From positions 36,175-100,174 of the forward strand of contig JBLDXI010000075.1 of the NCBI GenBank assembly GCA_047495785.1: a stretch of DNA of 64,000 nt, written 5' to 3'. The notes beneath the pieces are model-generated. The model ran no database searches. It was not told the DNA's origin and saw only the letters and a list, made by a program, of their open reading frames with translations. Origin of the DNA: Lepidodermella squamata (taxonomy: Eukaryota; Animalia; Gastrotricha). Both the position numbers and the translations under genes were made by a program. Shown one piece after another: positions 1 to 64,000 of this stretch (within the stretch, counting starts at the first letter, position 1; each line of letters starts with the position of its first letter).

Positions 1-1071
1 AACTTTTGATCTGTTTGCAAAAAGTGGCTCAATTGTTAAACCAGCGGCTAACATTATTCTAAGAATGTTCATCATCTTGCTGAACCAAGCAATTGATGTA
101 ATAATCGCGTGAATACTTAGTTGCCGTCGACGGTTTGATACGACTTGCTAATTTAGACATCTTCTGGATAGCGACCTTTTCGAAACGTGCTAGAAAGCAT
201 CGTTGCGAACGTAGAGCAGAGTGCATGATTATGTTGATGATTGTACAATTAGCATTGACCTCTCCCCCTCATAAGTTTGAAATGCATGTTCGAAGATTGT
301 CCCTGAGTTCGACTGAGCTAGTGCAATCTAGCACGCAATAATGAAGGCAATAATGCACATTTCAAATATCAAGGATATAGAGGTTTAATGCGAGTTTGAT
401 CAAAGCGAGTAGATTTTACAGTCTCTCTCAGGCACGCGTTATCGTAAAGGAAGTGACAAATCTTTGGATGCTAGGTATCCTGAAAACATAAATGTAAGTA
501 GCTAGTAAGTGACCTAGAAGGCGACTTCAAGCGGTTCACATGCTAAATTATACCATATTCGAGCCCGTTTGGATGTAATACAATTCTCAACAAGCTAAAA
601 CTATGTTTTTCCTCTTTTTATCCACAGCTGATATCGCCTTGATCCCGATGTACCCAGCTCGTGTTACATCGTTTTATGCCAACCGGATGGAGAAGCTAAC
701 GAAGCGTTTGGTTATCGAAGAAATTTTTATGATACAGCTTCAACATCTTTATGGTTGAATAGAGCGTGAGCTAGTGCCTTTAATGGCCACGGCTCGTCTA
801 TAGCCGATGAAAACTGTCGTTATAACGCCTAGATACAGTGAGGGCTAAAATTCGTAAATTTCCTTAAAAGTGTGCTAAAGGAGGAAATTTAAATTGTAAA
901 TTCGAATGATTTCGGCAGTATTGCATATGCAAGAGTGTCCAGTCTCTTATTATTTGTCTATGATTGAATATTAAAACACAAGAGTGGTTATTCGCAAACC
1001 GATTCGCAATTTGTTTGGCCACCCGTAATAAATGGTTTGTGGCTCGGCCCGTTGTCGGTATGTCAAAAAGA

Positions 1072-1145
1072 AGGTTCCGGCGGGGTTCGAACCCGCGACC
1101 TTCTGCGTGTAAAGCAGACGTGATGAACCACTACACAACGGAACC
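1072..1145 (-). tRNA. tRNA-Val(TAC)
   Basis: Reverse complement GGTTCCGTTGTGTAGTGG...TCTGC-TTTACAC-GCAGA...GGTTCGAACCC forms a cloverleaf; anticodon TAC. Confidence 0.9.
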
Positions 1146-1210
1146 TGTTCATTCTAGAGACCAAAAAGAGGTCTTTGAAGTTCGCTAAAATTAGTTACAG
1201 CTTCAAAAAT

Positions 1211-1282
1211 TGGAGATGCCGGGGTTCGAACCCGGGACATCTTACATGCAAAGCAAGCGCTCTACCACTGAGCTACATCCCC
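1211..1282 (-). tRNA. tRNA-Ala(TGC)
   Basis: GGGGATGTAGCTCAGTGGTAGAGC...TTTGCAT...GGTTCGAACCCCGGCATCTCCA followed by a T-run. Confidence 0.95.
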
Positions 1283-1328
1283 ACATGACTTCAAAAAGCT
1301 TTGATCCTCTTTTAATGGCAACGGAACC

Positions 1329-2954
1329 TTGCCGTGCGACTTAAGAATTCGAGAATTCGACTTACTTGCCGAAACTTTCTCCGAAGTTCTGAAAGGCCCA
1401 CCAGCTACGTCGACCAAGCCAGAAGATGTCAAATTCTGGAATGAAACAGATGCTGCAATGGCCAGTGATGAAACGATGAAACCTTTTCCGACAGTGCCCC
1501 GAAATCAGTCTATAAAAGTTCCAAAATGGGCGGTAAAGCAAATGCTCAGGCAGCTGAAATGGAAGGCCCCTGGTCATGACAATGTCTCAAATATCTTGCT
1601 CAAGAAAGGCGGCTCAGCTCTGGTAGGCCATCTAAGGTATCTCTACAAAGTGAGTTTGAACTCCGGGTATGTACCCCGTGCTTGGAAAATCGCGATTATA
1701 GTGCCCATACTCAAAGAGGGGAAGGATTCACGTTTGCCAGACTCTTACCGACCGGTGTCCCTTCTGCCATCACTCGGCAAAGGGCTCGAAGTAATCGTAG
1801 CGAAATTTCTCTATCGTTTTCTCGAAATAAACAAATTGCTTCCATCCCACCAGTATGGTTTCAGGTCTCTTAGGTCAACCATCGACCCTGTGTTCCGGTT
1901 CATCAGCGACATCGGTCTAGCCATATCAAAACGGCAAAAGCTGGTCGCTATTCTCTTGGATTTCAAGGCTGCATTTGATGTTATATGGCATAACGGCTTG
2001 CGGCTAAAACTAAAACAATCAGGTTTGCCGATTCCATTGGTAAGATGGATTTCGGACTTCTTAAGAGAACGCTCGTTTCAAGTAAGGGTTGGCAGCAGTC
2101 TAAGTGCAAGCAGAGATATTTTTTGCGGCGTACCGCAGGGGTCGCCTTTCGCCTTTATCACCTCTACTTTTTATCTTTTATGCCATGGACATTCAGCCAA
2201 AAGGTTCCTCGCCGCAAGACGCCACCAGATCTGTCGCAAAAGGCACATTTGCTGACGACTCCCTAATCTGTGCCTTCGGCTCCTCGATTGCAGCCAGCGT
2301 CGCGAGGCTAAGAAAGCGCCTACGCTCAATCGAAGTGTGGTGCAACAAATGGCGGCTTCGCTTAAGCCCGGGAAAGTGTGAAGTGATCGTCTTCGGTAGA
2401 TATGGCAACTCGCCTCCTGAAGTACGCTTTGAGCTATATGTCCAGCCCCTGCCTCAGGTCAACCGCGCACGCTACCTCGGGATTTACCTCACACCCCAGC
2501 TAAGTTGGAATTACCATCTTGAAATAATTGCCTCAAAACTGAAGCCTCCCTTGGCGCCCTCTACGCCCTGGCCAAGCGGCATGTTTTGCCTAAAAACCTT
2601 TGTGTGCTCTTTTATAAAACAGTCCTGGAGTCCTTGGTTGCCTATGGAGCCCCTGCCCTTCGTTGCCTTGCGCCCTCCTCGGTTGGAAAACTGTTGGAAA
2701 TCCAAGCCCACTGCCTTCGAGCCTTGTTTGATCTGCCCTTCGAAACGGAAGTAATTGACGTCATCGCTTACGCCGGAGTCGACTCCATTGAGGATGTCTT
2801 CCTTGGTGCCTTCAAACGATATGGCGAACGCTGCTTAGCAGCAGGTCTAGATACGGCGGACTACATCAACTACGTCTGCGGTATCCGCCGAACGTCAGAA
2901 GACGCTCGCAAAGTACTAGCCGATAAGTGCCCAGCTTGGCCGAGAGCGCCGTAA
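1329..2954 (+). mobile_element. 5'-truncated, frameshifted non-LTR retrotransposon reverse transcriptase (Jockey/I-like)
   Basis: Motifs KAPGHD, YRPVSLL, QYGFR, LDFKAAFD, GVPQGS, FADD, RYLG split over three frames (1329, 2104, 2586); no endonuclease domain. Confidence 0.9.
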
Positions 2955-3026
2955 CAGGCGGTGGTAGTAAAATAAAATCAGGAATATGCCAACCTTTTCG
3001 AAGCTGGAAAAATGCTGCACGAGTTT

Positions 3027-3079
3027 CCCGCGACCTTCTCCGTGTGAAGGAGACGTGATAACCACTACACTACGGAACC
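3027..3079 (-). pseudogene. 3'-truncated tRNA-Val(CAC)
   Basis: 5' acceptor strand, D-arm and anticodon arm (TTCACAC) present; homology stops before the TTCGA T-loop. Confidence 0.85.
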
Positions 3080-3223
3080 TAGATGCTAAATAGTGTTGGC
3101 GTCAAACACTAGTTTAAATGCAGGATCATCTGCCAAGCGATAGAAAAATCACACTACGGAACCTGTGTGATAGCAGAGCCACTCTAAAAGAAACTTGCGT
3201 CGTCCTCAAGGCCATAGTAAAAG

Positions 3224-3295
3224 TTCCCTGACCGGGAATCGAACCCGGGCCGCCGCGGTGAGAACGCGGAATCCTAACCACTAGACCATCAGGGA
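3224..3295 (-). tRNA. tRNA-Glu(CTC)
   Basis: TCCCTGATGGTCTAGTGG...CCGCG-TTCTCAC-CGCGG...GGTTCGATTCCCGGTCAGGGAA. Confidence 0.95.
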
Positions 3296-3365
3296 GGTTG
3301 AAGATGTAATATAATTGAGACGGGACTATCCTTGAGAATTAGGTCCCCGTTGATAAAAATGAAGC

Positions 3366-3439
3366 TGCCCCCTGTGAGGATCGAACTCACGACCTCCAGA
3401 TTATGAGACTGGCGCTCTAGCCAACTGAGCCAAGGAGGC
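3366..3439 (-). tRNA. tRNA-Met(CAT), elongator type
   Basis: GCCTCCTTGGCTCAGTTGG...CTCATAA...GTTCGATCC...GGGGGCA; same sequence as the copy at 20762. Confidence 0.93.
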
Positions 3440-3550
3440 GCTTGTGGTCCCTCTTGACTCTATTCTTATCGCTGAAGCGAAAATAGAATGGCTGACGTTG
3501 GAAGAAGACGGTGATTGACGAGCCAGTATGTTTAGACTAATTATCATTGG

Positions 3551-3626
3551 CGAACCAGATGGGGCATGTGTATCGAACCTACAATTCCTGGCTTCAAGGC
3601 CGACGCCATTCATCATTAGGCTGGGG
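3551..3626 (-). pseudogene. Degenerate tRNA-Arg(CCG) copy
   Basis: Aligns by eye, with indels and substitutions, to the reverse complement of the Arg genes at 19827 and 26216. Confidence 0.65.
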
Positions 3627-3899
3627 CAATCTTTCTCCCTTAGTCATGTTCAAAGGTTTCTTGCTTATTCTTTAACAGTGGCTACCTGGATCTTTCCAGT
3701 CAATCAGCTTGACGGCAAGCAGTTTGCCAACTCAAGACGCGAACTGCATTAAAAAACCCGCAAAATTAGAGAATCTTGGAAAACGAAAGCGACTGGTTTC
3801 GAGCAAACTGGTGAATGTATCACGGATGTTGAAATAAAAAATTCCTCCCTAAAGTACTGCCGAGCACGCACGCTATGAATATATAGAGAAATCCGAAGC

Positions 3900-5660
3900 A
3901 TGAGCTCCAGGAACGCGTTAGTCATACTCGCTATTACAGGTTTGCTTTCGTTATAAATCTGTTTTGGATATAAAGCTTTTCTGACATTTTTTACAGCTTG
4001 CATGCGCTACATTGCTGGCGACATCGGGGACGACGATGAAATCGCAGATTCATACAAACCACTCACAAACACCACCGTAACTGGGGTCATGGCTAATTAC
4101 ACTCTCGATTTCTATCCATTGGTCGAGACAGAAGAACTTACTAAAGCAAGCCTACTAGCTGTTGGTTGGCCACTAAGCAAATTTTATGGTCCATTCGACT
4201 TCCCGCCGAGGCTAAACCAGCCCAAAACTGACAAAACACCTGTTGCAAAAGTTCGGCTTTCGAGCCAAGCGAAATCCCTGTCACTGTTCTACTTCATTAA
4301 CGCGCCTGAGACAAACTCAAATACTGCTAAAATGCTACTTGACTTCGGCGTGAGCTCAGTACAAGTTAAGAATGGCACGCTGTTCGCGCTGCTTGGTAGA
4401 GGGGTGACGATTTATTTATCGAGGATTGTTTCAAACGGATGGAACTTCGTAGTCTTCAAAATTTACGATGGAATGATGGATAAGCTGGACAGCCGTGTGA
4501 GTATTTACCAAGACACTGCTTGTTTGACGAGTTACAACAGCAAGTTCCTTTACTTGTCAGAAGAAAACGTGGCACTGATTCACTGCAACTGCCGAACATT
4601 GGGGAAGTGCGATTTGAAAAGAGGTTACATAGGTCCAGCACCCGATCAACTGATTGGATTCTGGCCGCTCAACGGAGAAAATCTCGCGAACGAATTTGCT
4701 TACAAAGAGGAGCCTTTTTACATCAACCCCGCTGTTCAAGTGACTTTGGATGAGCCTGGTCCTAATGGGAAAGGTTCTACTTCAATCTCAGTGGAAAGAA
4801 GCATTACGGGCGCCATTTTATCATTCTGTCTTGCTGGACGCGTGGACTTATCCATGGGCTACACTTTGAGCTTCTTCTACCGCATAATGGCTCATCGGGG
4901 GCTTAGTTCGTTGAAGATCTCATTTGTAGCCCCGGTAGCCAACTCGTCGCTAGAGTTTACATACTACAGCGAAATCGGAAAGATGGATTTCGCACTGAGT
5001 TCACCGCAAGGGGTTGAAAATGGGTCTGCAGCCGTTCCAATACCAGGCACTGAATGGATTTTTTTCGCCATCGTTCACGACTCTCAGCGCTTTGGGCTGT
5101 ACAGCCAATTCAGCGTAGGAAAGTTAAAGTACATGGAAGAAGGAAATCCTGTTCATATTGACTTTCCAACAAATTCCGAAATATTAATGACGATTTCAGG
5201 GCAATTTATTCCCGGCGATTTAGTATCATGCGTTCAGTTGCACAACACGGTACTCGTCAAAACAGAAGTTGAATTACTAACATGTGTTTGCCGTGAAAAT
5301 GGGCTATGTAAAGAAGCCGCAGACCTGAATCGCCCGGTTGAGGATAATTATGATATCAAGCAGAGGAAAAGAGAACTTGGTATGAATGTTAAACGGCCAA
5401 ACTCAGCGGCGAGCTGTTCTCACGCCATTGCGCCAATGCCTGGGGGAGAAATCGTGGCTACGACAAGATTCCAGCAAATCACTATCACACCGCTTTCTGA
5501 AGTTAGTAATACCATGGGATTAACCTCAACTGAGTCCAATCCTCTGACGATTCCGCAGGAAACAACCGCGGGAAACTACGCTACGGCTCAGAAGGGTTCC
5601 AAATACGTCACATCTGCTGGTATCTTAACTCTGATTCTTAGAAGATTTGTCTCAGAGTAA
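3900..5660 (+). CDS. Secreted LamG/concanavalin A-like (pentraxin-like) domain protein
   Basis: Predicted exon 3900-3939 and intron 3940-3996 give signal peptide MSSRNALVILAITACMRYIAG; two GxWPL-initiated beta-rich repeats, WxFFAIVHD motif, S/T-rich tail; 3' end uncertain. Confidence 0.55.
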
Positions 5661-6397
5661 AATATGAAACCAACAATTTCAGAATAACGAAAGGAAATCG
5701 CAATTACCTAAATCTTTGACTCCCGACCACCCAATTGATCCAAATATCTACATTTCGTCATTTTAAAGCCACCGACGTTGCTTTTTCCAAATTCAAGCCC
5801 AGATCTGGAGAAACAATTCAAAAATGTAAAGAAAACAGCAAAGTTAAAGCAATAAGCAGATGTCCACTCTTAATAGCTTAGAACAAAAGCATCTGTGCCA
5901 TGACGATTTCTGGCTTCAGCCTGTCTCGATCTGGCATTGGGCTGCCTAGGCAGCTGAAAAGCTCCTCAGCTTCGGATGAGTCACAAAGCTTTGGGCAAGG
6001 CAGTGCAAAAAAGCGGGGGTGAATTAATTGTAAGTGATAAGTATTTAGGGGCGGGTCGGAGGAAATGACCCCTACCCAACTGACAAAAGTAAAAAGACAA
6101 CCGAAATGACTCACATTGATTGATTGACCCATTTAGCCCACCCATTCTCATGTCTGGCAAGACATCAATTATAGCACCTTAGTTATGTTTGCACTAGCAT
6201 ATTGTATATATGAGCACCGCTGTCCATGATAAGCAGTACCGGAGATACTGATTAGCCCAGTATTAGACATGTATGAAATGGTATAAGTTGGTATACAAGT
6301 GGATCTAATTATGATAGTTATTCATCGCTCAATGCGGTCTGCGATCAAGCAGAATTTGTATATGTAACAGACATTTTGCGACCTGTTCATCGTAATA

Positions 6398-8273
6398 ATG
6401 AATGTGACCGCCCGTCGCTTACTATCATTCAAACCGTTACCATGGTTTATATGCTTCGTTCTGATTATCTACATCGCCATCCGCGACTGCTCGGTCTCCC
6501 ATCAATCAGCACAGAGAGTTCCCTTGGAAATGTATTCCACCCTAGCGAATATGACGACTTCGGATGTGCCTCGAGGCAATGAGGAAATGGAAACTTTCAA
6601 GAGGCTCATCAAATCGAGTTCTAGCGCAATGGCGAGACTGAGGGAAGTGTGGAAAATATCCTCAGAGGTTATATTCAAAATCGAAAAGCAGTTCAAAATA
6701 TCACATTGTCTATACAAAGAATCCCTACTCGGCTATTTACGTCATAACAAGCGAATTATGCCGTAAGGGAGAATCAATTTGGATAACTTGAATTTCATAG
6801 ATTCCTTTTAGGTGGCACGATACAATCAAAGTTGCTGTGTTCAACCACGATGTGACTACAGTGGCGCAAGTATTGAGAATAGCAGCTCATTTTGAACAAG
6901 CGATCAAGGGTTTGGACGGATATGGCTGCCACTATGACTCTGATACTTACAGGATACGAATCTTTGGCACGTTGCCCGGTAATTCTGAGCCAATCGAGGG
7001 CGAGAAGTGGCGCTGGCCTTATGTGGAAATTCAAGTTTTCAGAGATCATTTCACAGATTCTGGCCGTTTGCGAGAGATTGAGAACCCGTCGACCCCGGAT
7101 TACTGGGTAAGACAATGTTGCCTACTATTGATTAAAACCAGCTGTTTTGTTTTAGTATTCCGCAGATCTGATATATCCTCTCGAAGAGGTCGTTTTCGAA
7201 GGATCACGAGCTAAGGTGCCGAAGCAGATAATGGATGTAGTAGTGCTAGACTTTAATCCTAAATGGTGTGAAACCGCGATTCTCGTGTCAAGAAACAACA
7301 CTCATATCGAAAGATACGATTACGCATTGGTGAAATGCGAAGAGATGGAAAGCTTCGTGGAATTCAGCCTTGATTTCAAAGAAGTGGACAGGTACTACAG
7401 CTCACGAGTTAATCGTTCATGCGATACGCACCCGGACGATCCAGCTCTGTGTTTCTTCGAGCCCCAGGTAACCGAGAGGCAGAAAATCGAAATAGCCAGC
7501 CTTTTTCGAGCTTGCTACGAGGCCGTTAAAAGCATTGAAGAGGACGCAGATCATCTCTTATATTCTGGATCTCTGATCGGCTTCTGGAGACACGGTGGTC
7601 ACATGATTCCGTAAGAATCCTTTCTTAATTCCTGTCAGATGTATCGCTATTTTTCATCATCAGGTGGGACGACGATCACGACATAGCGGTGATCCCGCGA
7701 TCGAACCCAGCAAAATCCGACGACTACTACGCCCAAAAAATGATAGATGCTATGAAAACATATGACGGGAAATACTCCATGTATTTCGATGATTCAAGTT
7801 CGAAGATGAAGTGTTATTTGAATGACGAGAATTCGTTAGCTGTTCCTGCACTTCGTTCCTACCGCGTTCCATGGCGGTGGCCGTTTGTTGATATCAACAT
7901 TATGGAGACGCGTTTCTCGAATAGGACCGGTAAGCTGCTCAAAGTCAGTGAGAAAGGCGGTTTTGATAATTTTAAGGTAAGTTTTTACTCTCTAACTGGC
8001 AATTTAATTGATTTTTCCCGTTTTTTCCGCCAGTATATGGCTAAATGGATTTTCCCAACGGTAAAGGCGATATTCGAAGGCATTGAAGTTAATGTCCCGA
8101 ATGACATGGAGTCATTTTTGGGACAGACTTACACGATCGAAGATTGTGTGGCACCATACTACAGCCATCGTATCGAATATGCGGTCGACCACGGAGACCT
8201 CGATAACAATCATGGATTTCTCAGTAGACCTTGTTCTGACTTGATACATATGTATAACCTTACAAACATATAG
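6398..8273 (+). CDS. LicD/fukutin-family nucleotidyltransferase-fold protein with two tandem LicD domains (type II membrane)
   Basis: N-terminal TM; GSLIGFWRHGGHMIP-WDDDHDI motif; introns 6763-6811, 7107-7155, 7611-7663, 7977-8033 splice in frame. Confidence 0.85.
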
Positions 8274-8412
8274 AGCTTTAACCCCGTTGAATGTGCAGCT
8301 ATATCCAATCTGGTATATTTTTCATTTCAAAAGAAGCGAACAATCACTGGAAACAGACAATAAAATGTATCGTGACTTTCAATGTATTTTGAGATCGATA
8401 ATAAGAGAGACA

Positions 8413-11400
8413 TCACAGATTAGTTTCAATTTCATTTTCGCCAACTCCACCTATTGCATCGCCACTGCTGCTGGCCGGGGAAGTTGCAATGTAAGTCGTG
8501 GTCGTTGCGAAAGAAACGCTTCTCGTCATTAAAGCCTGGTGACTGCCAGCTCCAGAACTGCCGTGACCTTCACGCTTGACTAAACACCCGCTACTACTGG
8601 TGGCTGTGCTGTTCGCGGATCCGTTGCCTGCCTTCGTCCTGTAACCGCCATTGCCATTCAACTGCCCGCTACCGTATGTCGCCTCTCCGTTTTCACCTCC
8701 AGATTTCGAAACCACAGATAGGGATTGAGGCTTGCGGGAAACATTATGGTGATGGCTTTGAGAAGCTCGATGGTGCACGCCGTTGCTATTGTGAGACGGG
8801 CTTATTTCTTGCGGATAATTGTGCGGTGAATGTGCGTGACAGTGACTATTTTTCAAGCTCGGACGACTCTTCAACAAAGGTTCGGAATCTTCTTCATCAT
8901 CGTGTTTTTGGGCTCCGTTCGGGACATAGCCTGTTGTGCTGATTGAGTGCAAAATTGAAGGAGGTGATGGCAAGGCTCTGTGATAAAAAATGAAAGGTGT
9001 CAAAAATAAACAGATTGGATTTCAAGGGGTAAATCTTCCATCTCGATGTCGAAAGACTCAGATTCTTTCAGTTGACAGTAAGAATCTCGTTGTCTTAGAT
9101 TCAAAACAAATATTCGAAACCAAGCAACATTTTAGGAAAAGTCTGACTTACGGTTTGCTAGGAGTCATAATTTGCTTTGTCGGAGTAGATTTCACAGATT
9201 TCAAAGGGATATTAGGATTGCCAACTATGGGTGACTTGAAATTGACAACTGGCGAGTCAGCTGGATTATCGGGGCCAAAAGTCGTCTCTCGCTTTAGAGG
9301 TGTCCCAGTGAATAAATGGGCCCTAAAACCAAACGCTTTTAAATGCAGACATTGACTCGAAGAAAATCTTACTCGAAAACCCGAAGTTGATTTCTAGCCC
9401 GTCGCAATTGCGCCTTCAAAAATTCGTGCTGAAACTGGCAGGCATGGCTGGTACACGGCTTTTCCGACTGAAGCTTCCAAATCGCACCCGCAACGGTGTC
9501 TTTGAAGCTCAGAGATGCTCCCATGCTCTGGAAAAGAAAGTTAATTATTAATTGGCTAGAGATTGCAAAGCGATGATATATTAAGTGCAAAAACCAAAAT
9601 CTTGTGAGTTCTGAAAAGTGAGGTTCTGGGTGTTTGCTGAACTAGAATCGTGAGTAACACAAATTATATTTAGGTTACGCCTTACCCGTTGTCTCATTTT
9701 GAGACGGTGAGATAAATCCTAAATTCGATCATGGGAGGGTTTATTTCCGACAAAATTCGGACCTCAGAAAAATGACTTACAAGTGAAATTAATCCGCATA
9801 GACCGCATTTGTCTACTTTGCGAAGTTGCCGCCTTCCATATCTCACGTAAAGGTGTTCGAATAGCAGGAAGAATGAGCAAGCTACCAGGCCAACGACCAA
9901 CATGATGAAAGCTGAGGTGAAATTGAGAATCCCCAGCTCTTGGCTTTGGGTCGACTCCTGTTTTTGCCTTTCTTTGCAAGCTCCGGTTAACCAAAATTCT
10001 TGCAGTTGCTGTAGATACCCAGTATGTTGGTAGTCTATTATGAATTTGTTGATGACTGGTAGCCATTTCGAGCCTTTGGGGAAGGCGATTCCGTAACCAG
10101 TCATCGCATACCATTTACCAACAGTCCTTAACCGGCATTCCTTATCTCGTCCGGCTTTATATTCAAGGACGGTGGCGTCGTAGATGAAAGCATCAAGATC
10201 TCTGGATGTGTAGAGCATAGATTCAAGAACTTTCATCCTAAAAGGCATACCCTTTCTTAACAGCCCACATCCCATCATCGGCTGTGCTTCTGTTGTAAAT
10301 CCGCATGTATTCATACATATCAGGAAAATTGTGCTTGATAATAGCTTCTGTTGCCCCAGAAGGAATTGTTGCAAATTTCCAGGGAGGGTTTTTCGAAAAA
10401 GGATTCTTCAAGCGGAGATCATCGATTCCAGTAAAGTCGTAGAAGTCTTCTTTGGTAATCATGAAAGCAGCGAGCTGAAATGGACCAAGTCTCAAACTGG
10501 CATTTTCCGAATGGGTAAACTTACATTGGCCATGTAGCTACTCATAAAAATGACGCAGAATACACCCCAGAAGCTAGCCATTAGCCGAGCGCCGATACCA
10601 CGTGGAATATCGACCTTGACAGCGGCTTTGAACAACATGGCCCATACCAGCCAAAGTGATCGAAAAAGCGAGAACTTGTGAGCTGTATAAGCAGATAAGT
10701 AACAAAGGAGTGACAACTGTTTGACCCAGATTAGAACTCAAAGCTAGAAGCTAAAATGAAAGAAATTTGTCTCACTACCAGACCAGACATGGGGGATGAG
10801 TTGAGGAAAATAAAACCGAGAATTTGGATTTATCGAGTTGAACCAAACAAACCTCTCATCACTATCATTCCGTTGCGAAGCATCAACATTTTAGTAATTT
10901 TTCATCAAGTGAAAAAACTTCACATTAAAGCTGATGATGAGTGTTAACATACTGATCGCTGAAGCTTGACCACGATCTAGTCCACGGGGGCTGAAATACT
11001 CGAACAAAAAGCATGATATGGCGCTGGCGTTGACGCATCCTATCAGTACAACCACCCAGGCACCAATTGAGAATGGCTCCAAGAATGCAACTGGAGAGAT
11101 TACTCCTTCCCTGACTCGAACAAGAATCGTAATTCCTACAATAAAGAAGTAGTTTTGAAATCACACATAAGTCATGAAGAGTTTACCAGTCTCAAGGAAG
11201 GGAATCGAGAAGTCAATAGCAGTACTTCGCTCCTTTGAAATTTTCAGAGATGTAACAACCATATCGGCATGGCCTTCCAGCAAAGCTTCGACTAATCCGT
11301 TCCACTTGCCAGTGTTTCGATCGATCGCTCCCCATTTACGATCATGGACTTCGTAGAGCTCGAAACGAAACCCAATATCGGTCGAAAGACGGCGTAGTAG

Positions 11401-14064
11401 ATCCATGCAAAAGCCAACGCAGCACACCCAAGATCCATTGTTATGAATTTGTTGTTGTAGGGTTGATGACGAAGTTGGGCTTACGAAAGTGTAGGACGTA
11501 ACAGCTCGGGGTTTTCCTGTCTCATTACTGTAACAAGGTCATTGGGGGTCATTTTCCTAGGTAACTCGGTATACTGACCTGTAAGTTCCAACCTCGCCTT
11601 GAAGAACCAGTGTCATAGTGGCGTTTAATTCGGTTTTGCTAACAATAACTGGGGACAATCGGCAAGGAACAGCCGTCCGAGGGCAAACCCCACTGATGGG
11701 GTCCGGAGGCTCATACACCACATACTGAAGAGATTAGCAAAATGATTGAAGAAAGAATAAGAAAAGGTGACAATTACCGGAGGCTCTTCTAGAGTGGCGA
11801 TTTTCAAGATTGTAGCATCAGGCCTGCCAGAAGGTGGTTTACCCGGGCCAGCTGGCCAAGTGATATCGTCCATTAGAAGCCCTAATTCTCGCGTCCACTC
11901 GCCAATCTTCTTCCACTGCCGATTTGGATCGAGATTGAGCACAGTAACTGCTCCCAGATCGGTCAATCCACTGTCGTCGAACTTCGAACTCACTTGGTCA
12001 AACATTTTCACTGGAGTCCTTTTGATCAGTCTGTACACAAGTTGGAAAACTGTTAGCATAAGTCTTGAACAGTGGATGAAGTAGGATCCTCGAGGTGGGG
12101 GAACGTGTGGGTATTTTCAGCCCAGAATTTATCTAACCAAAAGGTCTCCCTGTGGTTTTTTGGGTTTTTTTTAGCAGGAACTCTCGAGGAGTACGGTACC
12201 CCTAAAGTCCGGTACTTCGCACACTGGTCTTGAAAAAGAAGGTTGGAGTGAATAAGTGTGAACTGTTTGCAAAATATGGCATTTTCTGTTAAGATTAGAG
12301 GGAAATACCGTTAGACAACCTCAATAGGTAGCGTGGCCGAGTGGTCTAAGGCGCTAGATTTAGGCTCTAGTCTCTTCGGAGGCGTGGGTTCGAACCCCAC
12401 CGATGCCATCATTTTTGCTGGGAATGTCCTTATTGCTGTTGCGCTTTTAATGGACCTAATTATGAAATAGCCAAAACTAATGGCAGCGGTGGGGTTCGAA
12501 CCCACGCCTCCGAAGAGACTAGAGCCTAAATCTAGCGCCTTAGACCACTCGGCCACGCTACCTATTGAGGTTGTCTAACGGTATTTCCCTCTAATCTTCA
12601 AAGTGCCCCATGTTCCACATCTAACCGTTAGAACACACGGGTTCGTACATCAAGCGCACTGTTCGAAGTTCGATCCTTTCCATAATTGAGAATTCCATGT
12701 AGGTAAACTCTAAAACCCTATTTCAATTCACTTTTGACCTAAAATCTCCTCTACATCCCGAGAAAGGGCTATCCTAAAAATCGCAACTTCTCTCTCCGTG
12801 AACGACCCCACTTAGAAAGGACTTACTTATGAAATGTTTCGCCCCATCTCCATTTCTTTAGCGCCGAGCCATCGCACGGTATGCGCGGCGCAACTCGATC
12901 GATCGTAATATTCGGCATCTGTACAAACTTCTCCATCGCATCCGACCACAACTTGGTCGCCGCTTTCAAAGCTTCATGCTGAACAGCCAGCGTTGTATTG
13001 TACGTAATCGCTATCGTACCAGGTATAAAATTCATCGATGGCGTCGACCGTTCGCCAGAATCGCCGAGAACTGGCTTGGCACATATCCATAAATACTCGC
13101 CGCTTGTCATTCCCAACATTCGAGCCTCCTCGAAAATATCGTTCGAAGCGCCATGGTCTGCGAATAGCACGACAATACGGGTGTCAGTGCTGTCGCGAAG
13201 GTCCATCAACTCGCCCCGTATGACGTCACGTGACGAATTGGCTAATTTTACCACGCGAATGATACGCGATGACATATGCGATTGGTGCGAATCGAACGAA
13301 AATCGAGTGTACCGATTATCCTCAGAATTGACAAGGTCGCGCAGTTCATTGATAAAGTACTCATTCCCGGCAGTTTGGCTCGAAACCAGGATTGAAAACC
13401 GCCGCCATTGATATGTTGATAGAAACGCGAAAATTGCATTGGCTTGCGCTCGAGTGGGCGGAGCGATCAAAAATCGGTAATTCGTCGCGCTATTCGTTGA
13501 GGAGTCTTCAATTTCGTTCGACAAGCTCGACCAGGCAATTGTCGGTATCCCAGCTGTATCGGCTAGGGTTGTTATGAAATTAGCGATTCGAGTCCCGTCA
13601 TCGCTTTGAATTGACTTATCGACCAGAATGAACATTGCATTGATACCCTCGGCGGCTCTTGAGCAGAATAAGTTTTGAGTCAGCTCGCCTAGGGACACTC
13701 CATTTGCGTAGACCGGGTTAACCCGAAGCCGGTAAGGTACCGATGGGTAATTGGTTTGCTTCCGAGTGGTTGATGTTGATGAGGTGAAATTTGCAGTTGA
13801 TGACGTTGGGGATACTTTGTTCATGGTGGAAGATGTTGAACCTTTGCCAGCTGTAGTTCGTCTCGCTTGGTTGACTGCGAGAAATTGGCGCAGTTGTTCA
13901 CGCGTTTTTGAGTCCGTCAACGATTGGCTGGGCAAGACGAAGCCTATTGTCACGGTGACAGGCTGGCCTTGAGTCTGGGCTATAGCTGCTTGTTGATGGA
14001 GCGGCATTTGAGCAGTGGTGGCAGTGATGAGCGTCGAAATTGTCAAAACCGTTGATAGCTTCAT
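8413..14064 (-). CDS. NMDA-type ionotropic glutamate receptor subunit, GluN2/Nmdar2-like (multi-exon)
   Basis: Signal peptide, ATD, S1 ([21 protein letters not shown]), M1-M4, S2 ([23 protein letters not shown]), C-terminal PDZ ligand ETNL; intron 1 is 12031-12826. Confidence 0.92.
12327..12408 (+). tRNA. tRNA-Leu(TAG) with one acceptor-stem mismatch
   Basis: GGTAGCGTGGCCGAGTGG...TTTAGGC...long variable arm...GGTTCGAACCCCACCGATGCCA. Confidence 0.85.
12481..12562 (-). tRNA. tRNA-Leu(TAG)
   Basis: Inverted copy of the gene at 12327 with an intact acceptor stem. Confidence 0.93.
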
Positions 14065-16554
14065 CGCTGAGTCGAAATTCGAGTGTAGAGCGATATTTGA
14101 AGTTCTATCATGAAATGTGTAACATTCTAGCCCATTCATAAAATAATCATCGAAATCAAAAAAGTAAAATCGAACATAGGCACAGGGAAGATCGCAAAAG
14201 CGGTGTCACGTGTAATAAAGGGAGGATTGGGTCATCCCCCATTCCTAACACAATTTCTACTACGAATCCGGAAATTTTAGAATTTAATTTAATTTAATCA
14301 ATCAATTCTAAGAACTGTACGTTGTTAAACAATCGATTAATTTGAAAAAAAACCAAGATTGGTGATTGTTGGATTTTTGGAATGATGCGAGGACATCATA
14401 ATAATCATGAATTATTCGTTCGCCCAAAAATTCATTCTCAAAATGTTCGGCAGTTTCATAATTAATCCCAACAATTTAAATAAAATTCCTTGAATTTGTT
14501 GGCGAGAAGGCTTCCTCATGACGTCGATAACAAGGCATTAGTTGAATATTATTTGAAAAATTATTCGCAAAATTACGTTATAAATATTTCGCGTGCGATA
14601 TTATGTTAAAATAGTAATGTTTAAGTAGGTCATCTCCAGGAAAATTCTGTTCCGCTAAAAAAATCAGTTAAAATTAAGACAGAGAAATAATTAAATAAAT
14701 TTAAATTAAGTTTAAAATTTATAAATTTCCTTATAAATTTGTCAAAAAATTGTGCACCCCAGCCTAAGAGTGATTAGTTTCCTCAACGGTTTTTAAACTA
14801 ACTAACTACTTGAGTTGGAGAGTGAAAATTATCGCACCTGTTCGAGCGGGATGGGTATGTATTATCGGCTCGCTAAATAGTGTGAAAATCCAGGATCCAC
14901 GCATAGGTATTATATCACTGTCCACATGATGCCGCGCATTTAAATGTGACTCGGCCGCAAGTGGCCGCTGCCGCGCATTGCGCACGTGAGAATGCGGTCG
15001 AATTTCAAAATCACCGCACAAACACAACGGCAAAAGCCATCATCTGCGCGCGCGCGCCAATCAATGCGGTAGTCATCATCGTGCTTAAACTGGAATACAT
15101 ACCGCATTGTTGTTCTATCACAGAGCACTTTTCATCGGCGTAAAATTTTTTACCAATTATTTTGCATTCAGGTATTATTAATTCATATTTGCCCATCAAT
15201 AACAATAACAGAGGGTAAAATTTTAATTCTATTGTTGGCTGCTGGCCATATAATATTAAAACTGGAAGATAAAACTCACAATAAATATTTCGAAAAAACT
15301 TTACAGTAGAAAACAAGCATTATTACAATAGGCGACGATAATAGATCGAAAAATGCGCACGAGTACAGATTTCAAATCCCGTGAGATTGATTTGCAAACC
15401 GTGGATCAAGAATAGCCATAAATAATGCTAAATGATAATCAATAGTAATAATCATATGCATCTGTATTACGAAGAGGAATGTTTTTTGTGTTCAATAAAC
15501 TATAGTAAATTCGAAAAGAACAAAGAACAATTGAGACTGTATTCAGCATCGTAATTAAGAAAAATATCGAAAAATTGAGAAGCAATTCGTCACAATTTTT
15601 TGTTTGCCAAAATAATTGCCTTGAAAATTTGATCAAGGTGGAAAACCTTCACTACAAAGAGTGAAAAAGGAATTTATTTGGTTAATTGTAAATTAAATAA
15701 ATGATTGGAATGTTATTGAGTTATAAAGCAAGTGAACATTTGCGGAAATGCGTTGACAATATAACTATGAGCGCGATTTTGGTGTCGACTTTGTTGACTG
15801 ACGATATGTATAACAATGATGAGGATGACAATAATTGCCATGATTGGCAAGGCATACACGGATCCTGTTCGTATACTTGTATGTATATATCAGAGGCCAA
15901 TTTTCATACATTATCGTCAAGTTTATTTCTGAAAATGACGCGCGCAATTTTAGCGGAATAATTATTTGCGGCGACACCAGGCGCGCGCGCGCGCGCGCAT
16001 TAAGGCGGTAGCAGTAATAAATATAGCAATAAGAATAAATCATGTGAAAAGCGCGCACACTTTGCATTTGATATATTATTATTGTAGATAATTTTATATT
16101 ATGGCACTGATGACAAGTGCGCGCGACTTATCGCCGCGCTCGCCCAGTCACCATGCGAGGCCACTTCATTTCGGCAGCTCCCGCAGCCATGAACGCCCTT
16201 TATATTGTGGTAATCCGCGAGTAATAAAATAGTCTTTATTATTGTAAACATTGGTAATCCCTATTTAAATGATATTTATAAGCGAATAGCAAATTCATGA
16301 TCATAATATTAATATAATTGCGAAAAAATCGATTCTTTCATTCTTTGATCACATGATTATTTCTCGATATCTGTCTGAGATTCTGAGTTCATAGTCCCTT
16401 GGAGCTTGAAGAGTAAAAGATTTTCAAGTGAAATGCTGACATATAGGAAAGCAGGAAACTCGGAATCTGGAACAGCTGCATGATCCTATCCTTGATTTAC
16501 TGCTCAGAGCTGTTCACATTATAACCTCTGAAAATCAGATATATATGCAGCCGA

Positions 16555-16627
16555 GACTCCGTAGCTCAATTGGCAGAGCGTCTGACTCCAGATCAGAAGG
16601 TTGCGTGTTCAAGTCACGTCGGGGTCA
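16555..16627 (+). tRNA. tRNA-Trp(CCA)
   Basis: GACTCCGTAGCTCAATTGG...CTCCAGA...GTTCAAGTC...CGGGGTCA followed by TTTTT. Confidence 0.93.
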
Positions 16628-17448
16628 AACATTTTTGTCAATTTCTACAAGAGGTTTTTTTTATCAAGATGTCGACTTATGTGTGCCAAAATGATTCATC
16701 AAGAGTTTTTGCTTTTTTGGTCACTTGACCAGTTCTCCACTAGTCAAGAGCTTTATAAGAAGTACGGCGTCTGACAGTTGATTCAGGGCTTCTATTTCAA
16801 CCCAATTGACCTGTTCTTCAATTTCGACGGGGAAAATAGGGAAAATATAGGTCCAACCTTCAGCTCGGCGCTCCTTTAATTCAAATTTCCGGCCCCAATG
16901 CTACGCTCAAATAGGTGCGGCAAGAGTCGAAGCCCGACCTTGATCATCAAATAACAGCAAGCCGAAAACTTATACCGGCGTCCGTTGGCGCTGGATGGTT
17001 TTTCAGTGCGGCCCGAAAAGTGAACTGTACATGTAAAATGTAAAATTGATTGTCTAAATCTGACTGATTTTTCTGCCACGATCGTGGTTTATACAAAATT
17101 GACATGGTCTGGTATCTACCGGAGCATAACATCAATGATTCAAGGAACTGCATTACTCGAAGTTGAATAGACAAAATGAGCCCAAGGTACTAAATCCGAA
17201 AAAACGAGTTAAGCCTTGATGCTGCTTGGTTGGTCGGTAAACGTGACACCCAACCTTCCTTTCAAACTAATAGGAATTAAGCTATTACGTTTATAAGCTC
17301 CAGTTACGTTTATTATTATATGCGCCGCGCGTGAATGGCTCACTCCTTACGTAATAATACAGCGGTACTTCATCTCCATCGGATTTCTGAACAAATACGG
17401 CTCTCAAAATTGCTCTCAGGGCAGCTGTAGCTTAATTCTTCTTAGGTA

Positions 17449-18061
17449 GGGTGGCTGTTTCTACTGTAGAAGCCTTTTTGGGTCCATGTTTAAACGTATA
17501 AACTGTGTAAACTGATATGATATAGAAACTGGGTGCCAAAGACACCGATTTCATTTCCTTTTTATTCATAGCATAGTTTCGGCCCCACACAGTGTTAACA
17601 GTGGTGGCCTAGATCGTTCATCTGGGCTTTTAAAAGTCTATGTCCACAACGTTATGGATTTTATTGCATTGCGGTCGCTCGGCTCCTCGTGCGATGTGTC
17701 GGAATCTTGACGAATTTTGACCGGATTTGTGGAGTGCCTCTTCCAGCCACTACTATTTTATACAGATAGGTCATCTCGCCGACAAACCTCCGTTTTGTTA
17801 GGGGTTGCAGGGTCACACCATTGCCGTAACGAAGCGTTGTTGCACGGCCTCAAGTCGTTGTAGCATCGCTTCGCTGGCTGCGAACGTGTAGGCCTCCTGT
17901 ATAGATACATCAGCGTGAGGGTGATTCCTAAAACTCCAGTACTAAAGCCATGCTACCCAGCCTTGTTGTCACCCAGTTTCTACATCAAGTATAAACATAT
18001 TTATGTAGTTTATACGTGTACCCTTCAACCCAAGAAGATTTCTACAGTAGAACAGCCACCA
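17449..18061. mobile_element. MITE-like non-autonomous DNA transposon (Tc1/mariner-like)
   Basis: Imperfect TIRs of about 90 bp (gggtggctgtttctactgtagaa... / ...ttctacagtagaacagccacca), with TA on both flanks. Confidence 0.6.
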
Positions 18062-18506
18062 TACATTTTTCATGTAACCAACGTCTTTTTCACATAATCA
18101 CGTGGAATCTGATTCACGTTTTGAGTATGTATCACGTTTACGGACCAGCTAAGCGGAGAGAAAGTTTAAGAGCAATTTCATCGTTTTTTATCATTTCGTG
18201 TTGGCGAGGCGCATTACAACAATTTGAACGACGGGGAGAGCGAGAAGTTAAGTAGATTCCGTTACGAGCGAACTGAAAGCCAGAATTTCGCGAATGAAGG
18301 CCCTCATTTTAGACTTATCACGGGCTGTCTCTTCAAACCCTTTTGGCCTGCTTAACGTTCTCTGTCAGCCCTTGGGTGGGGTCCATAAGTATACTCTCTT
18401 GACTGAGTTTCCATCATTCATTCTGAGTTCATTCCCAATTATTGTTTAGCCTGATTAATTTACTAATAATTTCATCTGGTTAAATATCTCTGATCGGCGT
18501 AGCATC

Positions 18507-19545
18507 ATGGCGAAACTGCACCTGGCCGTATTTCTAGCGATTATCTGTCAAACATTAGCAATCAGTAAGGCACTTACAACAATGATACTTGTAGGAGAGG
18601 TACCCTAGTAAATACTCCAGATCACTCGCTTACTTTCAAGCTTAACTTGAGGATATAGAGTTTGGCCAGTGAATATTTAATAGACTACCTCATTAATCCA
18701 AATCTTGATCAAGAGTTCTCACGAATGCCCTGGAATTGGGTGCCTTTTCTTCCTGCTTGAAGTAATCTTATTTTTTCAGAATCTCCTGAGCGTGAACTGG
18801 GAAAGTATCTGATTCGCACAGCTGAAGAACAGGGGACAGTAGGACGACCTGTCTCAGATGCGTAAGCTATGCTTGCAATTTCCTTGTAACAAGATGATTT
18901 CAGTCGATCCTAACGTAGTTCTGAAGCTGTCAACGTAACTTTGACGCTCTATTTGGTTAAAATCATCAGCTTCGATGATTCAACTTACCATGCAAAAATA
19001 GCATCGAAACAAATGATGACGTGGAATGACCCAGCTCTGACTTGGGATCCATCTCGTTTTGGAAAAGTTGATTCTATCATTCTACCGGCCAGGAAAGTTT
19101 GGACGCCTGATGTCACATTTGTCAACAAGTTAGTTTGCTTTATTTGACTGATAAATTTGATCCTAATAAGTCTATTAAAAATAGCTTCAATGGCGGAGCT
19201 GCTGATCAGAAGAACAATTTGTTGGATGCTGATGTATCGGTTTCCCCTGACGGATCTGTCATTTGGATGTCTCGTCTAAATCACGAAGTACCGTGCATGA
19301 AAATATCCATCAATATATATAACTGCACAATCAAAGCTGGCTCCTGGAATTACGATAATTCGCAGGTGGAGGTCAATTTTGCTGAAGGCATGAACAACGT
19401 TAACATGGATTTCATGGAACCTATTACTCCGGGAATGGAACTGTTTGAAACTTCTGCGACGTACGAAGATGCTGAGTTTGGCGGGCTCATTTATCGCACG
19501 TTCTCATTTACATTTCGGATCGGTGCATCTCATATCCGGGAATGA
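18507..19545 (+). CDS. AChBP-like protein (nAChR-type ligand-binding domain only, no channel helices)
   Basis: Signal peptide; introns 18565-18779, 18862-18918, 19129-19184; motifs RPV, WNDPALTWDP, VWTPDV, DGSVIW, C-x9-C, GSWNYD; stops after the ectodomain (alternative end 19648). Confidence 0.85.
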
Positions 19546-19826
19546 AAAAGTTCCAGGTTCCAACGGATTGAACATTTGTCGCCCCATTTCTGGTTTCGGC
19601 GGGAACCTCCTTATCTGGATGGTTTTTATATTTTACATTATTTTTTAGAATAAAAATACTTAGTAATTATAAGTAAACTAAATTCTAATTTCTATTTAAT
19701 AAAAGCTAAAACTGCAAAAAATTCGATTATGCCTGAAATTGGGCTGTTTACACAGACTGACATCAGCGAAGAATCATAAGCGCCAGTAAAATTGTGGAGG
19801 ATGGGCTCGTGATCTTTTTTCAACCC

Positions 19827-19898
19827 GGCCTAGTGGCCTAATGGTAAGGCGTCGGCCTCCGGAGCCGGAGATTGTGGGTTCGAGTCCCATCTGGGTCG
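19827..19898 (+). tRNA. tRNA-Arg(CCG)
   Basis: GGCCTAGTGGCCTAATGG...CTCCGGA...GGTTCGAGTCCC...GGGTCG followed by a T-run. Confidence 0.92.
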
Positions 19899-19969
19899 CT
19901 ACTTTTTCCCCTCCTTATTCACCGCACTGGCTCTTCTCGGAAAAGCAACGATTTGCCTCGCCATCAGCC

Positions 19970-20048
19970 GGCTTAGTAGATTAGTGGTGGAGCATCTGTC
20001 TTGTAAAAAGAAGGGCACGGGTTCGATGTTCGATCCCCGTCTGGACCT
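19970..20048 (+). pseudogene. tRNA-Thr(TGT) pseudogene
   Basis: CTTGTAA anticodon loop; duplicated GTTCGAT in the T-loop and stem mismatches. Confidence 0.75.
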
Positions 20049-20093
20049 CGGCTTCTCTTTTTCCCAATTGAAAAAATCAGTCTTCAATTATGC

Positions 20094-20713
20094 GATGCAT
20101 TTTAGGAATTACAGTAATGGACTATATTCCCAACATCGATATCAGACTATCAATGTGTGGCGGAATAATTGAAGTCGGTAGATTAATTGAAAAACAACGG
20201 CTTAATTACCTAGGACATATAATAAGGATGGAAACGTATGTCGATGATAAGGGTGACCCGATACCACCGGGGCCAGTATACGACCTTTACAGGTGGGTAG
20301 CGCCTAAGGAATGGCAGAGACCGGTGGGGAGACCTCGAACTAGGTGGCTAGATTCGGTAGAAAGAAGTCTGAGGAGAGTGGGTCTTACAACCGAAAATAT
20401 AATAAGGAAAAAACTGACGGGTCCCGTGGCAGACCTCGTAAAGATGGTAGCAATATAACCGAAATTATCGAAATAACTGTTGACTGGACATTGACCGAAA
20501 CAACTGCACTAGATCGAGACGAATGGCGTAAAATTGTCGAGGCTTTGGAAAATTTTGAATTTTACAACAAAAGCAAGATACTTTCGGACGTGGGGGCGGG
20601 TGACTGATTCGTTTGGTTTGATCTGCCTTCGCCTTCCTCAAAACCCGAAAGGGTATAGGCACTCAGTCGCGGGGAAGACAAACAAATAAATCATTTTCAT
20701 TTTCATTTCATTT
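20094..20713 (+). mobile_element. 5'-truncated RTE-like LINE insertion
   Basis: RTE C-terminal motifs RLNYLGHIIRM, RPVGRPRTRWLD, ALDRDEWR; CATTT(T) repeat tail; 17-bp TSD tcagtcttcaattatgc at 20077-20093 and 20714-20730. Confidence 0.9.
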
Positions 20714-20761
20714 TCAGTCTTCAATTATGCCATAAGATTAGAATCGAGGGTGACCACAAGC

Positions 20762-20835
20762 GCCTCCTTGGCTCAGTTGGCTAGAGCGCCAGTCTCATAA
20801 TCTGGAGGTCGTGAGTTCGATCCTCACAGGGGGCA
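20762..20835 (+). tRNA. tRNA-Met(CAT), elongator type
   Basis: Full cloverleaf, CTCATAA loop, downstream TTTTT. Confidence 0.93.
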
Positions 20836-20999
20836 GCTTCCATTTTTATCAACCAAATAACTCGTATTTGGCGAGCAGATTCAACGATCAAACAGAAACA
20901 GAACGATCACAAAGTTTGCAATTTATTAGTAATAGTAAGCTGTTTTTATTAATAAAGGAATCACCGAATTAATTATTGGTCATTTCAGTTTAACCTTTC

Positions 21000-22043
21000 T
21001 CACTCGACTTTATTCGAGCTGCTGTCGTTATGAACATAGGTCTCGTTTCCTTCCCGTCCAGATTTCTTGTTGCCCCAGATTTTCGCAACCTCTTCTTTCG
21101 AACCTGCGTACTCTCCCAGCAGCCAGTCCATCGGAAAATGAGCGGCCCCATAATTGCAGTCGAAATGTAAGTGATGCAGGGTGTGATAATAATCCCCAGA
21201 CCCTGGATAGAGATGTCCGTCATGGCCTATCCAAGCACCCATTGCACAATCGACAATAACCGCAAGAGGGAGGGCAGGATGAACCCCAAGTGGAATGCAC
21301 ATCAACGCAGCGCTGTAGTACAAAGTCGACTCCACTGGGTGCATATTAGTCCCCGAAAACGCAGTGATGTTGTAAGACTTATGATGTAGAGAGTGAACAG
21401 CTTTGTACAGAAACTTCCCGACATCCGGGATACGGTCCGTTTTCCATGGATGCATGACCCTGTGGATGGCCCAGAAGTGGACAACCCTCCAGTGAGTCAA
21501 CGTCAAAACGAGTATTACGTGAAGAAGCGGCTTCTCCATCACGGATCTTACCATAGGAAACGCTCCGATTGAATAGCAATGACATATGACGATTTCAATG
21601 CAAGCTGCGAAAACTGATGAAATAGTTGTGTAGAACATGTCGTGCTTCATCTGTGCGAATGACGGGTACTTCTGAACAATCTTGAAGTTGAACAGCTTTT
21701 CTCGGAGGGGGCCAAAGTAGAGCCAATAATCCCAGAATCCGCAGATGAGCCATGTTCCGATCAAGTTTCGAGCGACAATAGGCCACATCCACGATAGTTC
21801 GAAGGTCGCCCCACGACCAAAAGCAGGGTAGTTTTTGCCCTCATAGAAGTCGTAAATTAGGCTGAAGGCGATTAGAAAAGACCGGATCGCGGCTCCAGCG
21901 GCTGATATATGACCTGGTGCATTTAGAACAGGAGTTGCCTGCAGGACAGGTCGAAGCTCGGATCCTTTGAGCCTCAGTGTGCTGATGATGTGAGGGATTG
22001 GCCACAGCAGAGGCGTCACGAAAGAAGACAGCAATTCGGCCAT
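21000..22043 (-). CDS. Fatty acid hydroxylase/sterol desaturase superfamily protein (intronless)
   Basis: His boxes HRVMH, HSLHH, HTLHH; MHPVE and CNYG motifs; hydrophobic helices. Confidence 0.9.
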   Translation of the reverse strand: MAELLSSFVTPLLWPIPHIISTLRLKGSELRPVLQATPVLNAPGHISAAGAAIRSFLIAFSLIYDFYEGKNYPAFGRGATFELSWMWPIVARNLIGTWLICGFWDYWLYFGPLREKLFNFKIVQKYPSFAQMKHDMFYTTISSVFAACIEIVICHCYSIGAFPMVRSVMEKPLLHVILVLTLTHWRVVHFWAIHRVMHPWKTDRIPDVGKFLYKAVHSLHHKSYNITAFSGTNMHPVESTLYYSAALMCIPLGVHPALPLAVIVDCAMGAWIGHDGHLYPGSGDYYHTLHHLHFDCNYGAAHFPMDWLLGEYAGSKEEVAKIWGNKKSGREGNETYVHNDSSSNKVE

Positions 22044-22611
22044 AGAGTTGCGTTGGAGTGGTAGAGTGGTAAAGGCTTATCTGATGAGCTGAGCAGTGGG
22101 ACCCAAAAAAGATACGATAAGTTTATCTGTTTCAAGCGACCCGAGCTGATAGCATTTGTTGCGAAACAAGCAAGGTTGCAGCTAGTGTCTGTTTTCTCCC
22201 CGCTTTTTCCATGATATCGCTGACGAGAAAAGGCTGGACGGAAACAACCTTTCGCGTAATTTTCAGGAAGCAGCATCGAGAAATTATGCACCAATACTGG
22301 ATGATCGAAACAAAAATCACCTTCCGTTGGCGTGCTGCCAACCTTTTGCTGCAGTTCAGATTTTAAATTTTACCATGCATCGATTTGAGGCCATGAGTCT
22401 CCCAATATAACTGGACGAACATGAAAGAATAGCAACGAAAAAATACGATCAACCTTATACTAGGCTTAACTCATAGCGCCTAACATGATCGCTTTATTAC
22501 CCTGTTTGCTATTACCCTGGTCGACCAGACCGCGATGTGGTCGCTTTCGGACTTGAGTCATAACATAGACACGGGTATTTACATTTAAACTAATTATTTC
22601 TATACAAATGA

Positions 22612-22900
22612 TTATTTATAATTTTGCATGAGTCTTATCGTTGAAATGATGATGTCGCACATGAGTGAGTGCGGTAGTTCGAGACGTTTGGCGAAGTCGC
22701 GGAAGAACTTGGTGATGGTACCACGGACTCCAACGAAGAGACCGATTACTTCGAGGGAAGTTAAATTGTATTTTTCCTTGAAGTAGTCTGTGCAAGCCTC
22801 GCAGTGTGCCCGTTTTTCTTTGTCGACTTCCAGGGCTTGATCTGGGCTTTTTTCGAAGCGGATGGCAGGGTCCAAGATCCACCCTTCTCTCGTGTTTTTA
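22612..22900 (-). mobile_element. Fragment of a restriction-like-endonuclease non-LTR retrotransposon (R2 superfamily C-terminus)
   Basis: ILDPAIRFE...EK...KY.L..LEVIGLFVGVRG resembles the RLE domain end; 5' boundary approximate. Confidence 0.6.
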
Positions 22901-23952
22901 GTCTTCGTGTTTATATCAAATTCAATTTTCAAGTCGAAATTCCGAAATCGTTCTTCCCACCGTGAAAGGGTTAAGCCACTTTTATTGCCCGCCCTTTTGA
23001 TTTTTATGTAATTCTCCAATTTATTTTTCCGGGATTGACGAGAGAGACTACAGGCCCATCGCATCCTTGTCGACCAGAGCTGGACTTCGAAATCGAGTAA
23101 TCCGACATCGAGGTCAGGTCGAGCTGCGATGTGGTCGGAGTTCAGTCATAATGCGTTCAAACGCATTTTTTCAAACATAGGAATAAAAATTACCGCATAG
23201 TGGAACGTTTTGCCGCTTAGTGTACTGTATATTTTTGGAAAAAAACCGAAAAACTACGATCAGGGTTATACCAGAATGAACTCGCATAGCATAATCTAGT
23301 TGCTACTCTAGTGTTTTTTCGGCGGCGTCAGGTGAAATAGCCTGAATTAATACAACTTTTTCCTATTTTATTTCCTCTTTTATTAACGCTAAAACCACCT
23401 GAGTGACGATTGCGAGGTCATTAATACCACTCTCGGTGGATCATACATTTTTTCAGGTAGATGAGGCGAGGCAGATAGAAATCATTGAACTAGCGTTAGC
23501 GTACTGTACTAAAAAAAGTTAATGTTGCGCACTCAACAACTGAACTAATTTTTCCCTGAGCGCCGGTAATAAAAATCACCTGACAAAAATAAAATTGCAG
23601 AAAACACAGGCAAGGCTATAAAGGAATCAGTCGCTCAATCGCTGCATGTCCTAAATTAACCTCTCGCTCGCTTTTAAATGTACACCCCCCCTGCGCTGGT
23701 GCTGGGTGCGCGCTTTGCGAAAAAATCATTGAGGCATGTCGTTCAAACTTTTACAAATTTTCTATGTTCTCAGTTTAAATGGTATAATTTCCGTTCCGTG
23801 ATATGGACGTGGACCGGTGCCACTAGGCAAACCGGGTAATAGGTAATTGGTTTTGGGCCCCCATATTTCGCAACAACCTCGAAGGGTTTCTCGCAGATCG
23901 AAATGAGCTCGGAACGATTGGAGGCACTTTACGCGCCTGGGACTTCTTCGCT

Positions 23953-24197
23953 CAAGTGATGTTAAGTACCGGATGCTGAACTTCTGACTCCTCCATAATA
24001 ATTTTCTCGCGCCGTCGAACCATTTTTTGTAAATGCTAAAAATAGTAACAAAATCTTCGATATATTGTGATTTGCTGTGAAGCCAAAGCTAAAAATAGAA
24101 CATACTACTATTTTTGGCATTGCAAAAAATGGTTCGACGGCGCGAGAAAATTATTATGGAGATCAGTAGCTCTGCATCCGGTACTTAACATCTCTTG
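23953..24197. mobile_element. 245-bp MITE with 8-bp TSD (hAT- or P-like)
   Basis: Inverted arms of about 90 bp, CAAG...CTTG; TSD tcttcgct at 23945-23952 and 24198-24205. Confidence 0.85.
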
Positions 24198-24392
24198 TCT
24201 TCGCTAATATTTTTAACATCCTAAGAGACTCTTACGGCGACAAACCTTCAACGAGTTTAATTACAATGGTATCAATTCAGTTTCGTTTTTGAAATGAAAT
24301 AATGTTCCTCGCAAGCTATTTTATAGGCAACAATATTGGGAAAATAGGATCAGCCTCCTACTAAGAAATGATAAGAAATTACTTCAAGAAAC

Positions 24393-25767
24393 TTGGATGG
24401 ATACACCAGCCATTACGACTCAGAAACCCGCATAATTAGATTTTTTGGCACGCTGCCGAATAATTCCGAACCAATCGAAGGCGTCAAGTGGCGCTGGCCT
24501 TGTGTCGAAATTCAGATCTTCGAGGATCGCTACACCGAATCTGGTCATTTGAGTGAGATTGTGAACCCTTCTAGGCCAGAGGATTGGGTATGGGCAGTTC
24601 ACTCTAAAAATTAACGATTAATGTTAACCATTTACCATTTATTCATCTAGTACCCTTCAGCTTTGATCTTCCCGCTTGAAGAAGTGGTTTTCGAAGGTTC
24701 GCGAGCTAAAGTCCCAAAACAACTTATGGACGTGGTAGTTCTCGACTTTAATCCAAAATGGTGTGATGCGAGAATATTTCGTTCGAAAAGCGATGCTACA
24801 ATTATGAAAGATGCTCTCGTGCAATGCGAGGAAATCGAGGACTTCGTGGAATTCAGCCTTGATTTCAATGATGTGGACCGGTACTACAAAACACGGGCTA
24901 ATCGTTCATGCGATAGGCACACCGCCGATCCAGCTCTGTGTTTCTTCGATCCTCAGGTAACGGAGATGCAGAAGAGCGAAATTGTCAGGCTTTCCCGAGC
25001 TTGCTACGAGGCCGTTAAAAGCATTGAAGAGGAGGCAGATCATATTCTATATTCTGGATCTTTGATCGGCTACTGGCGACACGGTGGCCACATGATCCCG
25101 TAAACTGCTTACTTCTTCATTAATTTTTCAATGTTTTGCTAATTAATTTATAGGTGGGACGACGATCACGACATAGCAGTTATACCGCGATCGAACCCAG
25201 CGAAACCAGCCGTTTTCTACGCAAATAAAATGATTGATGCAATAAAAATATATGGTGGAAAATACGCAATGTATTTCGATAGGAGACAAATGAAGATGAA
25301 GTGCTATTTGAATGACGAGAATTCACAAGCTGCTCCTGCCAGACCTTCCTTCCGCATTCCGTGGCGATGGCCGTTTGTCGATATCAACATAATGGAGACG
25401 CAATTTTCCAAACGGACTGGCAAGCTGTATAGGGTGAAAGAAGGAGCAGCTCATCCTCAATTCAACGTCTGTTTTGTCACCAAAAGCTGTCGCAATGAAA
25501 CATATTTTCTGTCACTAATTTCAGTATTTGGCCAAATGGATCTTCCCGACGGGGAAAGCGATTTTTGAAGGCGTGGAGGTAAACATTCCGCATGATGATG
25601 AAGAATCATTTTTGGACCGAACCTATACAATTGAAGAATGTGTGGCGCCTTACTACAACCACCGCACTGAAATGAGAGTTGACTATGGAGATCGCGATGA
25701 TAACAAGGGACATCTCAGTAGACCGTGTTCTGAACTATTCCACTTGTATAATTTTACGAATATCTAG
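24393..25767 (+). pseudogene. 5'-truncated LicD-family paralog of 6398-8273
   Basis: Colinear with the first copy from DGY onward with the same intron positions; GSLIGYWRHGGHMIP-WDDDHD intact; no 5' exon found upstream. Confidence 0.75.
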
Positions 25768-26016
25768 AATATTGCAATATAGTCCGATTCAAAACAATAA
25801 CAATATAGAATGAAATATGTACCTGAGAGTCAATCATATTGAAGAGACATTCTGTGACTTTCGAACAGCGGGAAGTTTTATTAAATACTCGGAATGCTTC
25901 TGGCTATATAGTATAAAGAGGATGTATTTTTTCATATACGAATCTGTTTATTGTTTGAAAGGCTGAACATATGGCTGGCAAATGGCTTCCATTATGTCTA
26001 TTCGATGATCGCAAGC

Positions 26017-26089
26017 GCCTCCTTGGCTCAGTTGGCTGTGCGCCAGTCTCATAATCTGGAGGTCGTGAGTTCGATCCTCACAGGGGGCA
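26017..26089 (+). tRNA. tRNA-Met(CAT) with mutated D-stem, possible pseudogene
   Basis: Same as the other Met copies except CTAGAGC changed to CTGTGC. Confidence 0.7.
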
Positions 26090-26215
26090 GCCTTATCATT
26101 TTGGCAATCGGATCCTAATATTTAAAACGAATTATTAATTATTGAAGGTGAATTATTTAAACTTTAAATAATTCACCTTCAACGGGACGCCTTTTGCTAT
26201 TTGATGTTTCAAGCC

Positions 26216-26287
26216 GGCCCAGTGGCCTAATGGTAAGGCGTCGGCCTCCGGAGCCGGAGATTGTGGGTTCGAGTCCCATCTGGGTCG
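26216..26287 (+). tRNA. tRNA-Arg(CCG)
   Basis: Near-identical to the 19827 copy; T-run terminator. Confidence 0.92.
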
Positions 26288-26356
26288 CTACATTTTTTTA
26301 CCTCATGAACATATTGGCTCTACTTCGAAAATCAATGATTGACTCAGCTATCAGCC

Positions 26357-26435
26357 GGCTCAGTAGCTTAGTGCTTATTGGTAGAGCACCTGTCTTGTAA
26401 ACAGAAGGTCACGGGTTCGATCCCCGTCTAGGCCT
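26357..26435 (+). pseudogene. tRNA-Thr(TGT), likely pseudogene
   Basis: CTTGTAA loop; 7-nt duplication GCTTAGT/GCTTATT in the D-arm. Confidence 0.75.
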
Positions 26436-27250
26436 CGACTTCTCTTTTCCCTCAATCATTAGATGCTCAATTAGAAGATGAGAATGGGACCTGGAGTAAC
26501 CACAAGCACAAGCAATTTGTTATCATCACGAAGAATTCGAAATTTTCGAGAATGAATATAGTTATTCTTCCATGGCAAACGTTCATCGTAATAAAACGAT
26601 CAAATGTTTCAAATGTATTAAAAGATTACAAGAGTAGCTGAAATCATAACTGGAATAACCAGCTTCTTGATAAATATCGGTCATTTCGGTTAAACATTTC
26701 AACCATAAAATTGCTGAATTATTAAAGGTTGATAGTGGCGCCTAATTTCAAACCAGTTTCCGCGAGCCAATACGCGTTTTTGTTTGATGAACACTTTCCT
26801 GGAAAAAATGAACTGGGAAGGAAATGGCACAATTAGTGCATCAATCAATTTAAAAAAAATTCAGCTCTTACAATTTATTACAATTTGAGATTTTCCGGGT
26901 AGCACCTCAGTTTACTTACTTTGATTTAATTATTCTATAAGGTAAATCTGCCCGCATTGTACAAACAAAGACGCTGCTGGCATGGAGGATTGAAATTATT
27001 GGTTTCCTGGCACATTCATTGTTCGCGGAAATATCAATAATAAATCAGTGTCATTCATGTAGCTTTTTACATAGGCTATTTAACCAATATCGATCTCCTT
27101 CAATTCCTAACTCACACAGAGAGTATATGTTCAAACAAAAAATCCTGATAGTCCTAGTTATAGTGGGAGAATATAGAGAGCAGACATATCTGGGTAACTG
27201 GGGGCTGCTTTGAAACACTTTTCAGGCTCTAACCGAGACCGGGCATTGCA

Positions 27251-28510
27251 ATGCTGGGATTTATCGTGCTACAATTTTTAGCTTATTCGGCAGCCTTAGA
27301 ACGATTATCCCACCAGCCGGTGTTAATCACTCAACAGGACCTCATCGATTACTGCGGCCTATCTACAGAGGTTCCGAATGCGAAACGAATTTTTAACAAA
27401 ACCTCGACTGAGTCTCAATCAGTGAGTGTTGAATTCATTCTGGACCGGTTCATTGGCATCGATGATCGAAGTGAGACTTTCACGGTGACTGGAAATCTGC
27501 ATTTTCGATGGAATGATACATGTTACTCGGAAGATTTCTACTCGCTCAACAATGCTACAGCTGGGAGCGTAGAAAGCGGCACACGGATTTTTGCGAAGAA
27601 TTGGGAAGACATGTTCCACCCTCGCATTAGGTTGAGAAACAGTATCAAAGACACAGGTAAGCTCAAGACATGTAAATTTCCTAATTTTAGTTATTTTCGC
27701 AGCCATGGTGACTGATTTCAACATATACTTGACGCTAACTAGCTACAACCAAGAACAGCCGCGTCAAGTTCTTATCAGTAATGTCTGGACTTTTTACGGA
27801 AGATTTGAAACAACCTGCAGTCTCGTTCTTACTGAATTCCCATTCGACACGCAGCATTGCAGGATCGAGTTTATCAGCCACAGTAACCTGGTCAATTTCA
27901 CCGAAGCGATTCTTCAAGTGGGATTCATGGGCGATGAGGTATTTCATCAATTTCTGACCTCGCCGGAAATACAAATGAATGTTTTTTCTAGCCTGTTAGC
28001 GCGAACCTAGCTTGGTCATTGCAAGGATCATCTTGTGGAGTAATTCACTCTAGTGCCGACCCTCCTTCACCAACCCTGGCTCTTTTTGAATTCGACGCCA
28101 AACGCCGGCCATCTTACTACGTTTACAACATGTTGCTTCCATGCTTTGTTCTGACAGTCCTAAATATGCTATCCTTTTTCCTACCTGCTAAAATAGTGGA
28201 TAGGTCGACATATTCCATGACTGTGTTGTTAGCCTTGGTCTTCATGCTAAGCCTAGTTTTAGCTAACATCCCAATGACTCCCCAGCGCATTTTTCTGACG
28301 TATTACATACTGATCGAATGTTTGCTTAGCACGGTGTGTACTGTTGAGAGTCTATTGTTGTGTTTCTTTGTTCGAGGAAGCAAATTACGTGCTAACCAGA
28401 AGTATTTCTTGGCTATTCCACTCCACCGGTTCATCGATATTGTTTTCTTTTTAATGATCTTCGCTGTTTTCGCTGCAGTAAACATTCAGGCATTAATTTT
28501 AGCTGCCTAA
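27251..28510 (+). CDS. Divergent Cys-loop ligand-gated ion channel subunit (nAChR/5-HT3-like), copy 1
   Basis: Introns 27657-27702 and 27939-27991; Cys loop CSLVLTEFPFDTQHC; RRPSYY..LPC in M1; four TM helices. Confidence 0.9.
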
Positions 28511-28883
28511 ACGCGGCGAGGCGAGACGACCAAGTCTCCATTAGACAATATTTTTCAGAACTGCAATCAATAACATTTTTGTTCGGTCAAGGTCGTCCGT
28601 GAAATCTTCGAATGTTATATAAATAACAGAAGGTTTTTTCCGCAGAAAGTAAATAAAAACTGAAATAATTACTTCCCTCGTATTCTGAGCTGACAATCTA
28701 GGATGTATCGATTCCTCTTTCAGCAGCTTCCTTTACCGCGAAAAATCTGGAAGGAAAACTTGTTAGCGAGGATGAGAAATCCATCGTATTTGGTTTTAAT
28801 TATTTCCTTTCTTGTTGTAAACTCGTTTCGCAGATGGTAGGAAAACGTTTGAAGTTGAAGTTGAATTTAGTCTTTTCTGGGTG

Positions 28884-30183
28884 ATGTTTCATTTGTTAGC
28901 ATTATGTACCCTGTTTATCGCGCGGCCAGCAGCTTCAGCAATAAGTAGCTTAATGGAGGAGCGATTGACCCGCCGACCTGTACTAATGACATCAGACGAT
29001 CTGATCTACTACTGTGGGCTGACAACCGAAGTTCCAAACTCGATGCAAATATTTCATAAAACCTCGACATTAGCCCAATCTATCCGTGTCGATTTCGTAT
29101 TGGATAGATTCCTCGGTATCGACGATCGAACGGAAACGTTCACGATTAACGGAAATATGATTTTCAAATGGAATGACACTTGCTACTCAGAAGACTTCTA
29201 TCGTTTGAATAATTTCACATCCGGAGGATTGGCAACTGGGACTAAGGTTTTCGCTAAAAACTGGCAGGAGATGTCGCACCCAAGAATAAGACTTAGAAAC
29301 AGTGTTAAAGATTCAGGTATTTACAACTATTATCAAATATGATTTATTTATTAAACGGCATATGCTCAGCTATGGTGTCTGACTTCAACATCTATCTGAT
29401 GATGACAAGCATCAATCAGAAACCACCAGATGAAGTTTTCATTCAGAATACTTGGACCTTGTACGGCCGGTTCGAAACCACCTGCAAATTAGCTTTAAGT
29501 GACTTTCCTTTCGATACTCAAAGTTGCACGCTTGAGATAATAAGCAACAGCTTCTACATCAATGCGACAGAAGCTTCTATAACCATTGGTTTCATGGACA
29601 CTCACGTAAGGTTAACTAGCATTTGCGATGAAACGCCTGATATAATCTTCCTGAGTAGCCTGTAAGTGAGAATTCAGCTTGGACTATGAAAGGCTCGTCA
29701 TACAGCTTGGTGCCATCTCGTACGAATCCACCCACGCCAACTCAGGCGATTTTCCAGCTAGATTTCAAGCGCAGGCCATCATACTACGTCTACAACATGC
29801 TGATACCGAGTTCCGTCCTAACTATTCTCAACTTGTTGTGCTTCTTGCTGCCTGCTGAAGAGGTCGATCGAACTCATTATTTGATGGCCGTTTTGTTATC
29901 TCTGGTTTTCCTCTTGAGTCTCGTGCTAGCTAACATTCCTATGACACCCCAGCGCATTTTTCTCACTTACTACATCTTGATTGCATGTCTACTGTGTACC
30001 TTTTGCATTGTTGAAACTGTAATTTTGTGCTTTTTCGCCGTAAATTACCCAAAAACGGCGAAGAAGTTGATTTTCGGCTCTATTCCGCTTCACCACGCTG
30101 TTGATGCTATATGCTTTTGTCTAATTTTCACCGTGTTCATCGTCATCAACTTTCAAACATTGCAACTGGCGATGCAAGAATGA
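28884..30183 (+). CDS. Divergent Cys-loop ligand-gated ion channel subunit, copy 2
   Basis: Tandem paralog with the same intron positions; CKLALSDFPFDTQSC; four TM helices. Confidence 0.9.
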
Positions 30184-30211
30184 ATCAGAGCATTTGGAAC
30201 CACAAGCCACA

Positions 30212-30670
30212 AGCAGTAGGAATCGGCCGATCCTAAGCCAGCCGCCTCAAAATAAAATTTTCATCTTTTATCATATTCTCCGCAGCAAATCTTCGGCTTT
30301 TCGCATGGGCTCTGCGAAATGCAAAAATCATCACCAACGAGTCAAAATCACCGCCTAGGCATATCCAGCTCAAATTAAATTGAGTTTCGCCAACCATCCG
30401 AATTTTCCGATCTTAAAAATTTGAGAACAGCCTGAAAAGGGGTGCCTTTCAGAACAGCCCCTGAAAATGAAAATTACATCAGATAAGACGTCCTGCTCAC
30501 ACGGATTTCTCCGTTCTGCATTCGCCATTAAAATATATTTTTTCAATAATAAAATTATATGAGAATTATAAAAAACACATTTTTCCGAAAAATTGAAAAA
30601 TATTTGCCGCAGGTTTTTACCCGAATTGTGGTGAATCATCATGCAGGGTTCGAGCTTGTAAGCGTGACTT
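30212..30670 (+). repeat. Left terminal inverted repeat
   Basis: 30212-30533 pairs with 51210-51534, and 30534-30670 pairs with about 49416-49552. Confidence 0.9.
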
Positions 30671-30906
30671 TTCTGAAGCAAAATTAGCTCTGGAAGTATT
30701 CGACAATCCCATGAAATCCTATAAAAGCCCTGATTTTCAGTTTCAGAATCCTGTTCTGAAAAATTCTCAGACAGTGATGCTGGTCAAGGATTTTCACGGC
30801 CTGTGGACATTCGGATAGCCAAGGTATTCCAGAGTTAACTCAGTGAAATATTTGCTAATGATGCTTACATGATGCATACATTCTGATTTTATTCGTACAG
30901 GAAATT

Positions 30907-31509
30907 TTAACGTAACGGGGGAGGATGAAGAAGAGAGACGTGAACATTCATTTCATTCATTTTAAATACATTAGCAGAAGGAAGTTGTGGCAAAATTACA
31001 TCACTTTTCAGACTTATACGAACCCACACATTTTCCTTTTTGTGAGAGAAAATGTTAAAAAACAAGTCAATATTACTGTTTTCACTTCGATCTATTATAA
31101 GATTACGAATAACAGTTTCAAGGTTTTGCAAAACCTGACAAAAGGAAGCAATAGGGGTAACGAGTTCACTTGAAAAAGTTATCTTATTACGATAGCCGAC
31201 TTCTACGCAGTCGTTTACATTCGATAGAATGCTATGGAAATCTCTGAACCACTGAACGAGTCCATCTTCGGCTATACGAGCTTTTTCAATTTTCATAAGC
31301 TCCTTGAGCATGCTTTGATATGAATTTCGCCACTTCTTGATATCAGCAGTCCTGCTAGCGAAGTTGTCAGTAAAGATAATTCCAGTGAACGAATCTTCCA
31401 AATCCACTCTCAAAGAGAGTAAAGCTCGCGTTGTTATCGCATTGGGTTGACGTGCTTCCAGTAACCCCACTAACAAATTCCAAAGCCGGATCAGAATTCT
31501 GCAGCACAT
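30907..31509 (-). CDS. Polinton accessory protein, paralog of 31993-32628
   Basis: LLSLRVDLEDS versus LLRLNVDLEDS; similar length and PPP C-terminus. Confidence 0.65.
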   Translation of the reverse strand: MCCRILIRLWNLLVGLLEARQPNAITTRALLSLRVDLEDSFTGIIFTDNFASRTADIKKWRNSYQSMLKELMKIEKARIAEDGLVQWFRDFHSILSNVNDCVEVGYRNKITFSSELVTPIASFCQVLQNLETVIRNLIIDRSENSNIDLFFNIFSHKKENVWVRISLKSDVILPQLPSANVFKMNEMNVHVSLLHPPPLR

Positions 31510-31675
31510 GAAGAGAAATAACGGTAGACAGCAACAGAACTATTCTAAATAATACAAATCCACACTCATATCATAAATGTTTATATGACGAAGGAGCCTG
31601 TATGATATGAAAGAGAAAGGGGTGCAAGTGTTCATAAGGTGATGTGGGCGTCGACAAGTGACACCATGTTTCATA

Positions 31676-31677
<2 letters not shown>

Positions 31678-31712
<35 letters not shown>
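31678..31712. repeat. (TA)n microsatellite
   Basis: Uninterrupted AT dinucleotide run. Confidence 0.95.
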
Positions 31713-31716
<4 letters not shown>

Positions 31717-31992
31717 TCAGAAGAACTTTCTGTTTCTAAACAAACAAAGTGCTATTAAATAAATTATTATCGTTATTTACAATGATAAGACTTGGTTCGT
31801 AATATGGTTCGTATCAGAATGATTAGCTTCCACGCTGCATTTTACGAGATAAAAAAAAAAAAGAAGGAAACTCAGCTACGAAATGTCCTCAGTTTTAGAT
31901 TGCATGCTCCCTACTTCACACTTCCTTATTACATATATTAGCTACTTGCTCGTTTAGGTTACTTTTAAACCGCTGTTATTATTTACCTTATT

Positions 31993-32628
31993 ATGGAGAC
32001 CACTCCAAGGAACGACGGCGTTACTATCAACATAGATACGAATTTAAACCTTACACCTTACCTTCCACAACTGCTACGTCTGAATGTAGACTTGGAGGAC
32101 TCTGCAATAGCCACATTAACGACTACAGATCCGAAAACCAGAATTGTTCATTTTGAAAAATGGAAGGGGGCTTTAAAAGATATCTTGGAATTACTGTCTA
32201 CTGCTGTCAACAAACAAGAAGCGGCTCAAATCAAGTTCAGCAGATGGATAGCAAGCGTCAAATTTATTCTTCAAGTGGTCAATCTTACACTCGACCGAGC
32301 AATTCAATTGAATCAAACATTCCTCGACAAGGAAATGGGAACTTTCCCCGGACAACTAACACATTTCTTCGGACATTTTGAAAGTTTCATCAAAGATGCT
32401 AAGAAGTGTGAAACTTATTCGTTCTGCGAAGAGACAGGAATATTCATCTGGATGAAGAGAAACATTTTCATGGGTGACCCAACATATGTGCCAAAACTGG
32501 AATGTGTCGTTACAAAGTTTCCTGTTGATAGCCTATTTTCAATAGACGACCTAAAAAAAAGCGTTCAAGAACATGCGGAACGTAGTCTACCACCTCCATA
32601 CACAACCCCACATACAGCTCCTCGTTGA
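31993..32628 (+). CDS. Polinton accessory protein with C-terminal PPPY motif
   Basis: 211-aa ORF, paralog of the 30907 ORF. Confidence 0.7.
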   Translation: METTPRNDGVTINIDTNLNLTPYLPQLLRLNVDLEDSAIATLTTTDPKTRIVHFEKWKGALKDILELLSTAVNKQEAAQIKFSRWIASVKFILQVVNLTLDRAIQLNQTFLDKEMGTFPGQLTHFFGHFESFIKDAKKCETYSFCEETGIFIWMKRNIFMGDPTYVPKLECVVTKFPVDSLFSIDDLKKSVQEHAERSLPPPYTTPHTAPR

Positions 32629-33576
32629 CTCTTCATTTTGATTGTGTTATTGTGTCAATGTGCCATATCATAGCCACGTCTTAATTTTTTGGTTTAAATT
32701 TGAAAATAATTATCATCAATTTAAGTTCAACGCCAGCTTGCAATTATTTTGTGATATTAGCGTTTAGATAAATAATTAAGTCAAGATAAAAGGAAAAGTA
32801 ATAAAAGCATCAGACAGTACTGGGTTGGTGCAAACGAACGTTTTTTCACTTGCAATGAATCATCATAAGTAGAGATAACGGTGCGATTCCGACACCTACG
32901 TGCATGTGGACGCTTGCATTCGCACTCGGTGAAGGTCGGCCGTGATTAATCAATGGCACTCTACCCCGAAGGTAGCCGACCACTCCATCGTGTTAAGAAA
33001 GCGAAAAGTTGCAGATTAGGAGTGTCAGCGAAACTGAACTAATGGCTACCTAGCTACCCCAAAGAGACCCTGCAGGCGACCCCTATGAGCGCTCATTCGG
33101 GGACCTATAACCTCGGCCCATCCATTCAACGAATGAGACGTTTGAAGCATATCAAGGAATTTCCAAATTTTAAATTTGTCACTTATTTCTCGAGGTTAGC
33201 TGTTAAACAAAAAATCAGCTGATAATTCATACGATTCGGACAAATTTAAAAATAAATTCGGCCACAATTTTTAGCCGCAATCAAGGTTAGCCGCAGGTGA
33301 TTTTAATCCGCAAAGTCGGCTGATGATTCGAAACTGTAATCACCGAGTTGGGCTATTCGGTCGATATCTTGCTAAATCTGACTCTGATCTGACAATTTAC
33401 ACTGATAATTCGAACGTTCAAACATTCAAGCTTTCAACCGTTTAAACGTTCAAGCGTTCAACCGTTCAAACGTGTAAATATGCTTGTAAAAGGGCACACG
33501 CCAACGCCTGCGAAGTTCGAACGTTTAAACGTTCAGACTTTCAAACTTTAAAAAATTTTCTGTATATAAGGTAAGT

Positions 33577-33873
33577 ATGTTGAGAACGAAACAAATAAGC
33601 ACAGAAACTAAGGCCAAAATTATTGAAGAATATTTTAAAGGCAAAACCCCTGTATTACAAATTGCGGCCAAATTCAACGTGAGCAAAGGGATGATATATT
33701 ATAATTTACAGAAATGGCTAGGCTCGAATCAAGAATTTAGAGAAAACTCCAGCTATAAGCGTCAGCATGGAGGCAATATTAAGGTGAATTTACTACCCCC
33801 GGAAGAGAATAATCAGTATCCAGTAAAAATTATGTCAATGAATGAAGTTCAGGCGAGAAGAAAGCGAAAATAA
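33577..33873 (+). CDS. Small helix-turn-helix DNA-binding protein
   Basis: ETKAKIIEEY....VLQIAAKFNVSKGMIY HTH signature. Confidence 0.65.
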   Translation: MLRTKQISTETKAKIIEEYFKGKTPVLQIAAKFNVSKGMIYYNLQKWLGSNQEFRENSSYKRQHGGNIKVNLLPPEENNQYPVKIMSMNEVQARRKRK

Positions 33874-33896
33874 ATTTCTCGACAACTTATATAGAC

Positions 33897-34173
33897 ATGC
33901 CAGATACATTCGTAGCGCTGACAGAAGTGATTGAAATGATGGAAGATTATGAAAGCATCCTAGAGCGGTTTAAACAAGAAATTAAGGATATTTCCGTAGG
34001 ATACAGAACGTTAAGTAAACAGTACAGGGAACTCGAAAAGATGAAAAAAGGATCGGAGAAAGAAATTGAGCGAAAATTGTTAGACATGGAAAAAGAGAAG
34101 ATTTAGTTCGAGTCTCTTTATAGCAGCCTCTTAACTGCTAATCAGCAACAAGAAAAACAGGCTGAACTTAGAA
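33897..34173 (+). pseudogene. Nonsense-truncated tandem copy of the coiled-coil gene
   Basis: 366-bp duplication unit; AAG changed to TAG at 34104-34106. Confidence 0.75.
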
Positions 34174-34262
34174 AATAATCAATATCCACTAAAAATTATG
34201 CTGATGAATGAAGTTCAGGTGAGAAGAAAGCGAAAATAAATTTCTCGACTACTAATATAGAC

Positions 34263-34628
34263 ATGCCAGGTACATTCATAGCGCTGACAGAAGTGGATCA
34301 AATGTTGGATGATAATGAAAGCATCCAAGAGCAGTTAAAACAAGAAATTAAGGATATTTCCATAGGATTCAAAGCGTTAAGTAAACAGTACAGGGAACTC
34401 GAAAAGATCAAAAAAGGATCGGCGAAAGATATTGAGCGAAAATTGTTAGACATGGAAAAAGAGAAGATTAAGTTTGAGTCTCTTTATAACAGCTTCTTAA
34501 CTGCTAAGCAGCAACAAGAAAAACAGGCTGAAATTAGAAAAGTAAGTCAGAAAGAGAGGAAAGAGAAAGCAAAGCTCGAAATCAAAGAATTTCTCACTGA
34601 AATGAAAAATCTCAGGGAGAGTATATAG
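34263..34628 (+). CDS. Coiled-coil accessory protein
   Basis: K/E-rich heptad sequence, 121 aa. Confidence 0.65.
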   Translation: MPGTFIALTEVDQMLDDNESIQEQLKQEIKDISIGFKALSKQYRELEKIKKGSAKDIERKLLDMEKEKIKFESLYNSFLTAKQQQEKQAEIRKVSQKERKEKAKLEIKEFLTEMKNLRESI

Positions 34629-34640
34629 TAAAAAATAAAA

Positions 34641-34952
34641 ATGCACGATTCCTGTAGTTACATGGAAGAGATGTTAAGGCATACCAAGGAAATTGTTAAA
34701 GCTGCCCACATCAACAATTTGGAAATGAAAAAGATAGTTATGTATACATGTGTAATCTTTTTGGTGATTATTAGTGGCTACGTTGGACTGAAATTACGTA
34801 AGGAGTATTCAGCTAAGAAGCCTACAATAATTAGGGTGAATAAGGTGGCAGACTCTCAGAATTCGATAAAGGCGACGAGTCCAAAGACAAATTTCGGCTA
34901 TCCTGTTCGGCCGTATGAATATTCAAATGAATTATCGACTTTTTACATTTAA
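34641..34952 (+). CDS. Small single-pass membrane protein
   Basis: Hydrophobic IVMYTCVIFLVIISGYVGL followed by basic residues. Confidence 0.55.
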   Translation: MHDSCSYMEEMLRHTKEIVKAAHINNLEMKKIVMYTCVIFLVIISGYVGLKLRKEYSAKKPTIIRVNKVADSQNSIKATSPKTNFGYPVRPYEYSNELSTFYI

Positions 34953-35540
34953 TTGCAATTCTTGGATCTTTTTTATGAACTCCTTTTTTATTTCTTCATC
35001 GCTAACAACAGATTTGCTGTCTAAATCTTTTTTAATCGGGGACTTCATCTCTAAGTATTTTTCATATTCTTTAGTTATGATTTTATACTCACTATCACTA
35101 ATGAAATTGTCATTCAGTGCTTTTGATATTAGATCATTTATGGAATTCAGCTTGCTTATAGCTAGCATGCATAACCTCTCCTGCTTTTCGGCCTTTTTCA
35201 TGAGCTGTTTTGCACCAATACCAAACCCAATACTAACAAGTCCAGATCCGATAGAAATAGCTTCCAAGACAATAACTATAGGAGTGCTTATTATAGTTGT
35301 TAGCAGCCCTATTCCTCCTACGCCAAGTCCAATTGACATCGATGACAGGCCGATATTAACACCATTAAGTGCATTAGCTGATCTCTTATACTTATCGTAG
35401 CATTTAAGGCGAAAATCAATCTCGTTTTTCATTACGTCTTTAAGTTTTTTAATTTCACTAATCCTAAATTCCTGAGTACTGTTTGTTTCTAAACGCGTTT
35501 CTAATTTAGGGGCTGTCGGATAAATATTATGCTCGGTCAT
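34932..35540 (-). CDS. Polinton-type membrane protein
   Basis: IYP...FRISEI, Gly-rich hydrophobic hairpin, SKLNSI..ISKAL.D..IS..E pattern I recognise from Maverick ORFs; upstream TCTAG motif. Confidence 0.7.
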   Translation of the reverse strand: MTEHNIYPTAPKLETRLETNSTQEFRISEIKKLKDVMKNEIDFRLKCYDKYKRSANALNGVNIGLSSMSIGLGVGGIGLLTTIISTPIVIVLEAISIGSGLVSIGFGIGAKQLMKKAEKQERLCMLAISKLNSINDLISKALNDNFISDSEYKIITKEYEKYLEMKSPIKKDLDSKSVVSDEEIKKEFIKKIQELQLNVKSR

Positions 35541-36271
35541 TTATATAATAAACTAGAAATTCTTAGATAAAATTTACAAGATATTTTAGACTTGGTTGTC
35601 AATAAAACCTGAAATTTATCACCCATATCAAAGTTTTCAATCATTTCCAGGTGTTCTAAGCGTGTTTCTCCGAGCTGATTATATGTCGAGTATTTGTTCC
35701 CCAAAACTTGTTGCTCATTCTTCACTAGGCTGATTGCGATTGAGTTGCTTTCTCCATTTACGGCTATCCACAGCTGTATGCGGGCAAAAAGGGGTTCCTT
35801 AATTGCCACTGAACCAGGTAAAATCGCATCTCCTTCATCGTCTTGCTCAGAAAAAGCATCACTGCTATCAATTGATATATGAGTAGAATGTAAAGTACTA
35901 AATACTAGGAATTTCTCATTCTCAATGCTATTATGCCCGGACATAAAAAGGGAAATATTGTCTGGATTTGAACCAGATATTTTCGCCATATCCTGTTCAA
36001 CTTTGGCTTTGAACGTATTGAAAGTCGAAAGATGCGATGTTATTTTTTCGTCACAGCCCTTTATAAATTTATCACGTTCTGTCACGAAAGCTTTCAGATT
36101 AACTGCATCGCTATTATGCACAGGGTCACCAACATTCTCTATTCTTTTGTTATTCATATTTACATTTCCGTCAAATGGCACTGATCCATCACTTCGTATA
36201 TATTTATCGTTTCCTTTATTTTTGCTATGTTCATTCCATTCTTTAGGGATAAAAATTACGGAGCTTTTCAT
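35537..36271 (-). CDS. Putative fiber/receptor-binding protein
   Basis: YIRSDG..FDGNVNMNNKRIENVGDP..SDAVN fiber/adhesin neck motif, coiled coil, beta-rich C-terminal head. Confidence 0.6.
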   Translation of the reverse strand: MKSSVIFIPKEWNEHSKNKGNDKYIRSDGSVPFDGNVNMNNKRIENVGDPVHNSDAVNLKAFVTERDKFIKGCDEKITSHLSTFNTFKAKVEQDMAKISGSNPDNISLFMSGHNSIENEKFLVFSTLHSTHISIDSSDAFSEQDDEGDAILPGSVAIKEPLFARIQLWIAVNGESNSIAISLVKNEQQVLGNKYSTYNQLGETRLEHLEMIENFDMGDKFQVLLTTKSKISCKFYLRISSLLYK

Positions 36272-36762
36272 TCTTGGTTAAATACTAGATTTAATTTATC
36301 GTCCCATTTTTTTAAAAGTTTTTCATTTTTTATAATCTTGATTCTTTGGGCTATATGTACAAAGCCTAATTTTTTACACATATATTGTAACACAAATAGT
36401 ACATGTATCATATTTTTCTTTGGAAATTTCTTGAAATATAGTCTATCTAATTCTTTGTATAAATTCATGATTTTGTCTTGCTCATGGCCATTAATGTGCA
36501 AGTCGTGCTTTCTGATAACAGACATGATATGCCAAGACCTTTTGTAAGGCGGCGAAAACCGGTTACTACCTTCGGGATTACAATAAGGATAGCAACGGCC
36601 GCAAGACGTACATATATTGAAATTTTCATGATAATCAGGAAATAGATCAATGTTGCAAACTTCGCAAGTCATATATTTGTGTGCAAGGTTTTCATATGAC
36701 CCACTTCTATCGATTTTGTAATGCAAATCGAAAAGCTCTTCATCAGTCATTTTTCTTTCCAT
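36268..36762 (-). CDS. VLTF3-like late transcription factor (Zn ribbon)
   Basis: CEVC...ICTSCG, YKRSWH, RKN-like KKNM..FVL..LG, W near the C-terminus. Confidence 0.7.
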   Translation of the reverse strand: MERKMTDEELFDLHYKIDRSGSYENLAHKYMTCEVCNIDLFPDYHENFNICTSCGRCYPYCNPEGSNRFSPPYKRSWHIMSVIRKHDLHINGHEQDKIMNLYKELDRLYFKKFPKKNMIHVLFVLQYMCKKLGFVHIAQRIKIIKNEKLLKKWDDKLNLVFNQE

Positions 36763-36793
36763 TAGCAACTTACCTAATAACAGTAACAAAGCT

Positions 36794-36925
36794 TCAAGTA
36801 ATAAACTTACACTTTTTAGACTTGCATAAAATACAAATACATTTTAAGACTTTTTTCATATTTTTTGTATATGCAATTTGCTCATTAGCATTCCCAGTAA
36901 CGATTTTACATTTCATACAAAACAT
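36794..36925 (-). CDS. 43-aa Zn-binding microprotein (DUF5679-like), absent from the ORF track
   Basis: MFCMKCKIVTGNANEQIAYTKNMKKVLKCICILCKSKKCKFIT; TCTAG 13 nt upstream. Confidence 0.75.
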   Translation of the reverse strand: MFCMKCKIVTGNANEQIAYTKNMKKVLKCICILCKSKKCKFIT

Positions 36926-36938
36926 TCCTATATTCTAA

Positions 36939-37394
36939 CTAGAAGTTATCATTAAACCATTTCATCAATTTCAAATCGTTCGAGATATTGTTATTGTTCT
37001 CGAAATCCAACAGTATCTCAAGTTTATCTCGGCCTCTGTACAATTCACACAAAAAATAGATGCAGTAAAAACCACAGGCCACCGATTTTATATTTTGAAT
37101 CTCATGGGTGCTGTAATATATATCCCTCGCAACTTTTCTAAGTATTATTTCATTTGGGCATATAAATCCAAAGCTATCAAAATAAACTATATTGCTATCA
37201 GTCACTTGCATACATACCCAATGCGTTCCAGTTCGATTATCTAAATTTATGACATAATAACCGTTATTCAAAACCGTTGGTAAGCCATCTCGCGGAAAGC
37301 ATCCGCTATAACCTCTTCCCAATTTCATAGATAAAATATTATCAATTTGCCCATTTGAAAGAGGGAAGAATTTTTTCAGTTTTTTGACTCCCAT
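36939..37394 (-). CDS. Adenain-like cysteine maturation protease
   Basis: INLD..GTHWV, YFDSFG, Q...S..CGFYC; catalytic His/Asp/Gln/Cys present. Confidence 0.92.
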   Translation of the reverse strand: MGVKKLKKFFPLSNGQIDNILSMKLGRGYSGCFPRDGLPTVLNNGYYVINLDNRTGTHWVCMQVTDSNIVYFDSFGFICPNEIILRKVARDIYYSTHEIQNIKSVACGFYCIYFLCELYRGRDKLEILLDFENNNNISNDLKLMKWFNDNF

Positions 37395-37993
37395 GGTAAA
37401 TATATTCCATTCCCTTTCTGGAATAATGTAGGTAAAAACGTACCTAATAAACTAGCAATCAAGGGTAAAACAAATGCACCACCACTCTGTTCAATATCTT
37501 TCTCAGATGCCGATTTAGATCCGCCGGGTAGTATATTTTTATTTTCCAAAACATCTATGTATTTGATAATCTCAACCAAATCCCTTCTAGGAATATTGAG
37601 ATTCATATTTTCAGTTACGCCATTCCCTACAAGTTTATTGCCTATTGCATTAGCAGCTGAATTGACTAAACCAGATACTGCAGAAATGGCTAATGGGGCA
37701 GCAATTGATCCAACCTTCGCTAATATCGGCAGTAAAGGAATCATTCCGCCTGTTTGGTTCTTTTTTAACTGTGAAAGGCTAAATTGTATTTCCACCCCCG
37801 TGTTCATAGTTCTATGTTTCTCTATTTTATTGATTTGGGATTTTGTAAGGAACACTTTTCTCAAGTTAGTTTTTGAATGAATATCTTTCTTACTTATTAG
37901 CAATGTTATGCATTTCCTATTATTTATCCCTGATTGTAATTTTTGCATTTGCCCATCGGACAGAGGAATTTCATATTCAAAATATTTACTCAT
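37376..37993 (-). CDS. Polinton virion core protein (uncharacterised)
   Basis: LTKSQI.KI...FS.SQL..GG motif plus amphipathic segments following GG/GxG sites. Confidence 0.7.
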   Translation of the reverse strand: MSKYFEYEIPLSDGQMQKLQSGINNRKCITLLISKKDIHSKTNLRKVFLTKSQINKIEKHRTMNTGVEIQFSLSQLKKNQTGGMIPLLPILAKVGSIAAPLAISAVSGLVNSAANAIGNKLVGNGVTENMNLNIPRRDLVEIIKYIDVLENKNILPGGSKSASEKDIEQSGGAFVLPLIASLLGTFLPTLFQKGNGIYLPWESKN

Positions 37994-38018
37994 TTTATTG
38001 GAAGACTAGATTTTCTTT

Positions 38019-39398
38019 TCATAGACTTTGCAGAGAAATATCCAAAGTTCCATGCTTATAATTAAATGCGATTTCTTTTTCACGTTCAATAAAGCTATAA
38101 ATTACTAACGGCTTATTAACTGCTCCAACAGTAGCTTTAAAAACGATTGAACAAGTATTATCAGCACGTGAATTATATATTGAACTTGCATCAATATCAT
38201 TTAGATTGAAACATAGGATTCTATACAAATTGCAGAAATCAAGATATGAAATTTGTGATCCTATATTTAAACTTTCTCTGTCACCAGATTGAGACATATT
38301 CTGTTTTATATATTGATATAGTTTATGAGCTTTCAATGAATTGAAACTAACATTTGATTCATTAAAAGCTTCCTTATTATTAATCAACAAAGAATATGAA
38401 GTAATGTTCCATAGGTTGTATATCTGGTTTAATTTTTTAGGTATTTCAGTATCAGTATAATCAGGAATTAATACTAAATAAATGTAAATTGGTTTCTTAA
38501 TTTCTGTTGACACTGTCCATTGAATATTCTGAATATTATTTGCAAATTGCTGTGATTGGAATGGTTCGATCGACATCCATTTGTGAACTTTTGAAAATCC
38601 TGAATTGAATTTTTCTAAAACTTCCAACTTATTTTTATTCATGAGCGTAACTTCTGGAATCATCAGATTTGCTTTCGATATTTTATATGTCATGCCAGCA
38701 GTTTCACCCGTGGCTGCATCTGCAATGACATATATTAGGCTTTTACTATAATTCGGGGTTAATATAATTCTGAATCTTGATTTGGTGAAAATACCATTGA
38801 ATGAATTGAAAAATGGAAGATCTTTCAAGAACAGAGTACATATCATTTGGTTACTTTTTACAAATGAACTCCTTACAATAAGACCATTATTCGCAGTAGC
38901 TTTGGATCCGTCAAATGAATCAGCTGTTACATCTTCGCTAAGTGTTCTTGTTGCTCTTGGCAATGGACAATCCCTAGAGAATAAAGATTCTTCCCCATAT
39001 GTCTCGGCATATTCTTTGCTCCATTTTAACAAGAAATTGATATTTGCCCAATGTTCGGTGAATCTCAATTCTTCAATTTTATGATCGCTATCGGATATCT
39101 GAATTTCAACAGATTCGAATAAACTCAACACATGATTACGAATAGCATATTTATCAGTAGCAGCAAAATCCTTAGCATTATTTCTGACAAAGTGAAGTTG
39201 AAATTCAATGTAACCTTCTCGAACTAATAGGAAATTGTCTTTCAAGTTTATTGTTGAAAAAATTAATTTGTTTGGTTGGCTCTGACTATCCTGAATGAAA
39301 TTCTGCGCGGGAGTTTCAGTCCATACCTTCTTCTCAAATAATCTGTCATCAATTTCGGTGGTTTCAAAAAGATTGTTAATAATTTCTTGTTGTAACAT
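38019..39398 (-). CDS. Major capsid protein (double jelly-roll)
   Basis: 459 aa, beta-rich, SLF..VEI.I and KP.YIY patterns; position within the morphogenesis module. Confidence 0.8.
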   Translation of the reverse strand: MLQQEIINNLFETTEIDDRLFEKKVWTETPAQNFIQDSQSQPNKLIFSTINLKDNFLLVREGYIEFQLHFVRNNAKDFAATDKYAIRNHVLSLFESVEIQISDSDHKIEELRFTEHWANINFLLKWSKEYAETYGEESLFSRDCPLPRATRTLSEDVTADSFDGSKATANNGLIVRSSFVKSNQMICTLFLKDLPFFNSFNGIFTKSRFRIILTPNYSKSLIYVIADAATGETAGMTYKISKANLMIPEVTLMNKNKLEVLEKFNSGFSKVHKWMSIEPFQSQQFANNIQNIQWTVSTEIKKPIYIYLVLIPDYTDTEIPKKLNQIYNLWNITSYSLLINNKEAFNESNVSFNSLKAHKLYQYIKQNMSQSGDRESLNIGSQISYLDFCNLYRILCFNLNDIDASSIYNSRADNTCSIVFKATVGAVNKPLVIYSFIEREKEIAFNYKHGTLDISLQSL

Positions 39399-39411
39399 TT
39401 TATCAATATAA

Positions 39412-39711
39412 CTAGATTTTTTTGAACCCTTTCCCGGTTATCCTATCTGCTATTTCACCCTTTATTCTATTCTCCAACTCTTCAATAGCTTTTATATTGC
39501 GTCGGGGATTAGGTATTACGTTTTCAGTTATTTTTGCTGCTACGTAATTTCCTAACTTATCACCGACTACTTCACTACCAGATTTTAGAGCTGATTTTAG
39601 CAATGACTCCGCAGGATCTCTACCCATGCTAATCAATTTTCCTAATAATTGCTTACTAACTTCCATGAATCCTCTACCTCGAATATAAATTTTTTTAGAG
39701 TTCTGTTTCAT
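39412..39711 (-). CDS. Small basic core protein
   Basis: GRGF and GKGF motifs; upstream TCTAG. Confidence 0.65.
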   Translation of the reverse strand: MKQNSKKIYIRGRGFMEVSKQLLGKLISMGRDPAESLLKSALKSGSEVVGDKLGNYVAAKITENVIPNPRRNIKAIEELENRIKGEIADRITGKGFKKI

Positions 39712-39763
39712 TTTATTATAAAACTAGAAATTCTACAATCTGTCGTCTTTATCATCCAATACG

Positions 39764-40015
39764 CGCTCATAAGCGTGAACAATCATGATTCATCCTAATC
39801 GAGCTTGTAGGCGCGAATTTTCATGATTCATCATATTCGAGCTTGTAGGCGCGAATTTTCATGATTCATCATATTCGAGCTTGTAGGCGCGAATTTTCAT
39901 GATTCATCCTAATCGAGCTTGTAAGCGTGAACATTCATGATTCATCCTAATCGAGCTTGTAAGCGCGAATTTTCATGATTCATCCTAATCGAGCTTGTAA
40001 GCGCGAATTTTCATG
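39764..40015. repeat. 38-bp tandem array 1 (6 units plus partials)
   Basis: Units start at 39785, 39823, 39861, 39899, 39937, 39975. Confidence 0.95.
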
Positions 40016-40017
40016 GG

Positions 40018-40758
40018 TCATATAATATCTAATCCAATGCCCCATTTGTTTTCAACAAAGTGAATAGGCAATCCGTCTTGATTAGTCAGCCAGATTTTAA
40101 TATTTTGCGTATTAGCGTTATTACAATCTAAATACCGTTTTTCATTCGGTGTTATATTTACATGCTCGCCGAATCTCCTATTCATGGGACATGTAAAAAT
40201 CACTGTGTTATATTCAGGGATTATAGAATTATCAACAACATTGCAATGAACAAATAAAGTATCGAACCCGATTGTGATGTCAGGTATTTTCTGAGAATTG
40301 AAATCACTGTCATAATTTCCAATTTCGATACCTAAAAATTTTGAAATCCCGTCAGATTCTATTAAAAGGCCAAATTTCTCTGATATCCTAATGCTGAGAC
40401 AAGAAAATACACTATTTACCACGAGATTTATTGGATAAATTTCAACCCCTGATTCCTTATCCAGAGAATAGTGATTATTATTTTTCATGGAGAAGTGTAA
40501 ATAATTATCAAAATCTTTGTAAGTATAGGTTCCATCAGGAAATGTAACCTCAAATGTTTCACCTTCTGTTATGTATTTTAATTTGTTGTTATTATATTTC
40601 CCAGAAACATTATGAAATGTGTCATAAAAATGAATATAGGAAACAGCTATTTTCCGTCCTGAAAAGTTGATCTTTTGATTAAGATAGCGATCTATAGTAT
40701 TATTTAATGTTGACTTGTTATTCTGATTATTTTCCAATGGCAAAAATATCATACTCAT
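40018..40758 (-). CDS. Minor capsid protein (penton)
   Basis: HNVS..YNNN, FPDGTY, LFVHCNVVDNS, GE..I.P, I.IWLTNQDG motifs. Confidence 0.82.
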   Translation of the reverse strand: MSMIFLPLENNQNNKSTLNNTIDRYLNQKINFSGRKIAVSYIHFYDTFHNVSGKYNNNKLKYITEGETFEVTFPDGTYTYKDFDNYLHFSMKNNNHYSLDKESGVEIYPINLVVNSVFSCLSIRISEKFGLLIESDGISKFLGIEIGNYDSDFNSQKIPDITIGFDTLFVHCNVVDNSIIPEYNTVIFTCPMNRRFGEHVNITPNEKRYLDCNNANTQNIKIWLTNQDGLPIHFVENKWGIGLDII

Positions 40759-40812
40759 TTATTATTAAGTTAGATATTGGCGAATTTACAAATATTGCAA
40801 ACGTGCCAACGT

Positions 40813-41925
40813 TCACACGCCGGCGAACGTGCAAACATGCTTGTATTCTGCATCTGAGATATTTTTATGTTTCAGAAGTAAATCAGCTATGGATACTAAT
40901 TCATTTTTAATTTCTTTATTGTTGTTGCCAGCTTTTATTTCGCCAATGCAATGTAATAGCCTTGTTTTTGCATCCTTGACATTCAGAAATAGTGATTCTC
41001 CTTTTAAAACCCTATTTACCTTAGAATGTTTTTTAGGTTCGAAATTGGTCCTTCTTATTATTTCTTTATACATATCAATATCTTCATTTGTATAGCTGTA
41101 CTTCTTTGGATCGTAATTTTTGAATAACAAATGTTTTACTCCATTGGTTATATTCATATTAAAAACTATCGCATTATTTTTCTTCCTAATGCATAATTTG
41201 TTACTAGCAAGATCTTTAATCTTAGCATAATATTTCCCAAATTTTATTAAATTTTTTGGAATTGGTTTAGCAAATCCGCTGCCGCTCTGTTCCCCAGTTA
41301 GTTTCTCTAAGGCTGACCTGTATTTTTTAAGTTCTCCAATTTCGAATTTTATTTGATTGTATTCCTCTGATTCTTTTTTACCACCACGTGTCAAAGTAGC
41401 TAAACGTGATCCTAAAACCCTCTTATTATATTCAGATATATCATGTATGACATCTTCAATATTATCAGCTTCAATGTCATCAACCAGGGGGAAATTATGT
41501 TTCTTGATTACATTCTCATTAATGCTTTTCATATCGATCTCAGGCTCTCGAGCACTTTGATATTCTTCATATGTGTTTTCATCTCTATCAGTTGACTCAC
41601 TTTTTGATAATGGGCTTGAAGGTTCCAATTTAGGTTGCTTTAATTCAGATTTAACTTCTTGGGCTATTTCTTTGGCTATCACCTCAGGTTTCATTCTTGT
41701 TAAATTATTATTCAATTTTTCTATAGAATTGACAACAGGTCGTTGTTTGATCGCATTTTGAATGGACGCTAGAGGATTCAATTCGGTGTCTACGTTATAT
41801 TTATGCTTCAAAGTGTATGTATCTCCATTGGCAAGGGCGATATTTTGATTGTGCAGATTTTCCTGTTTTTCCAAATTTTTTAAAATTTGAATTTGTTCGG
41901 GTATTGTTAGTTCTTTGATCGTCAT
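40813..41925 (-). CDS. Conserved Polinton hypothetical protein
   Basis: Coiled-coil N-half, GSG site, C-terminal GEIKAGNNN..IKNE motif. Confidence 0.7.
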   Translation of the reverse strand: MTIKELTIPEQIQILKNLEKQENLHNQNIALANGDTYTLKHKYNVDTELNPLASIQNAIKQRPVVNSIEKLNNNLTRMKPEVIAKEIAQEVKSELKQPKLEPSSPLSKSESTDRDENTYEEYQSAREPEIDMKSINENVIKKHNFPLVDDIEADNIEDVIHDISEYNKRVLGSRLATLTRGGKKESEEYNQIKFEIGELKKYRSALEKLTGEQSGSGFAKPIPKNLIKFGKYYAKIKDLASNKLCIRKKNNAIVFNMNITNGVKHLLFKNYDPKKYSYTNEDIDMYKEIIRRTNFEPKKHSKVNRVLKGESLFLNVKDAKTRLLHCIGEIKAGNNNKEIKNELVSIADLLLKHKNISDAEYKHVCTFAGV

Positions 41926-41954
41926 GAAAGTGTTTTTAATCAATGACTAGATAA

Positions 41955-42656
41955 TTACGAATGAAATATACCTATGTAATTTGCTCTCAGTTTCAGCAAC
42001 TTATGCCTGGAATTACAATCAATAATGAAACTACCATGGCGATTGTAAGTGCTGATGCTTTCTTCGTATTTTTTCATAAAGTCTTCTCTTACCATTTCGG
42101 ATGCATATATGTTATGAATAGTTTTAACCTCTCTAAAATCATTCAAATGTTTCAATACAACGAATAAAGCGTTGTCCCTGATTATTTTCGGTACTTTGAA
42201 ATACGATTGAGATAAATACACGACCGAGCAGTTGTATTTTCTACTTCTTATATACAAATCGCCAATATATTTTTCTTGGCTTTTCTTTTCGGTTAAACAT
42301 ACATCATCAAAAATGTATAGATGTTGATAACGCTTATCCAGATCTTCCATTGGTATCGCATCTTTTAAGTCTGTACTAAAATGAATGAGGCTTTCAGAGA
42401 TACCTGATTTCTTCAATTCCTCTTCTTTCCGTCGTTGAACGTTGATTAGAAATTGATACTTATCCTCATCAAGTGTTTTGGAATAAACGTATATTTTATG
42501 AAAAACTGAGTTATGTATGATGTTCAGCAAATCATTAGTTTTACCTGAATTACTAGGCCCGATAATTAATATTCTAGCAGGATGCTGGGGGAAAAATGGA
42601 TTTGGATTTATATAATTATTACTGCCTTGGGAAACTATATCATCAAAATTAATCAT
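41955..42656 (-). CDS. A32/FtsK-like genome packaging ATPase
   Basis: Walker A GPSNSGKT, Walker B YIFDD, SRK, LSQ, IRDN; start placed at MINFDD using the promoter motif. Confidence 0.93.
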   Translation of the reverse strand: MINFDDIVSQGSNNYINPNPFFPQHPARILIIGPSNSGKTNDLLNIIHNSVFHKIYVYSKTLDEDKYQFLINVQRRKEEELKKSGISESLIHFSTDLKDAIPMEDLDKRYQHLYIFDDVCLTEKKSQEKYIGDLYIRSRKYNCSVVYLSQSYFKVPKIIRDNALFVVLKHLNDFREVKTIHNIYASEMVREDFMKKYEESISTYNRHGSFIIDCNSRHKLLKLRANYIGIFHS

Positions 42657-42685
42657 TCTTATAAATATATTAGAAAATTTGCAGC

Positions 42686-43011
42686 CGAGCTTGTAAGCGC
42701 GACTTTTCATGATTCATCATATTCGAGCTTGTAGGCGTGAATTTCCATGATTCATCATATTCGAGCTTGTAGGCGTGAATTTCCATGATTCATCATATTC
42801 GAGCTTGTAGGCGTGAATTTCCATGATTCATCATATTCGAGCTTGTAGGCGTGAATTTCCATGATTCATCATATTCGAGCTTGTAGGCGTGAATTTCCAT
42901 GATTCATCATATTCGAGCTTGTAGGCGTGAATTTCCATGATTCATCATATTCGAGCTTGTAGGCGTGAATTTCCATGATTCATCATATTCGAGCTTGTAG
43001 GCGTGAATTTC
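42686..43011. repeat. 38-bp tandem array 2 (8 essentially identical units plus a partial)
   Basis: atgattcatcatattcgagcttgtaggcgtgaatttcc starting at 42709 + 38n. Confidence 0.97.
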
Positions 43012-43039
43012 GAAACCAACTTCTAGCCATACTTCAGAT

Positions 43040-44506
43040 ATGTTTGATCAGATAATTAATAACTTGCCGACTGAATTGCATTTGCCTAGTTTTCCAGGTT
43101 CCAGTGAATATGTGCGGAAAGGTAGTTTTAACAATACGAACAAGTATTCATATGCTGGTCCTGGCACTAAATTTATTCAACGGATAAACGAAGGATACAA
43201 AGGCATAAATGATTTGGATAGAGCAGCAATGCAACATGATGCAGCTTATCATTTTTATAGAGATAGAGAGACACGAACAATATCTGATAGAATTTTGGCT
43301 GAAAGAGCTTTGAAAATTGCTCAGGATCCGAATAAAAATGGTAATGAAAAACTGATGGCAGCTTTTGTTTACAAAACGTTCACAGAGGGTGGTTTAGCTG
43401 ATAAGTTTCAAGGAAAAGGAATGACACTTCGTGAACGAAAGACGAAAGTAAGTTATGTAGAGCCAAAACTAGTAAGTAAAAATGAAACTAAAAAGATTAA
43501 GAAAATCAAGCATGTTCCTAATCTTTCCGAACCTTTAGAAGCGAGTAAAGTAAACTTCCCAATTCTAGCTGATGAATTACATAAACCGGTTAGAAAGCGA
43601 TTTCCAAGACGTAGGGTTATCGTCCATGATGTTGATGAAACATGGGGAATGGATATATGTTTCATGGTTGACTTGGCAGATGACAATGATGGCTACAAAT
43701 ATCTTTTAACTATCATTGATTGCTTTTCAAAATATGCATGGGCTGTGCCATTAAAAACAAAAGATGCTAAAACTGTATTTGATGCATTCATGACTGTTAT
43801 AAATAGAAGTAACAGAAAACCAAAAAATATTTGGGTTGATGAAGGTAGTGAATTTTATAACTCAATATTCACAAAATGGTTAAAAACAAATGATGTCATC
43901 AGATATTCGACGTATGAAAACTTTCATAACCCAATTATAGAGCGATTTAATAGAACGCTTAAAACTATGATGTGGAAGAGGTTCACTCTTGAAAATACAC
44001 GAAGATGGATAAATATGTTAGATACTTTGTTGGATGCTTATAACAATAAGAATCATAGATCAATTAAGATGACCCCATCTGAAGCAGTAAATCCAAATAA
44101 TAAAGAAAAAGTTTTACGAAGTCTCTATCCTAATCCCTCGCCGAAATTGAAAAAGCCAAAATTTATGCTGAATGACATTGTAAGGATTAGTAGAATTAAA
44201 GAGCATTTTGAAAAAGGATTTCATCCAAATTGGTCTGAAGAATTGTTGAGAATAGTAAAAGTCAATGATACATATCCAAGAACATATAAATTAAAAGCAT
44301 TAGACGGAGAGGAAGTAGTTGGTAGTTTTTATGAGCAGGAGTTACTAAAATCTAAAATAAATGAGAGCGATTTATATGACAACAGTATTCACAGGGTTGA
44401 GCAAATATTACAAAGGAAGAAAGTCAAAGGGAAAGATATGGTTTTAATTAAATGGGCAGGATATGACCATCCTACATGGGAAAAAGCAGAAAATATTATT
44501 GATTAG
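43040..44506 (+). CDS. Retroviral-like integrase with N-terminal parvovirus-type PLA2 domain and C-terminal chromodomain
   Basis: YAGPGT/HDAAY PLA2 motifs; DDE residues in GMD, WVDEG, IERFNRT; chromodomain VEQIL..LIKWAGY..TWE. Confidence 0.92.
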   Translation: MFDQIINNLPTELHLPSFPGSSEYVRKGSFNNTNKYSYAGPGTKFIQRINEGYKGINDLDRAAMQHDAAYHFYRDRETRTISDRILAERALKIAQDPNKNGNEKLMAAFVYKTFTEGGLADKFQGKGMTLRERKTKVSYVEPKLVSKNETKKIKKIKHVPNLSEPLEASKVNFPILADELHKPVRKRFPRRRVIVHDVDETWGMDICFMVDLADDNDGYKYLLTIIDCFSKYAWAVPLKTKDAKTVFDAFMTVINRSNRKPKNIWVDEGSEFYNSIFTKWLKTNDVIRYSTYENFHNPIIERFNRTLKTMMWKRFTLENTRRWINMLDTLLDAYNNKNHRSIKMTPSEAVNPNNKEKVLRSLYPNPSPKLKKPKFMLNDIVRISRIKEHFEKGFHPNWSEELLRIVKVNDTYPRTYKLKALDGEEVVGSFYEQELLKSKINESDLYDNSIHRVEQILQRKKVKGKDMVLIKWAGYDHPTWEKAENIID

Positions 44507-44626
44507 AGAGTGATGCATTTATGAATTACTCCCTACTGAGTCAAAATGGGAAAAGGGTGGATATATAAGAATGAGTTCAAACTGGCTTTAATGCGTTAAG
44601 TAATATTTATATTTCTCATCTATATA

Positions 44627-44878
44627 TTAAGTCAAGAAAATATTTTTCAATTTATTTGCGATGATGTTACTGACAAGTTCCTCCAATTGTTTTTCCGAAA
44701 TAACCAGCAGCTTATCCGTCGTATTAAGAATCGTATCATTCAATTGCGCCATGTGGAACGTTTCACGCCAGTACTTCTTACAGCTGTTTTTATGAACCTC
44801 TTTATATGCTAATAATTTTTCTTCTTCTGTCAGGTATTTTCTAGGTCTACCTCTGGGTTGCTTATTAATAGTTGTCAT
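44627..44878 (-). CDS. Small AT-hook protein
   Basis: PRGRPRKY motif; shares an upstream element with polB. Confidence 0.65.
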   Translation of the reverse strand: MTTINKQPRGRPRKYLTEEEKLLAYKEVHKNSCKKYWRETFHMAQLNDTILNTTDKLLVISEKQLEELVSNIIANKLKNIFLT

Positions 44879-45004
44879 AGTGAATTTCTATATATATTAT
44901 ATCAAGAAAATAATTCTTTAAGCATTTCCAAAAAGAATATGGAAAAAGAAAAAAATTGAAATTTCTATATAAGGAATTATTTTCTTAATATAATATATAT
45001 AAGA

Positions 45005-48000
45005 ATGAGTCAAGAAAATTCGTGCATACAGAGTCCAAAGGGTTTTGATATGAAAATGGGTGGAAAAGCCTTCAGAAAGTACATTAAAGAGGGTTTTACA
45101 TATGATGAAATTGGTAAAAAATGGCTTAAAAATGGTCAGCCGTATATTCATCATGTTGTTAATCCTGAAGACGGAAGTTTAATCCCTGTTAATGGGGAAA
45201 TATTTAATCAATTGATAGAACGTAATTATAAATATGAGAAATATAGAAACCAATTAAAAAAATTAGCATCTTTAAATGGCGGAAAAATTGAAGTCGGATC
45301 AAGAGAATTTGTAAAAATGGTTAGAAATACGCATGCTTACGATTCTGAAAATAACATATTAATCAAATATAAAAATAAGATAAGAGAAGGATATGTTTTT
45401 GACCCGATAAATGGTGAGCCTATACTAATAGGTGGAGAAAGATATGAAAGCTTGCGAAGACAGGGCTATGCTATTAAAGATAATTCAAATAAAATGTCTA
45501 AAAGACAGGAAAAGATTGGTTTTGTTGTCAACCCAAAAACAATGAATAAGATCAAAATTGATGGCAATAAATTTCATCAGCTCATTGCGGATGGATATAA
45601 ATACGTTAAAGGTACTAACAGCTTAGAAAAGGATGATTACTTTCATATAGTAAATGTTGATAATTTCGGACATTTCAGAAATATTCTTTCTCGCACTGAC
45701 TTAGAGCCAACAAACACATATGAAATAGATTTTTTCGAATATGCAAGGAAAATTAAACCTAAAGTAATAAACGAATATTGGAAACAATTCACTGAACGTG
45801 GCCCTGTAAAAGCTGTGTTGATAACAGCCTTATATTATCAGGAAAATAACGCGACACCAACTTATAAATGGAGTTCATCAAATGAGAGAGCCCCAACAAT
45901 AATTAGTTGCGATGATATCCCTGGTGTTGTAGAAAATATGTTCACACAAATGGGGTCGAGTATTCAAGAATACCATCAGCGAGATACTGGTGGGACTTTG
46001 TTAGGTATTGGAAATACAAGCGTATGTACATTTACGTATACGCCGCTAGCAGCTGGCTCATATATCGAGACACCCAAATGGATCGCTAATAAAAAAGCTG
46101 TCATTAATGTCCAGAACAAAGATAATAAATGCATAATATGGAGCATTCTCGCTTCACGACATCGATTTGATGATCATGCTTACCGAGTTTCGAAGTATGT
46201 TAAATATGAAAGTACGATAAAAATTGAAGGTGTAAAATTCCCAATCAACATTAAAGATATATCGAAATTGGAAGATATGAATAAAATACGAATAAACATT
46301 ATTGAATGTGGGAAAATTGATAAGGAGGTCCTCTTCCCGTTTTACGTGTCAGATAAAAAATTTCGAGAAGAAGTTAATCTGCTCAGAATTGTTGAAAATA
46401 AGCAAGCACATTACTGCTGGATTAAAAATCCAAGTGCACTTTTATCACGAGTGAATAAGCATGAGCATAAGCGATTCTGGTGTTTCAAATGTTTTCAAGG
46501 TTTTAATAGCGCTGAGTCAAAGCAACAACATATTGATAGACAGAAGTGCAATGAGAAAAATGGGAAAGTTAAAGTTGAAATGCCCTCGGGCGAGTCGGTT
46601 ATGTTTAAAAATTATGGCAAACAACTAAAAATACCATTTGTATTTTATTGCGACGCAGAGAGTTTCCTGGTTAAAACAGATGAGAAAAAGGGAGAAAACT
46701 CGAATATTTTTCAGAAACATGTAGCGAACTCTTTTGGTGCTTACCTTGCAAGTGATGTGGATAGCATCACCTCACGGTATGTAAAATTTGAGGGTGAGGA
46801 ATGCACTGAGAAATTTCTGAGATATTTGATAAAAACCGAATCTTTTTTGAGTTCATATCTGAGAAATACCAACAAGGCGATGCAATTGACAAGGCAACAA
46901 GAAACGGAATATAATAAGGCATCACAGTGTCATATTTGCAAAGGCGTCTTTGTCAATGATTCAGAGAAATTGAAAAAAGTACGAGATCATGATCATCTGA
47001 CAGGTTATTACAGAGGTGCAGCTCATAGTTTATGTAACTTGAAATATAGCTATAGAAATATCAATATACCAGTTGTATTTCATAATTTGAAAGGTTATGA
47101 TGCACATTTGATTTTACAGGCAGCTGGAAAAGTGATAGAGGAAGTAAATGAGGAAAGAATAAAAGAAAGGGATAAGTTACCAAAGGATCAGAAAAATCGT
47201 AGCAAGAAACCTCTGCTACAGATAGGAGCGATTGCGAATAGCTCAGAGAAATTCATTTCCTTCAACATTGGAAAATTAAGGTTCATGGATAGTCTTAATT
47301 TCATGTCAATAAGTTTGGCTGATTTGGTACAAAATTTGAAAAAATCAAACGGAGCGTTTCCTCATTTAAAGAGTCAATTTTCGAGGTTGACAGACCTGCA
47401 ATTAGATCTGATAAAACAGAAGGGATTTTATCCCTATGAATATATGGATGGCCCTGAAAAATTGGATGAGCCTTCGCTACCAGATATTGAACATTTTTCT
47501 AGCAGCCTTCACTCAAGTTCAATAGATGGGAAATTAGAGCGGGTACCAATATCACGAGAAGATTATGAACACGCTAAACGTGTATATAATGAATTTGGCT
47601 GTCGAAAACTGAAAGACTATCATAACCTTTATTTGAAAACTGATGTGTTACTTTTAGCTGATTGTTTCGAAAGTTTCAGGGAAACATGTATGAAATATTA
47701 TACTTTGGATCCTGCTCATTATTTAACGGCACCAAGCTTGTCCTGGGATGCCATGTTGAAGAAAACCGGAGTTCAAATCGAACTATTAGATAACGAAGAT
47801 ATGCTAACATTTGTAGAGGAGGGAATTCGAGGCGGTGTCAGCGTAATTACACATAGATATGCAGGAGCAAATAACAAATACATGTTAGAATACGATCCGG
47901 CGAAGCCTGATTCATATATAATATACCTGGATGCTAATAATCTTTACGGCTATGCCATGTCACAATTATTACCATTGGGACGATATCAATGGGAAAATAA

Positions 48001-49240
48001 CTTGGATAAATATACCACCGAATTTATAATGAATTTAGGAGATGATGATAACACTGGATATATGTTTATGGTAGATTTAGAATATCCTGCAACGCTGCAC
48101 GATGCACATAATGACTATCCATTCTGCCCTGAGCAGACAAGTTGCAACCCTAGCCCTTTCATGCAAAATGTTATCCAAGAATTGAAGCTATCGAAACCGC
48201 CAGCCATAAAAAAGCTGACTCAAAATCTAAATGACAAGACTCGCTATATTATTCATTACAGAAACCTGAAGCAGGCATTGAAAATGGGTTTGGTTTTGAA
48301 AAAAGTGCATAAAGTGTTGATCTTTGAGCAGTCTAAATGGTTGGCACCGTATATTGAATTCAATACTAAGAAGAGAAGTGAAGCTAAAAATGACTTTGAA
48401 AAAGACTTCTTCAAATTAATGAATAATGCCGTATTCGGAAAAACTATGGAGAATCTAAGAAAAAGAGTTGACGTTAGACTTGTGACTCAATCCGCGAAAT
48501 TACAAAAATTGATAAACAAGCCTAATTTCAAAGATGCCAAAGTGATTGCCGAAGATTTATGCAGCGTAAATATGGCAAAAACGTCTATCAAATTTGATCG
48601 TCCGATTATAGTCGGTTTCAGCGTTTTAGAATTATCGAAAACTTTAATATATGATTTTCATTACAACGTGATAAAGAATAGTTATGGCGATAAAGCAAAG
48701 CTATTATTCACTGATACTGATTCACTATGTTATCATGTAGAAACCGCAGATATATATAAGGACATGGAAAGTCTCAAAGAACTGATGGACTTCAGTGATT
48801 ACCCTAAAGATCACGCATTGCATTCAAACATGAACAAGAAAGTTATTGGTAAGTTCAAAGATGAATGCGCGGGAGGTATAACCCTTTCAACCATTACCGA
48901 ATTCGTTGGCCTGAGATCCAAATCATATAGCTTTAAATCTACAGTAATTTCGAGTGCTGGGGATAACTCTGGGCTCTATAAACAGACATCAGTAAAGAAA
49001 GCTAAAGGAGTTGTAAAACATTGTGTGAAAAAGCAGATACAATTTGAAAACTATAAAGATTGCGTATTGAAGCATGTAGTGACTAAAGCTACGTTCAATC
49101 AAATTCGATCGTTTAATCATAAGCTGGTAACTATTCAAAGTACGAAAGTAGCGTTATGTCCATATGATGATAAAAGATGGGTATGTGACGACGGCGTGAG
49201 CACATATGCGCATGGGCATTACACAACGCGTGCACGATAA
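45005..49240 (+). CDS. Protein-primed family B DNA polymerase (pPolB)
   Basis: HNLKGYD exonuclease motif, YLDANNLYG, KLMNNAVFGK, TDTDS; C2H2 finger and endonuclease VII-like CHIC..RDHDH insertion; open for 1411 aa. Confidence 0.97.
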   Translation: MSQENSCIQSPKGFDMKMGGKAFRKYIKEGFTYDEIGKKWLKNGQPYIHHVVNPEDGSLIPVNGEIFNQLIERNYKYEKYRNQLKKLASLNGGKIEVGSREFVKMVRNTHAYDSENNILIKYKNKIREGYVFDPINGEPILIGGERYESLRRQGYAIKDNSNKMSKRQEKIGFVVNPKTMNKIKIDGNKFHQLIADGYKYVKGTNSLEKDDYFHIVNVDNFGHFRNILSRTDLEPTNTYEIDFFEYARKIKPKVINEYWKQFTERGPVKAVLITALYYQENNATPTYKWSSSNERAPTIISCDDIPGVVENMFTQMGSSIQEYHQRDTGGTLLGIGNTSVCTFTYTPLAAGSYIETPKWIANKKAVINVQNKDNKCIIWSILASRHRFDDHAYRVSKYVKYESTIKIEGVKFPINIKDISKLEDMNKIRINIIECGKIDKEVLFPFYVSDKKFREEVNLLRIVENKQAHYCWIKNPSALLSRVNKHEHKRFWCFKCFQGFNSAESKQQHIDRQKCNEKNGKVKVEMPSGESVMFKNYGKQLKIPFVFYCDAESFLVKTDEKKGENSNIFQKHVANSFGAYLASDVDSITSRYVKFEGEECTEKFLRYLIKTESFLSSYLRNTNKAMQLTRQQETEYNKASQCHICKGVFVNDSEKLKKVRDHDHLTGYYRGAAHSLCNLKYSYRNINIPVVFHNLKGYDAHLILQAAGKVIEEVNEERIKERDKLPKDQKNRSKKPLLQIGAIANSSEKFISFNIGKLRFMDSLNFMSISLADLVQNLKKSNGAFPHLKSQFSRLTDLQLDLIKQKGFYPYEYMDGPEKLDEPSLPDIEHFSSSLHSSSIDGKLERVPISREDYEHAKRVYNEFGCRKLKDYHNLYLKTDVLLLADCFESFRETCMKYYTLDPAHYLTAPSLSWDAMLKKTGVQIELLDNEDMLTFVEEGIRGGVSVITHRYAGANNKYMLEYDPAKPDSYIIYLDANNLYGYAMSQLLPLGRYQWENNLDKYTTEFIMNLGDDDNTGYMFMVDLEYPATLHDAHNDYPFCPEQTSCNPSPFMQNVIQELKLSKPPAIKKLTQNLNDKTRYIIHYRNLKQALKMGLVLKKVHKVLIFEQSKWLAPYIEFNTKKRSEAKNDFEKDFFKLMNNAVFGKTMENLRKRVDVRLVTQSAKLQKLINKPNFKDAKVIAEDLCSVNMAKTSIKFDRPIIVGFSVLELSKTLIYDFHYNVIKNSYGDKAKLLFTDTDSLCYHVETADIYKDMESLKELMDFSDYPKDHALHSNMNKKVIGKFKDECAGGITLSTITEFVGLRSKSYSFKSTVISSAGDNSGLYKQTSVKKAKGVVKHCVKKQIQFENYKDCVLKHVVTKATFNQIRSFNHKLVTIQSTKVALCPYDDKRWVCDDGVSTYAHGHYTTRAR

Positions 49241-49837
49241 TAATTCACGCTTACAGGCGCGAGTCTGATGAGTCATCCGATTTTAAATTGTAATAAGTGA
49301 AAATACACGCTTACAAACGCGAGTGTGATGATTCATTATAATTTTAAATAGCAATAAATCGAAATAATGAACAAGCTATATAAATAACCCTGTGAACATA
49401 TTGACTTTTAATGAAACACGCTTGCAAGCGCGAACCCAGCATGATGAGTCATCAAAATTCGAGGAAAAACCTGCGGCAAATATTTGTTAATTTTTTTGAA
49501 AAAAATGTGTTTTTTATAATTCTCACATAACTTTATTTTTGAAAAAATATATAATTTGATTTTTTTCTGTGACCTTGAAAATTATCATGTACACGTGGCG
49601 GTTTTAGCACGTTTCCGGCATTTGCATCGATTTCACTCGTTCTTTGCGCTGTTCTTTTACCATCATTCGCGTCCATCGATTTCAGTAATTTATTCAATAG
49701 TTAGTCGATCTTCGCCTTTTAATTGGCCTTTTCATTTTCAATGACTGCCTTATTCAGAGTTGCGAAGTCTTGCGAAGTCTTAATTCCTGTTTACTCATCT
49801 TAAAACCCTGTCGATAATATTCCATTTATATTTTTAG

Positions 49838-50870
49838 ATGTCGAACGAAAAAGTTGTGAAAGCACATGAATATCATTAGATTAAGGGATTGATTGAGGAG
49901 AGAAATCGAAAGGCTGAGCTATGGCTAGCTTTTGCCAAAGCTGTAAGTGAGAGTTTGGATGAACGGTGAGTTTTGGCTGCTTTCAACTTTTTTCTTTATT
50001 TTTTGTTTTTCATCCTTTAGCCAGGCGAACTGCGAAAAGCTTATGGAGAAGTATCCTCAGGAGGAGCCGATAAAAGAACTGATTGCTAAAACCAACCAGC
50101 AATGTGAAGTATTATCGGGCATGATCGCGAATCTCCCTGATCTCCATGAAGAGATTCCAGAATCACCGCCTCACAGACTCAAACATCAGAAGAAACGAAA
50201 GCTTGAAGAAGATCCAATCAATGAAATTGATCCCAATACGCTGATGATGGTAAGTTCATATTTCTACAATTGAAGTTTATGCTCTAGATTTTCTTCATGA
50301 TAGGGACCTGATGGCTATCAGCATCCTATTGCAACCGATCAACAACTCTTGGAATTCTTGAAATTTTGTAAACATATACCGAATAATCAGGAATTATCTA
50401 AAGTAAATGTAAAATCCTTATCCCTCGATAAACTCATAGATCATTCTAAAAAAAAGGCGATAGATCTGAAAAACACGGTATCACTGAAACTAGCTAAAAC
50501 TTTCGATCTCGGCGAATGTATAGAATTGATTAGAGAGAAATATTTAGAGAATAACGGATCTGAGAGAGGCTTTATACCTTATGTTAGTAATGCTATAAAA
50601 CATTGCGAGCAGTGGATTCGTAAAATTGTGAACTTCTATCAGGATTTCAATTATTATCCAAACATTGTATATCTCCAATTATCTATAACTAATATGATGA
50701 AATTAGCCCCTAGACTGAAAAATCTGTTGGCTAACAACCTAGATTTTATTGCTTTTTATGATGAGCTGTGTGGTATTGATGATCAAGTCTTTGCAAACGA
50801 AACCGCTTCTACTTCAACCGCATCAACTGTTTCCGCTGCTGTGAATGATGAATCTGTAATGGATACGTGA
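49838..50870 (+). pseudogene. Intron-containing accessory gene inside the right TIR, with an early in-frame TAG
   Basis: ATG at 49838; GTAAGT donors near 49943 and 50250; helical C-terminal domain; TAG at codon 14. Confidence 0.5.
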
Positions 50871-51209
50871 TTAACGGCTTGAATATGTTAATTAATTCTT
50901 TTCAGTCATAAAAAAACTTAAAAATCGTAATTCTTAGACCAAATACTATTTCTGTTATTTCTTCTTATTTCTTCTTATTTCTTCTGAATCAGCTATCCCA
51001 TTTATTTAGTTTGAAATTTATTGACTTAAATGAACAATTTATTTGTTTATTTAAATCAGTCTCTCTTCTTTAAATTCCGAAATCCAATGTGTCGTGTGCT
51101 TTCACATCTTTTTCGTTCGACATCTCATAGTATTGTTTTGAATTGAGAGAGTGAGAGAATAAAATGAGAAGAATCTTGTTTTCAGTCTTACTTTTTATTG
51201 AAGCCCGAT

Positions 51210-51534
51210 TTTTAATAGCGAATGCTGAACGGAGAAATTTGCGTGAGCAGCAGGATATCTTATCCGGTGTAAATATCATTTCTAGACGGTGTTCTGAAAA
51301 CCACCCCTTTTCAGGCTATTCTCAAAATTTTAAGATCGGAAAATTCAGACGACCGGTGAAACTCAATTTAATTTTAGCTGGATATGCCTAGACCGCGATT
51401 TTGACTCGTTGGTGATGATTTTTGCATTTCGCAGAGCCCATGCGAAATGCCGAAAATTTGCCGCGGGGAATATGATAAAAGATGAAAATTTTATTTTGAG
51501 GCGGCTGGCCCAGCATCGGCCGATTCCTACTGCT
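51210..51534 (-). repeat. Right terminal inverted repeat (outer part)
   Basis: Reverse complement of 30212-30533 with scattered mismatches. Confidence 0.92.
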
Positions 51535-51745
51535 AGTATTACAATTTCCCGCATCAGTCATCACCAACACTGAGAACCGATTAAAAACCCCAAAAATGGA
51601 TGCATTCACGAGGAATCGAACCACCCTATATAAAAATACCACAACACAGAAACACAAAATTACAAAACAGTAATATGTCCAACGAATGTCTCGATGGCGT
51701 GAAAACGGCGGATCACCGGTGGCGGCGCTATTCGATCCGCCGCGA

Positions 51746-54130
51746 TCAAATCGGTGACAATTTTTTAGATAATTCCTTTGGACGCATCGGCGACGTAATT
51801 CGAGATAATCGAACAGCTGCCGCTTGTCGGCGGGTCGCATTGCCTGGAGTTGTGCTGCGTATTCCCGTGGTCCCCATCTCAACCTTCGCATTTTTAAGAA
51901 TTTTCAGCAGCAGTGTCGAAACAATCAAAGACACCATTAGATCGATTATAGCTACGCCCAGTTGCTGATCCAAAGGATTCCTCAGCATTAGCATAATCAA
52001 GCTGGAGCAAGGTATGACAGTCGAAAAAATGAGTACAATGACCGACATTTCCTTGAACCCAGGCATCAAATCATCTCGCTTGGATTGTTTCAAGTTGAAC
52101 AAAGCAAAAGCGGCCGGGATTAAAATAGCGAAATTGGCCGACAAGAGGCTTGCGAGCCAAGAAATCTGATCTGTTGAGGTGCAAACGATGGCGTAGCTTT
52201 CAACAAACGCATCGGCCCCTTCATCGCGGTAACCTAATCCGATATTAGCCTCAGCGCACTGCAATGGTTCGATCGCAAACAGCCATAGGCTCAAAATGAG
52301 AATATTAAGTAAAAGAAATGCAAAAGATGCCTTCAACGCCCCGAAAGTTTCGAAAATCATTGCTTTAGGAGGCTCGATAACGACTCTCTGAAAAATGGAT
52401 TTCCGACTAGACAACCTTGGGCCAGCACTTTGATGTTGAATAGTTCGATTCATTATAAAAATCTGAAACGATACTGCCGACGTTATGATTGACAGCGAAG
52501 TGAATTGAAGGAACAATCGAGCAATCCAAACTTTAAGCGGTGAAATCGAAGTTTCGAGAACAAAAAGTATGGAAGACAAAGACAATAGAAGGCTTCCTGA
52601 TAGACAGCAAATTATTAAAAGCGGACAGTTCCGTTTCTCCCTGTTCCTAAACACGAGGATACTGATGTAAAGTTGGAAAATTAGCAGAAAGCCAGAAGTA
52701 GTCGATACTATTATCAAAGAAATCCAGCTATTATCCACCAGACGTTTGACCACAGATTCCAGATCTTTCGGGCTTCTGCCGTCCAGGGTTGGCCAAGGGA
52801 ATTTGTCCACTATCAGCGTTACTTCAGTGTTCTCATATTCATCGCTCGAATTTGAAGCTATACTCACAGCTTGCACTAATTTAGACCCATTTAGCAGAGT
52901 AACATAGTAAGGCGTATTTTGTAGATTTCCCTTGCTATCATAAGTTACAACTGAGGTTCTCAGCGGATTGTATTTGATAGCGACGAAGTTTTCCTTGGCT
53001 GCTTCTATAACTAAACTAGGTTTAGTTACAAAATCTCTCAGAGAAAGATTTCTAGAGCTCAAATGTTTCTCGGTCCTATCCAGGGCGACAATCGTTTGCA
53101 TCACAGTATCATGGCAAACCCAATTGTAACCGTAGTCGGAGGTTTTCACTCCTCGACTTCTCTCATTGAACAAAACATCGAATTCCCTCTTACTGTAACC
53201 AAAATCACTGTTATGCGTTTCCTCCCCATCTCCATCGATTGAGGCAAGGACCAGCGTTTGCTTGAACTGCTCCATATAGATTTCTTTGCTGCAATTAAGA
53301 CTTGCAGTTGATAGATCTGTCACCCAAGTCCAAAGAGCTTGAATTCCTGTGTCAATTCCCAAATAGAGATACTTCGGCCCCTTCAAATCGGCTTCGTAAG
53401 CCAGGCAGAAGAGGTTAGGGTGCCAGGAAGTGCTGTAAATCAGGATTATCCTCAGATCTTTCTCCTTCAGATTTCGAGCAGCTTGCAAGTCGAAACTAGC
53501 CACTGTTTCGAATACAGGAACTGCTACGCCTTGCGACTGAGCTGCGTTCAAAAAATGAAGACCACCTGTGAAATCGTTAGAATTTTCCTGATTGATGATT
53601 ACTGCTATATTGCGCCACTTTCCGATTGTCTTCATAAATTTGATGTAACCGAAATTTTTGTTAATCATAGTAGTGAGGGATAGATACATATTAGGGTACC
53701 TTTTACGGTCTGATAGAACGGGGTGAGTACAAATTGATGAGACGCTCATGAAATGGATGTGATGTAGAAAATTGCCAATCCCGCGGCATCCATTCGAATT
53801 CCAAGGTCCTGCAGCTATCGGGGATGGGTATTCTACCGAATCTCCCCGGTTTTCGAAATAATTGCGGTAGTAGTCAATGAAAGCTGTAGGGGCGTTATTC
53901 CCTCCCAATTTTTCATCGCCGAATATGAGTTCAACATTGTACGAAGGTAGATACTTTGTGTTGTTGTTAGCCCATTCAGCTGCTAGCGATGCAGCCAGTC
54001 GACACATGATTGGGACGTAGTCTGTTCCTGTGATTCGACTCTGGACATGCAGAGCCAACGTATATGGCTTCGGCTGGCTAAGTTGTGTTTGGATACTTGG
54101 AATAGATAGCAGTATTATGACGGAAATCAT
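51746..54130 (-). CDS. Class C GPCR, GABA-B-receptor-like (intronless, divergent)
   Basis: Signal peptide; Venus flytrap domain (GP..S..C, LSDRKRYP, W..IAVI); 7TM without a Cys-rich domain. Confidence 0.85.
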   Translation of the reverse strand: MISVIILLSIPSIQTQLSQPKPYTLALHVQSRITGTDYVPIMCRLAASLAAEWANNNTKYLPSYNVELIFGDEKLGGNNAPTAFIDYYRNYFENRGDSVEYPSPIAAGPWNSNGCRGIGNFLHHIHFMSVSSICTHPVLSDRKRYPNMYLSLTTMINKNFGYIKFMKTIGKWRNIAVIINQENSNDFTGGLHFLNAAQSQGVAVPVFETVASFDLQAARNLKEKDLRIILIYSTSWHPNLFCLAYEADLKGPKYLYLGIDTGIQALWTWVTDLSTASLNCSKEIYMEQFKQTLVLASIDGDGEETHNSDFGYSKREFDVLFNERSRGVKTSDYGYNWVCHDTVMQTIVALDRTEKHLSSRNLSLRDFVTKPSLVIEAAKENFVAIKYNPLRTSVVTYDSKGNLQNTPYYVTLLNGSKLVQAVSIASNSSDEYENTEVTLIVDKFPWPTLDGRSPKDLESVVKRLVDNSWISLIIVSTTSGFLLIFQLYISILVFRNREKRNCPLLIICCLSGSLLLSLSSILFVLETSISPLKVWIARLFLQFTSLSIITSAVSFQIFIMNRTIQHQSAGPRLSSRKSIFQRVVIEPPKAMIFETFGALKASFAFLLLNILILSLWLFAIEPLQCAEANIGLGYRDEGADAFVESYAIVCTSTDQISWLASLLSANFAILIPAAFALFNLKQSKRDDLMPGFKEMSVIVLIFSTVIPCSSLIMLMLRNPLDQQLGVAIIDLMVSLIVSTLLLKILKNAKVEMGTTGIRSTTPGNATRRQAAAVRLSRITSPMRPKELSKKLSPI

Positions 54131-57100
54131 CTTCGCGTCAAATTGAAGTTAATGCTTCAATCTGCTCCCGTTTAGGGTTTTTAACTCAAACCTCGACGAT
54201 CCTGTCATGCCAGCGGAATTTATTAGCTGGATCATCGAATGGGTCTCGAATTAGAATTGTTGAACGTGATTCAAATGCTTGAATTAGCGACGATGCTAAA
54301 CGCCTAAATGACTATATCATATCACTCTGTTAAGACAGATGCTTGACGCCTGGTGACGATTGTGACTCACCAACGGACTACGGACTGTACCGACTGTACC
54401 GATTTCATAGCCAAAGTAGAGCTCTTTTCAAGCCAGACGACTCGATAATAGACAACTTGTTCCGGCGAGATCTCACTGAAATGCTTTCAACTCAAGCTCA
54501 GCCCCTCCAGAGAATAAATCCCAAAATAGGAAATTCGGTAAAAAACATCACAAGGGCGCCGCCATTCACAGAGTCGAAGGAAAAAAGATTCCATGAATCG
54601 CGTACAATGTTCTACATCGCGTATTAGTGGGCGTACATGCCTGAAATTGTATTTACTCGTGGAGGCGATGAACAATTTTAAATTTTCAAAATTGTCGAGG
54701 CTGTGGGGAAGAAGCAATATGTGATCTTGCTGATTTTCGTAATTAGGTAATTGAATAATTAAAAAACCCAAATTGATTAATTGTTAATTAGGTTGCAGGT
54801 TTAATTTCCGTCTATTTCTTCAGTATACCTTCACCTTTTTTCATTGGAATTTTCATATTGCGCAAAACTTTCACAACCAGTTTTTTTCTTCTCCTCTGCG
54901 TCTTTATTTGTTCATTTTCTCACTCATTCGAATGAAACTGACCCACCATCCAGCCGACGTAGAATCCGAGCTCAGTTGGGTTGATTAGGATATCAAATTG
55001 AAGCTCTAAATAAGTTGGCAGCGTCAAAAAAAGTATTATGAAGCATTATCTGAAAATTTAGCCACAAAAACAATTTACCTCCAGGATGAAACTACTCAGA
55101 CCATGAGACGTAGCTAGGACGTCGCAGCTGGGATTTTTACGAGAAAAAAATGAAATGAGAGATAATGAGGTCGAAGGTCGCGTTTTGAAAATAATGAGAT
55201 GAATCATCTCATTATCTTTTGGCGCCAGATGTTGTGATGAAGCTGCTGATTTCGAGAAAAAAGAGAGTGTTTCATACGCCGTAAGTGCTACTTAGCAAGT
55301 GAAAAGATGAAAAAAATGTCACGATTGAAAAGATGAAACCATAGAAGAATTTTAGAAAATCATGATTTTTATTGCTTCGGTAAATATCACAATCACAAGG
55401 GTATCACAAGGGTATCACATACAAGGGTAAAGCTGAGCAAATCGGATGAAAATTCGTCAAAAATAAAACGGAAAATAATTAGTCTTTTTTGAATTGCTTT
55501 CTCTCAATTGAGACTTGAACGCAGTGATAGGGAGGATGCTCCAAATTTTTCGCGATAAAATCTCACGGTTCTTCGTGCCAAGATGTATTTGAGGCGGCAC
55601 AAAGACGGGAGAATGATCGATTTTTCTTTGATTTTGTTCAACTCGCCGCCCATACGATTTGCCACATCATCCAGCTTTTTGAAAGTAGTCATATCTTCAC
55701 GGTACTTCGCTGAAAGAGCCACCTTAATGATGGCCATAACGTCGCCGTTCGGCTAGTTGGCACCACTGCGCGAGCGCAACTCGACGTAGTCACTGTGGTA
55801 CGCCTCGGTCGGTTTGAGGCCCAGTTTTTTCGTGATAAATCTGCCTACCCATGCGATGGTGTTGTGGTCGAATTAGTGATGCTCAACGATTATTTTTTTT
55901 CAAATGGTTCAATGAATCGTAATCGAATCGAATTAATCGCGATTTCTTGTCCGCAGAATCGACCCGATCAATCGAATCGATTAATCGGATGTGAAGCTAT
56001 TTCCAAAAAGGCGGAAAAATCGAATTTTTGAAATTTTGATATCTTTGCAACTAAGTTTTTTCATTTCCCTTGACTTGAATCTACGCAAAAACTGCATAAT
56101 TTGATATGTGACTCGACCTAGGAAGTTCGGCGATTTTAAAAAATGATTATGTGCAATAAATCAATAAATTTTTTAATTAGCACTAATTATCTCCGGAAGT
56201 GTGATAAATATCAAAATTCTGCAAAAAGGATCGGATTCCTCGTGAAAAACTGACTTTCTACGGGGGATTTGAAGGCAAAAGGAAGCGTTTTTCCGGTTTC
56301 ATTTTAATTGATTGAAATTAATTTGATTAAAACAAATTCCGGAAGTTATTTTTGATTTTTCGATCTTCGCCTGAATAAAGATCCTGTCGCTGTCAAACTC
56401 ACTAGGTCGAATGGCTGGGCAAATGAACACGATGCATGCTGGACTGCCGAGACTTCTCGAAGGCACTTTTCTTCAACTGCCGCGCGACTTTGATACTCAG
56501 TGAGGCAACCGCCCCTCGAGCTTTCACATTTCCCCCGTGAGATACGCCCCAGTAACCGCCGGCAACTCGCAATATCCCAGAACGGCGCTGAATAGCTCTG
56601 AAGGCGGGGTTGGATTTCGAGGAATTTCCGTCTCTACGGAATTGATTGAAAAGCATCTCATTTGCGTCTTGATTCGCTCTTGCTGGGTAAAACTGGGTAA
56701 ATCGAAGGTTGACGATAGTAAATTCAATAGCAGGCTGTCATCCAATAACTCGTCTGGAGAGTTTGCAAGGACAATTGCCAGGACAATAACTGAGAGGAAC
56801 CCTCTCATTCTTGAATCTTCTTCAGTTCTAACTTCAATAAATTCCCTCTAAATTGAAAATAGGACCAGGTAAAATTGAAAAATCCGGCAGAAGCTCCCGC
56901 CTACAGAACATTTTCCATCAACAAATTTCAAGTAAATAAATTGATAAAAAATCTAAATAAATCGAACTTTAACGTGACCAACGTGACAAGTTCCATGAGA
57001 CGTAGTTACATGCCAAGTTCAGGTCCATTCCAGCTCGCTCTATCAATTTAGACGGTGAAAAATGAAGCCCAGCAGAGGAACAAAGTGAACTCGAACTTGT

Positions 57101-57873
57101 CAAGTAGGCCACGGCAGTAGGCACCGTTCGCAGACAAATAATTACTCATACAATTTATTTTAATAGATCATGATTTCTGTTTTTGATTCTTTTGATTAAT
57201 TTTTGATAATTACACGAAAAAAACGATTGGTGACAAAATTGGTAAACTTGTTTTAATATTAGTCTCGAAACTTGATTGTTGATTTCCTTACTTGTTGTCA
57301 GACCCTGAAGATGGCTGAATAAAAGCTGAAACATGTCGGATTAGGCGACTGGTTTTTCATTTTTGAGTCATAATTATGATATCGCTTTTCCATCAAATCC
57401 TACGACTAAAAATTGAAAATTGAATTGTTTCCTAGATTTTAATAAGGAAATCCTGAAAAAGTGAATCCAGCCTAGACCTTTCCGTGGCTTATTCAGAAAC
57501 TTCGAAATCTTCTCCGAGGCTGGAACCTGGATCCAGCTTGGTAACTATGGAACCGGAACATTTCTTCTCCTTTTTGAAATTGACCCCGCTTTTATTTATA
57601 AAAATTTCAGGGATTATTCAATTTTCTTTTCTTTTTAAACCCTGAAATTTTAATGTTTACAGTATAAGAATATTCTTGAATATTCATGCATGAGACCAGC
57701 ATGACACCCCCGTTTGCATGGCGGGGTTCAAGCTGCGGCGTCCTAACTACGTCTCATGACACAGACCGGTACAAGTATTATACCGGTTCGTGCTTCGTGC
57801 TGAATATTAAACAAATCAAAGCGGCTCCTAGGTTCGGCTGTTTTTGATTCATTTTGTTCGAGTTTTTGTAAAT

Positions 57874-58093
57874 ATTCAAATTTGAGAAAGAATTAGGCTG
57901 CTGCTATATCCGTGCAACGGTTTATCTTCCCCCGTACAACAGGTTTATCTCTGAAACGTACAGCAATCAATTAAATATTATGTATTCTAGGCGTTGCCCT
58001 CGGTAACTCGTGCACAGAATGACGCTAGAATTTAGATCACATGGCGTATTTCCAGGTCACTATGACGAAGATATAGAGATCAAACAAATGTGC
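57874..58093 (+). repeat. Dispersed direct repeat, copy 1 (copy 2 at about 61887-62166)
   Basis: ttcaaatttgagaaagaa...ggtttatcttcccccgtac...tcaaacaaatgtgc present in both. Confidence 0.8.
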
Positions 58094-58439
58094 GGCCTAA
58101 TGTGTGAAAAGGCGTCTTCAAGGGAGAATTTCTTCGCGGGAGTCTCACTGCCGCGTTCAATTCGCTGAAATTTTTGCTTTAATGCCGAAAATTCCCATTT
58201 ACTGGCCAACCGGCTTGAATTTATAGTCGACCCATACCCATAACCGGCGACCTGAACCAATCGGCAACCGGTCAACTTACCGGCCGGTCAACCCAACCTA
58301 TTTCCACCTGTGGCTTACTCTCGCACACCTCTCAGCGCGCAACTCTCACAGCTTTCGACTCGAGCTGTGTTGATCGAACACTTGCGTTGTTTTCTGGCCG
58401 CGTTTGTTAACAACTTAACTTTATCTCACTGTTTCTTCC

Positions 58440-58898
58440 TCATTCTAGAAGGTAATCGTGCGCAAATAAGTAACCAGGCACATCGAGCATGGTAAGCGAT
58501 CCGGCTCTAAATTCGTTCGGTTTCGGTCGGTGGAAATAATCGATTTCAGCTTCAGCCCTGCCCACGATTTCAACATGGACTTCGTATTGGCCCATCGTAA
58601 TCGCATCTATTAGGCTAGATTTTCCAATGCCGGTTTTCCCCATTAAAATCGCTTTCTTTGCGAAGGGGAGTGACGAGGATTGATTACAATAATTCTCAGA
58701 TAAAGGTTCCAATATTGATTCCCAATTGTAAATTGACCATTCTTCGTCAAGATTTGCTATGCACTCGTCAAAAGGTTGAGCGAAACATTTGTTCGAATAA
58801 TGTTTAATGTCGTAGTCGCATAAAGCATTTTCGGACCATTTTCTCCTCGCCATTTTCTCCTCCAAATCATCCATCATCAATGAAATAGATTGACCCAT
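58440..58898 (-). pseudogene. P-loop GTPase fragment (TRAFAC, AIG1/MMR_HSR1-like)
   Basis: G1 GKTGIGKSS and G3 DVPG, then a stop; no G4 found. Confidence 0.55.
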
Positions 58899-59819
58899 AA
58901 TTATACCGAACTCAAATTAATTATCTAGAATCAAATAAAATAAGAATAAAACCTCATCATTATCATTACGCAATACATTATGAATTGAGCCAATTGCGCC
59001 AATTGCGTCGTGATGAAATAACCATTCGAGTCTAAGTCTAAATACGAACTGGAGGGTTTGGTTGCAAAATAAACGTAACCCCAAACAAGTTCGCTTCAGC
59101 AAATGCCAGAAAATGCAAGTAAGTTGAATAAGCAACTCAATCATAAAAAAAATACTCAATATATGACACTCACGACCTAGCCCTGCTATGTGAAAATAAA
59201 ATCACGCGACCTTTGGACCCTATACAAATTTATGGCGAAAACTTCGAAAAATTTATTTTCCAAAACATCCATCTCGATTTTCGGTGCACAAAATGCGGGA
59301 AGATGCGTACTTTTTCGCAGAATTTTATCGCAAAATTTGAGCGTGCGGTTCCTAAATTTGAATTTTTAGTCGCTGAAAAACCGAAATTTCTTCGATATCT
59401 CCCTTTCACAATTTTCTTACTACTACGGTTTTTTCATGATTTCCCATCGGCGCGTGCCAAATAGTGCTATCTCGCTAATGTTTATCCATATTTTTTCACT
59501 TGACGCAAACAAGCTTGATATAAAATCATAGATAAATAAATAAGAGAGATCTGACACGCTAGTACATTTATGTGTGCCGAAATGATTCATCACGATTTTT
59601 TGCTTTCTGGGTCGCGTGACCAGTTTTTCACTTGTCAAGAGCTCTATAAGAAGTACGGCCAAATCAACGCAACTGACAAGTGATTCCGGGTGGCTAATTT
59701 TTTTGCCATGCAGCATCAATCATGGGCTATGTAGGGATCTAATCGGAATTTCCGGCCGGCTTCGCGTTAATTTTATGCATTAATTTTTTATTAATTAATT
59801 TTATTTATTTATTAATTCC

Positions 59820-60314
59820 AACTTTTTAAAAATTATCTCAAAGTTGGTCACTTTTACGAAAAATCGCCATTTCAAGAGTCTTCCAAGACGGTAAAGTTTT
59901 TCATTTTAAGCCGAAAAATTCCGAGTAAAATACTATGATCTTATTCGATTTTTGCTCTATCCAACGATATAAAACTTGAGCGAAGCAGAATTTTTTTTGA
60001 ATTTCGCGAAATTTGCTTTCGCTTGATAATACTTTGAGCGAGCTAAAAATAGCTACAAAAAACTAATAGCTAATTTTAGAAAAGCATTATCACGCAAAAT
60101 CCCAATATTACAAGTCTGAAAATTTCGCGAAATTCAAAAAAAATTCTGCTTCGCTCAAGTTTTATATCGTTGGATAGAGCAAAAATCGAATAAGATCATA
60201 GTATTTTACTCGGAATTTTTCGGCTTAAAATGAAAAAATTTACCGTCTTGGAAGACTCTTGAAATGGCGATTTTTCGTAAAAGTGACCAACTTTGAGATA
60301 ATTTTTAAAAAGTT
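59820..60314. repeat. Fold-back inverted repeat with 195-bp arms
   Basis: 59820-60014 versus 60120-60314; one mismatch seen. Confidence 0.92.
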
Positions 60315-60626
60315 AGAAAAAAAACCGTCTCATGAGACGGGACTCATTCGATAGAGGAGGGCTTCTAGTATTCCGGTAAATTTGTTTGAAATTTTTGGGA
60401 AATGAAAGATTTTCTCTTGGAATTTTAGAAAATAATTGAAAATCGGAAAAATTACTATGGGCGGATAGGGCGATGAGTGAATAAAAGTGAAGGTCGCGTG
60501 CCCACTTTTTCACGTTTTGGTGTGAATTTATTTACTATAGGAAGATCGCTAGTTTCCGATCTGTATAGAGTTGTCTATGCGTCTTATCTTCATTGTTTAA
60601 TTTCCGTCTATTTCTACAGTATACCT

Positions 60627-61886
60627 TCACCTTTTTTCAGTGCAATTTTCATTTTGCGCAAAACTAATTTCACGTACGCTTGCTGATTTTCGTTGGAGGA
60701 AACCGACACCATTACCGGGTGACATCGGCGATCGCGATCGGAAGTTGCAGCGACAAGAACCTTGGCTCTGTGGCTGTCGGATGAGCTTGTGCGTGGCATC
60801 GACTTGCAAGAAGCCCTTAGAATTGTCGAGGTTCCGTAGAAGTCGAGGAGTTGACAAACAGACTGAAAAGAGAATGTCGGATGAAAAAGTCATTTTTCGG
60901 ATGTTTTCATCGTTCCTGAGAAAAATGTCGGTTTGGTGTTGATTCGATAGCTAACAACGAACGGCTGGTCTTCATCTTCAGGCTCTTCCATTCTCGCATC
61001 GCACCAGTTTTGCAACTCCACTGTGCCCATCGGTCCGCTTAAATGAATGGCTTCTTCGCGTGAAAGACCTGTTCGCATTAAGGCTTCGATTCGCTCCTCC
61101 CGCCTTATCCGGTACTTCAAGTTTCGGAGTGACTTCAAACCTACTCGCCCTGTGAAATCCCCAAGCCCTGCATCGCGTATCATCGTTCGAAGCTTCTTCG
61201 GTCGAGTGTTCGGGTCCGAATTCTTGACGTAAGCGATCAGTTGAGGTGTTATTCGACGATCAACCTCCTTGTGATTGTGCGTTCCACTGAACTCGGCGTT
61301 ACAGTCGTTGTTGTTGACATGCAACGTTCATCATACAGGGCAGTGCTCGTAGCCTTTCTTCTTATGAAATTTGCATTTGCCATACACCTGCCCTCGCCCA
61401 TTGCTCACCTGAGTTTTGGTCCAGTTGATGTAAGGGTCGTATCGGCGAAGCCAATCAAGTGACTGCTGTAGTCCACCCGGTGGAGCTGACGGTCAACATG
61501 GTGATCATATTCATACGTTCTCTTGACAGCAGGATGCTCATCCGCATCTTCCTCGCTGGTTCCTTCGCTGCGATCTTCCGATTCGCAGAATCGCCATCAT
61601 CGGATTCGGACTCCGAGGATGAGTAGAGGTTCAGCGGCAAATTTGCCACGAAAACAGAGAACACAAAAATTAGTGGTAAAAGTGAAAACGCCATTCTCAG
61701 ATTGATGAAATGAATGGAAAAACATTCCGCTTTTAAAACCTTTGCTGCGCTACTAAAGCTGCGCCATCCACACGCCCGCCAGCTTTATTTTGTCGGATGA
61801 AAAAAGTCACCCTTGTCGGATGTTTTTAGTCACATTTTTAGTTGTCGGATAAAAAAGACTTTGGTCGGATGAAAAAAGTCACACCC
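60627..61886 (-). mobile_element. Decayed Mutator-like (MULE) transposon
   Basis: C..C...HNH Zn finger, D.PFV, LQVDATHKL (first DDE Asp), frameshifts; repeated tgtcggatgaaaaaagtcac units at 61791-61886. Confidence 0.7.
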
Positions 61887-62477
61887 ATTCAAATTTGAGA
61901 AAGAATAAGGCTGCTGCAATATCCGTACTCCGGTTTATCTTCCCCCGTACGGCAAGTTTACCGCCGAAACGTACAACAACCAATTAAATATTATATATTC
62001 GAGGCGTTGCCTTCGGTAACCCGAGCCTGCGAACAGCATGTTATTTTCTACCCTCGGAATGTCGATTTCTCGATCTCCATGCTTCGCACAGACTGACGTT
62101 AGAATTTAGATCAAATAGCTTATTCCAGGTCACCATGAGGACGATATAGATATCAAACAAATGTGCTGAGGACGCTAGTGGGCGAGCTGAATGAATAGTT
62201 ATCGTGTACAGAATATCATACAGAGTGGATGAGAAGTGCAGCTAGAAGAAAGAGACAAGAAATGAAAAGAGGAACCAGGATTTTAGAATTGTCGAGAATG
62301 TACCGATTTTGGCATCCGGCCAAACTGGCACTAGGCCAACATTCCGGAAGATTCTAATCTAGATCTTTCGATGGACTATAAATACGCGGTTTAAGTGATA
62401 TTTTTACATGCGATACTTTCTGATGAGTCACTTGCAATAAACTAGAGAGTTTTCCCTTCTGTCTTGTTGCGCATACA

Positions 62478-63262
62478 CTACAAGAATGACGGAAGAGGCA
62501 CGGAAAGATCAAAGACCGAAGGTGGGCAGAGGGCAGAGGACCCCGAGGAAGCCTGCTGGCGATCAGGGCGTAGTTGCTCGACAGCTTCGCGGATCGGGAG
62601 GATGAAACGTACAGCGCTGTCGGCGTAACGGCGCTGCTTCTTTTCAAAGAAACGCGGGAGACTTGGGACACCAGCGCGACGTTCAAGGCCCGAGACTCTG
62701 ACGCGATGATCGCGGCGGACGTTCAGCAGTGCCCGAAGGCAATCGTTCTGAAGGACATCAAGGCGCCTGAGTTGCCGCGTGGGTGCAGTGCATAAAACGA
62801 TGTTGCCATTCATTGACGTGGTTCGAACGAGGCTTAGATACGCGGTTCGGCGCCACCTGCGAGATAGGCCAGGAGCTCGACAGACACTGCGAAAAGGCGA
62901 TAAATTGCGAGTGCAGCGGGCGATCACGCGGTCCATGTGGGCCTTCCAGGTCAACTTCACTCTTGGCATCATGGCATCACTTCACTCTTGGATGCATTAA
63001 ACCTTAGCCGCCACTCGTGGGCCCACGTTGATATCCGGACGATCTCATTTTGGGTAGCACGCTCAGCTTCTGGAAAATCCACCCCTTCACCGACAACTGT
63101 TAGGTCCATCAGCATAGGCATCGAGATCGACACCTCGGGGCATTCGGCGCGGTCAGCAGATCTGAAGTGTAGACAATATATAGAGCAGCCGTGCCAGCGG
63201 CCAGCGGCGAGCCTTGCGGTACGCCGCATCACTAACGAAAATTTCAAAGCCAATCTATTCAA
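62478..63262 (-). mobile_element. Decayed LINE reverse-transcriptase C-terminal fragment
   Basis: W..EWRLRFNASKS, LTWKAH, Y.SLVR, L..LQN.CLR. Confidence 0.75.
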
Positions 63263-64000
63263 TCAATTTATGCGCTTTGGTGTTCTATATTGCCCTATCT
63301 TATTACCCTATCTAACAGCGTCGTGCATGAAGGAAGATCACCACGTTGCTCTTATCACTCATTTGTTGTACGAACCGAAGAGTTTTACTCTCCTACTAAT
63401 TTACTGAATACTGTTGTACGGTTGGTAGATTTCTTGCTGTACGCCTTTTTGCGAACAGTATCAAAGAACATTTATTGCGCAATTTTGACTATACCTACTT
63501 TGCGGCGTCAAAAGGGCACGTATATCAAAGAAAATCATAGTCGGCTGTCGGCTTTAACAAATTTGCTTTCTCCATGTCCAAAACATTGGAAATGGGAATT
63601 TTTAAGACGGCAATAGCCGCGTGCGTTTTGTTACTAGGCGAATTCAAGTGGGCTAAATGGGCCCCGTGCGCGCTGAATGTAACGTAGCGTCCATAGGCGC
63701 CCGGAGTGTTAAATGAACTGGTTTAGCCGTTCATGTCAGCGTCTGGTGTCGTTCAGGTGTCTTTCTCGCCTCGTCGCGCTCTCATCGGCGACGCGCCCCT
63801 GCTCTGCGGCCGGTGTCTTTCGTTTGTCTTTGAATCACCTGAAGTACCGCACAGCTCTCGACTTGAAGCGGCAATAAGTAGCTACTCACTTGAAAAATAC
63901 AAACTAGGCACCGAAACGTTTTCATTGGATTGGCATTATATTCTCAACAAATAGTCATGGTTGTGCCATTTTATTCTCTCGGTCAAGTTTCGGGACTTGT

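Follow-up and report, generated by a model that had tools for sequence, protein, structure and literature searches.

NMDA receptors are seen as coincidence detectors because the asparagines at the tip of the pore loop give them Mg2+ block and high Ca2+ permeability. GluN3 subunits have low Ca2+ permeability and are insensitive to Mg2+, and they also carry a genomically fixed positive residue at the tip of this loop: the GluN3A pore reads LLFGRTV, with Gly at the Q/R/N site (site 0, or the N site) and Arg at +1. The N site forms the tip of M2, and substitutions there in GluN2 greatly lower Mg2+ block (PMC6080888). With N615I in GluN2B, Mg2+ block is abolished and the Ca2+ current is 11% (PMC5840332), and with N615K in GluN2A, at the neighbouring site, Mg2+ block is strongly reduced and conductance is four-fold lower (PMC6418762).

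Edited GluA2(R) and GluK2(R), and a Hofstenia AMPA receptor subunit with a genomic Arg, also have a positive charge at the homologous position of the pore or beside it. When present in two of the four subunits, such a charge abolishes both Ca2+ permeation and polyamine block (PMC13520880, PMC12226733), and an AMPA receptor subunit with a genomic pore Arg presents a linear current-voltage relation (PMC13520880). For NMDA2A, the site was called 'otherwise invariable' in a recent paper (PMC12226733). In the literature covered, which did not extend to the 2013 study of the NMDA receptor of Brachionus by Kenny and Dearden, no paper reports an invertebrate GluN2 with Lys or Arg at its Q/R/N site.

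The window, i.e., the whole 64-kb stretch of DNA that was analysed, contains a GluN2-class gene on its minus strand (8413..14064), with 10 exons, 3,684 nt of coding sequence and 1,227 residues. The gene is intact, with GT-AG borders at all nine introns, an unbroken frame and a single terminal stop. Exons were searched singly, and were joined solely for the local count of frame and stop codons. In tblastn searches, the gene is collinear with the GluN2 of molluscs. Pfam detects ANF_receptor, then Lig_chan-Glu_bd, then Lig_chan on successive exons, and the domain order comprises an amino-terminal domain, a bipartite S1/S2 region, M1, the M2 loop, M3 and M4.

All exons lie on the minus strand. Exon 1 (12827..14064; ANF_receptor, E = 5e-20) holds the start codon, a signal peptide beginning with MKLSTVL, and the amino-terminal domain; it is 54% identical to exon ORF P0001 and 42% identical to P0002, and its ESM Atlas matches are generic ANF_receptor clusters. 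The end of this domain and a linker are in exon 2 (11778..12030), placed by tblastn with mollusc GluN2 and by splice sites, and S1 starts in exon 3 (11579..11724), placed by splice sites and frame. Exon 4 (11187..11527; Lig_chan-Glu_bd, E = 1e-26, and alignments) encodes the S1 half of the ligand-binding domain, including the SLKISKER motif, while exon 5 (10953..11135), which was identified by tblastn to relatives and splice sites, encodes the pre-M1 segment and M1. The M2 pore loop and M3 are encoded by exon 6 (10525..10682), supported by an ungapped alignment with GluN2A-D and by Pfam Lig_chan. Exon 7 (10251..10474) provides the M3-S2 linker and the first part of S2, with SGATE, according to the gene model and tblastn with mollusc GluN2 and relatives. 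The remaining S2, M4 and a post-M4 Cys cluster are in exon 8 (9781..10201), which matches GluN2A-D in the PDB. Exon 9 (9373..9527) encodes a juxtamembrane C-terminal segment, located by splice sites and by 68% identity to positions 13464-13622 of a related metagenome gene, L001. In the gene model, exon 10 (8413..8977) encodes a low-complexity tail followed by the stop codon. The tail ends in ETNL (8416-8427), which we take to fit a class I PDZ ligand (S/T-x-hydrophobic). An end of this type is conserved, as the tail of L001 has a matching one, and this conservation argues for a subunit that would be synaptic and scaffolded. Local tblastn within the 64-kb window detected no GluN1 gene, the sole match being the GluN2-class gene itself.

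The initial annotation had proposed a genomically encoded lysine at the Q/R/N site of an NMDA subunit. Lys739, in exon 6, is encoded by AAA on the minus strand (10627..10629; ttt on the plus strand). In phmmer searches against PDB chains, it aligns with N614 of GluN2A and N615 of GluN2B, i.e., with the first N of FNNSV. The alignment of exon 6 with GluN2A-D (E from about 1e-9 to 3e-10) is gapless from the two Trp of M2 to the SYxANLAAF motif; residues 3-53 of the query correspond to 598-648 of GluN2A and 599-649 of GluN2B, and the Lys is query residue 19. The lysine is thus exactly on the Q/R/N site rather than beside it. A genomic Lys at this site of a GluN2-class subunit is confirmed as encoded.

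The pore loop of the window gene reads FKAAV, with Lys at site 0, Ala at +1 and a second Lys at +4 (codon AAG, 10615..10617, minus strand), so that the vertebrate-type Asn pair at the Q/R/N and N+1 sites is replaced by Lys and Ala. Additionally, a Met (ATG, 10531..10533, minus strand) replaces the Thr of the SYTANLAAF gating motif, which after splicing reads SYMANLAAF and keeps eight of the nine residues. Neither a second copy of the M2 exon nor an alternative M2 exon was found by local tblastn in the 64-kb window. RNA editing was considered as a source or modifier of the charge and rejected: the Lys is genomic, and the pre-mRNA fold at exon 6 (z = +0.82) is no better than that of shuffled sequences and gives no duplex of the editing type.

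The assignment of the gene to the NMDA GluN2 class was upheld by similarity and phylogeny. For each of exons 6 and 8, the 60 top-ranking PDB sequences are GluN2A-D throughout (E down to 8e-25 for exon 8), and no GluN3 chain is among them. In the trees, the window gene falls inside the protostome GluN2 group, apart from the GluN3-like rows. The gene is not of the GluN3 class, given its FKAAV, compared with FGRTV in GluN3A, and its best PDB matches, which are GluN2. The S1 Arg (in SLKISKER) is aligned with R518 of GluN2A, and the Tyr-Asp of S2 (in FIYDAT, 10177-10182) with Y730/D731. The residues of a glutamate-type binding site are kept, and glutamate binding is predicted. The changes of Thr513 to Lys and Ser689 to Ala were also considered as marks of an unusual binding site, an idea that was discarded since these residues recur in the GluN2 of arthropods and other protostomes; the Ser/Thr binding-site positions differ in the same way in other protostome GluN2.

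The near relatives of the window gene are found only on metagenome contigs, and, among named proteins, the GluN2 of molluscs, annelids and flatworms come closest. Five further genes of its clade (L001-3, L004, L005-8 and both L014 genes), which sit on independent metagenome contigs, have Lys at the Q/R/N column, coded by AAA or AAG, so a base error is highly unlikely. Another paralog in the clade, L012, has Asn there. The +4 Lys is conserved in L001, L004, L005, L014a and L012, and also in the rotifer Didymodactylos carnosus; the same five clade genes share the Met of SYMANLAAF. Comparisons among clade genes yielded a pS of 0.83-0.89, i.e., saturated synonymous sites, against a pN of 0.10-0.27. 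The lysine is, on sequence grounds, under long-term purifying selection.

Among 52 readable GluN2 cluster representatives, site 0 is Gly in 24, Asn in 14, Ser in seven, Gln in five and Lys in two. Protostome GluN2 have Gly, Ser or Gln at this site and Ala at N+1. Gln is found in pancrustaceans, Gly in molluscs, flatworms, annelids, chelicerates, myriapods, a tardigrade and a nematomorph, and Ser in nematodes and some gastropods. Outside the rotifers, the metagenome gene L016 and the clade of the window gene, the sole charged case among the protostome GluN2 read is L017, an arthropod-like metagenome gene with Lys at site 0. Hence, the initial annotation's contrast between N in vertebrates and Q in insects describes states that both occur, yet it is too narrow, given the G, S or Q of protostomes and the Arg of rotifers. 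This survey shows that protostomes differ in the residue encoded at the N site of GluN2 (G, S, Q, K or R). Moreover, the Asn pair is missing in all protostome GluN2 read, and it therefore defines the deuterostome form rather than the GluN2 class.

The rotifer set included Rotaria sordida, R. socialis, R. sp. Silwood1/2, Adineta steineri and A. ricciae (all unnamed products), 'NMDA 2B' of Brachionus plicatilis and a Didymodactylos carnosus gene. All ten readable proteins from Rotaria, Adineta and Brachionus combine Arg at site 0 with Lys or Arg at +4, as does the metagenome gene L016 (Arg codons CGT and CGA). The D. carnosus gene, on CAJNOQ010002783, has Lys at both positions. Rotifer GluN2 thus resemble the window gene in that the Q/R/N site and the +4 site are both occupied by fixed positive residues, within the same protostome GluN2 family, and the window gene falls within a proposed grouping of positive-pore GluN2 (rotifer type, Lys or Arg at sites 0 and +4). 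The rotifer proteins differ in their Arg at site 0, with Didymodactylos as the sole Lys case, and in keeping the normal SYTANLAAF, whereas the clade of the window gene has Lys and SYMANLAAF. A quick tree placed this clade and the rotifers as sister groups (support of 91). In more careful trees, the two are not joined in the best tree, yet a joint clade costs only 0.07 log-likelihood units and is not rejected (AU p = 0.505), so that shared and convergent origins of the charged pore are both compatible with the data. Given that it is common to the close relatives and to all rotifers sampled, the charged pore is an old feature. The +4 lysine, the spread of the charge across the clade and the rotifer Arg are observations that go beyond the initial annotation.

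Like vertebrate GluN2A-D, the window gene has the two Trp of M2, the glutamate-site residues Tyr-Asp and Arg, a Cys cluster after M4 and a PDZ-type C-terminus, and its domains come in the same order. The vertebrate subunits, however, present Asn-Asn at 0/+1, Pro at +4 and the Thr of SYTANLAAF, where the window gene has Lys-Ala, Lys and Met. The other protostome GluN2 (insect Nmdar2, nematode NMR-2 type, mollusc, flatworm and annelid), which belong to the same clade as the window gene, also have Ala-Ala-Val after site 0, SLK in S1 and GAT in S2, but their site 0 is uncharged (Gln, Gly or Ser), except in L017. GluN3A/B share the fixed positive charge, although theirs is at +1 instead of site 0, they bind glycine, and the exons of the window match GluN2 far better. 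Edited GluA2(R) and GluK2(R), like the Hofstenia subunit, belong to another iGluR class, and in mammals the charge that is encoded in the genome here is acquired by editing. Finally, the GRIN2A N615K and GRIN2B N615I variants substitute a residue at or next to the site of the Lys, but they are pathogenic, de novo and on an Asn-Asn background, while the Lys is a conserved wild type on a Lys-Ala background.

We consider it probable that the window contains a functional gene for a glutamate-binding NMDA subunit of the GluN2 class, belonging to a lineage-specific clade in which a positive pore charge is genomically fixed. Such a subunit would assemble with a GluN1 partner, two GluN1 with two GluN2. 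Two diagonally opposite subunits would then contribute two (or four) ammonium groups, located at the selectivity filter or immediately beneath it, an arrangement comparable to that of edited GluA2(R) in AMPA receptors. Divalent cations would be repelled by these charges, so that voltage-dependent Mg2+ block would be slight or absent, Ca2+ permeability and unitary conductance would be lowered, and the current-voltage relation would be close to linear. The analogy with edited GluA2, GluN3 and GRIN2A N615K predicts a channel of low conductance that is poorly permeable to Ca2+ and weakly blocked by Mg2+. Instead of acting as a Ca2+-passing coincidence detector, the receptor would then be a slow channel for monovalent cations that is gated by glutamate, and the Asn-bearing L012 suggests that permeation may be tuned through the choice of subunit gene.

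The initial annotation had anticipated a Ca2+-impermeable, Mg2+-insensitive or modulatory subunit. The direction of the predicted effect agrees with published mutants (PMC5840332, PMC6418762). Given the Asn pair was already gone in protostomes before the Lys appeared, however, a loss of Mg2+ block is not to be credited to the Lys alone: with Gly, Ser or Gln at site 0 and Ala at +1, the ancestral protostome state lacked both Asn, and the phenotype may be partly older than the Lys. Ca2+ impermeability is the weaker half of the claim since, according to reviews, it is mainly Mg2+ block that responds to substitutions at the Q/R/N site of GluN2, whereas Ca2+ permeability is only weakly affected (PMC6080888). 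It also counts against a strong effect that, on the GluN2 side, the narrow constriction of vertebrate receptors is formed by the N+1 site and not by the N site (PMC6080888). The Lys side chain is flexible and could point away from the pore axis, and the Met of SYMANLAAF could either compensate for the effect of the Lys or add to it.

That the Lys is a tolerated variant at an unconstrained protostome site, with permeation and block set mainly by the GluN1 Asn and other residues in an ordinary protostome-like receptor, is unlikely, although it is the best placed of the alternatives. The variation among protostomes (G, S and Q), the Asn of L012 within the clade and the weak influence of the vertebrate GluN2 N site on Ca2+ permeability (PMC6080888) are all in its favor. 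Variation elsewhere, however, is limited to small or polar neutral residues, while the clade of the window gene and the rotifers keep a charge at two positions despite Lys/Arg exchange, the use of both Lys codons and saturated synonymous divergence. Besides, even a neutral substitution at this site abolishes Mg2+ block in GluN2B (PMC5840332).

A non-conducting or dominant-negative modulatory partner, which would lower or silence the currents of other NMDA subunits or signal without ion flux, is improbable. GluN3, with its Arg at +1, damps conventional NMDA currents. A pore charge in all subunits often leads to poor expression or tiny currents, as in the placozoan S642R receptor (PMC12226733), and the current of GluA2 Q1R alone is undetectable (PMC13520880). 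Against this, the charge occurs in most members of the clade and in every rotifer GluN2 read, which makes it the main GluN2 type there and not an accessory one. The residues of the glutamate site, the gate region, the Cys cluster and the PDZ-type end are all kept; with its full GluN2 build and conserved C-terminus, the gene lends no specific support to the modulatory role suggested in the initial annotation.

It is very improbable that the double positive ring at sites 0 and +4 makes the channel partially permeable to anions, which would turn the glutamate conductance mixed or inhibitory. Each subunit does have two Lys in the filter region, and Burnashev et al. are said to have found in 1996 that homomeric Arg-form AMPA and kainate channels are measurably permeable to Cl-, but the charges would be on only two of four subunits if GluN1 is conventional. 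An artefact (a base error, a pseudogene or a misplaced alignment) has practically no likelihood, given the same residue in related genes of independent assemblies, the intact gene with canonical splice sites, the strong purifying selection and the ungapped alignment.

If the favored reading of a charged-pore, glutamate-binding GluN2 is extended, the NMDA hallmark of Ca2+ entry gated by Mg2+ block may have been lost or moved in this lineage, and perhaps in all rotifers: most GluN2 genes would have a charged pore, a minority paralog would carry Asn, Ca2+ permeability would be set by the paralog expressed, and doubly charged forms might pass anions. We see little chance that this wider proposal is correct, but, if true, the choice of paralog would be a genome-encoded counterpart of the Q/R editing of AMPA receptors.

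In humans, a Lys next to the Q/R/N site leads to severe epilepsy (PMC6418762). In an entire clade of GluN2 genes, a positive charge at the site is the conserved wild type, and the same holds, with Arg, for every readable rotifer GluN2. These genes constitute a natural experiment on the evolution of Mg2+ block and Ca2+ permeation, and they provide ready sequences in which the effects of Lys and Arg at the N site of GluN2 can be studied against a native background. Should the charge have the effect expected from mutagenesis, glutamatergic signalling in these animals would operate without the classical NMDA mechanism, or would obtain that mechanism from another subunit.

The lysine at the Q/R/N site of the pore loop (site 0; +1 and +4 denote residues after it) is residue 739 of a GluN2-class gene at 14064-8413 on the minus strand, which comprises 10 exons, 3,684 coding bases and 1,227 residues. 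Pfam matches are ANF_receptor for exon 1 (14064-12827), Lig_chan-Glu_bd for exon 4 (11527-11187) and Lig_chan for exon 6 (10682-10525), and exon 8 (10201-9781) encodes S2 and M4. The other exons, likewise on the minus strand, lie at 12030-11778 (exon 2), 11724-11579 (exon 3), 11135-10953 (exon 5), 10474-10251 (exon 7), 9527-9373 (exon 9) and 8977-8413 (exon 10). All nine introns are GT..AG and six measure 49-53 bases; the longest, intron 1 (12031-12826, 796 bases), contains an inserted repeat-like stretch. The reading frame is unbroken over all junctions and the sole stop is the final codon (counted locally on the joined exons; homology searches were run exon by exon). Within the 64-kb window, the gene and its M2 exon each occur once.

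Mollusc GluN2 proteins are collinear with the gene along its full length, and the best 60 PDB matches of exon 8 are all GluN2A-D, with E-values down to 8e-25. Exon 8 also retains Tyr-Asp where GluN2A has Y730/D731, the residues that distinguish glutamate-binding from glycine-binding subunits; the S1 Arg is retained as well. In the spliced gate motif, SYMANLAAF, Met replaces the Thr of SYTANLAAF. The C-terminus, ..ETNL, is a putative class I PDZ ligand, and the nearest relative ends in ..SETNL, preceded by the same ..RSVSFATT.. stretch. By its domain order, closest matches and glutamate-site residues, the gene is a GluN2-class member; its gate motif agrees in eight of nine positions, and the vertebrate Asn pair has no counterpart here or in any protostome GluN2 that was read. 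A GluN3 identity was rejected, given that the exons match GluN2, the glutamate-type Tyr-Asp is kept and the positive residue occupies site 0, not +1 as in GluN3 (GluN3A has Gly-Arg at sites 0/+1).

Elsewhere in the window, two adjoining ORFs at 7156-8270 (+) converge on the 3' end of the NMDA gene, and the second of them weakly matches LicD; the related gene on metagenome contig L004 likewise has a LicD gene nearby. A single ORF of 800 residues at 51749-54148 (-) has an ANF_receptor match at E 6e-17 and a 7tm_3 match that, at 31.8 bits (E 1.5e-7), is slightly below the Pfam gathering score of 33.5 bits; it is probably an intronless class C receptor gene of the metabotropic glutamate / GABA-B type. 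A 567-residue open reading frame at 3957-5657 (+) is without a Pfam match. Retroelement reverse-transcriptase ORFs (RVT_1) are found at 1305-2751 (+), and ORFs near 62-63 kb resemble them by look.

The codon at 10627-10629 is ttt on the plus strand and thus AAA, Lys, on the minus strand. It lies in exon 6, whose 158 bases encode the M2 pore loop and M3, and whose translation ends ..SSYMAN and contains the M2 stretch as quoted in the initial annotation. When compared by phmmer with all PDB chains, exon 6 aligns ungapped with GluN2A, 2B, 2C and 2D (E 3e-10 to 6e-9), its residues 3-53 corresponding to GluN2A 598-648 and GluN2B 599-649 in chains with native numbering. Hence the Lys, residue 19 of the query, falls on GluN2A N614 / GluN2B N615, the first Asn of FNNSV, and the placement at the Q/R/N site proposed in the initial annotation is confirmed. 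This Asn is homologous to the AMPA-receptor Q/R site and to GluN1 N616. The human GluN2A variant N615K differs in being at +1, one residue beyond the Lys site.

In a word search with exon 1, two metagenome contigs proved to carry ORFs of exon size with 54% and 42% identity, and related genes were read from these contigs and from those of further matches (L-numbers denote contigs). One gene seen in three samples (L001-3) and another seen in four (L005-8) have AAG (Lys) at site 0 and a SYMAN gate, while the L004 gene, from one sample, reads ..LLFKGGMKVD.. with SYMAN and uses AAA (Lys). Two tandem genes on L014, also from one sample, both have AAA, reading ..MLFKASVKVH.. with SYMAN and ..MLTKSILPVE.. 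with FYTAN. The one member of the window's clade with Asn at the pore site (L012, 3630-7063, one sample) reads ..MLFNAAMKTD.. with SFMAN; its codon is AAC, and +4 is still Lys. Between the window gene and those of L001, L004 and L005, the share of differing synonymous sites is 0.83-0.89, i.e., saturated, versus 0.10, 0.11 and 0.27 for non-synonymous sites. This disparity indicates that the Lys has been kept under purifying selection over very long divergence, with both Lys codons in use.

In the metagenome organisms carrying these relatives, the GluN2-like family has evidently expanded. Of the two tandem genes, which span 825-6739 on L014, one is a single 912-residue ORF. The L005 gene is nearly intronless, and a Gag-type CCHC zinc knuckle, CKNCGGRGHISTVC, is at its end (8502-8795). 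Adjoining the Asn-type gene of L012, on the opposite strand, a 716-residue ORF (287-2437) with an ANF_receptor match is possibly a class C receptor.

In trees built on the exon 8 alignment (141 columns), a clade unites the window gene with L001, L004, L005 and L012 (support 92/99), and the rotifers form a separate clade (support 96/86), with L016 beside Brachionus. The two clades are not joined in the best careful tree, yet forcing them together costs only 0.07 log-likelihood units (AU p 0.505), so that a joint clade is not rejected. The closest named GluN2 relatives of the window gene are annelid, mollusc and flatworm, its near relatives coming from metagenomes only.

The first tree placed the clade of the window gene next to a group containing a protein from contigs of GCA_905250885.1 and GCA_905249995.1, assemblies of the bdelloid Didymodactylos carnosus (PMC7943196). 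This annotated protein (P0054) is without a pore loop because the prediction skipped three small exons encoding the M2 loop and M3, and the absence is thus a prediction error. In the DNA (L010, CAJNOQ010002783.1, 2160-2530), three exons with good splice sites read ..WLSWVILFK GPGKVVYPKCFASKFI GNIW..TASYTANL (also rendered as ..VILFK, GPGKVVYPK.. and ..TASYTANL), with Lys at site 0 and at +4. A word search with the D. carnosus protein gave named rotifer proteins, 10 of them with a readable site: Rotaria sordida (two), R. socialis, R. sp. Silwood1, R. sp. Silwood2 (two), Adineta steineri, A. ricciae (two) and Brachionus plicatilis. All 10 present Arg at site 0, Lys or Arg at +4 and a normal SYTANLAAF, so a positively charged residue at this GluN2 site is general in rotifers. 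The L016 gene (Logan SRR33465427) reads ..LLFRAATRVQ.., with Arg at site 0 (CGT) and at +4 (CGA). In the same match list, site 0 is Gln in 79 insect proteins, Gly in 17 proteins and Ser in 6.

An exon 8 HMMER search covered 1.84 billion cluster representatives, and among the best 150 matches the pore loop was readable in 52, with Gly (24), Asn (14), Ser (7), Gln (5) or Lys (2) at site 0. Deuterostomes (vertebrates, Branchiostoma, Saccoglossus) carry Asn-Asn. Site 0 is Gly in molluscs, flatworms, Gordionus, Hypsibius, one millipede and one sea spider, Ser in nematodes and some gastropods, and Gln in pancrustaceans; almost every protostome has Ala at +1. The contrast drawn in the initial annotation, N in vertebrates and Q in insects, is true yet incomplete, since protostomes also have Gly or Ser. 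The two Lys representatives are the second L014 gene (b) and P0090, the protein of L017 (ENA ERZ27291483), an arthropod-like gene that groups with an arthropod Gln-type gene. This grouping indicates that Lys at site 0 arose at least twice, the L017 charge being of independent origin. Our literature search found no report of Lys or Arg at site 0 in an invertebrate GluN2, Kenny and Dearden 2013 (Brachionus receptor) being outside its coverage; a recent paper terms the NMDA2A site 'otherwise invariable' (PMC12226733).

Q/R/N substitutions in GluN2 strongly reduce Mg2+ block and affect Ca2+ permeability less (PMC6080888). GluN2B N615I, which affects exactly the residue aligned with the window's Lys, eliminates Mg2+ block and leaves 11% of the Ca2+ current (PMC5840332). 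At +1, GluN2A N615K markedly reduces Mg2+ block, with a four-fold lower conductance (PMC6418762). AMPA receptors in which two of the four subunits have a pore Arg lose both Ca2+ permeation and polyamine block; in a Hofstenia AMPA subunit such an Arg is encoded in the genome (PMC13520880). Given these mutant and AMPA data, together with GluN3A, we consider it fairly probable that, when two window-type subunits combine with two GluN1, the filter would have two to four fixed positive charges. Such a receptor would be only slightly blocked by Mg2+, less permeable to Ca2+ and low in unitary conductance, and its I-V relation would be near-linear.

The Lys side chain may be turned off the pore axis. 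A tolerated variant of little effect is a reading to which we give a minor chance. That the subunit is silent or damping seems unlikely, and a partly anion-permeable channel more improbable still. An artefact is scarcely credible: the base error named in the initial annotation as a possible refutation was not borne out, the Lys recurring in related genes as AAA and AAG, so that it is taken as genuine.

Neither Asn was present in the protostome ancestor, so some of the predicted behaviour may be older than the Lys. The subunit is predicted to work like GluN3 or edited GluA2.

What the first reader, a model, noticed from the sequence alone, without database searches (positions are those of the whole stretch)
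35553..43039. Virophage/giant-virus-like TCTA late promoter code in an animal Polinton that encodes a VLTF3-like factor
Seen: TCTAG lies 12-13 nt before the ATG of seven genes (motifs at 35553, 36285, 36939, 38006, 39412, 39724 on the minus strand and 43022 on plus). TCTAA lies 11 and 13 nt before the penton and ATPase genes (40770, 42670), and one more TCTAG is at 41947. The context is AT-rich. The motif is not at this spacing before polB, the VLTF3-like gene, the protease or the HTH and coiled-coil genes, and it predicted an unlisted microprotein. Known: AT-flanked TCTA is the late promoter of CroV and its virophage mavirus, and VLTF3 is an NCLDV late factor. Inference: a dedicated late-transcription regulon, run either by the element's own factor or by a helper large DNA virus, making this a provirophage-like system in an animal.
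Basis: partly seen in the sequence, partly recalled or inferred. Interest (0 to 1): 0.88.

Follow-up and report, generated by a model that had tools for sequence, protein, structure and literature searches.

The report
Giant-virus-style promoter code in animal Polinton
A virus-like element sitting in an animal genome carries the same short DNA signal a fixed distance in front of most of its capsid genes, matching a late-gene signal of giant viruses, and it likely switches these genes on with a transcription factor that it encodes itself, a testable lead on how such elements work.

Summary
TCTAG lies 12-13 nt before seven gene starts, and TCTAA 11 and 13 nt before the penton and ATPase genes. 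No random or shuffled control reached this. The element is a Polinton/Maverick with intact core genes in an animal genome. The gene at 36268-36762 is a short VLTF3-like protein with a predicted TFIIB-like fold.

Two corrections follow. First, the 'motif-free' genes are not signal-free: polB, the AT-hook gene and the coiled-coil genes carry a second class (TTTCT...ATATA) matching the published mimivirus late consensus with 0-1 mismatches. Second, the signal does not single out a helper virus. TCTA at this spacing is common in distant polinton-like contigs where I found no VLTF3. It precedes all five ORFs of the one small contig from the sister clade, but is rare in other Polinton-type contigs.

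Best reading: an inherited two-class viral promoter code, likely read by the element's own factor with host RNA polymerase II (0.40). A helper giant virus is the main rival (0.27). No transcription start was mapped and no helper was found. The motif, VLTF3 in Polintons and virophage-like elements in insects are each published; I found no report of this code in an animal Maverick.

The parts
30215..30666 (.). left terminal inverted repeat (begins AGTAG)
33551..33575 (+). weak class B signal before HTH gene (3 mismatches to mimivirus late consensus)
   Evidence: local shuffle P 0.012
33577..33873 (+). HTH protein, 98 aa
   Evidence: Pfam HTH_28 E 5e-4, below cut-off
33869..33893 (+). class B signal (1 mismatch), ends 3 nt before ATG
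33897..34106 (+). 69-aa shorter copy of the coiled-coil-like gene (366-bp duplication)
34235..34259 (+). class B signal (1 mismatch), duplicate of 33869
34641..34952 (+). 103-aa protein with a hydrophobic stretch; TATATAG upstream, no TCTA
34932..35540 (-). SLATT-like two-TM protein, 202 aa
   Evidence: Pfam SLATT_5 E 6e-5, below cut-off
35553..35557 (-). TCTAG, 12 nt before ATG, inside the end of the upstream ORF
35537..36271 (-). 244-aa protein with a tail-fibre-like segment
   Evidence: PHROGs tail fibre E 1e-5 over 33 residues
36285..36289 (-). TCTAG, 13 nt before ATG, inside the VLTF3-like ORF
36268..36762 (-). VLTF3-like factor, 164 aa: zinc ribbon plus one predicted cyclin-like repeat (TFIIB-like)
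36794..36925 (-). 43-aa DUF5679-like zinc-finger microprotein
36939..36943 (-). TCTAG, 13 nt before ATG; its TAG is the protease stop codon
36939..37394 (-). adenain-like cysteine protease, 151 aa; start overlaps upstream ORF; no motif
   Evidence: Pfam Peptidase_C5 E 0.014, weak
37376..37993 (-). 205-aa likely core protein with glycine motifs resembling adenain cleavage sites (consensus recalled)
   Evidence: no family hit
38006..38010 (-). TCTAG, 12 nt before ATG, intergenic
38019..39398 (-). major capsid protein, 459 aa
   Evidence: 2 of 15 homologues carry PF21738 double jelly-roll-like; its profile finds PF21738 proteins in loci
39412..39416 (-). TCTAG, 13 nt before ATG; its TAG is the upstream stop codon
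39412..39711 (-). 99-aa likely virion protein with adenain-type glycine motifs (consensus recalled)
39724..39728 (-). TCTAG, 12 nt before ATG, intergenic
40018..40758 (-). penton (minor capsid protein), 246 aa
   Evidence: model pLDDT 81; best fold match mavirus penton E 6e-8
40770..40774 (-). TCTAA, 11 nt before ATG
40813..41925 (-). 370-aa protein shared with other Polinton-type contigs
41947..41951 (-). TCTAG, 21 nt before ATG
41955..42656 (-). A32-like packaging ATPase, 233 aa
   Evidence: Pfam Pox_A32 E 4e-8
42670..42674 (-). TCTAA, 13 nt before ATG
43022..43026 (+). TCTAG, 13 nt before ATG
43040..44506 (+). fusion of PLA2-like domain, rve integrase and chromodomain, 488 aa
   Evidence: Pfam
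44621..44645 (-). class B signal (0 mismatches) before a 7-codon ORF only
44627..44878 (-). 83-aa protein with an AT-hook-like GRP motif (label recalled)
44891..44915 (-). class B signal (0 mismatches), 12 nt before ATG; inverted repeat of the polB signal
44975..44999 (+). class B signal (0 mismatches), 5 nt before polB ATG
45005..49240 (+). family B DNA polymerase, 1411 aa, catalytic motifs present
   Evidence: no PF03175 hit
49417..51531 (.). right terminal inverted repeat in two pieces (49417-49552 and 51210-51531, ends CTACT), split by about 1.7 kb

Best explanation
The TCTA(G) box lies at a fixed distance before the capsid and assembly genes of an animal Polinton and is likely one of two classes of a compact viral promoter, TCT followed about 9 bases later by ATA(T/A)A, likely read by the element's own VLTF3-like factor together with host RNA polymerase II. 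Shown: position and enrichment of both classes, the gene identities, and the same layout in distant polinton-like contigs. Predicted: a zinc-ribbon plus cyclin-repeat (TFIIB-like) fold for the factor. Inferred: class B (TTTCT...ATATA) drives polB, the AT-hook gene, the coiled-coil genes and perhaps HTH first; class A (TCTAG/TCTAA) then drives virion genes; transcription starts within about 15 nt of the ATG; the protease and VLTF3-like genes are second cistrons of class A transcripts; the factor stands in for TFIIB, so the element would not need the giant virus from which VLTF3-less relatives would borrow such a factor.
For: Enrichment: (TCT ending 13-17 nt before ATG in 11 of 16 independent genes; maximum 8 in 2000 shuffles; window chosen after seeing the data). 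Two-part pattern in 10 of 18 genes against 9 of 677 other ATGs (pattern also chosen after seeing the data). Three of the four perfect matches to the mimivirus late consensus in 64 kb lie in the element, 0.03 expected (consensus from PMC11464507); local shuffle for polB P 0.002. Class A genes include MCP, penton, ATPase and a fibre-like protein. Factor: 5 of 10 family members hit Pox_VLTF3, best E 8e-9; 26 of 30 Atlas hits are VLTF3 clusters; top viral fold matches are VLTF3 and TFIIB; the top 13 PDB matches are chains of Pol II/III initiation complexes (E 0.04-0.5; read as TFIIB/Brf from recall). Viruses without their own RNA polymerase keep VLTF3 (PMC11253617; 10.64898/2026.08.29.747986). Two near-identical distant contigs with polB and VLTF3 (L059, L061) have TCTA before ATPase (both) and MCP (L061) but not before polB or VLTF3. 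L027, whose ATPase is of the sister clade, has TCTA 14-20 nt before 5 of 5 ORFs (0 of 20000 shuffles).
Against: No start site is mapped and no binding is shown; no paper I read shows that VLTF3 reads TCTA. TCTA at 10-16 nt is common in distant contigs where my VLTF3 profile found nothing convincing (47 of 304, 49 of 343, 105 of 645 ORFs), so the motif does not need an element-borne VLTF3. The factor covers only positions 69-157 of the 168-position Pfam model, and no VLTF2-like partner appeared in the Pfam scan. It probably lies behind a class A signal, which is awkward for a factor needed to start class A. In eight other contigs of the same weakly supported ATPase clade only 4 of 67 ORFs have TCTA at this spacing. 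Two VLTF3-positive fragments (L053, L058) lack TCTA before their ATPase. The polB and AT-hook signals are one inverted repeat, and the two coiled-coil signals one duplication, so class B rests on few independent sites.
Confidence: 0.4

Rival explanations
1. Provirophage: both signal classes are read by the RNA polymerase and late factors of a co-infecting large DNA virus, as for mavirus and Sputnik; the element's VLTF3-like protein would only redirect that machinery.
For: Class A equals the CroV/mavirus/ChlorV late motif (PMC8547959; PMC13196603). Class B fits the mimivirus late consensus, even before polB, as in virophages whose genes are mainly under late motifs (PMC11464507). The TATA-like half lies within about 12 nt of the ATG, too close for a Pol II TATA box (established knowledge). 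The same consensus is enriched in distant contigs: 36 of 304, 20 of 343, 109 of 645 ORFs against at most 5, 3 and 11 in shuffles. Polinton-like viruses occur in entomopoxvirus occlusion bodies (PMC11296320), and Spodoptera adintoviruses co-purified from baculovirus-infected cells (PMC8502044).
Against: No helper sequence was seen, and no host genome was available to look. The early AAAATTGA motif precedes none of the plus- or minus-strand starts closely except one copy about 50 nt before polB. No consistent 3' hairpins. The motif is too widespread to name a partner. The element carries its own polymerase, integrase and late-type factor.
Confidence: 0.27
2. Host-only initiator: TCTAGT is used as an RNA polymerase II initiator, leaving the shortest leader that ribosomes can scan; no viral factor is needed.
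For: Most class A sites fit the recalled YYANWYY initiator in part (alignment). A fixed 12-13 nt spacing fits a minimal leader. An animal core promoter TCTAGA exists in Oikopleura (PMC6389100).
Against: The Oikopleura motif sits a median 44 bp before the start site and ends in A, whereas here the sixth base is T in 7 of 8 TCTAG sites. The rival does not explain class B, the match to giant-virus motifs, or why VLTF3 is kept.
Confidence: 0.13
3. Trans-splice acceptors: the AG of TCTAG marks where a spliced leader is added to cut a polycistronic transcript of the eleven-gene block.
For: 8 of 10 sites end in YAG, in an operon-like block; TCTAGA overlaps acceptors in Oikopleura.
Against: Two sites are TCTAA. 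The 15 nt before the sites are only 20-67% pyrimidine, and under 50% in 5 of 8. In distant contigs the fifth base is mostly A or T, and 4 of 5 L027 sites lack the G. The leader translated in front of MCP homologue P0003 is compatible with TCTAA at the same spacing, though another reading without TCTA is also possible.
Confidence: 0.07
4. By-product of stop codons and tight gene packing.
For: Two sites are TAG stops and two lie in coding ends.
Against: Six of ten sites are intergenic; the spacing is fixed; controls fail; the codons used at overlaps are minority codons (CTA 46 of 406 Leu, ATC 66 of 403 Ile).
Confidence: 0.03

Closest known systems
CroV / ChlorV late promoter and its copies in mavirus and type 4 EMALEs (PMC8547959, PMC13196603, PMC5294985)
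   Same: AT-flanked TCTA just upstream of start codons in a small integrating capsid-encoding element with polB, rve integrase, protease, ATPase; penton fold closest to the mavirus penton.
   Different: Animal host; Polinton-type MCP; fifth base nearly fixed as G; a second signal class; own VLTF3-like gene; no helper known.
Mimivirus / megavirus late motif used by Sputnik and Zamilon (PMC11464507, PMC11998528)
   Same: Class B sites match its 25-position consensus with 0-1 mismatches; class A sites share the TCT core and partly the second half.
   Different: Here the best matches precede replication and DNA-binding genes; class A sites have 3-6 mismatches.
Animal Maverick/Polinton (adintovirus) elements, VLTF3-bearing subgroup (PMC8502044, PMC11131425)
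   Same: Gene set, TIRs, PLA2-like domain, SLATT gene, VLTF3-like gene.
   Different: The word 'promoter' does not occur in either paper's main text; no promoter code is described there.
Entomopoxvirus-associated polinton-like viruses (PMC11296320)
   Same: Polinton relatives in animals proposed to depend on a large DNA virus.
   Different: Their evidence is co-occurrence in occlusion bodies, with no promoter analysis in the main text; here the evidence is only the promoter-like signal.
Nucleus-dependent nucleocytoviricots: mriyaviruses, 'Ariadnavirales' (PMC11253617, 10.64898/2026.08.29.747986)
   Same: Keep VLTF3 without an RNA polymerase.
   Different: They also keep VLTF2 (and TFIIB in ariadnaviruses); they are not Polintons.

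Membership tests
Maverick/Polinton (adintovirus) | family B DNA polymerase | tested here: met
   1411-aa ORF with polB catalytic motifs, 36-42% to polB of other contigs; no PF03175 hit, as for the 'Beta' class in PMC8502044 section 3.1
Maverick/Polinton (adintovirus) | rve integrase | tested here: met
   PF00665 E 6e-14
Maverick/Polinton (adintovirus) | MCP, penton, packaging ATPase, adenain protease | tested here: met
   the protease match is weak (E 0.014)
Maverick/Polinton (adintovirus) | terminal inverted repeats ending AG...CT (recalled) | tested here: met
   89% identical, right arm interrupted
Maverick/Polinton (adintovirus) | 6-bp target-site duplication (recalled) | tested here: not met
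   flanks differ; this locus may be old or recombined
Maverick/Polinton (adintovirus) | animal host | tested here: met
   NMDA-receptor GluN2-like ORF at 9694-10314, E 2e-25
Virophage (mavirus/Sputnik class) | virophage-type major capsid protein | tested here: not met
   the MCP belongs with PF21738 Polinton-type proteins; no virophage MCP model was scored directly
Provirophage lifestyle | promoters matching a giant-virus late motif | tested here: met
Provirophage lifestyle | dependence on a co-infecting large DNA virus | not testable with these tools
   no host genome, no infection data
VLTF3 family | zinc ribbon plus Pox_VLTF3 domain | tested here: met
   the window protein alone is below the Pfam cut-off and is a short form
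VLTF3 family | activates late transcription | not testable with these tools
   needs an assay
Late promoter | transcription starts at a fixed distance from the motif, after replication | not testable with these tools
   only assembled contigs were available

The most novel reading that the evidence does not exclude
Giant viruses, virophages, protist polinton-like viruses and a clade of animal Mavericks share one ancient TCT...ATATA promoter grammar. Animal Mavericks that captured a miniature TFIIB-like VLTF3 use it to re-aim host RNA polymerase II at that grammar and so became helper-independent, while still being open to activation by an unknown giant virus of animals.
Probability: 0.25. Interest if true: 0.85.

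Novelty: new variant of a known kind. Interest (0 to 1): 0.62.

Why it matters
How Mavericks in animal genomes switch on their capsid genes, and whether they are independent viruses or satellites, is open. A two-class promoter code of a few bases plus one candidate factor turns that into a small reporter and start-site experiment. It also gives a sequence tag for screening thousands of animal Mavericks and for looking for matching large DNA viruses of animals.

Tried and rejected
No host genome is held, so other copies and helper remnants could not be searched.

DNA of close relatives was not obtained. MCP scans of viral, metagenome and genome contigs, the single-protein polB scan, the ATPase scan of genome contigs and the scan with the L027 PLA2-like ORF found no relative. 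Motif conservation within the element's own clade is therefore untested, apart from the ambiguous P0003 leader.

Sequencing runs: no listed holder is on record as RNA. Run X2, guessed to be RNA, has contigs with poly(A) ends on the two left-end genes and low-depth contigs over about 36.0-45.3 kb, with none over 33.3-36.0 kb or 45.3-48.6 kb. Contigs cannot rank genes or show starts, so I draw nothing from this. A closer look at X2 was not obtained.

Poly(A) signals: AATAAA within 60 nt of the stop in 5 of 18 genes against a 12.5% background, and no consistent 3' hairpins; inconclusive on nuclear versus cytoplasmic transcription. A baculovirus-type DTAAG (recalled) lies before 4 of 18 genes against 35 of 677 other ATGs; a few sites, found after the fact, not pursued.

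The word-index search found no VLTF3 homologue; the exhaustive search found 9. The wide structural search did not run. The ATPase tree is the quick version with long branches meeting; loci with fewer than 5 ORFs, L027 among them, were left out. I use it only for rough placement. The distant contigs were not classified with capsid models; 'Gossevirus-like' for many of them is my inference from protease, penton and ATPase hits and the description in 10.64898/2026.06.19.733378.

Literature: searches listed no paper on promoter motifs in animal Mavericks. Subscription journals are mostly not covered and I opened no supplements, which may bear on this.


Full report
The element. Window 30215-51531 is bounded by inverted repeats that begin AGTAG and end CTACT. 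They are 89% identical, the right one is split, and there is no target-site duplication. The core is 33.6% GC against 42-43% in the flanks. It encodes polB, a PLA2-like/rve/chromo fusion, an A32 ATPase, an MCP, a penton and a weakly matching adenain protease, all as open frames. The penton model matches the mavirus penton best (E 6e-8). An NMDA-receptor GluN2-like ORF in the flank shows an animal host. It is a Polinton/Maverick, not a virophage by capsid type.

The observation. TCTA falls in one 3-nt spacing window in 9 of 20 genes, and TCTAG in 7 of 20. The best k-mer at any spacing never reached these counts in 300 random-ATG sets or 300 shuffles. Seven of the eight TCTAG-(11-13 nt)-ATG cases in the core are gene starts. 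Six of ten sites are intergenic, two are stop codons and two lie in coding ends, so packing does not explain them. The ATPase site is right because homologues start at the second ATG.

A second class. The published megavirus/mimivirus late consensus (PMC11464507, methods passage) has four perfect matches in the 64 kb, against 0.03 in whole-window shuffles (this control ignores local AT richness). Three lie in the element: 5 nt before polB, 12 nt before the AT-hook gene, and before a 7-codon ORF. The two coiled-coil genes match with one mismatch, HTH with three. Local shuffles give P 0.002 for polB, 0 of 1000 for the coiled-coil gene and 0.012 for HTH. These sites are partly copies of one another. 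Class A sites share the TCT core and often an ATAAA-like second half. A pattern chosen after the fact hits 10 of 18 genes and 9 of 677 other ATGs. So nearly all genes have a TCT-based signal in two flavours. Of the rest, the protease and VLTF3-like genes lie directly behind class A genes and may be second cistrons (inference).

The factor. The 164-aa protein has nine homologues, those not cut short being of similar length. Five of ten aligned members hit Pox_VLTF3 and one hits the A2L zinc ribbon; 26 of 30 Atlas hits are VLTF3 clusters. The model (pLDDT 77.5) matches viral VLTF3 and TFIIB proteins and, weakly, chains of Pol II and Pol III initiation complexes that I read as TFIIB/Brf from recall. 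It is a short form, and no VLTF2 was detected.

Relatives. I could not get DNA of the closest relatives. ATPase and polB alignments gave 163 distant loci. TCTA ends 10-16 nt before the ATG in 47 of 304, 49 of 343 and 105 of 645 ORFs of three sets, a 4- to 6-fold excess over farther positions, but in only 2 of 45 ORFs of the polB set. The mimivirus consensus with a TCT core is enriched likewise. My VLTF3 profile found clear hits only in L059, L061 and L078, weaker ones in L053, L058, L017, L031 and L115, and none in the motif-richest contigs; the loci are partial and the profile is narrow. Among 24 Polinton-type loci the motif is weaker, 10 of 149 ORFs, and 4 of 67 in eight contigs near the window on a quick tree. 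Two cases stand out. L027 (1954 bp; its ATPase is 64% identical to P0040, whose clade groups next to the window's) has TCTA 14-20 nt before all five ORFs. L059 and L061, which carry polB and VLTF3, have it before ATPase and, in L061, MCP, but not before polB or VLTF3. Four earlier scan notes report TCTA-type signals in other polinton-like elements, one with two classes; they are unchecked and are not independent support.

How it likely works. The signal is most simply a compact promoter with the start site close to the ATG (inferred). An own factor with host Pol II fits the retained TFIIB-like gene and the precedent of polymerase-less nucleocytoviricots that keep VLTF3; I give it 0.40. A helper virus fits the giant-virus-like layout even at polB and the insect precedents, but nothing here shows a helper; 0.27. 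A host initiator (0.13), trans-splice acceptors (0.07; disfavoured by TCTAA sites, weak pyrimidine tracts and the non-G fifth base in relatives) and artefact (0.03) follow. The Oikopleura TCTAGA promoter differs in spacing and last base.

What is in print. I saw passages, not whole texts, of 15 papers: PMC8502044 (also section 3.1), PMC11131425, PMC8547959, 10.1101/2022.07.28.501842, PMC13196603, 10.64898/2026.07.28.741278, 10.64898/2026.10.09.758095, PMC11296320, PMC5294985, PMC11998528, 10.64898/2026.08.29.747986, PMC11464507, PMC6389100, PMC11253617 and 10.64898/2026.06.19.733378; no supplements. TCTA is known from CroV, ChlorV, mavirus and type 4 EMALEs. VLTF3 in a subgroup of coral polintoviruses is reported. 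Virophage-like elements in insects are proposed. 'Promoter' does not occur in the main text of the adintovirus, coral, entomopox or 2026 PLV framework papers, and eight searches listed no promoter study of animal Mavericks.

Verdict. A real and previously undescribed two-class signal in an animal Polinton, built from known parts: a new variant of a known kind. The function is untested and the provirophage claim is unsupported so far. Interest 0.62.

Noticed in passing
window 30907-31509 (-) and 31993-32628 (+): Two divergent, distantly paralogous genes (22% identity, E 4e-8) just inside the left TIR. No Pfam hit for either and no convincing Atlas hit for the second. Run X2 has poly(A)-ended contigs on both, and a contig in run X1 joins 30423 to 33435, skipping them. 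Possibly cargo of this copy.
   Followed up: partly
window 39783-40015 and 42686-43011: Two arrays of a 38-bp unit (6.1 and 8.6 copies); the unit's core also sits at the inner edge of both TIRs (30650, 49419). Could be enhancers or origins, like baculovirus homologous regions (recalled).
   Followed up: no
window 49550-51210: About 1.7 kb splits the right TIR and holds a 104-aa ORF (49959-50273) and further open frame that may be exons; the element has no target-site duplication.
   Followed up: no
window 43040-44506; L027:1-456 (-): The PLA2-like domain is fused in frame to the integrase, and the L027 ORF runs from PLA2-like into integrase-like sequence too; both have TCTAG upstream.
   Followed up: partly
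window 44621-44645 (-): A perfect class B signal leads only to a 7-codon ORF; nearby sequence resembles the polB start, suggesting a decayed duplicate.
   Followed up: no
window 16072-16096 (-): A fourth perfect match to the mimivirus late consensus lies in host flank, 4 nt before an ATG, with no ORF of 150 aa there; probably chance.
   Followed up: no
L084, L020, L065, L008 and many of L106-L163: Distant polinton-like contigs show TCTA (or ATCT/TCTT/TCTC) 10-16 nt before many starts, up to 10 of 15 ORFs in L084: the motif is far wider than the CroV/mavirus lineage.
   Followed up: partly
L025, L029, L017: These Polinton-type contigs mostly lack TCTA, but many of their genes begin right after ATAA or TATAA, resembling the second half of the signal alone.
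   Followed up: no
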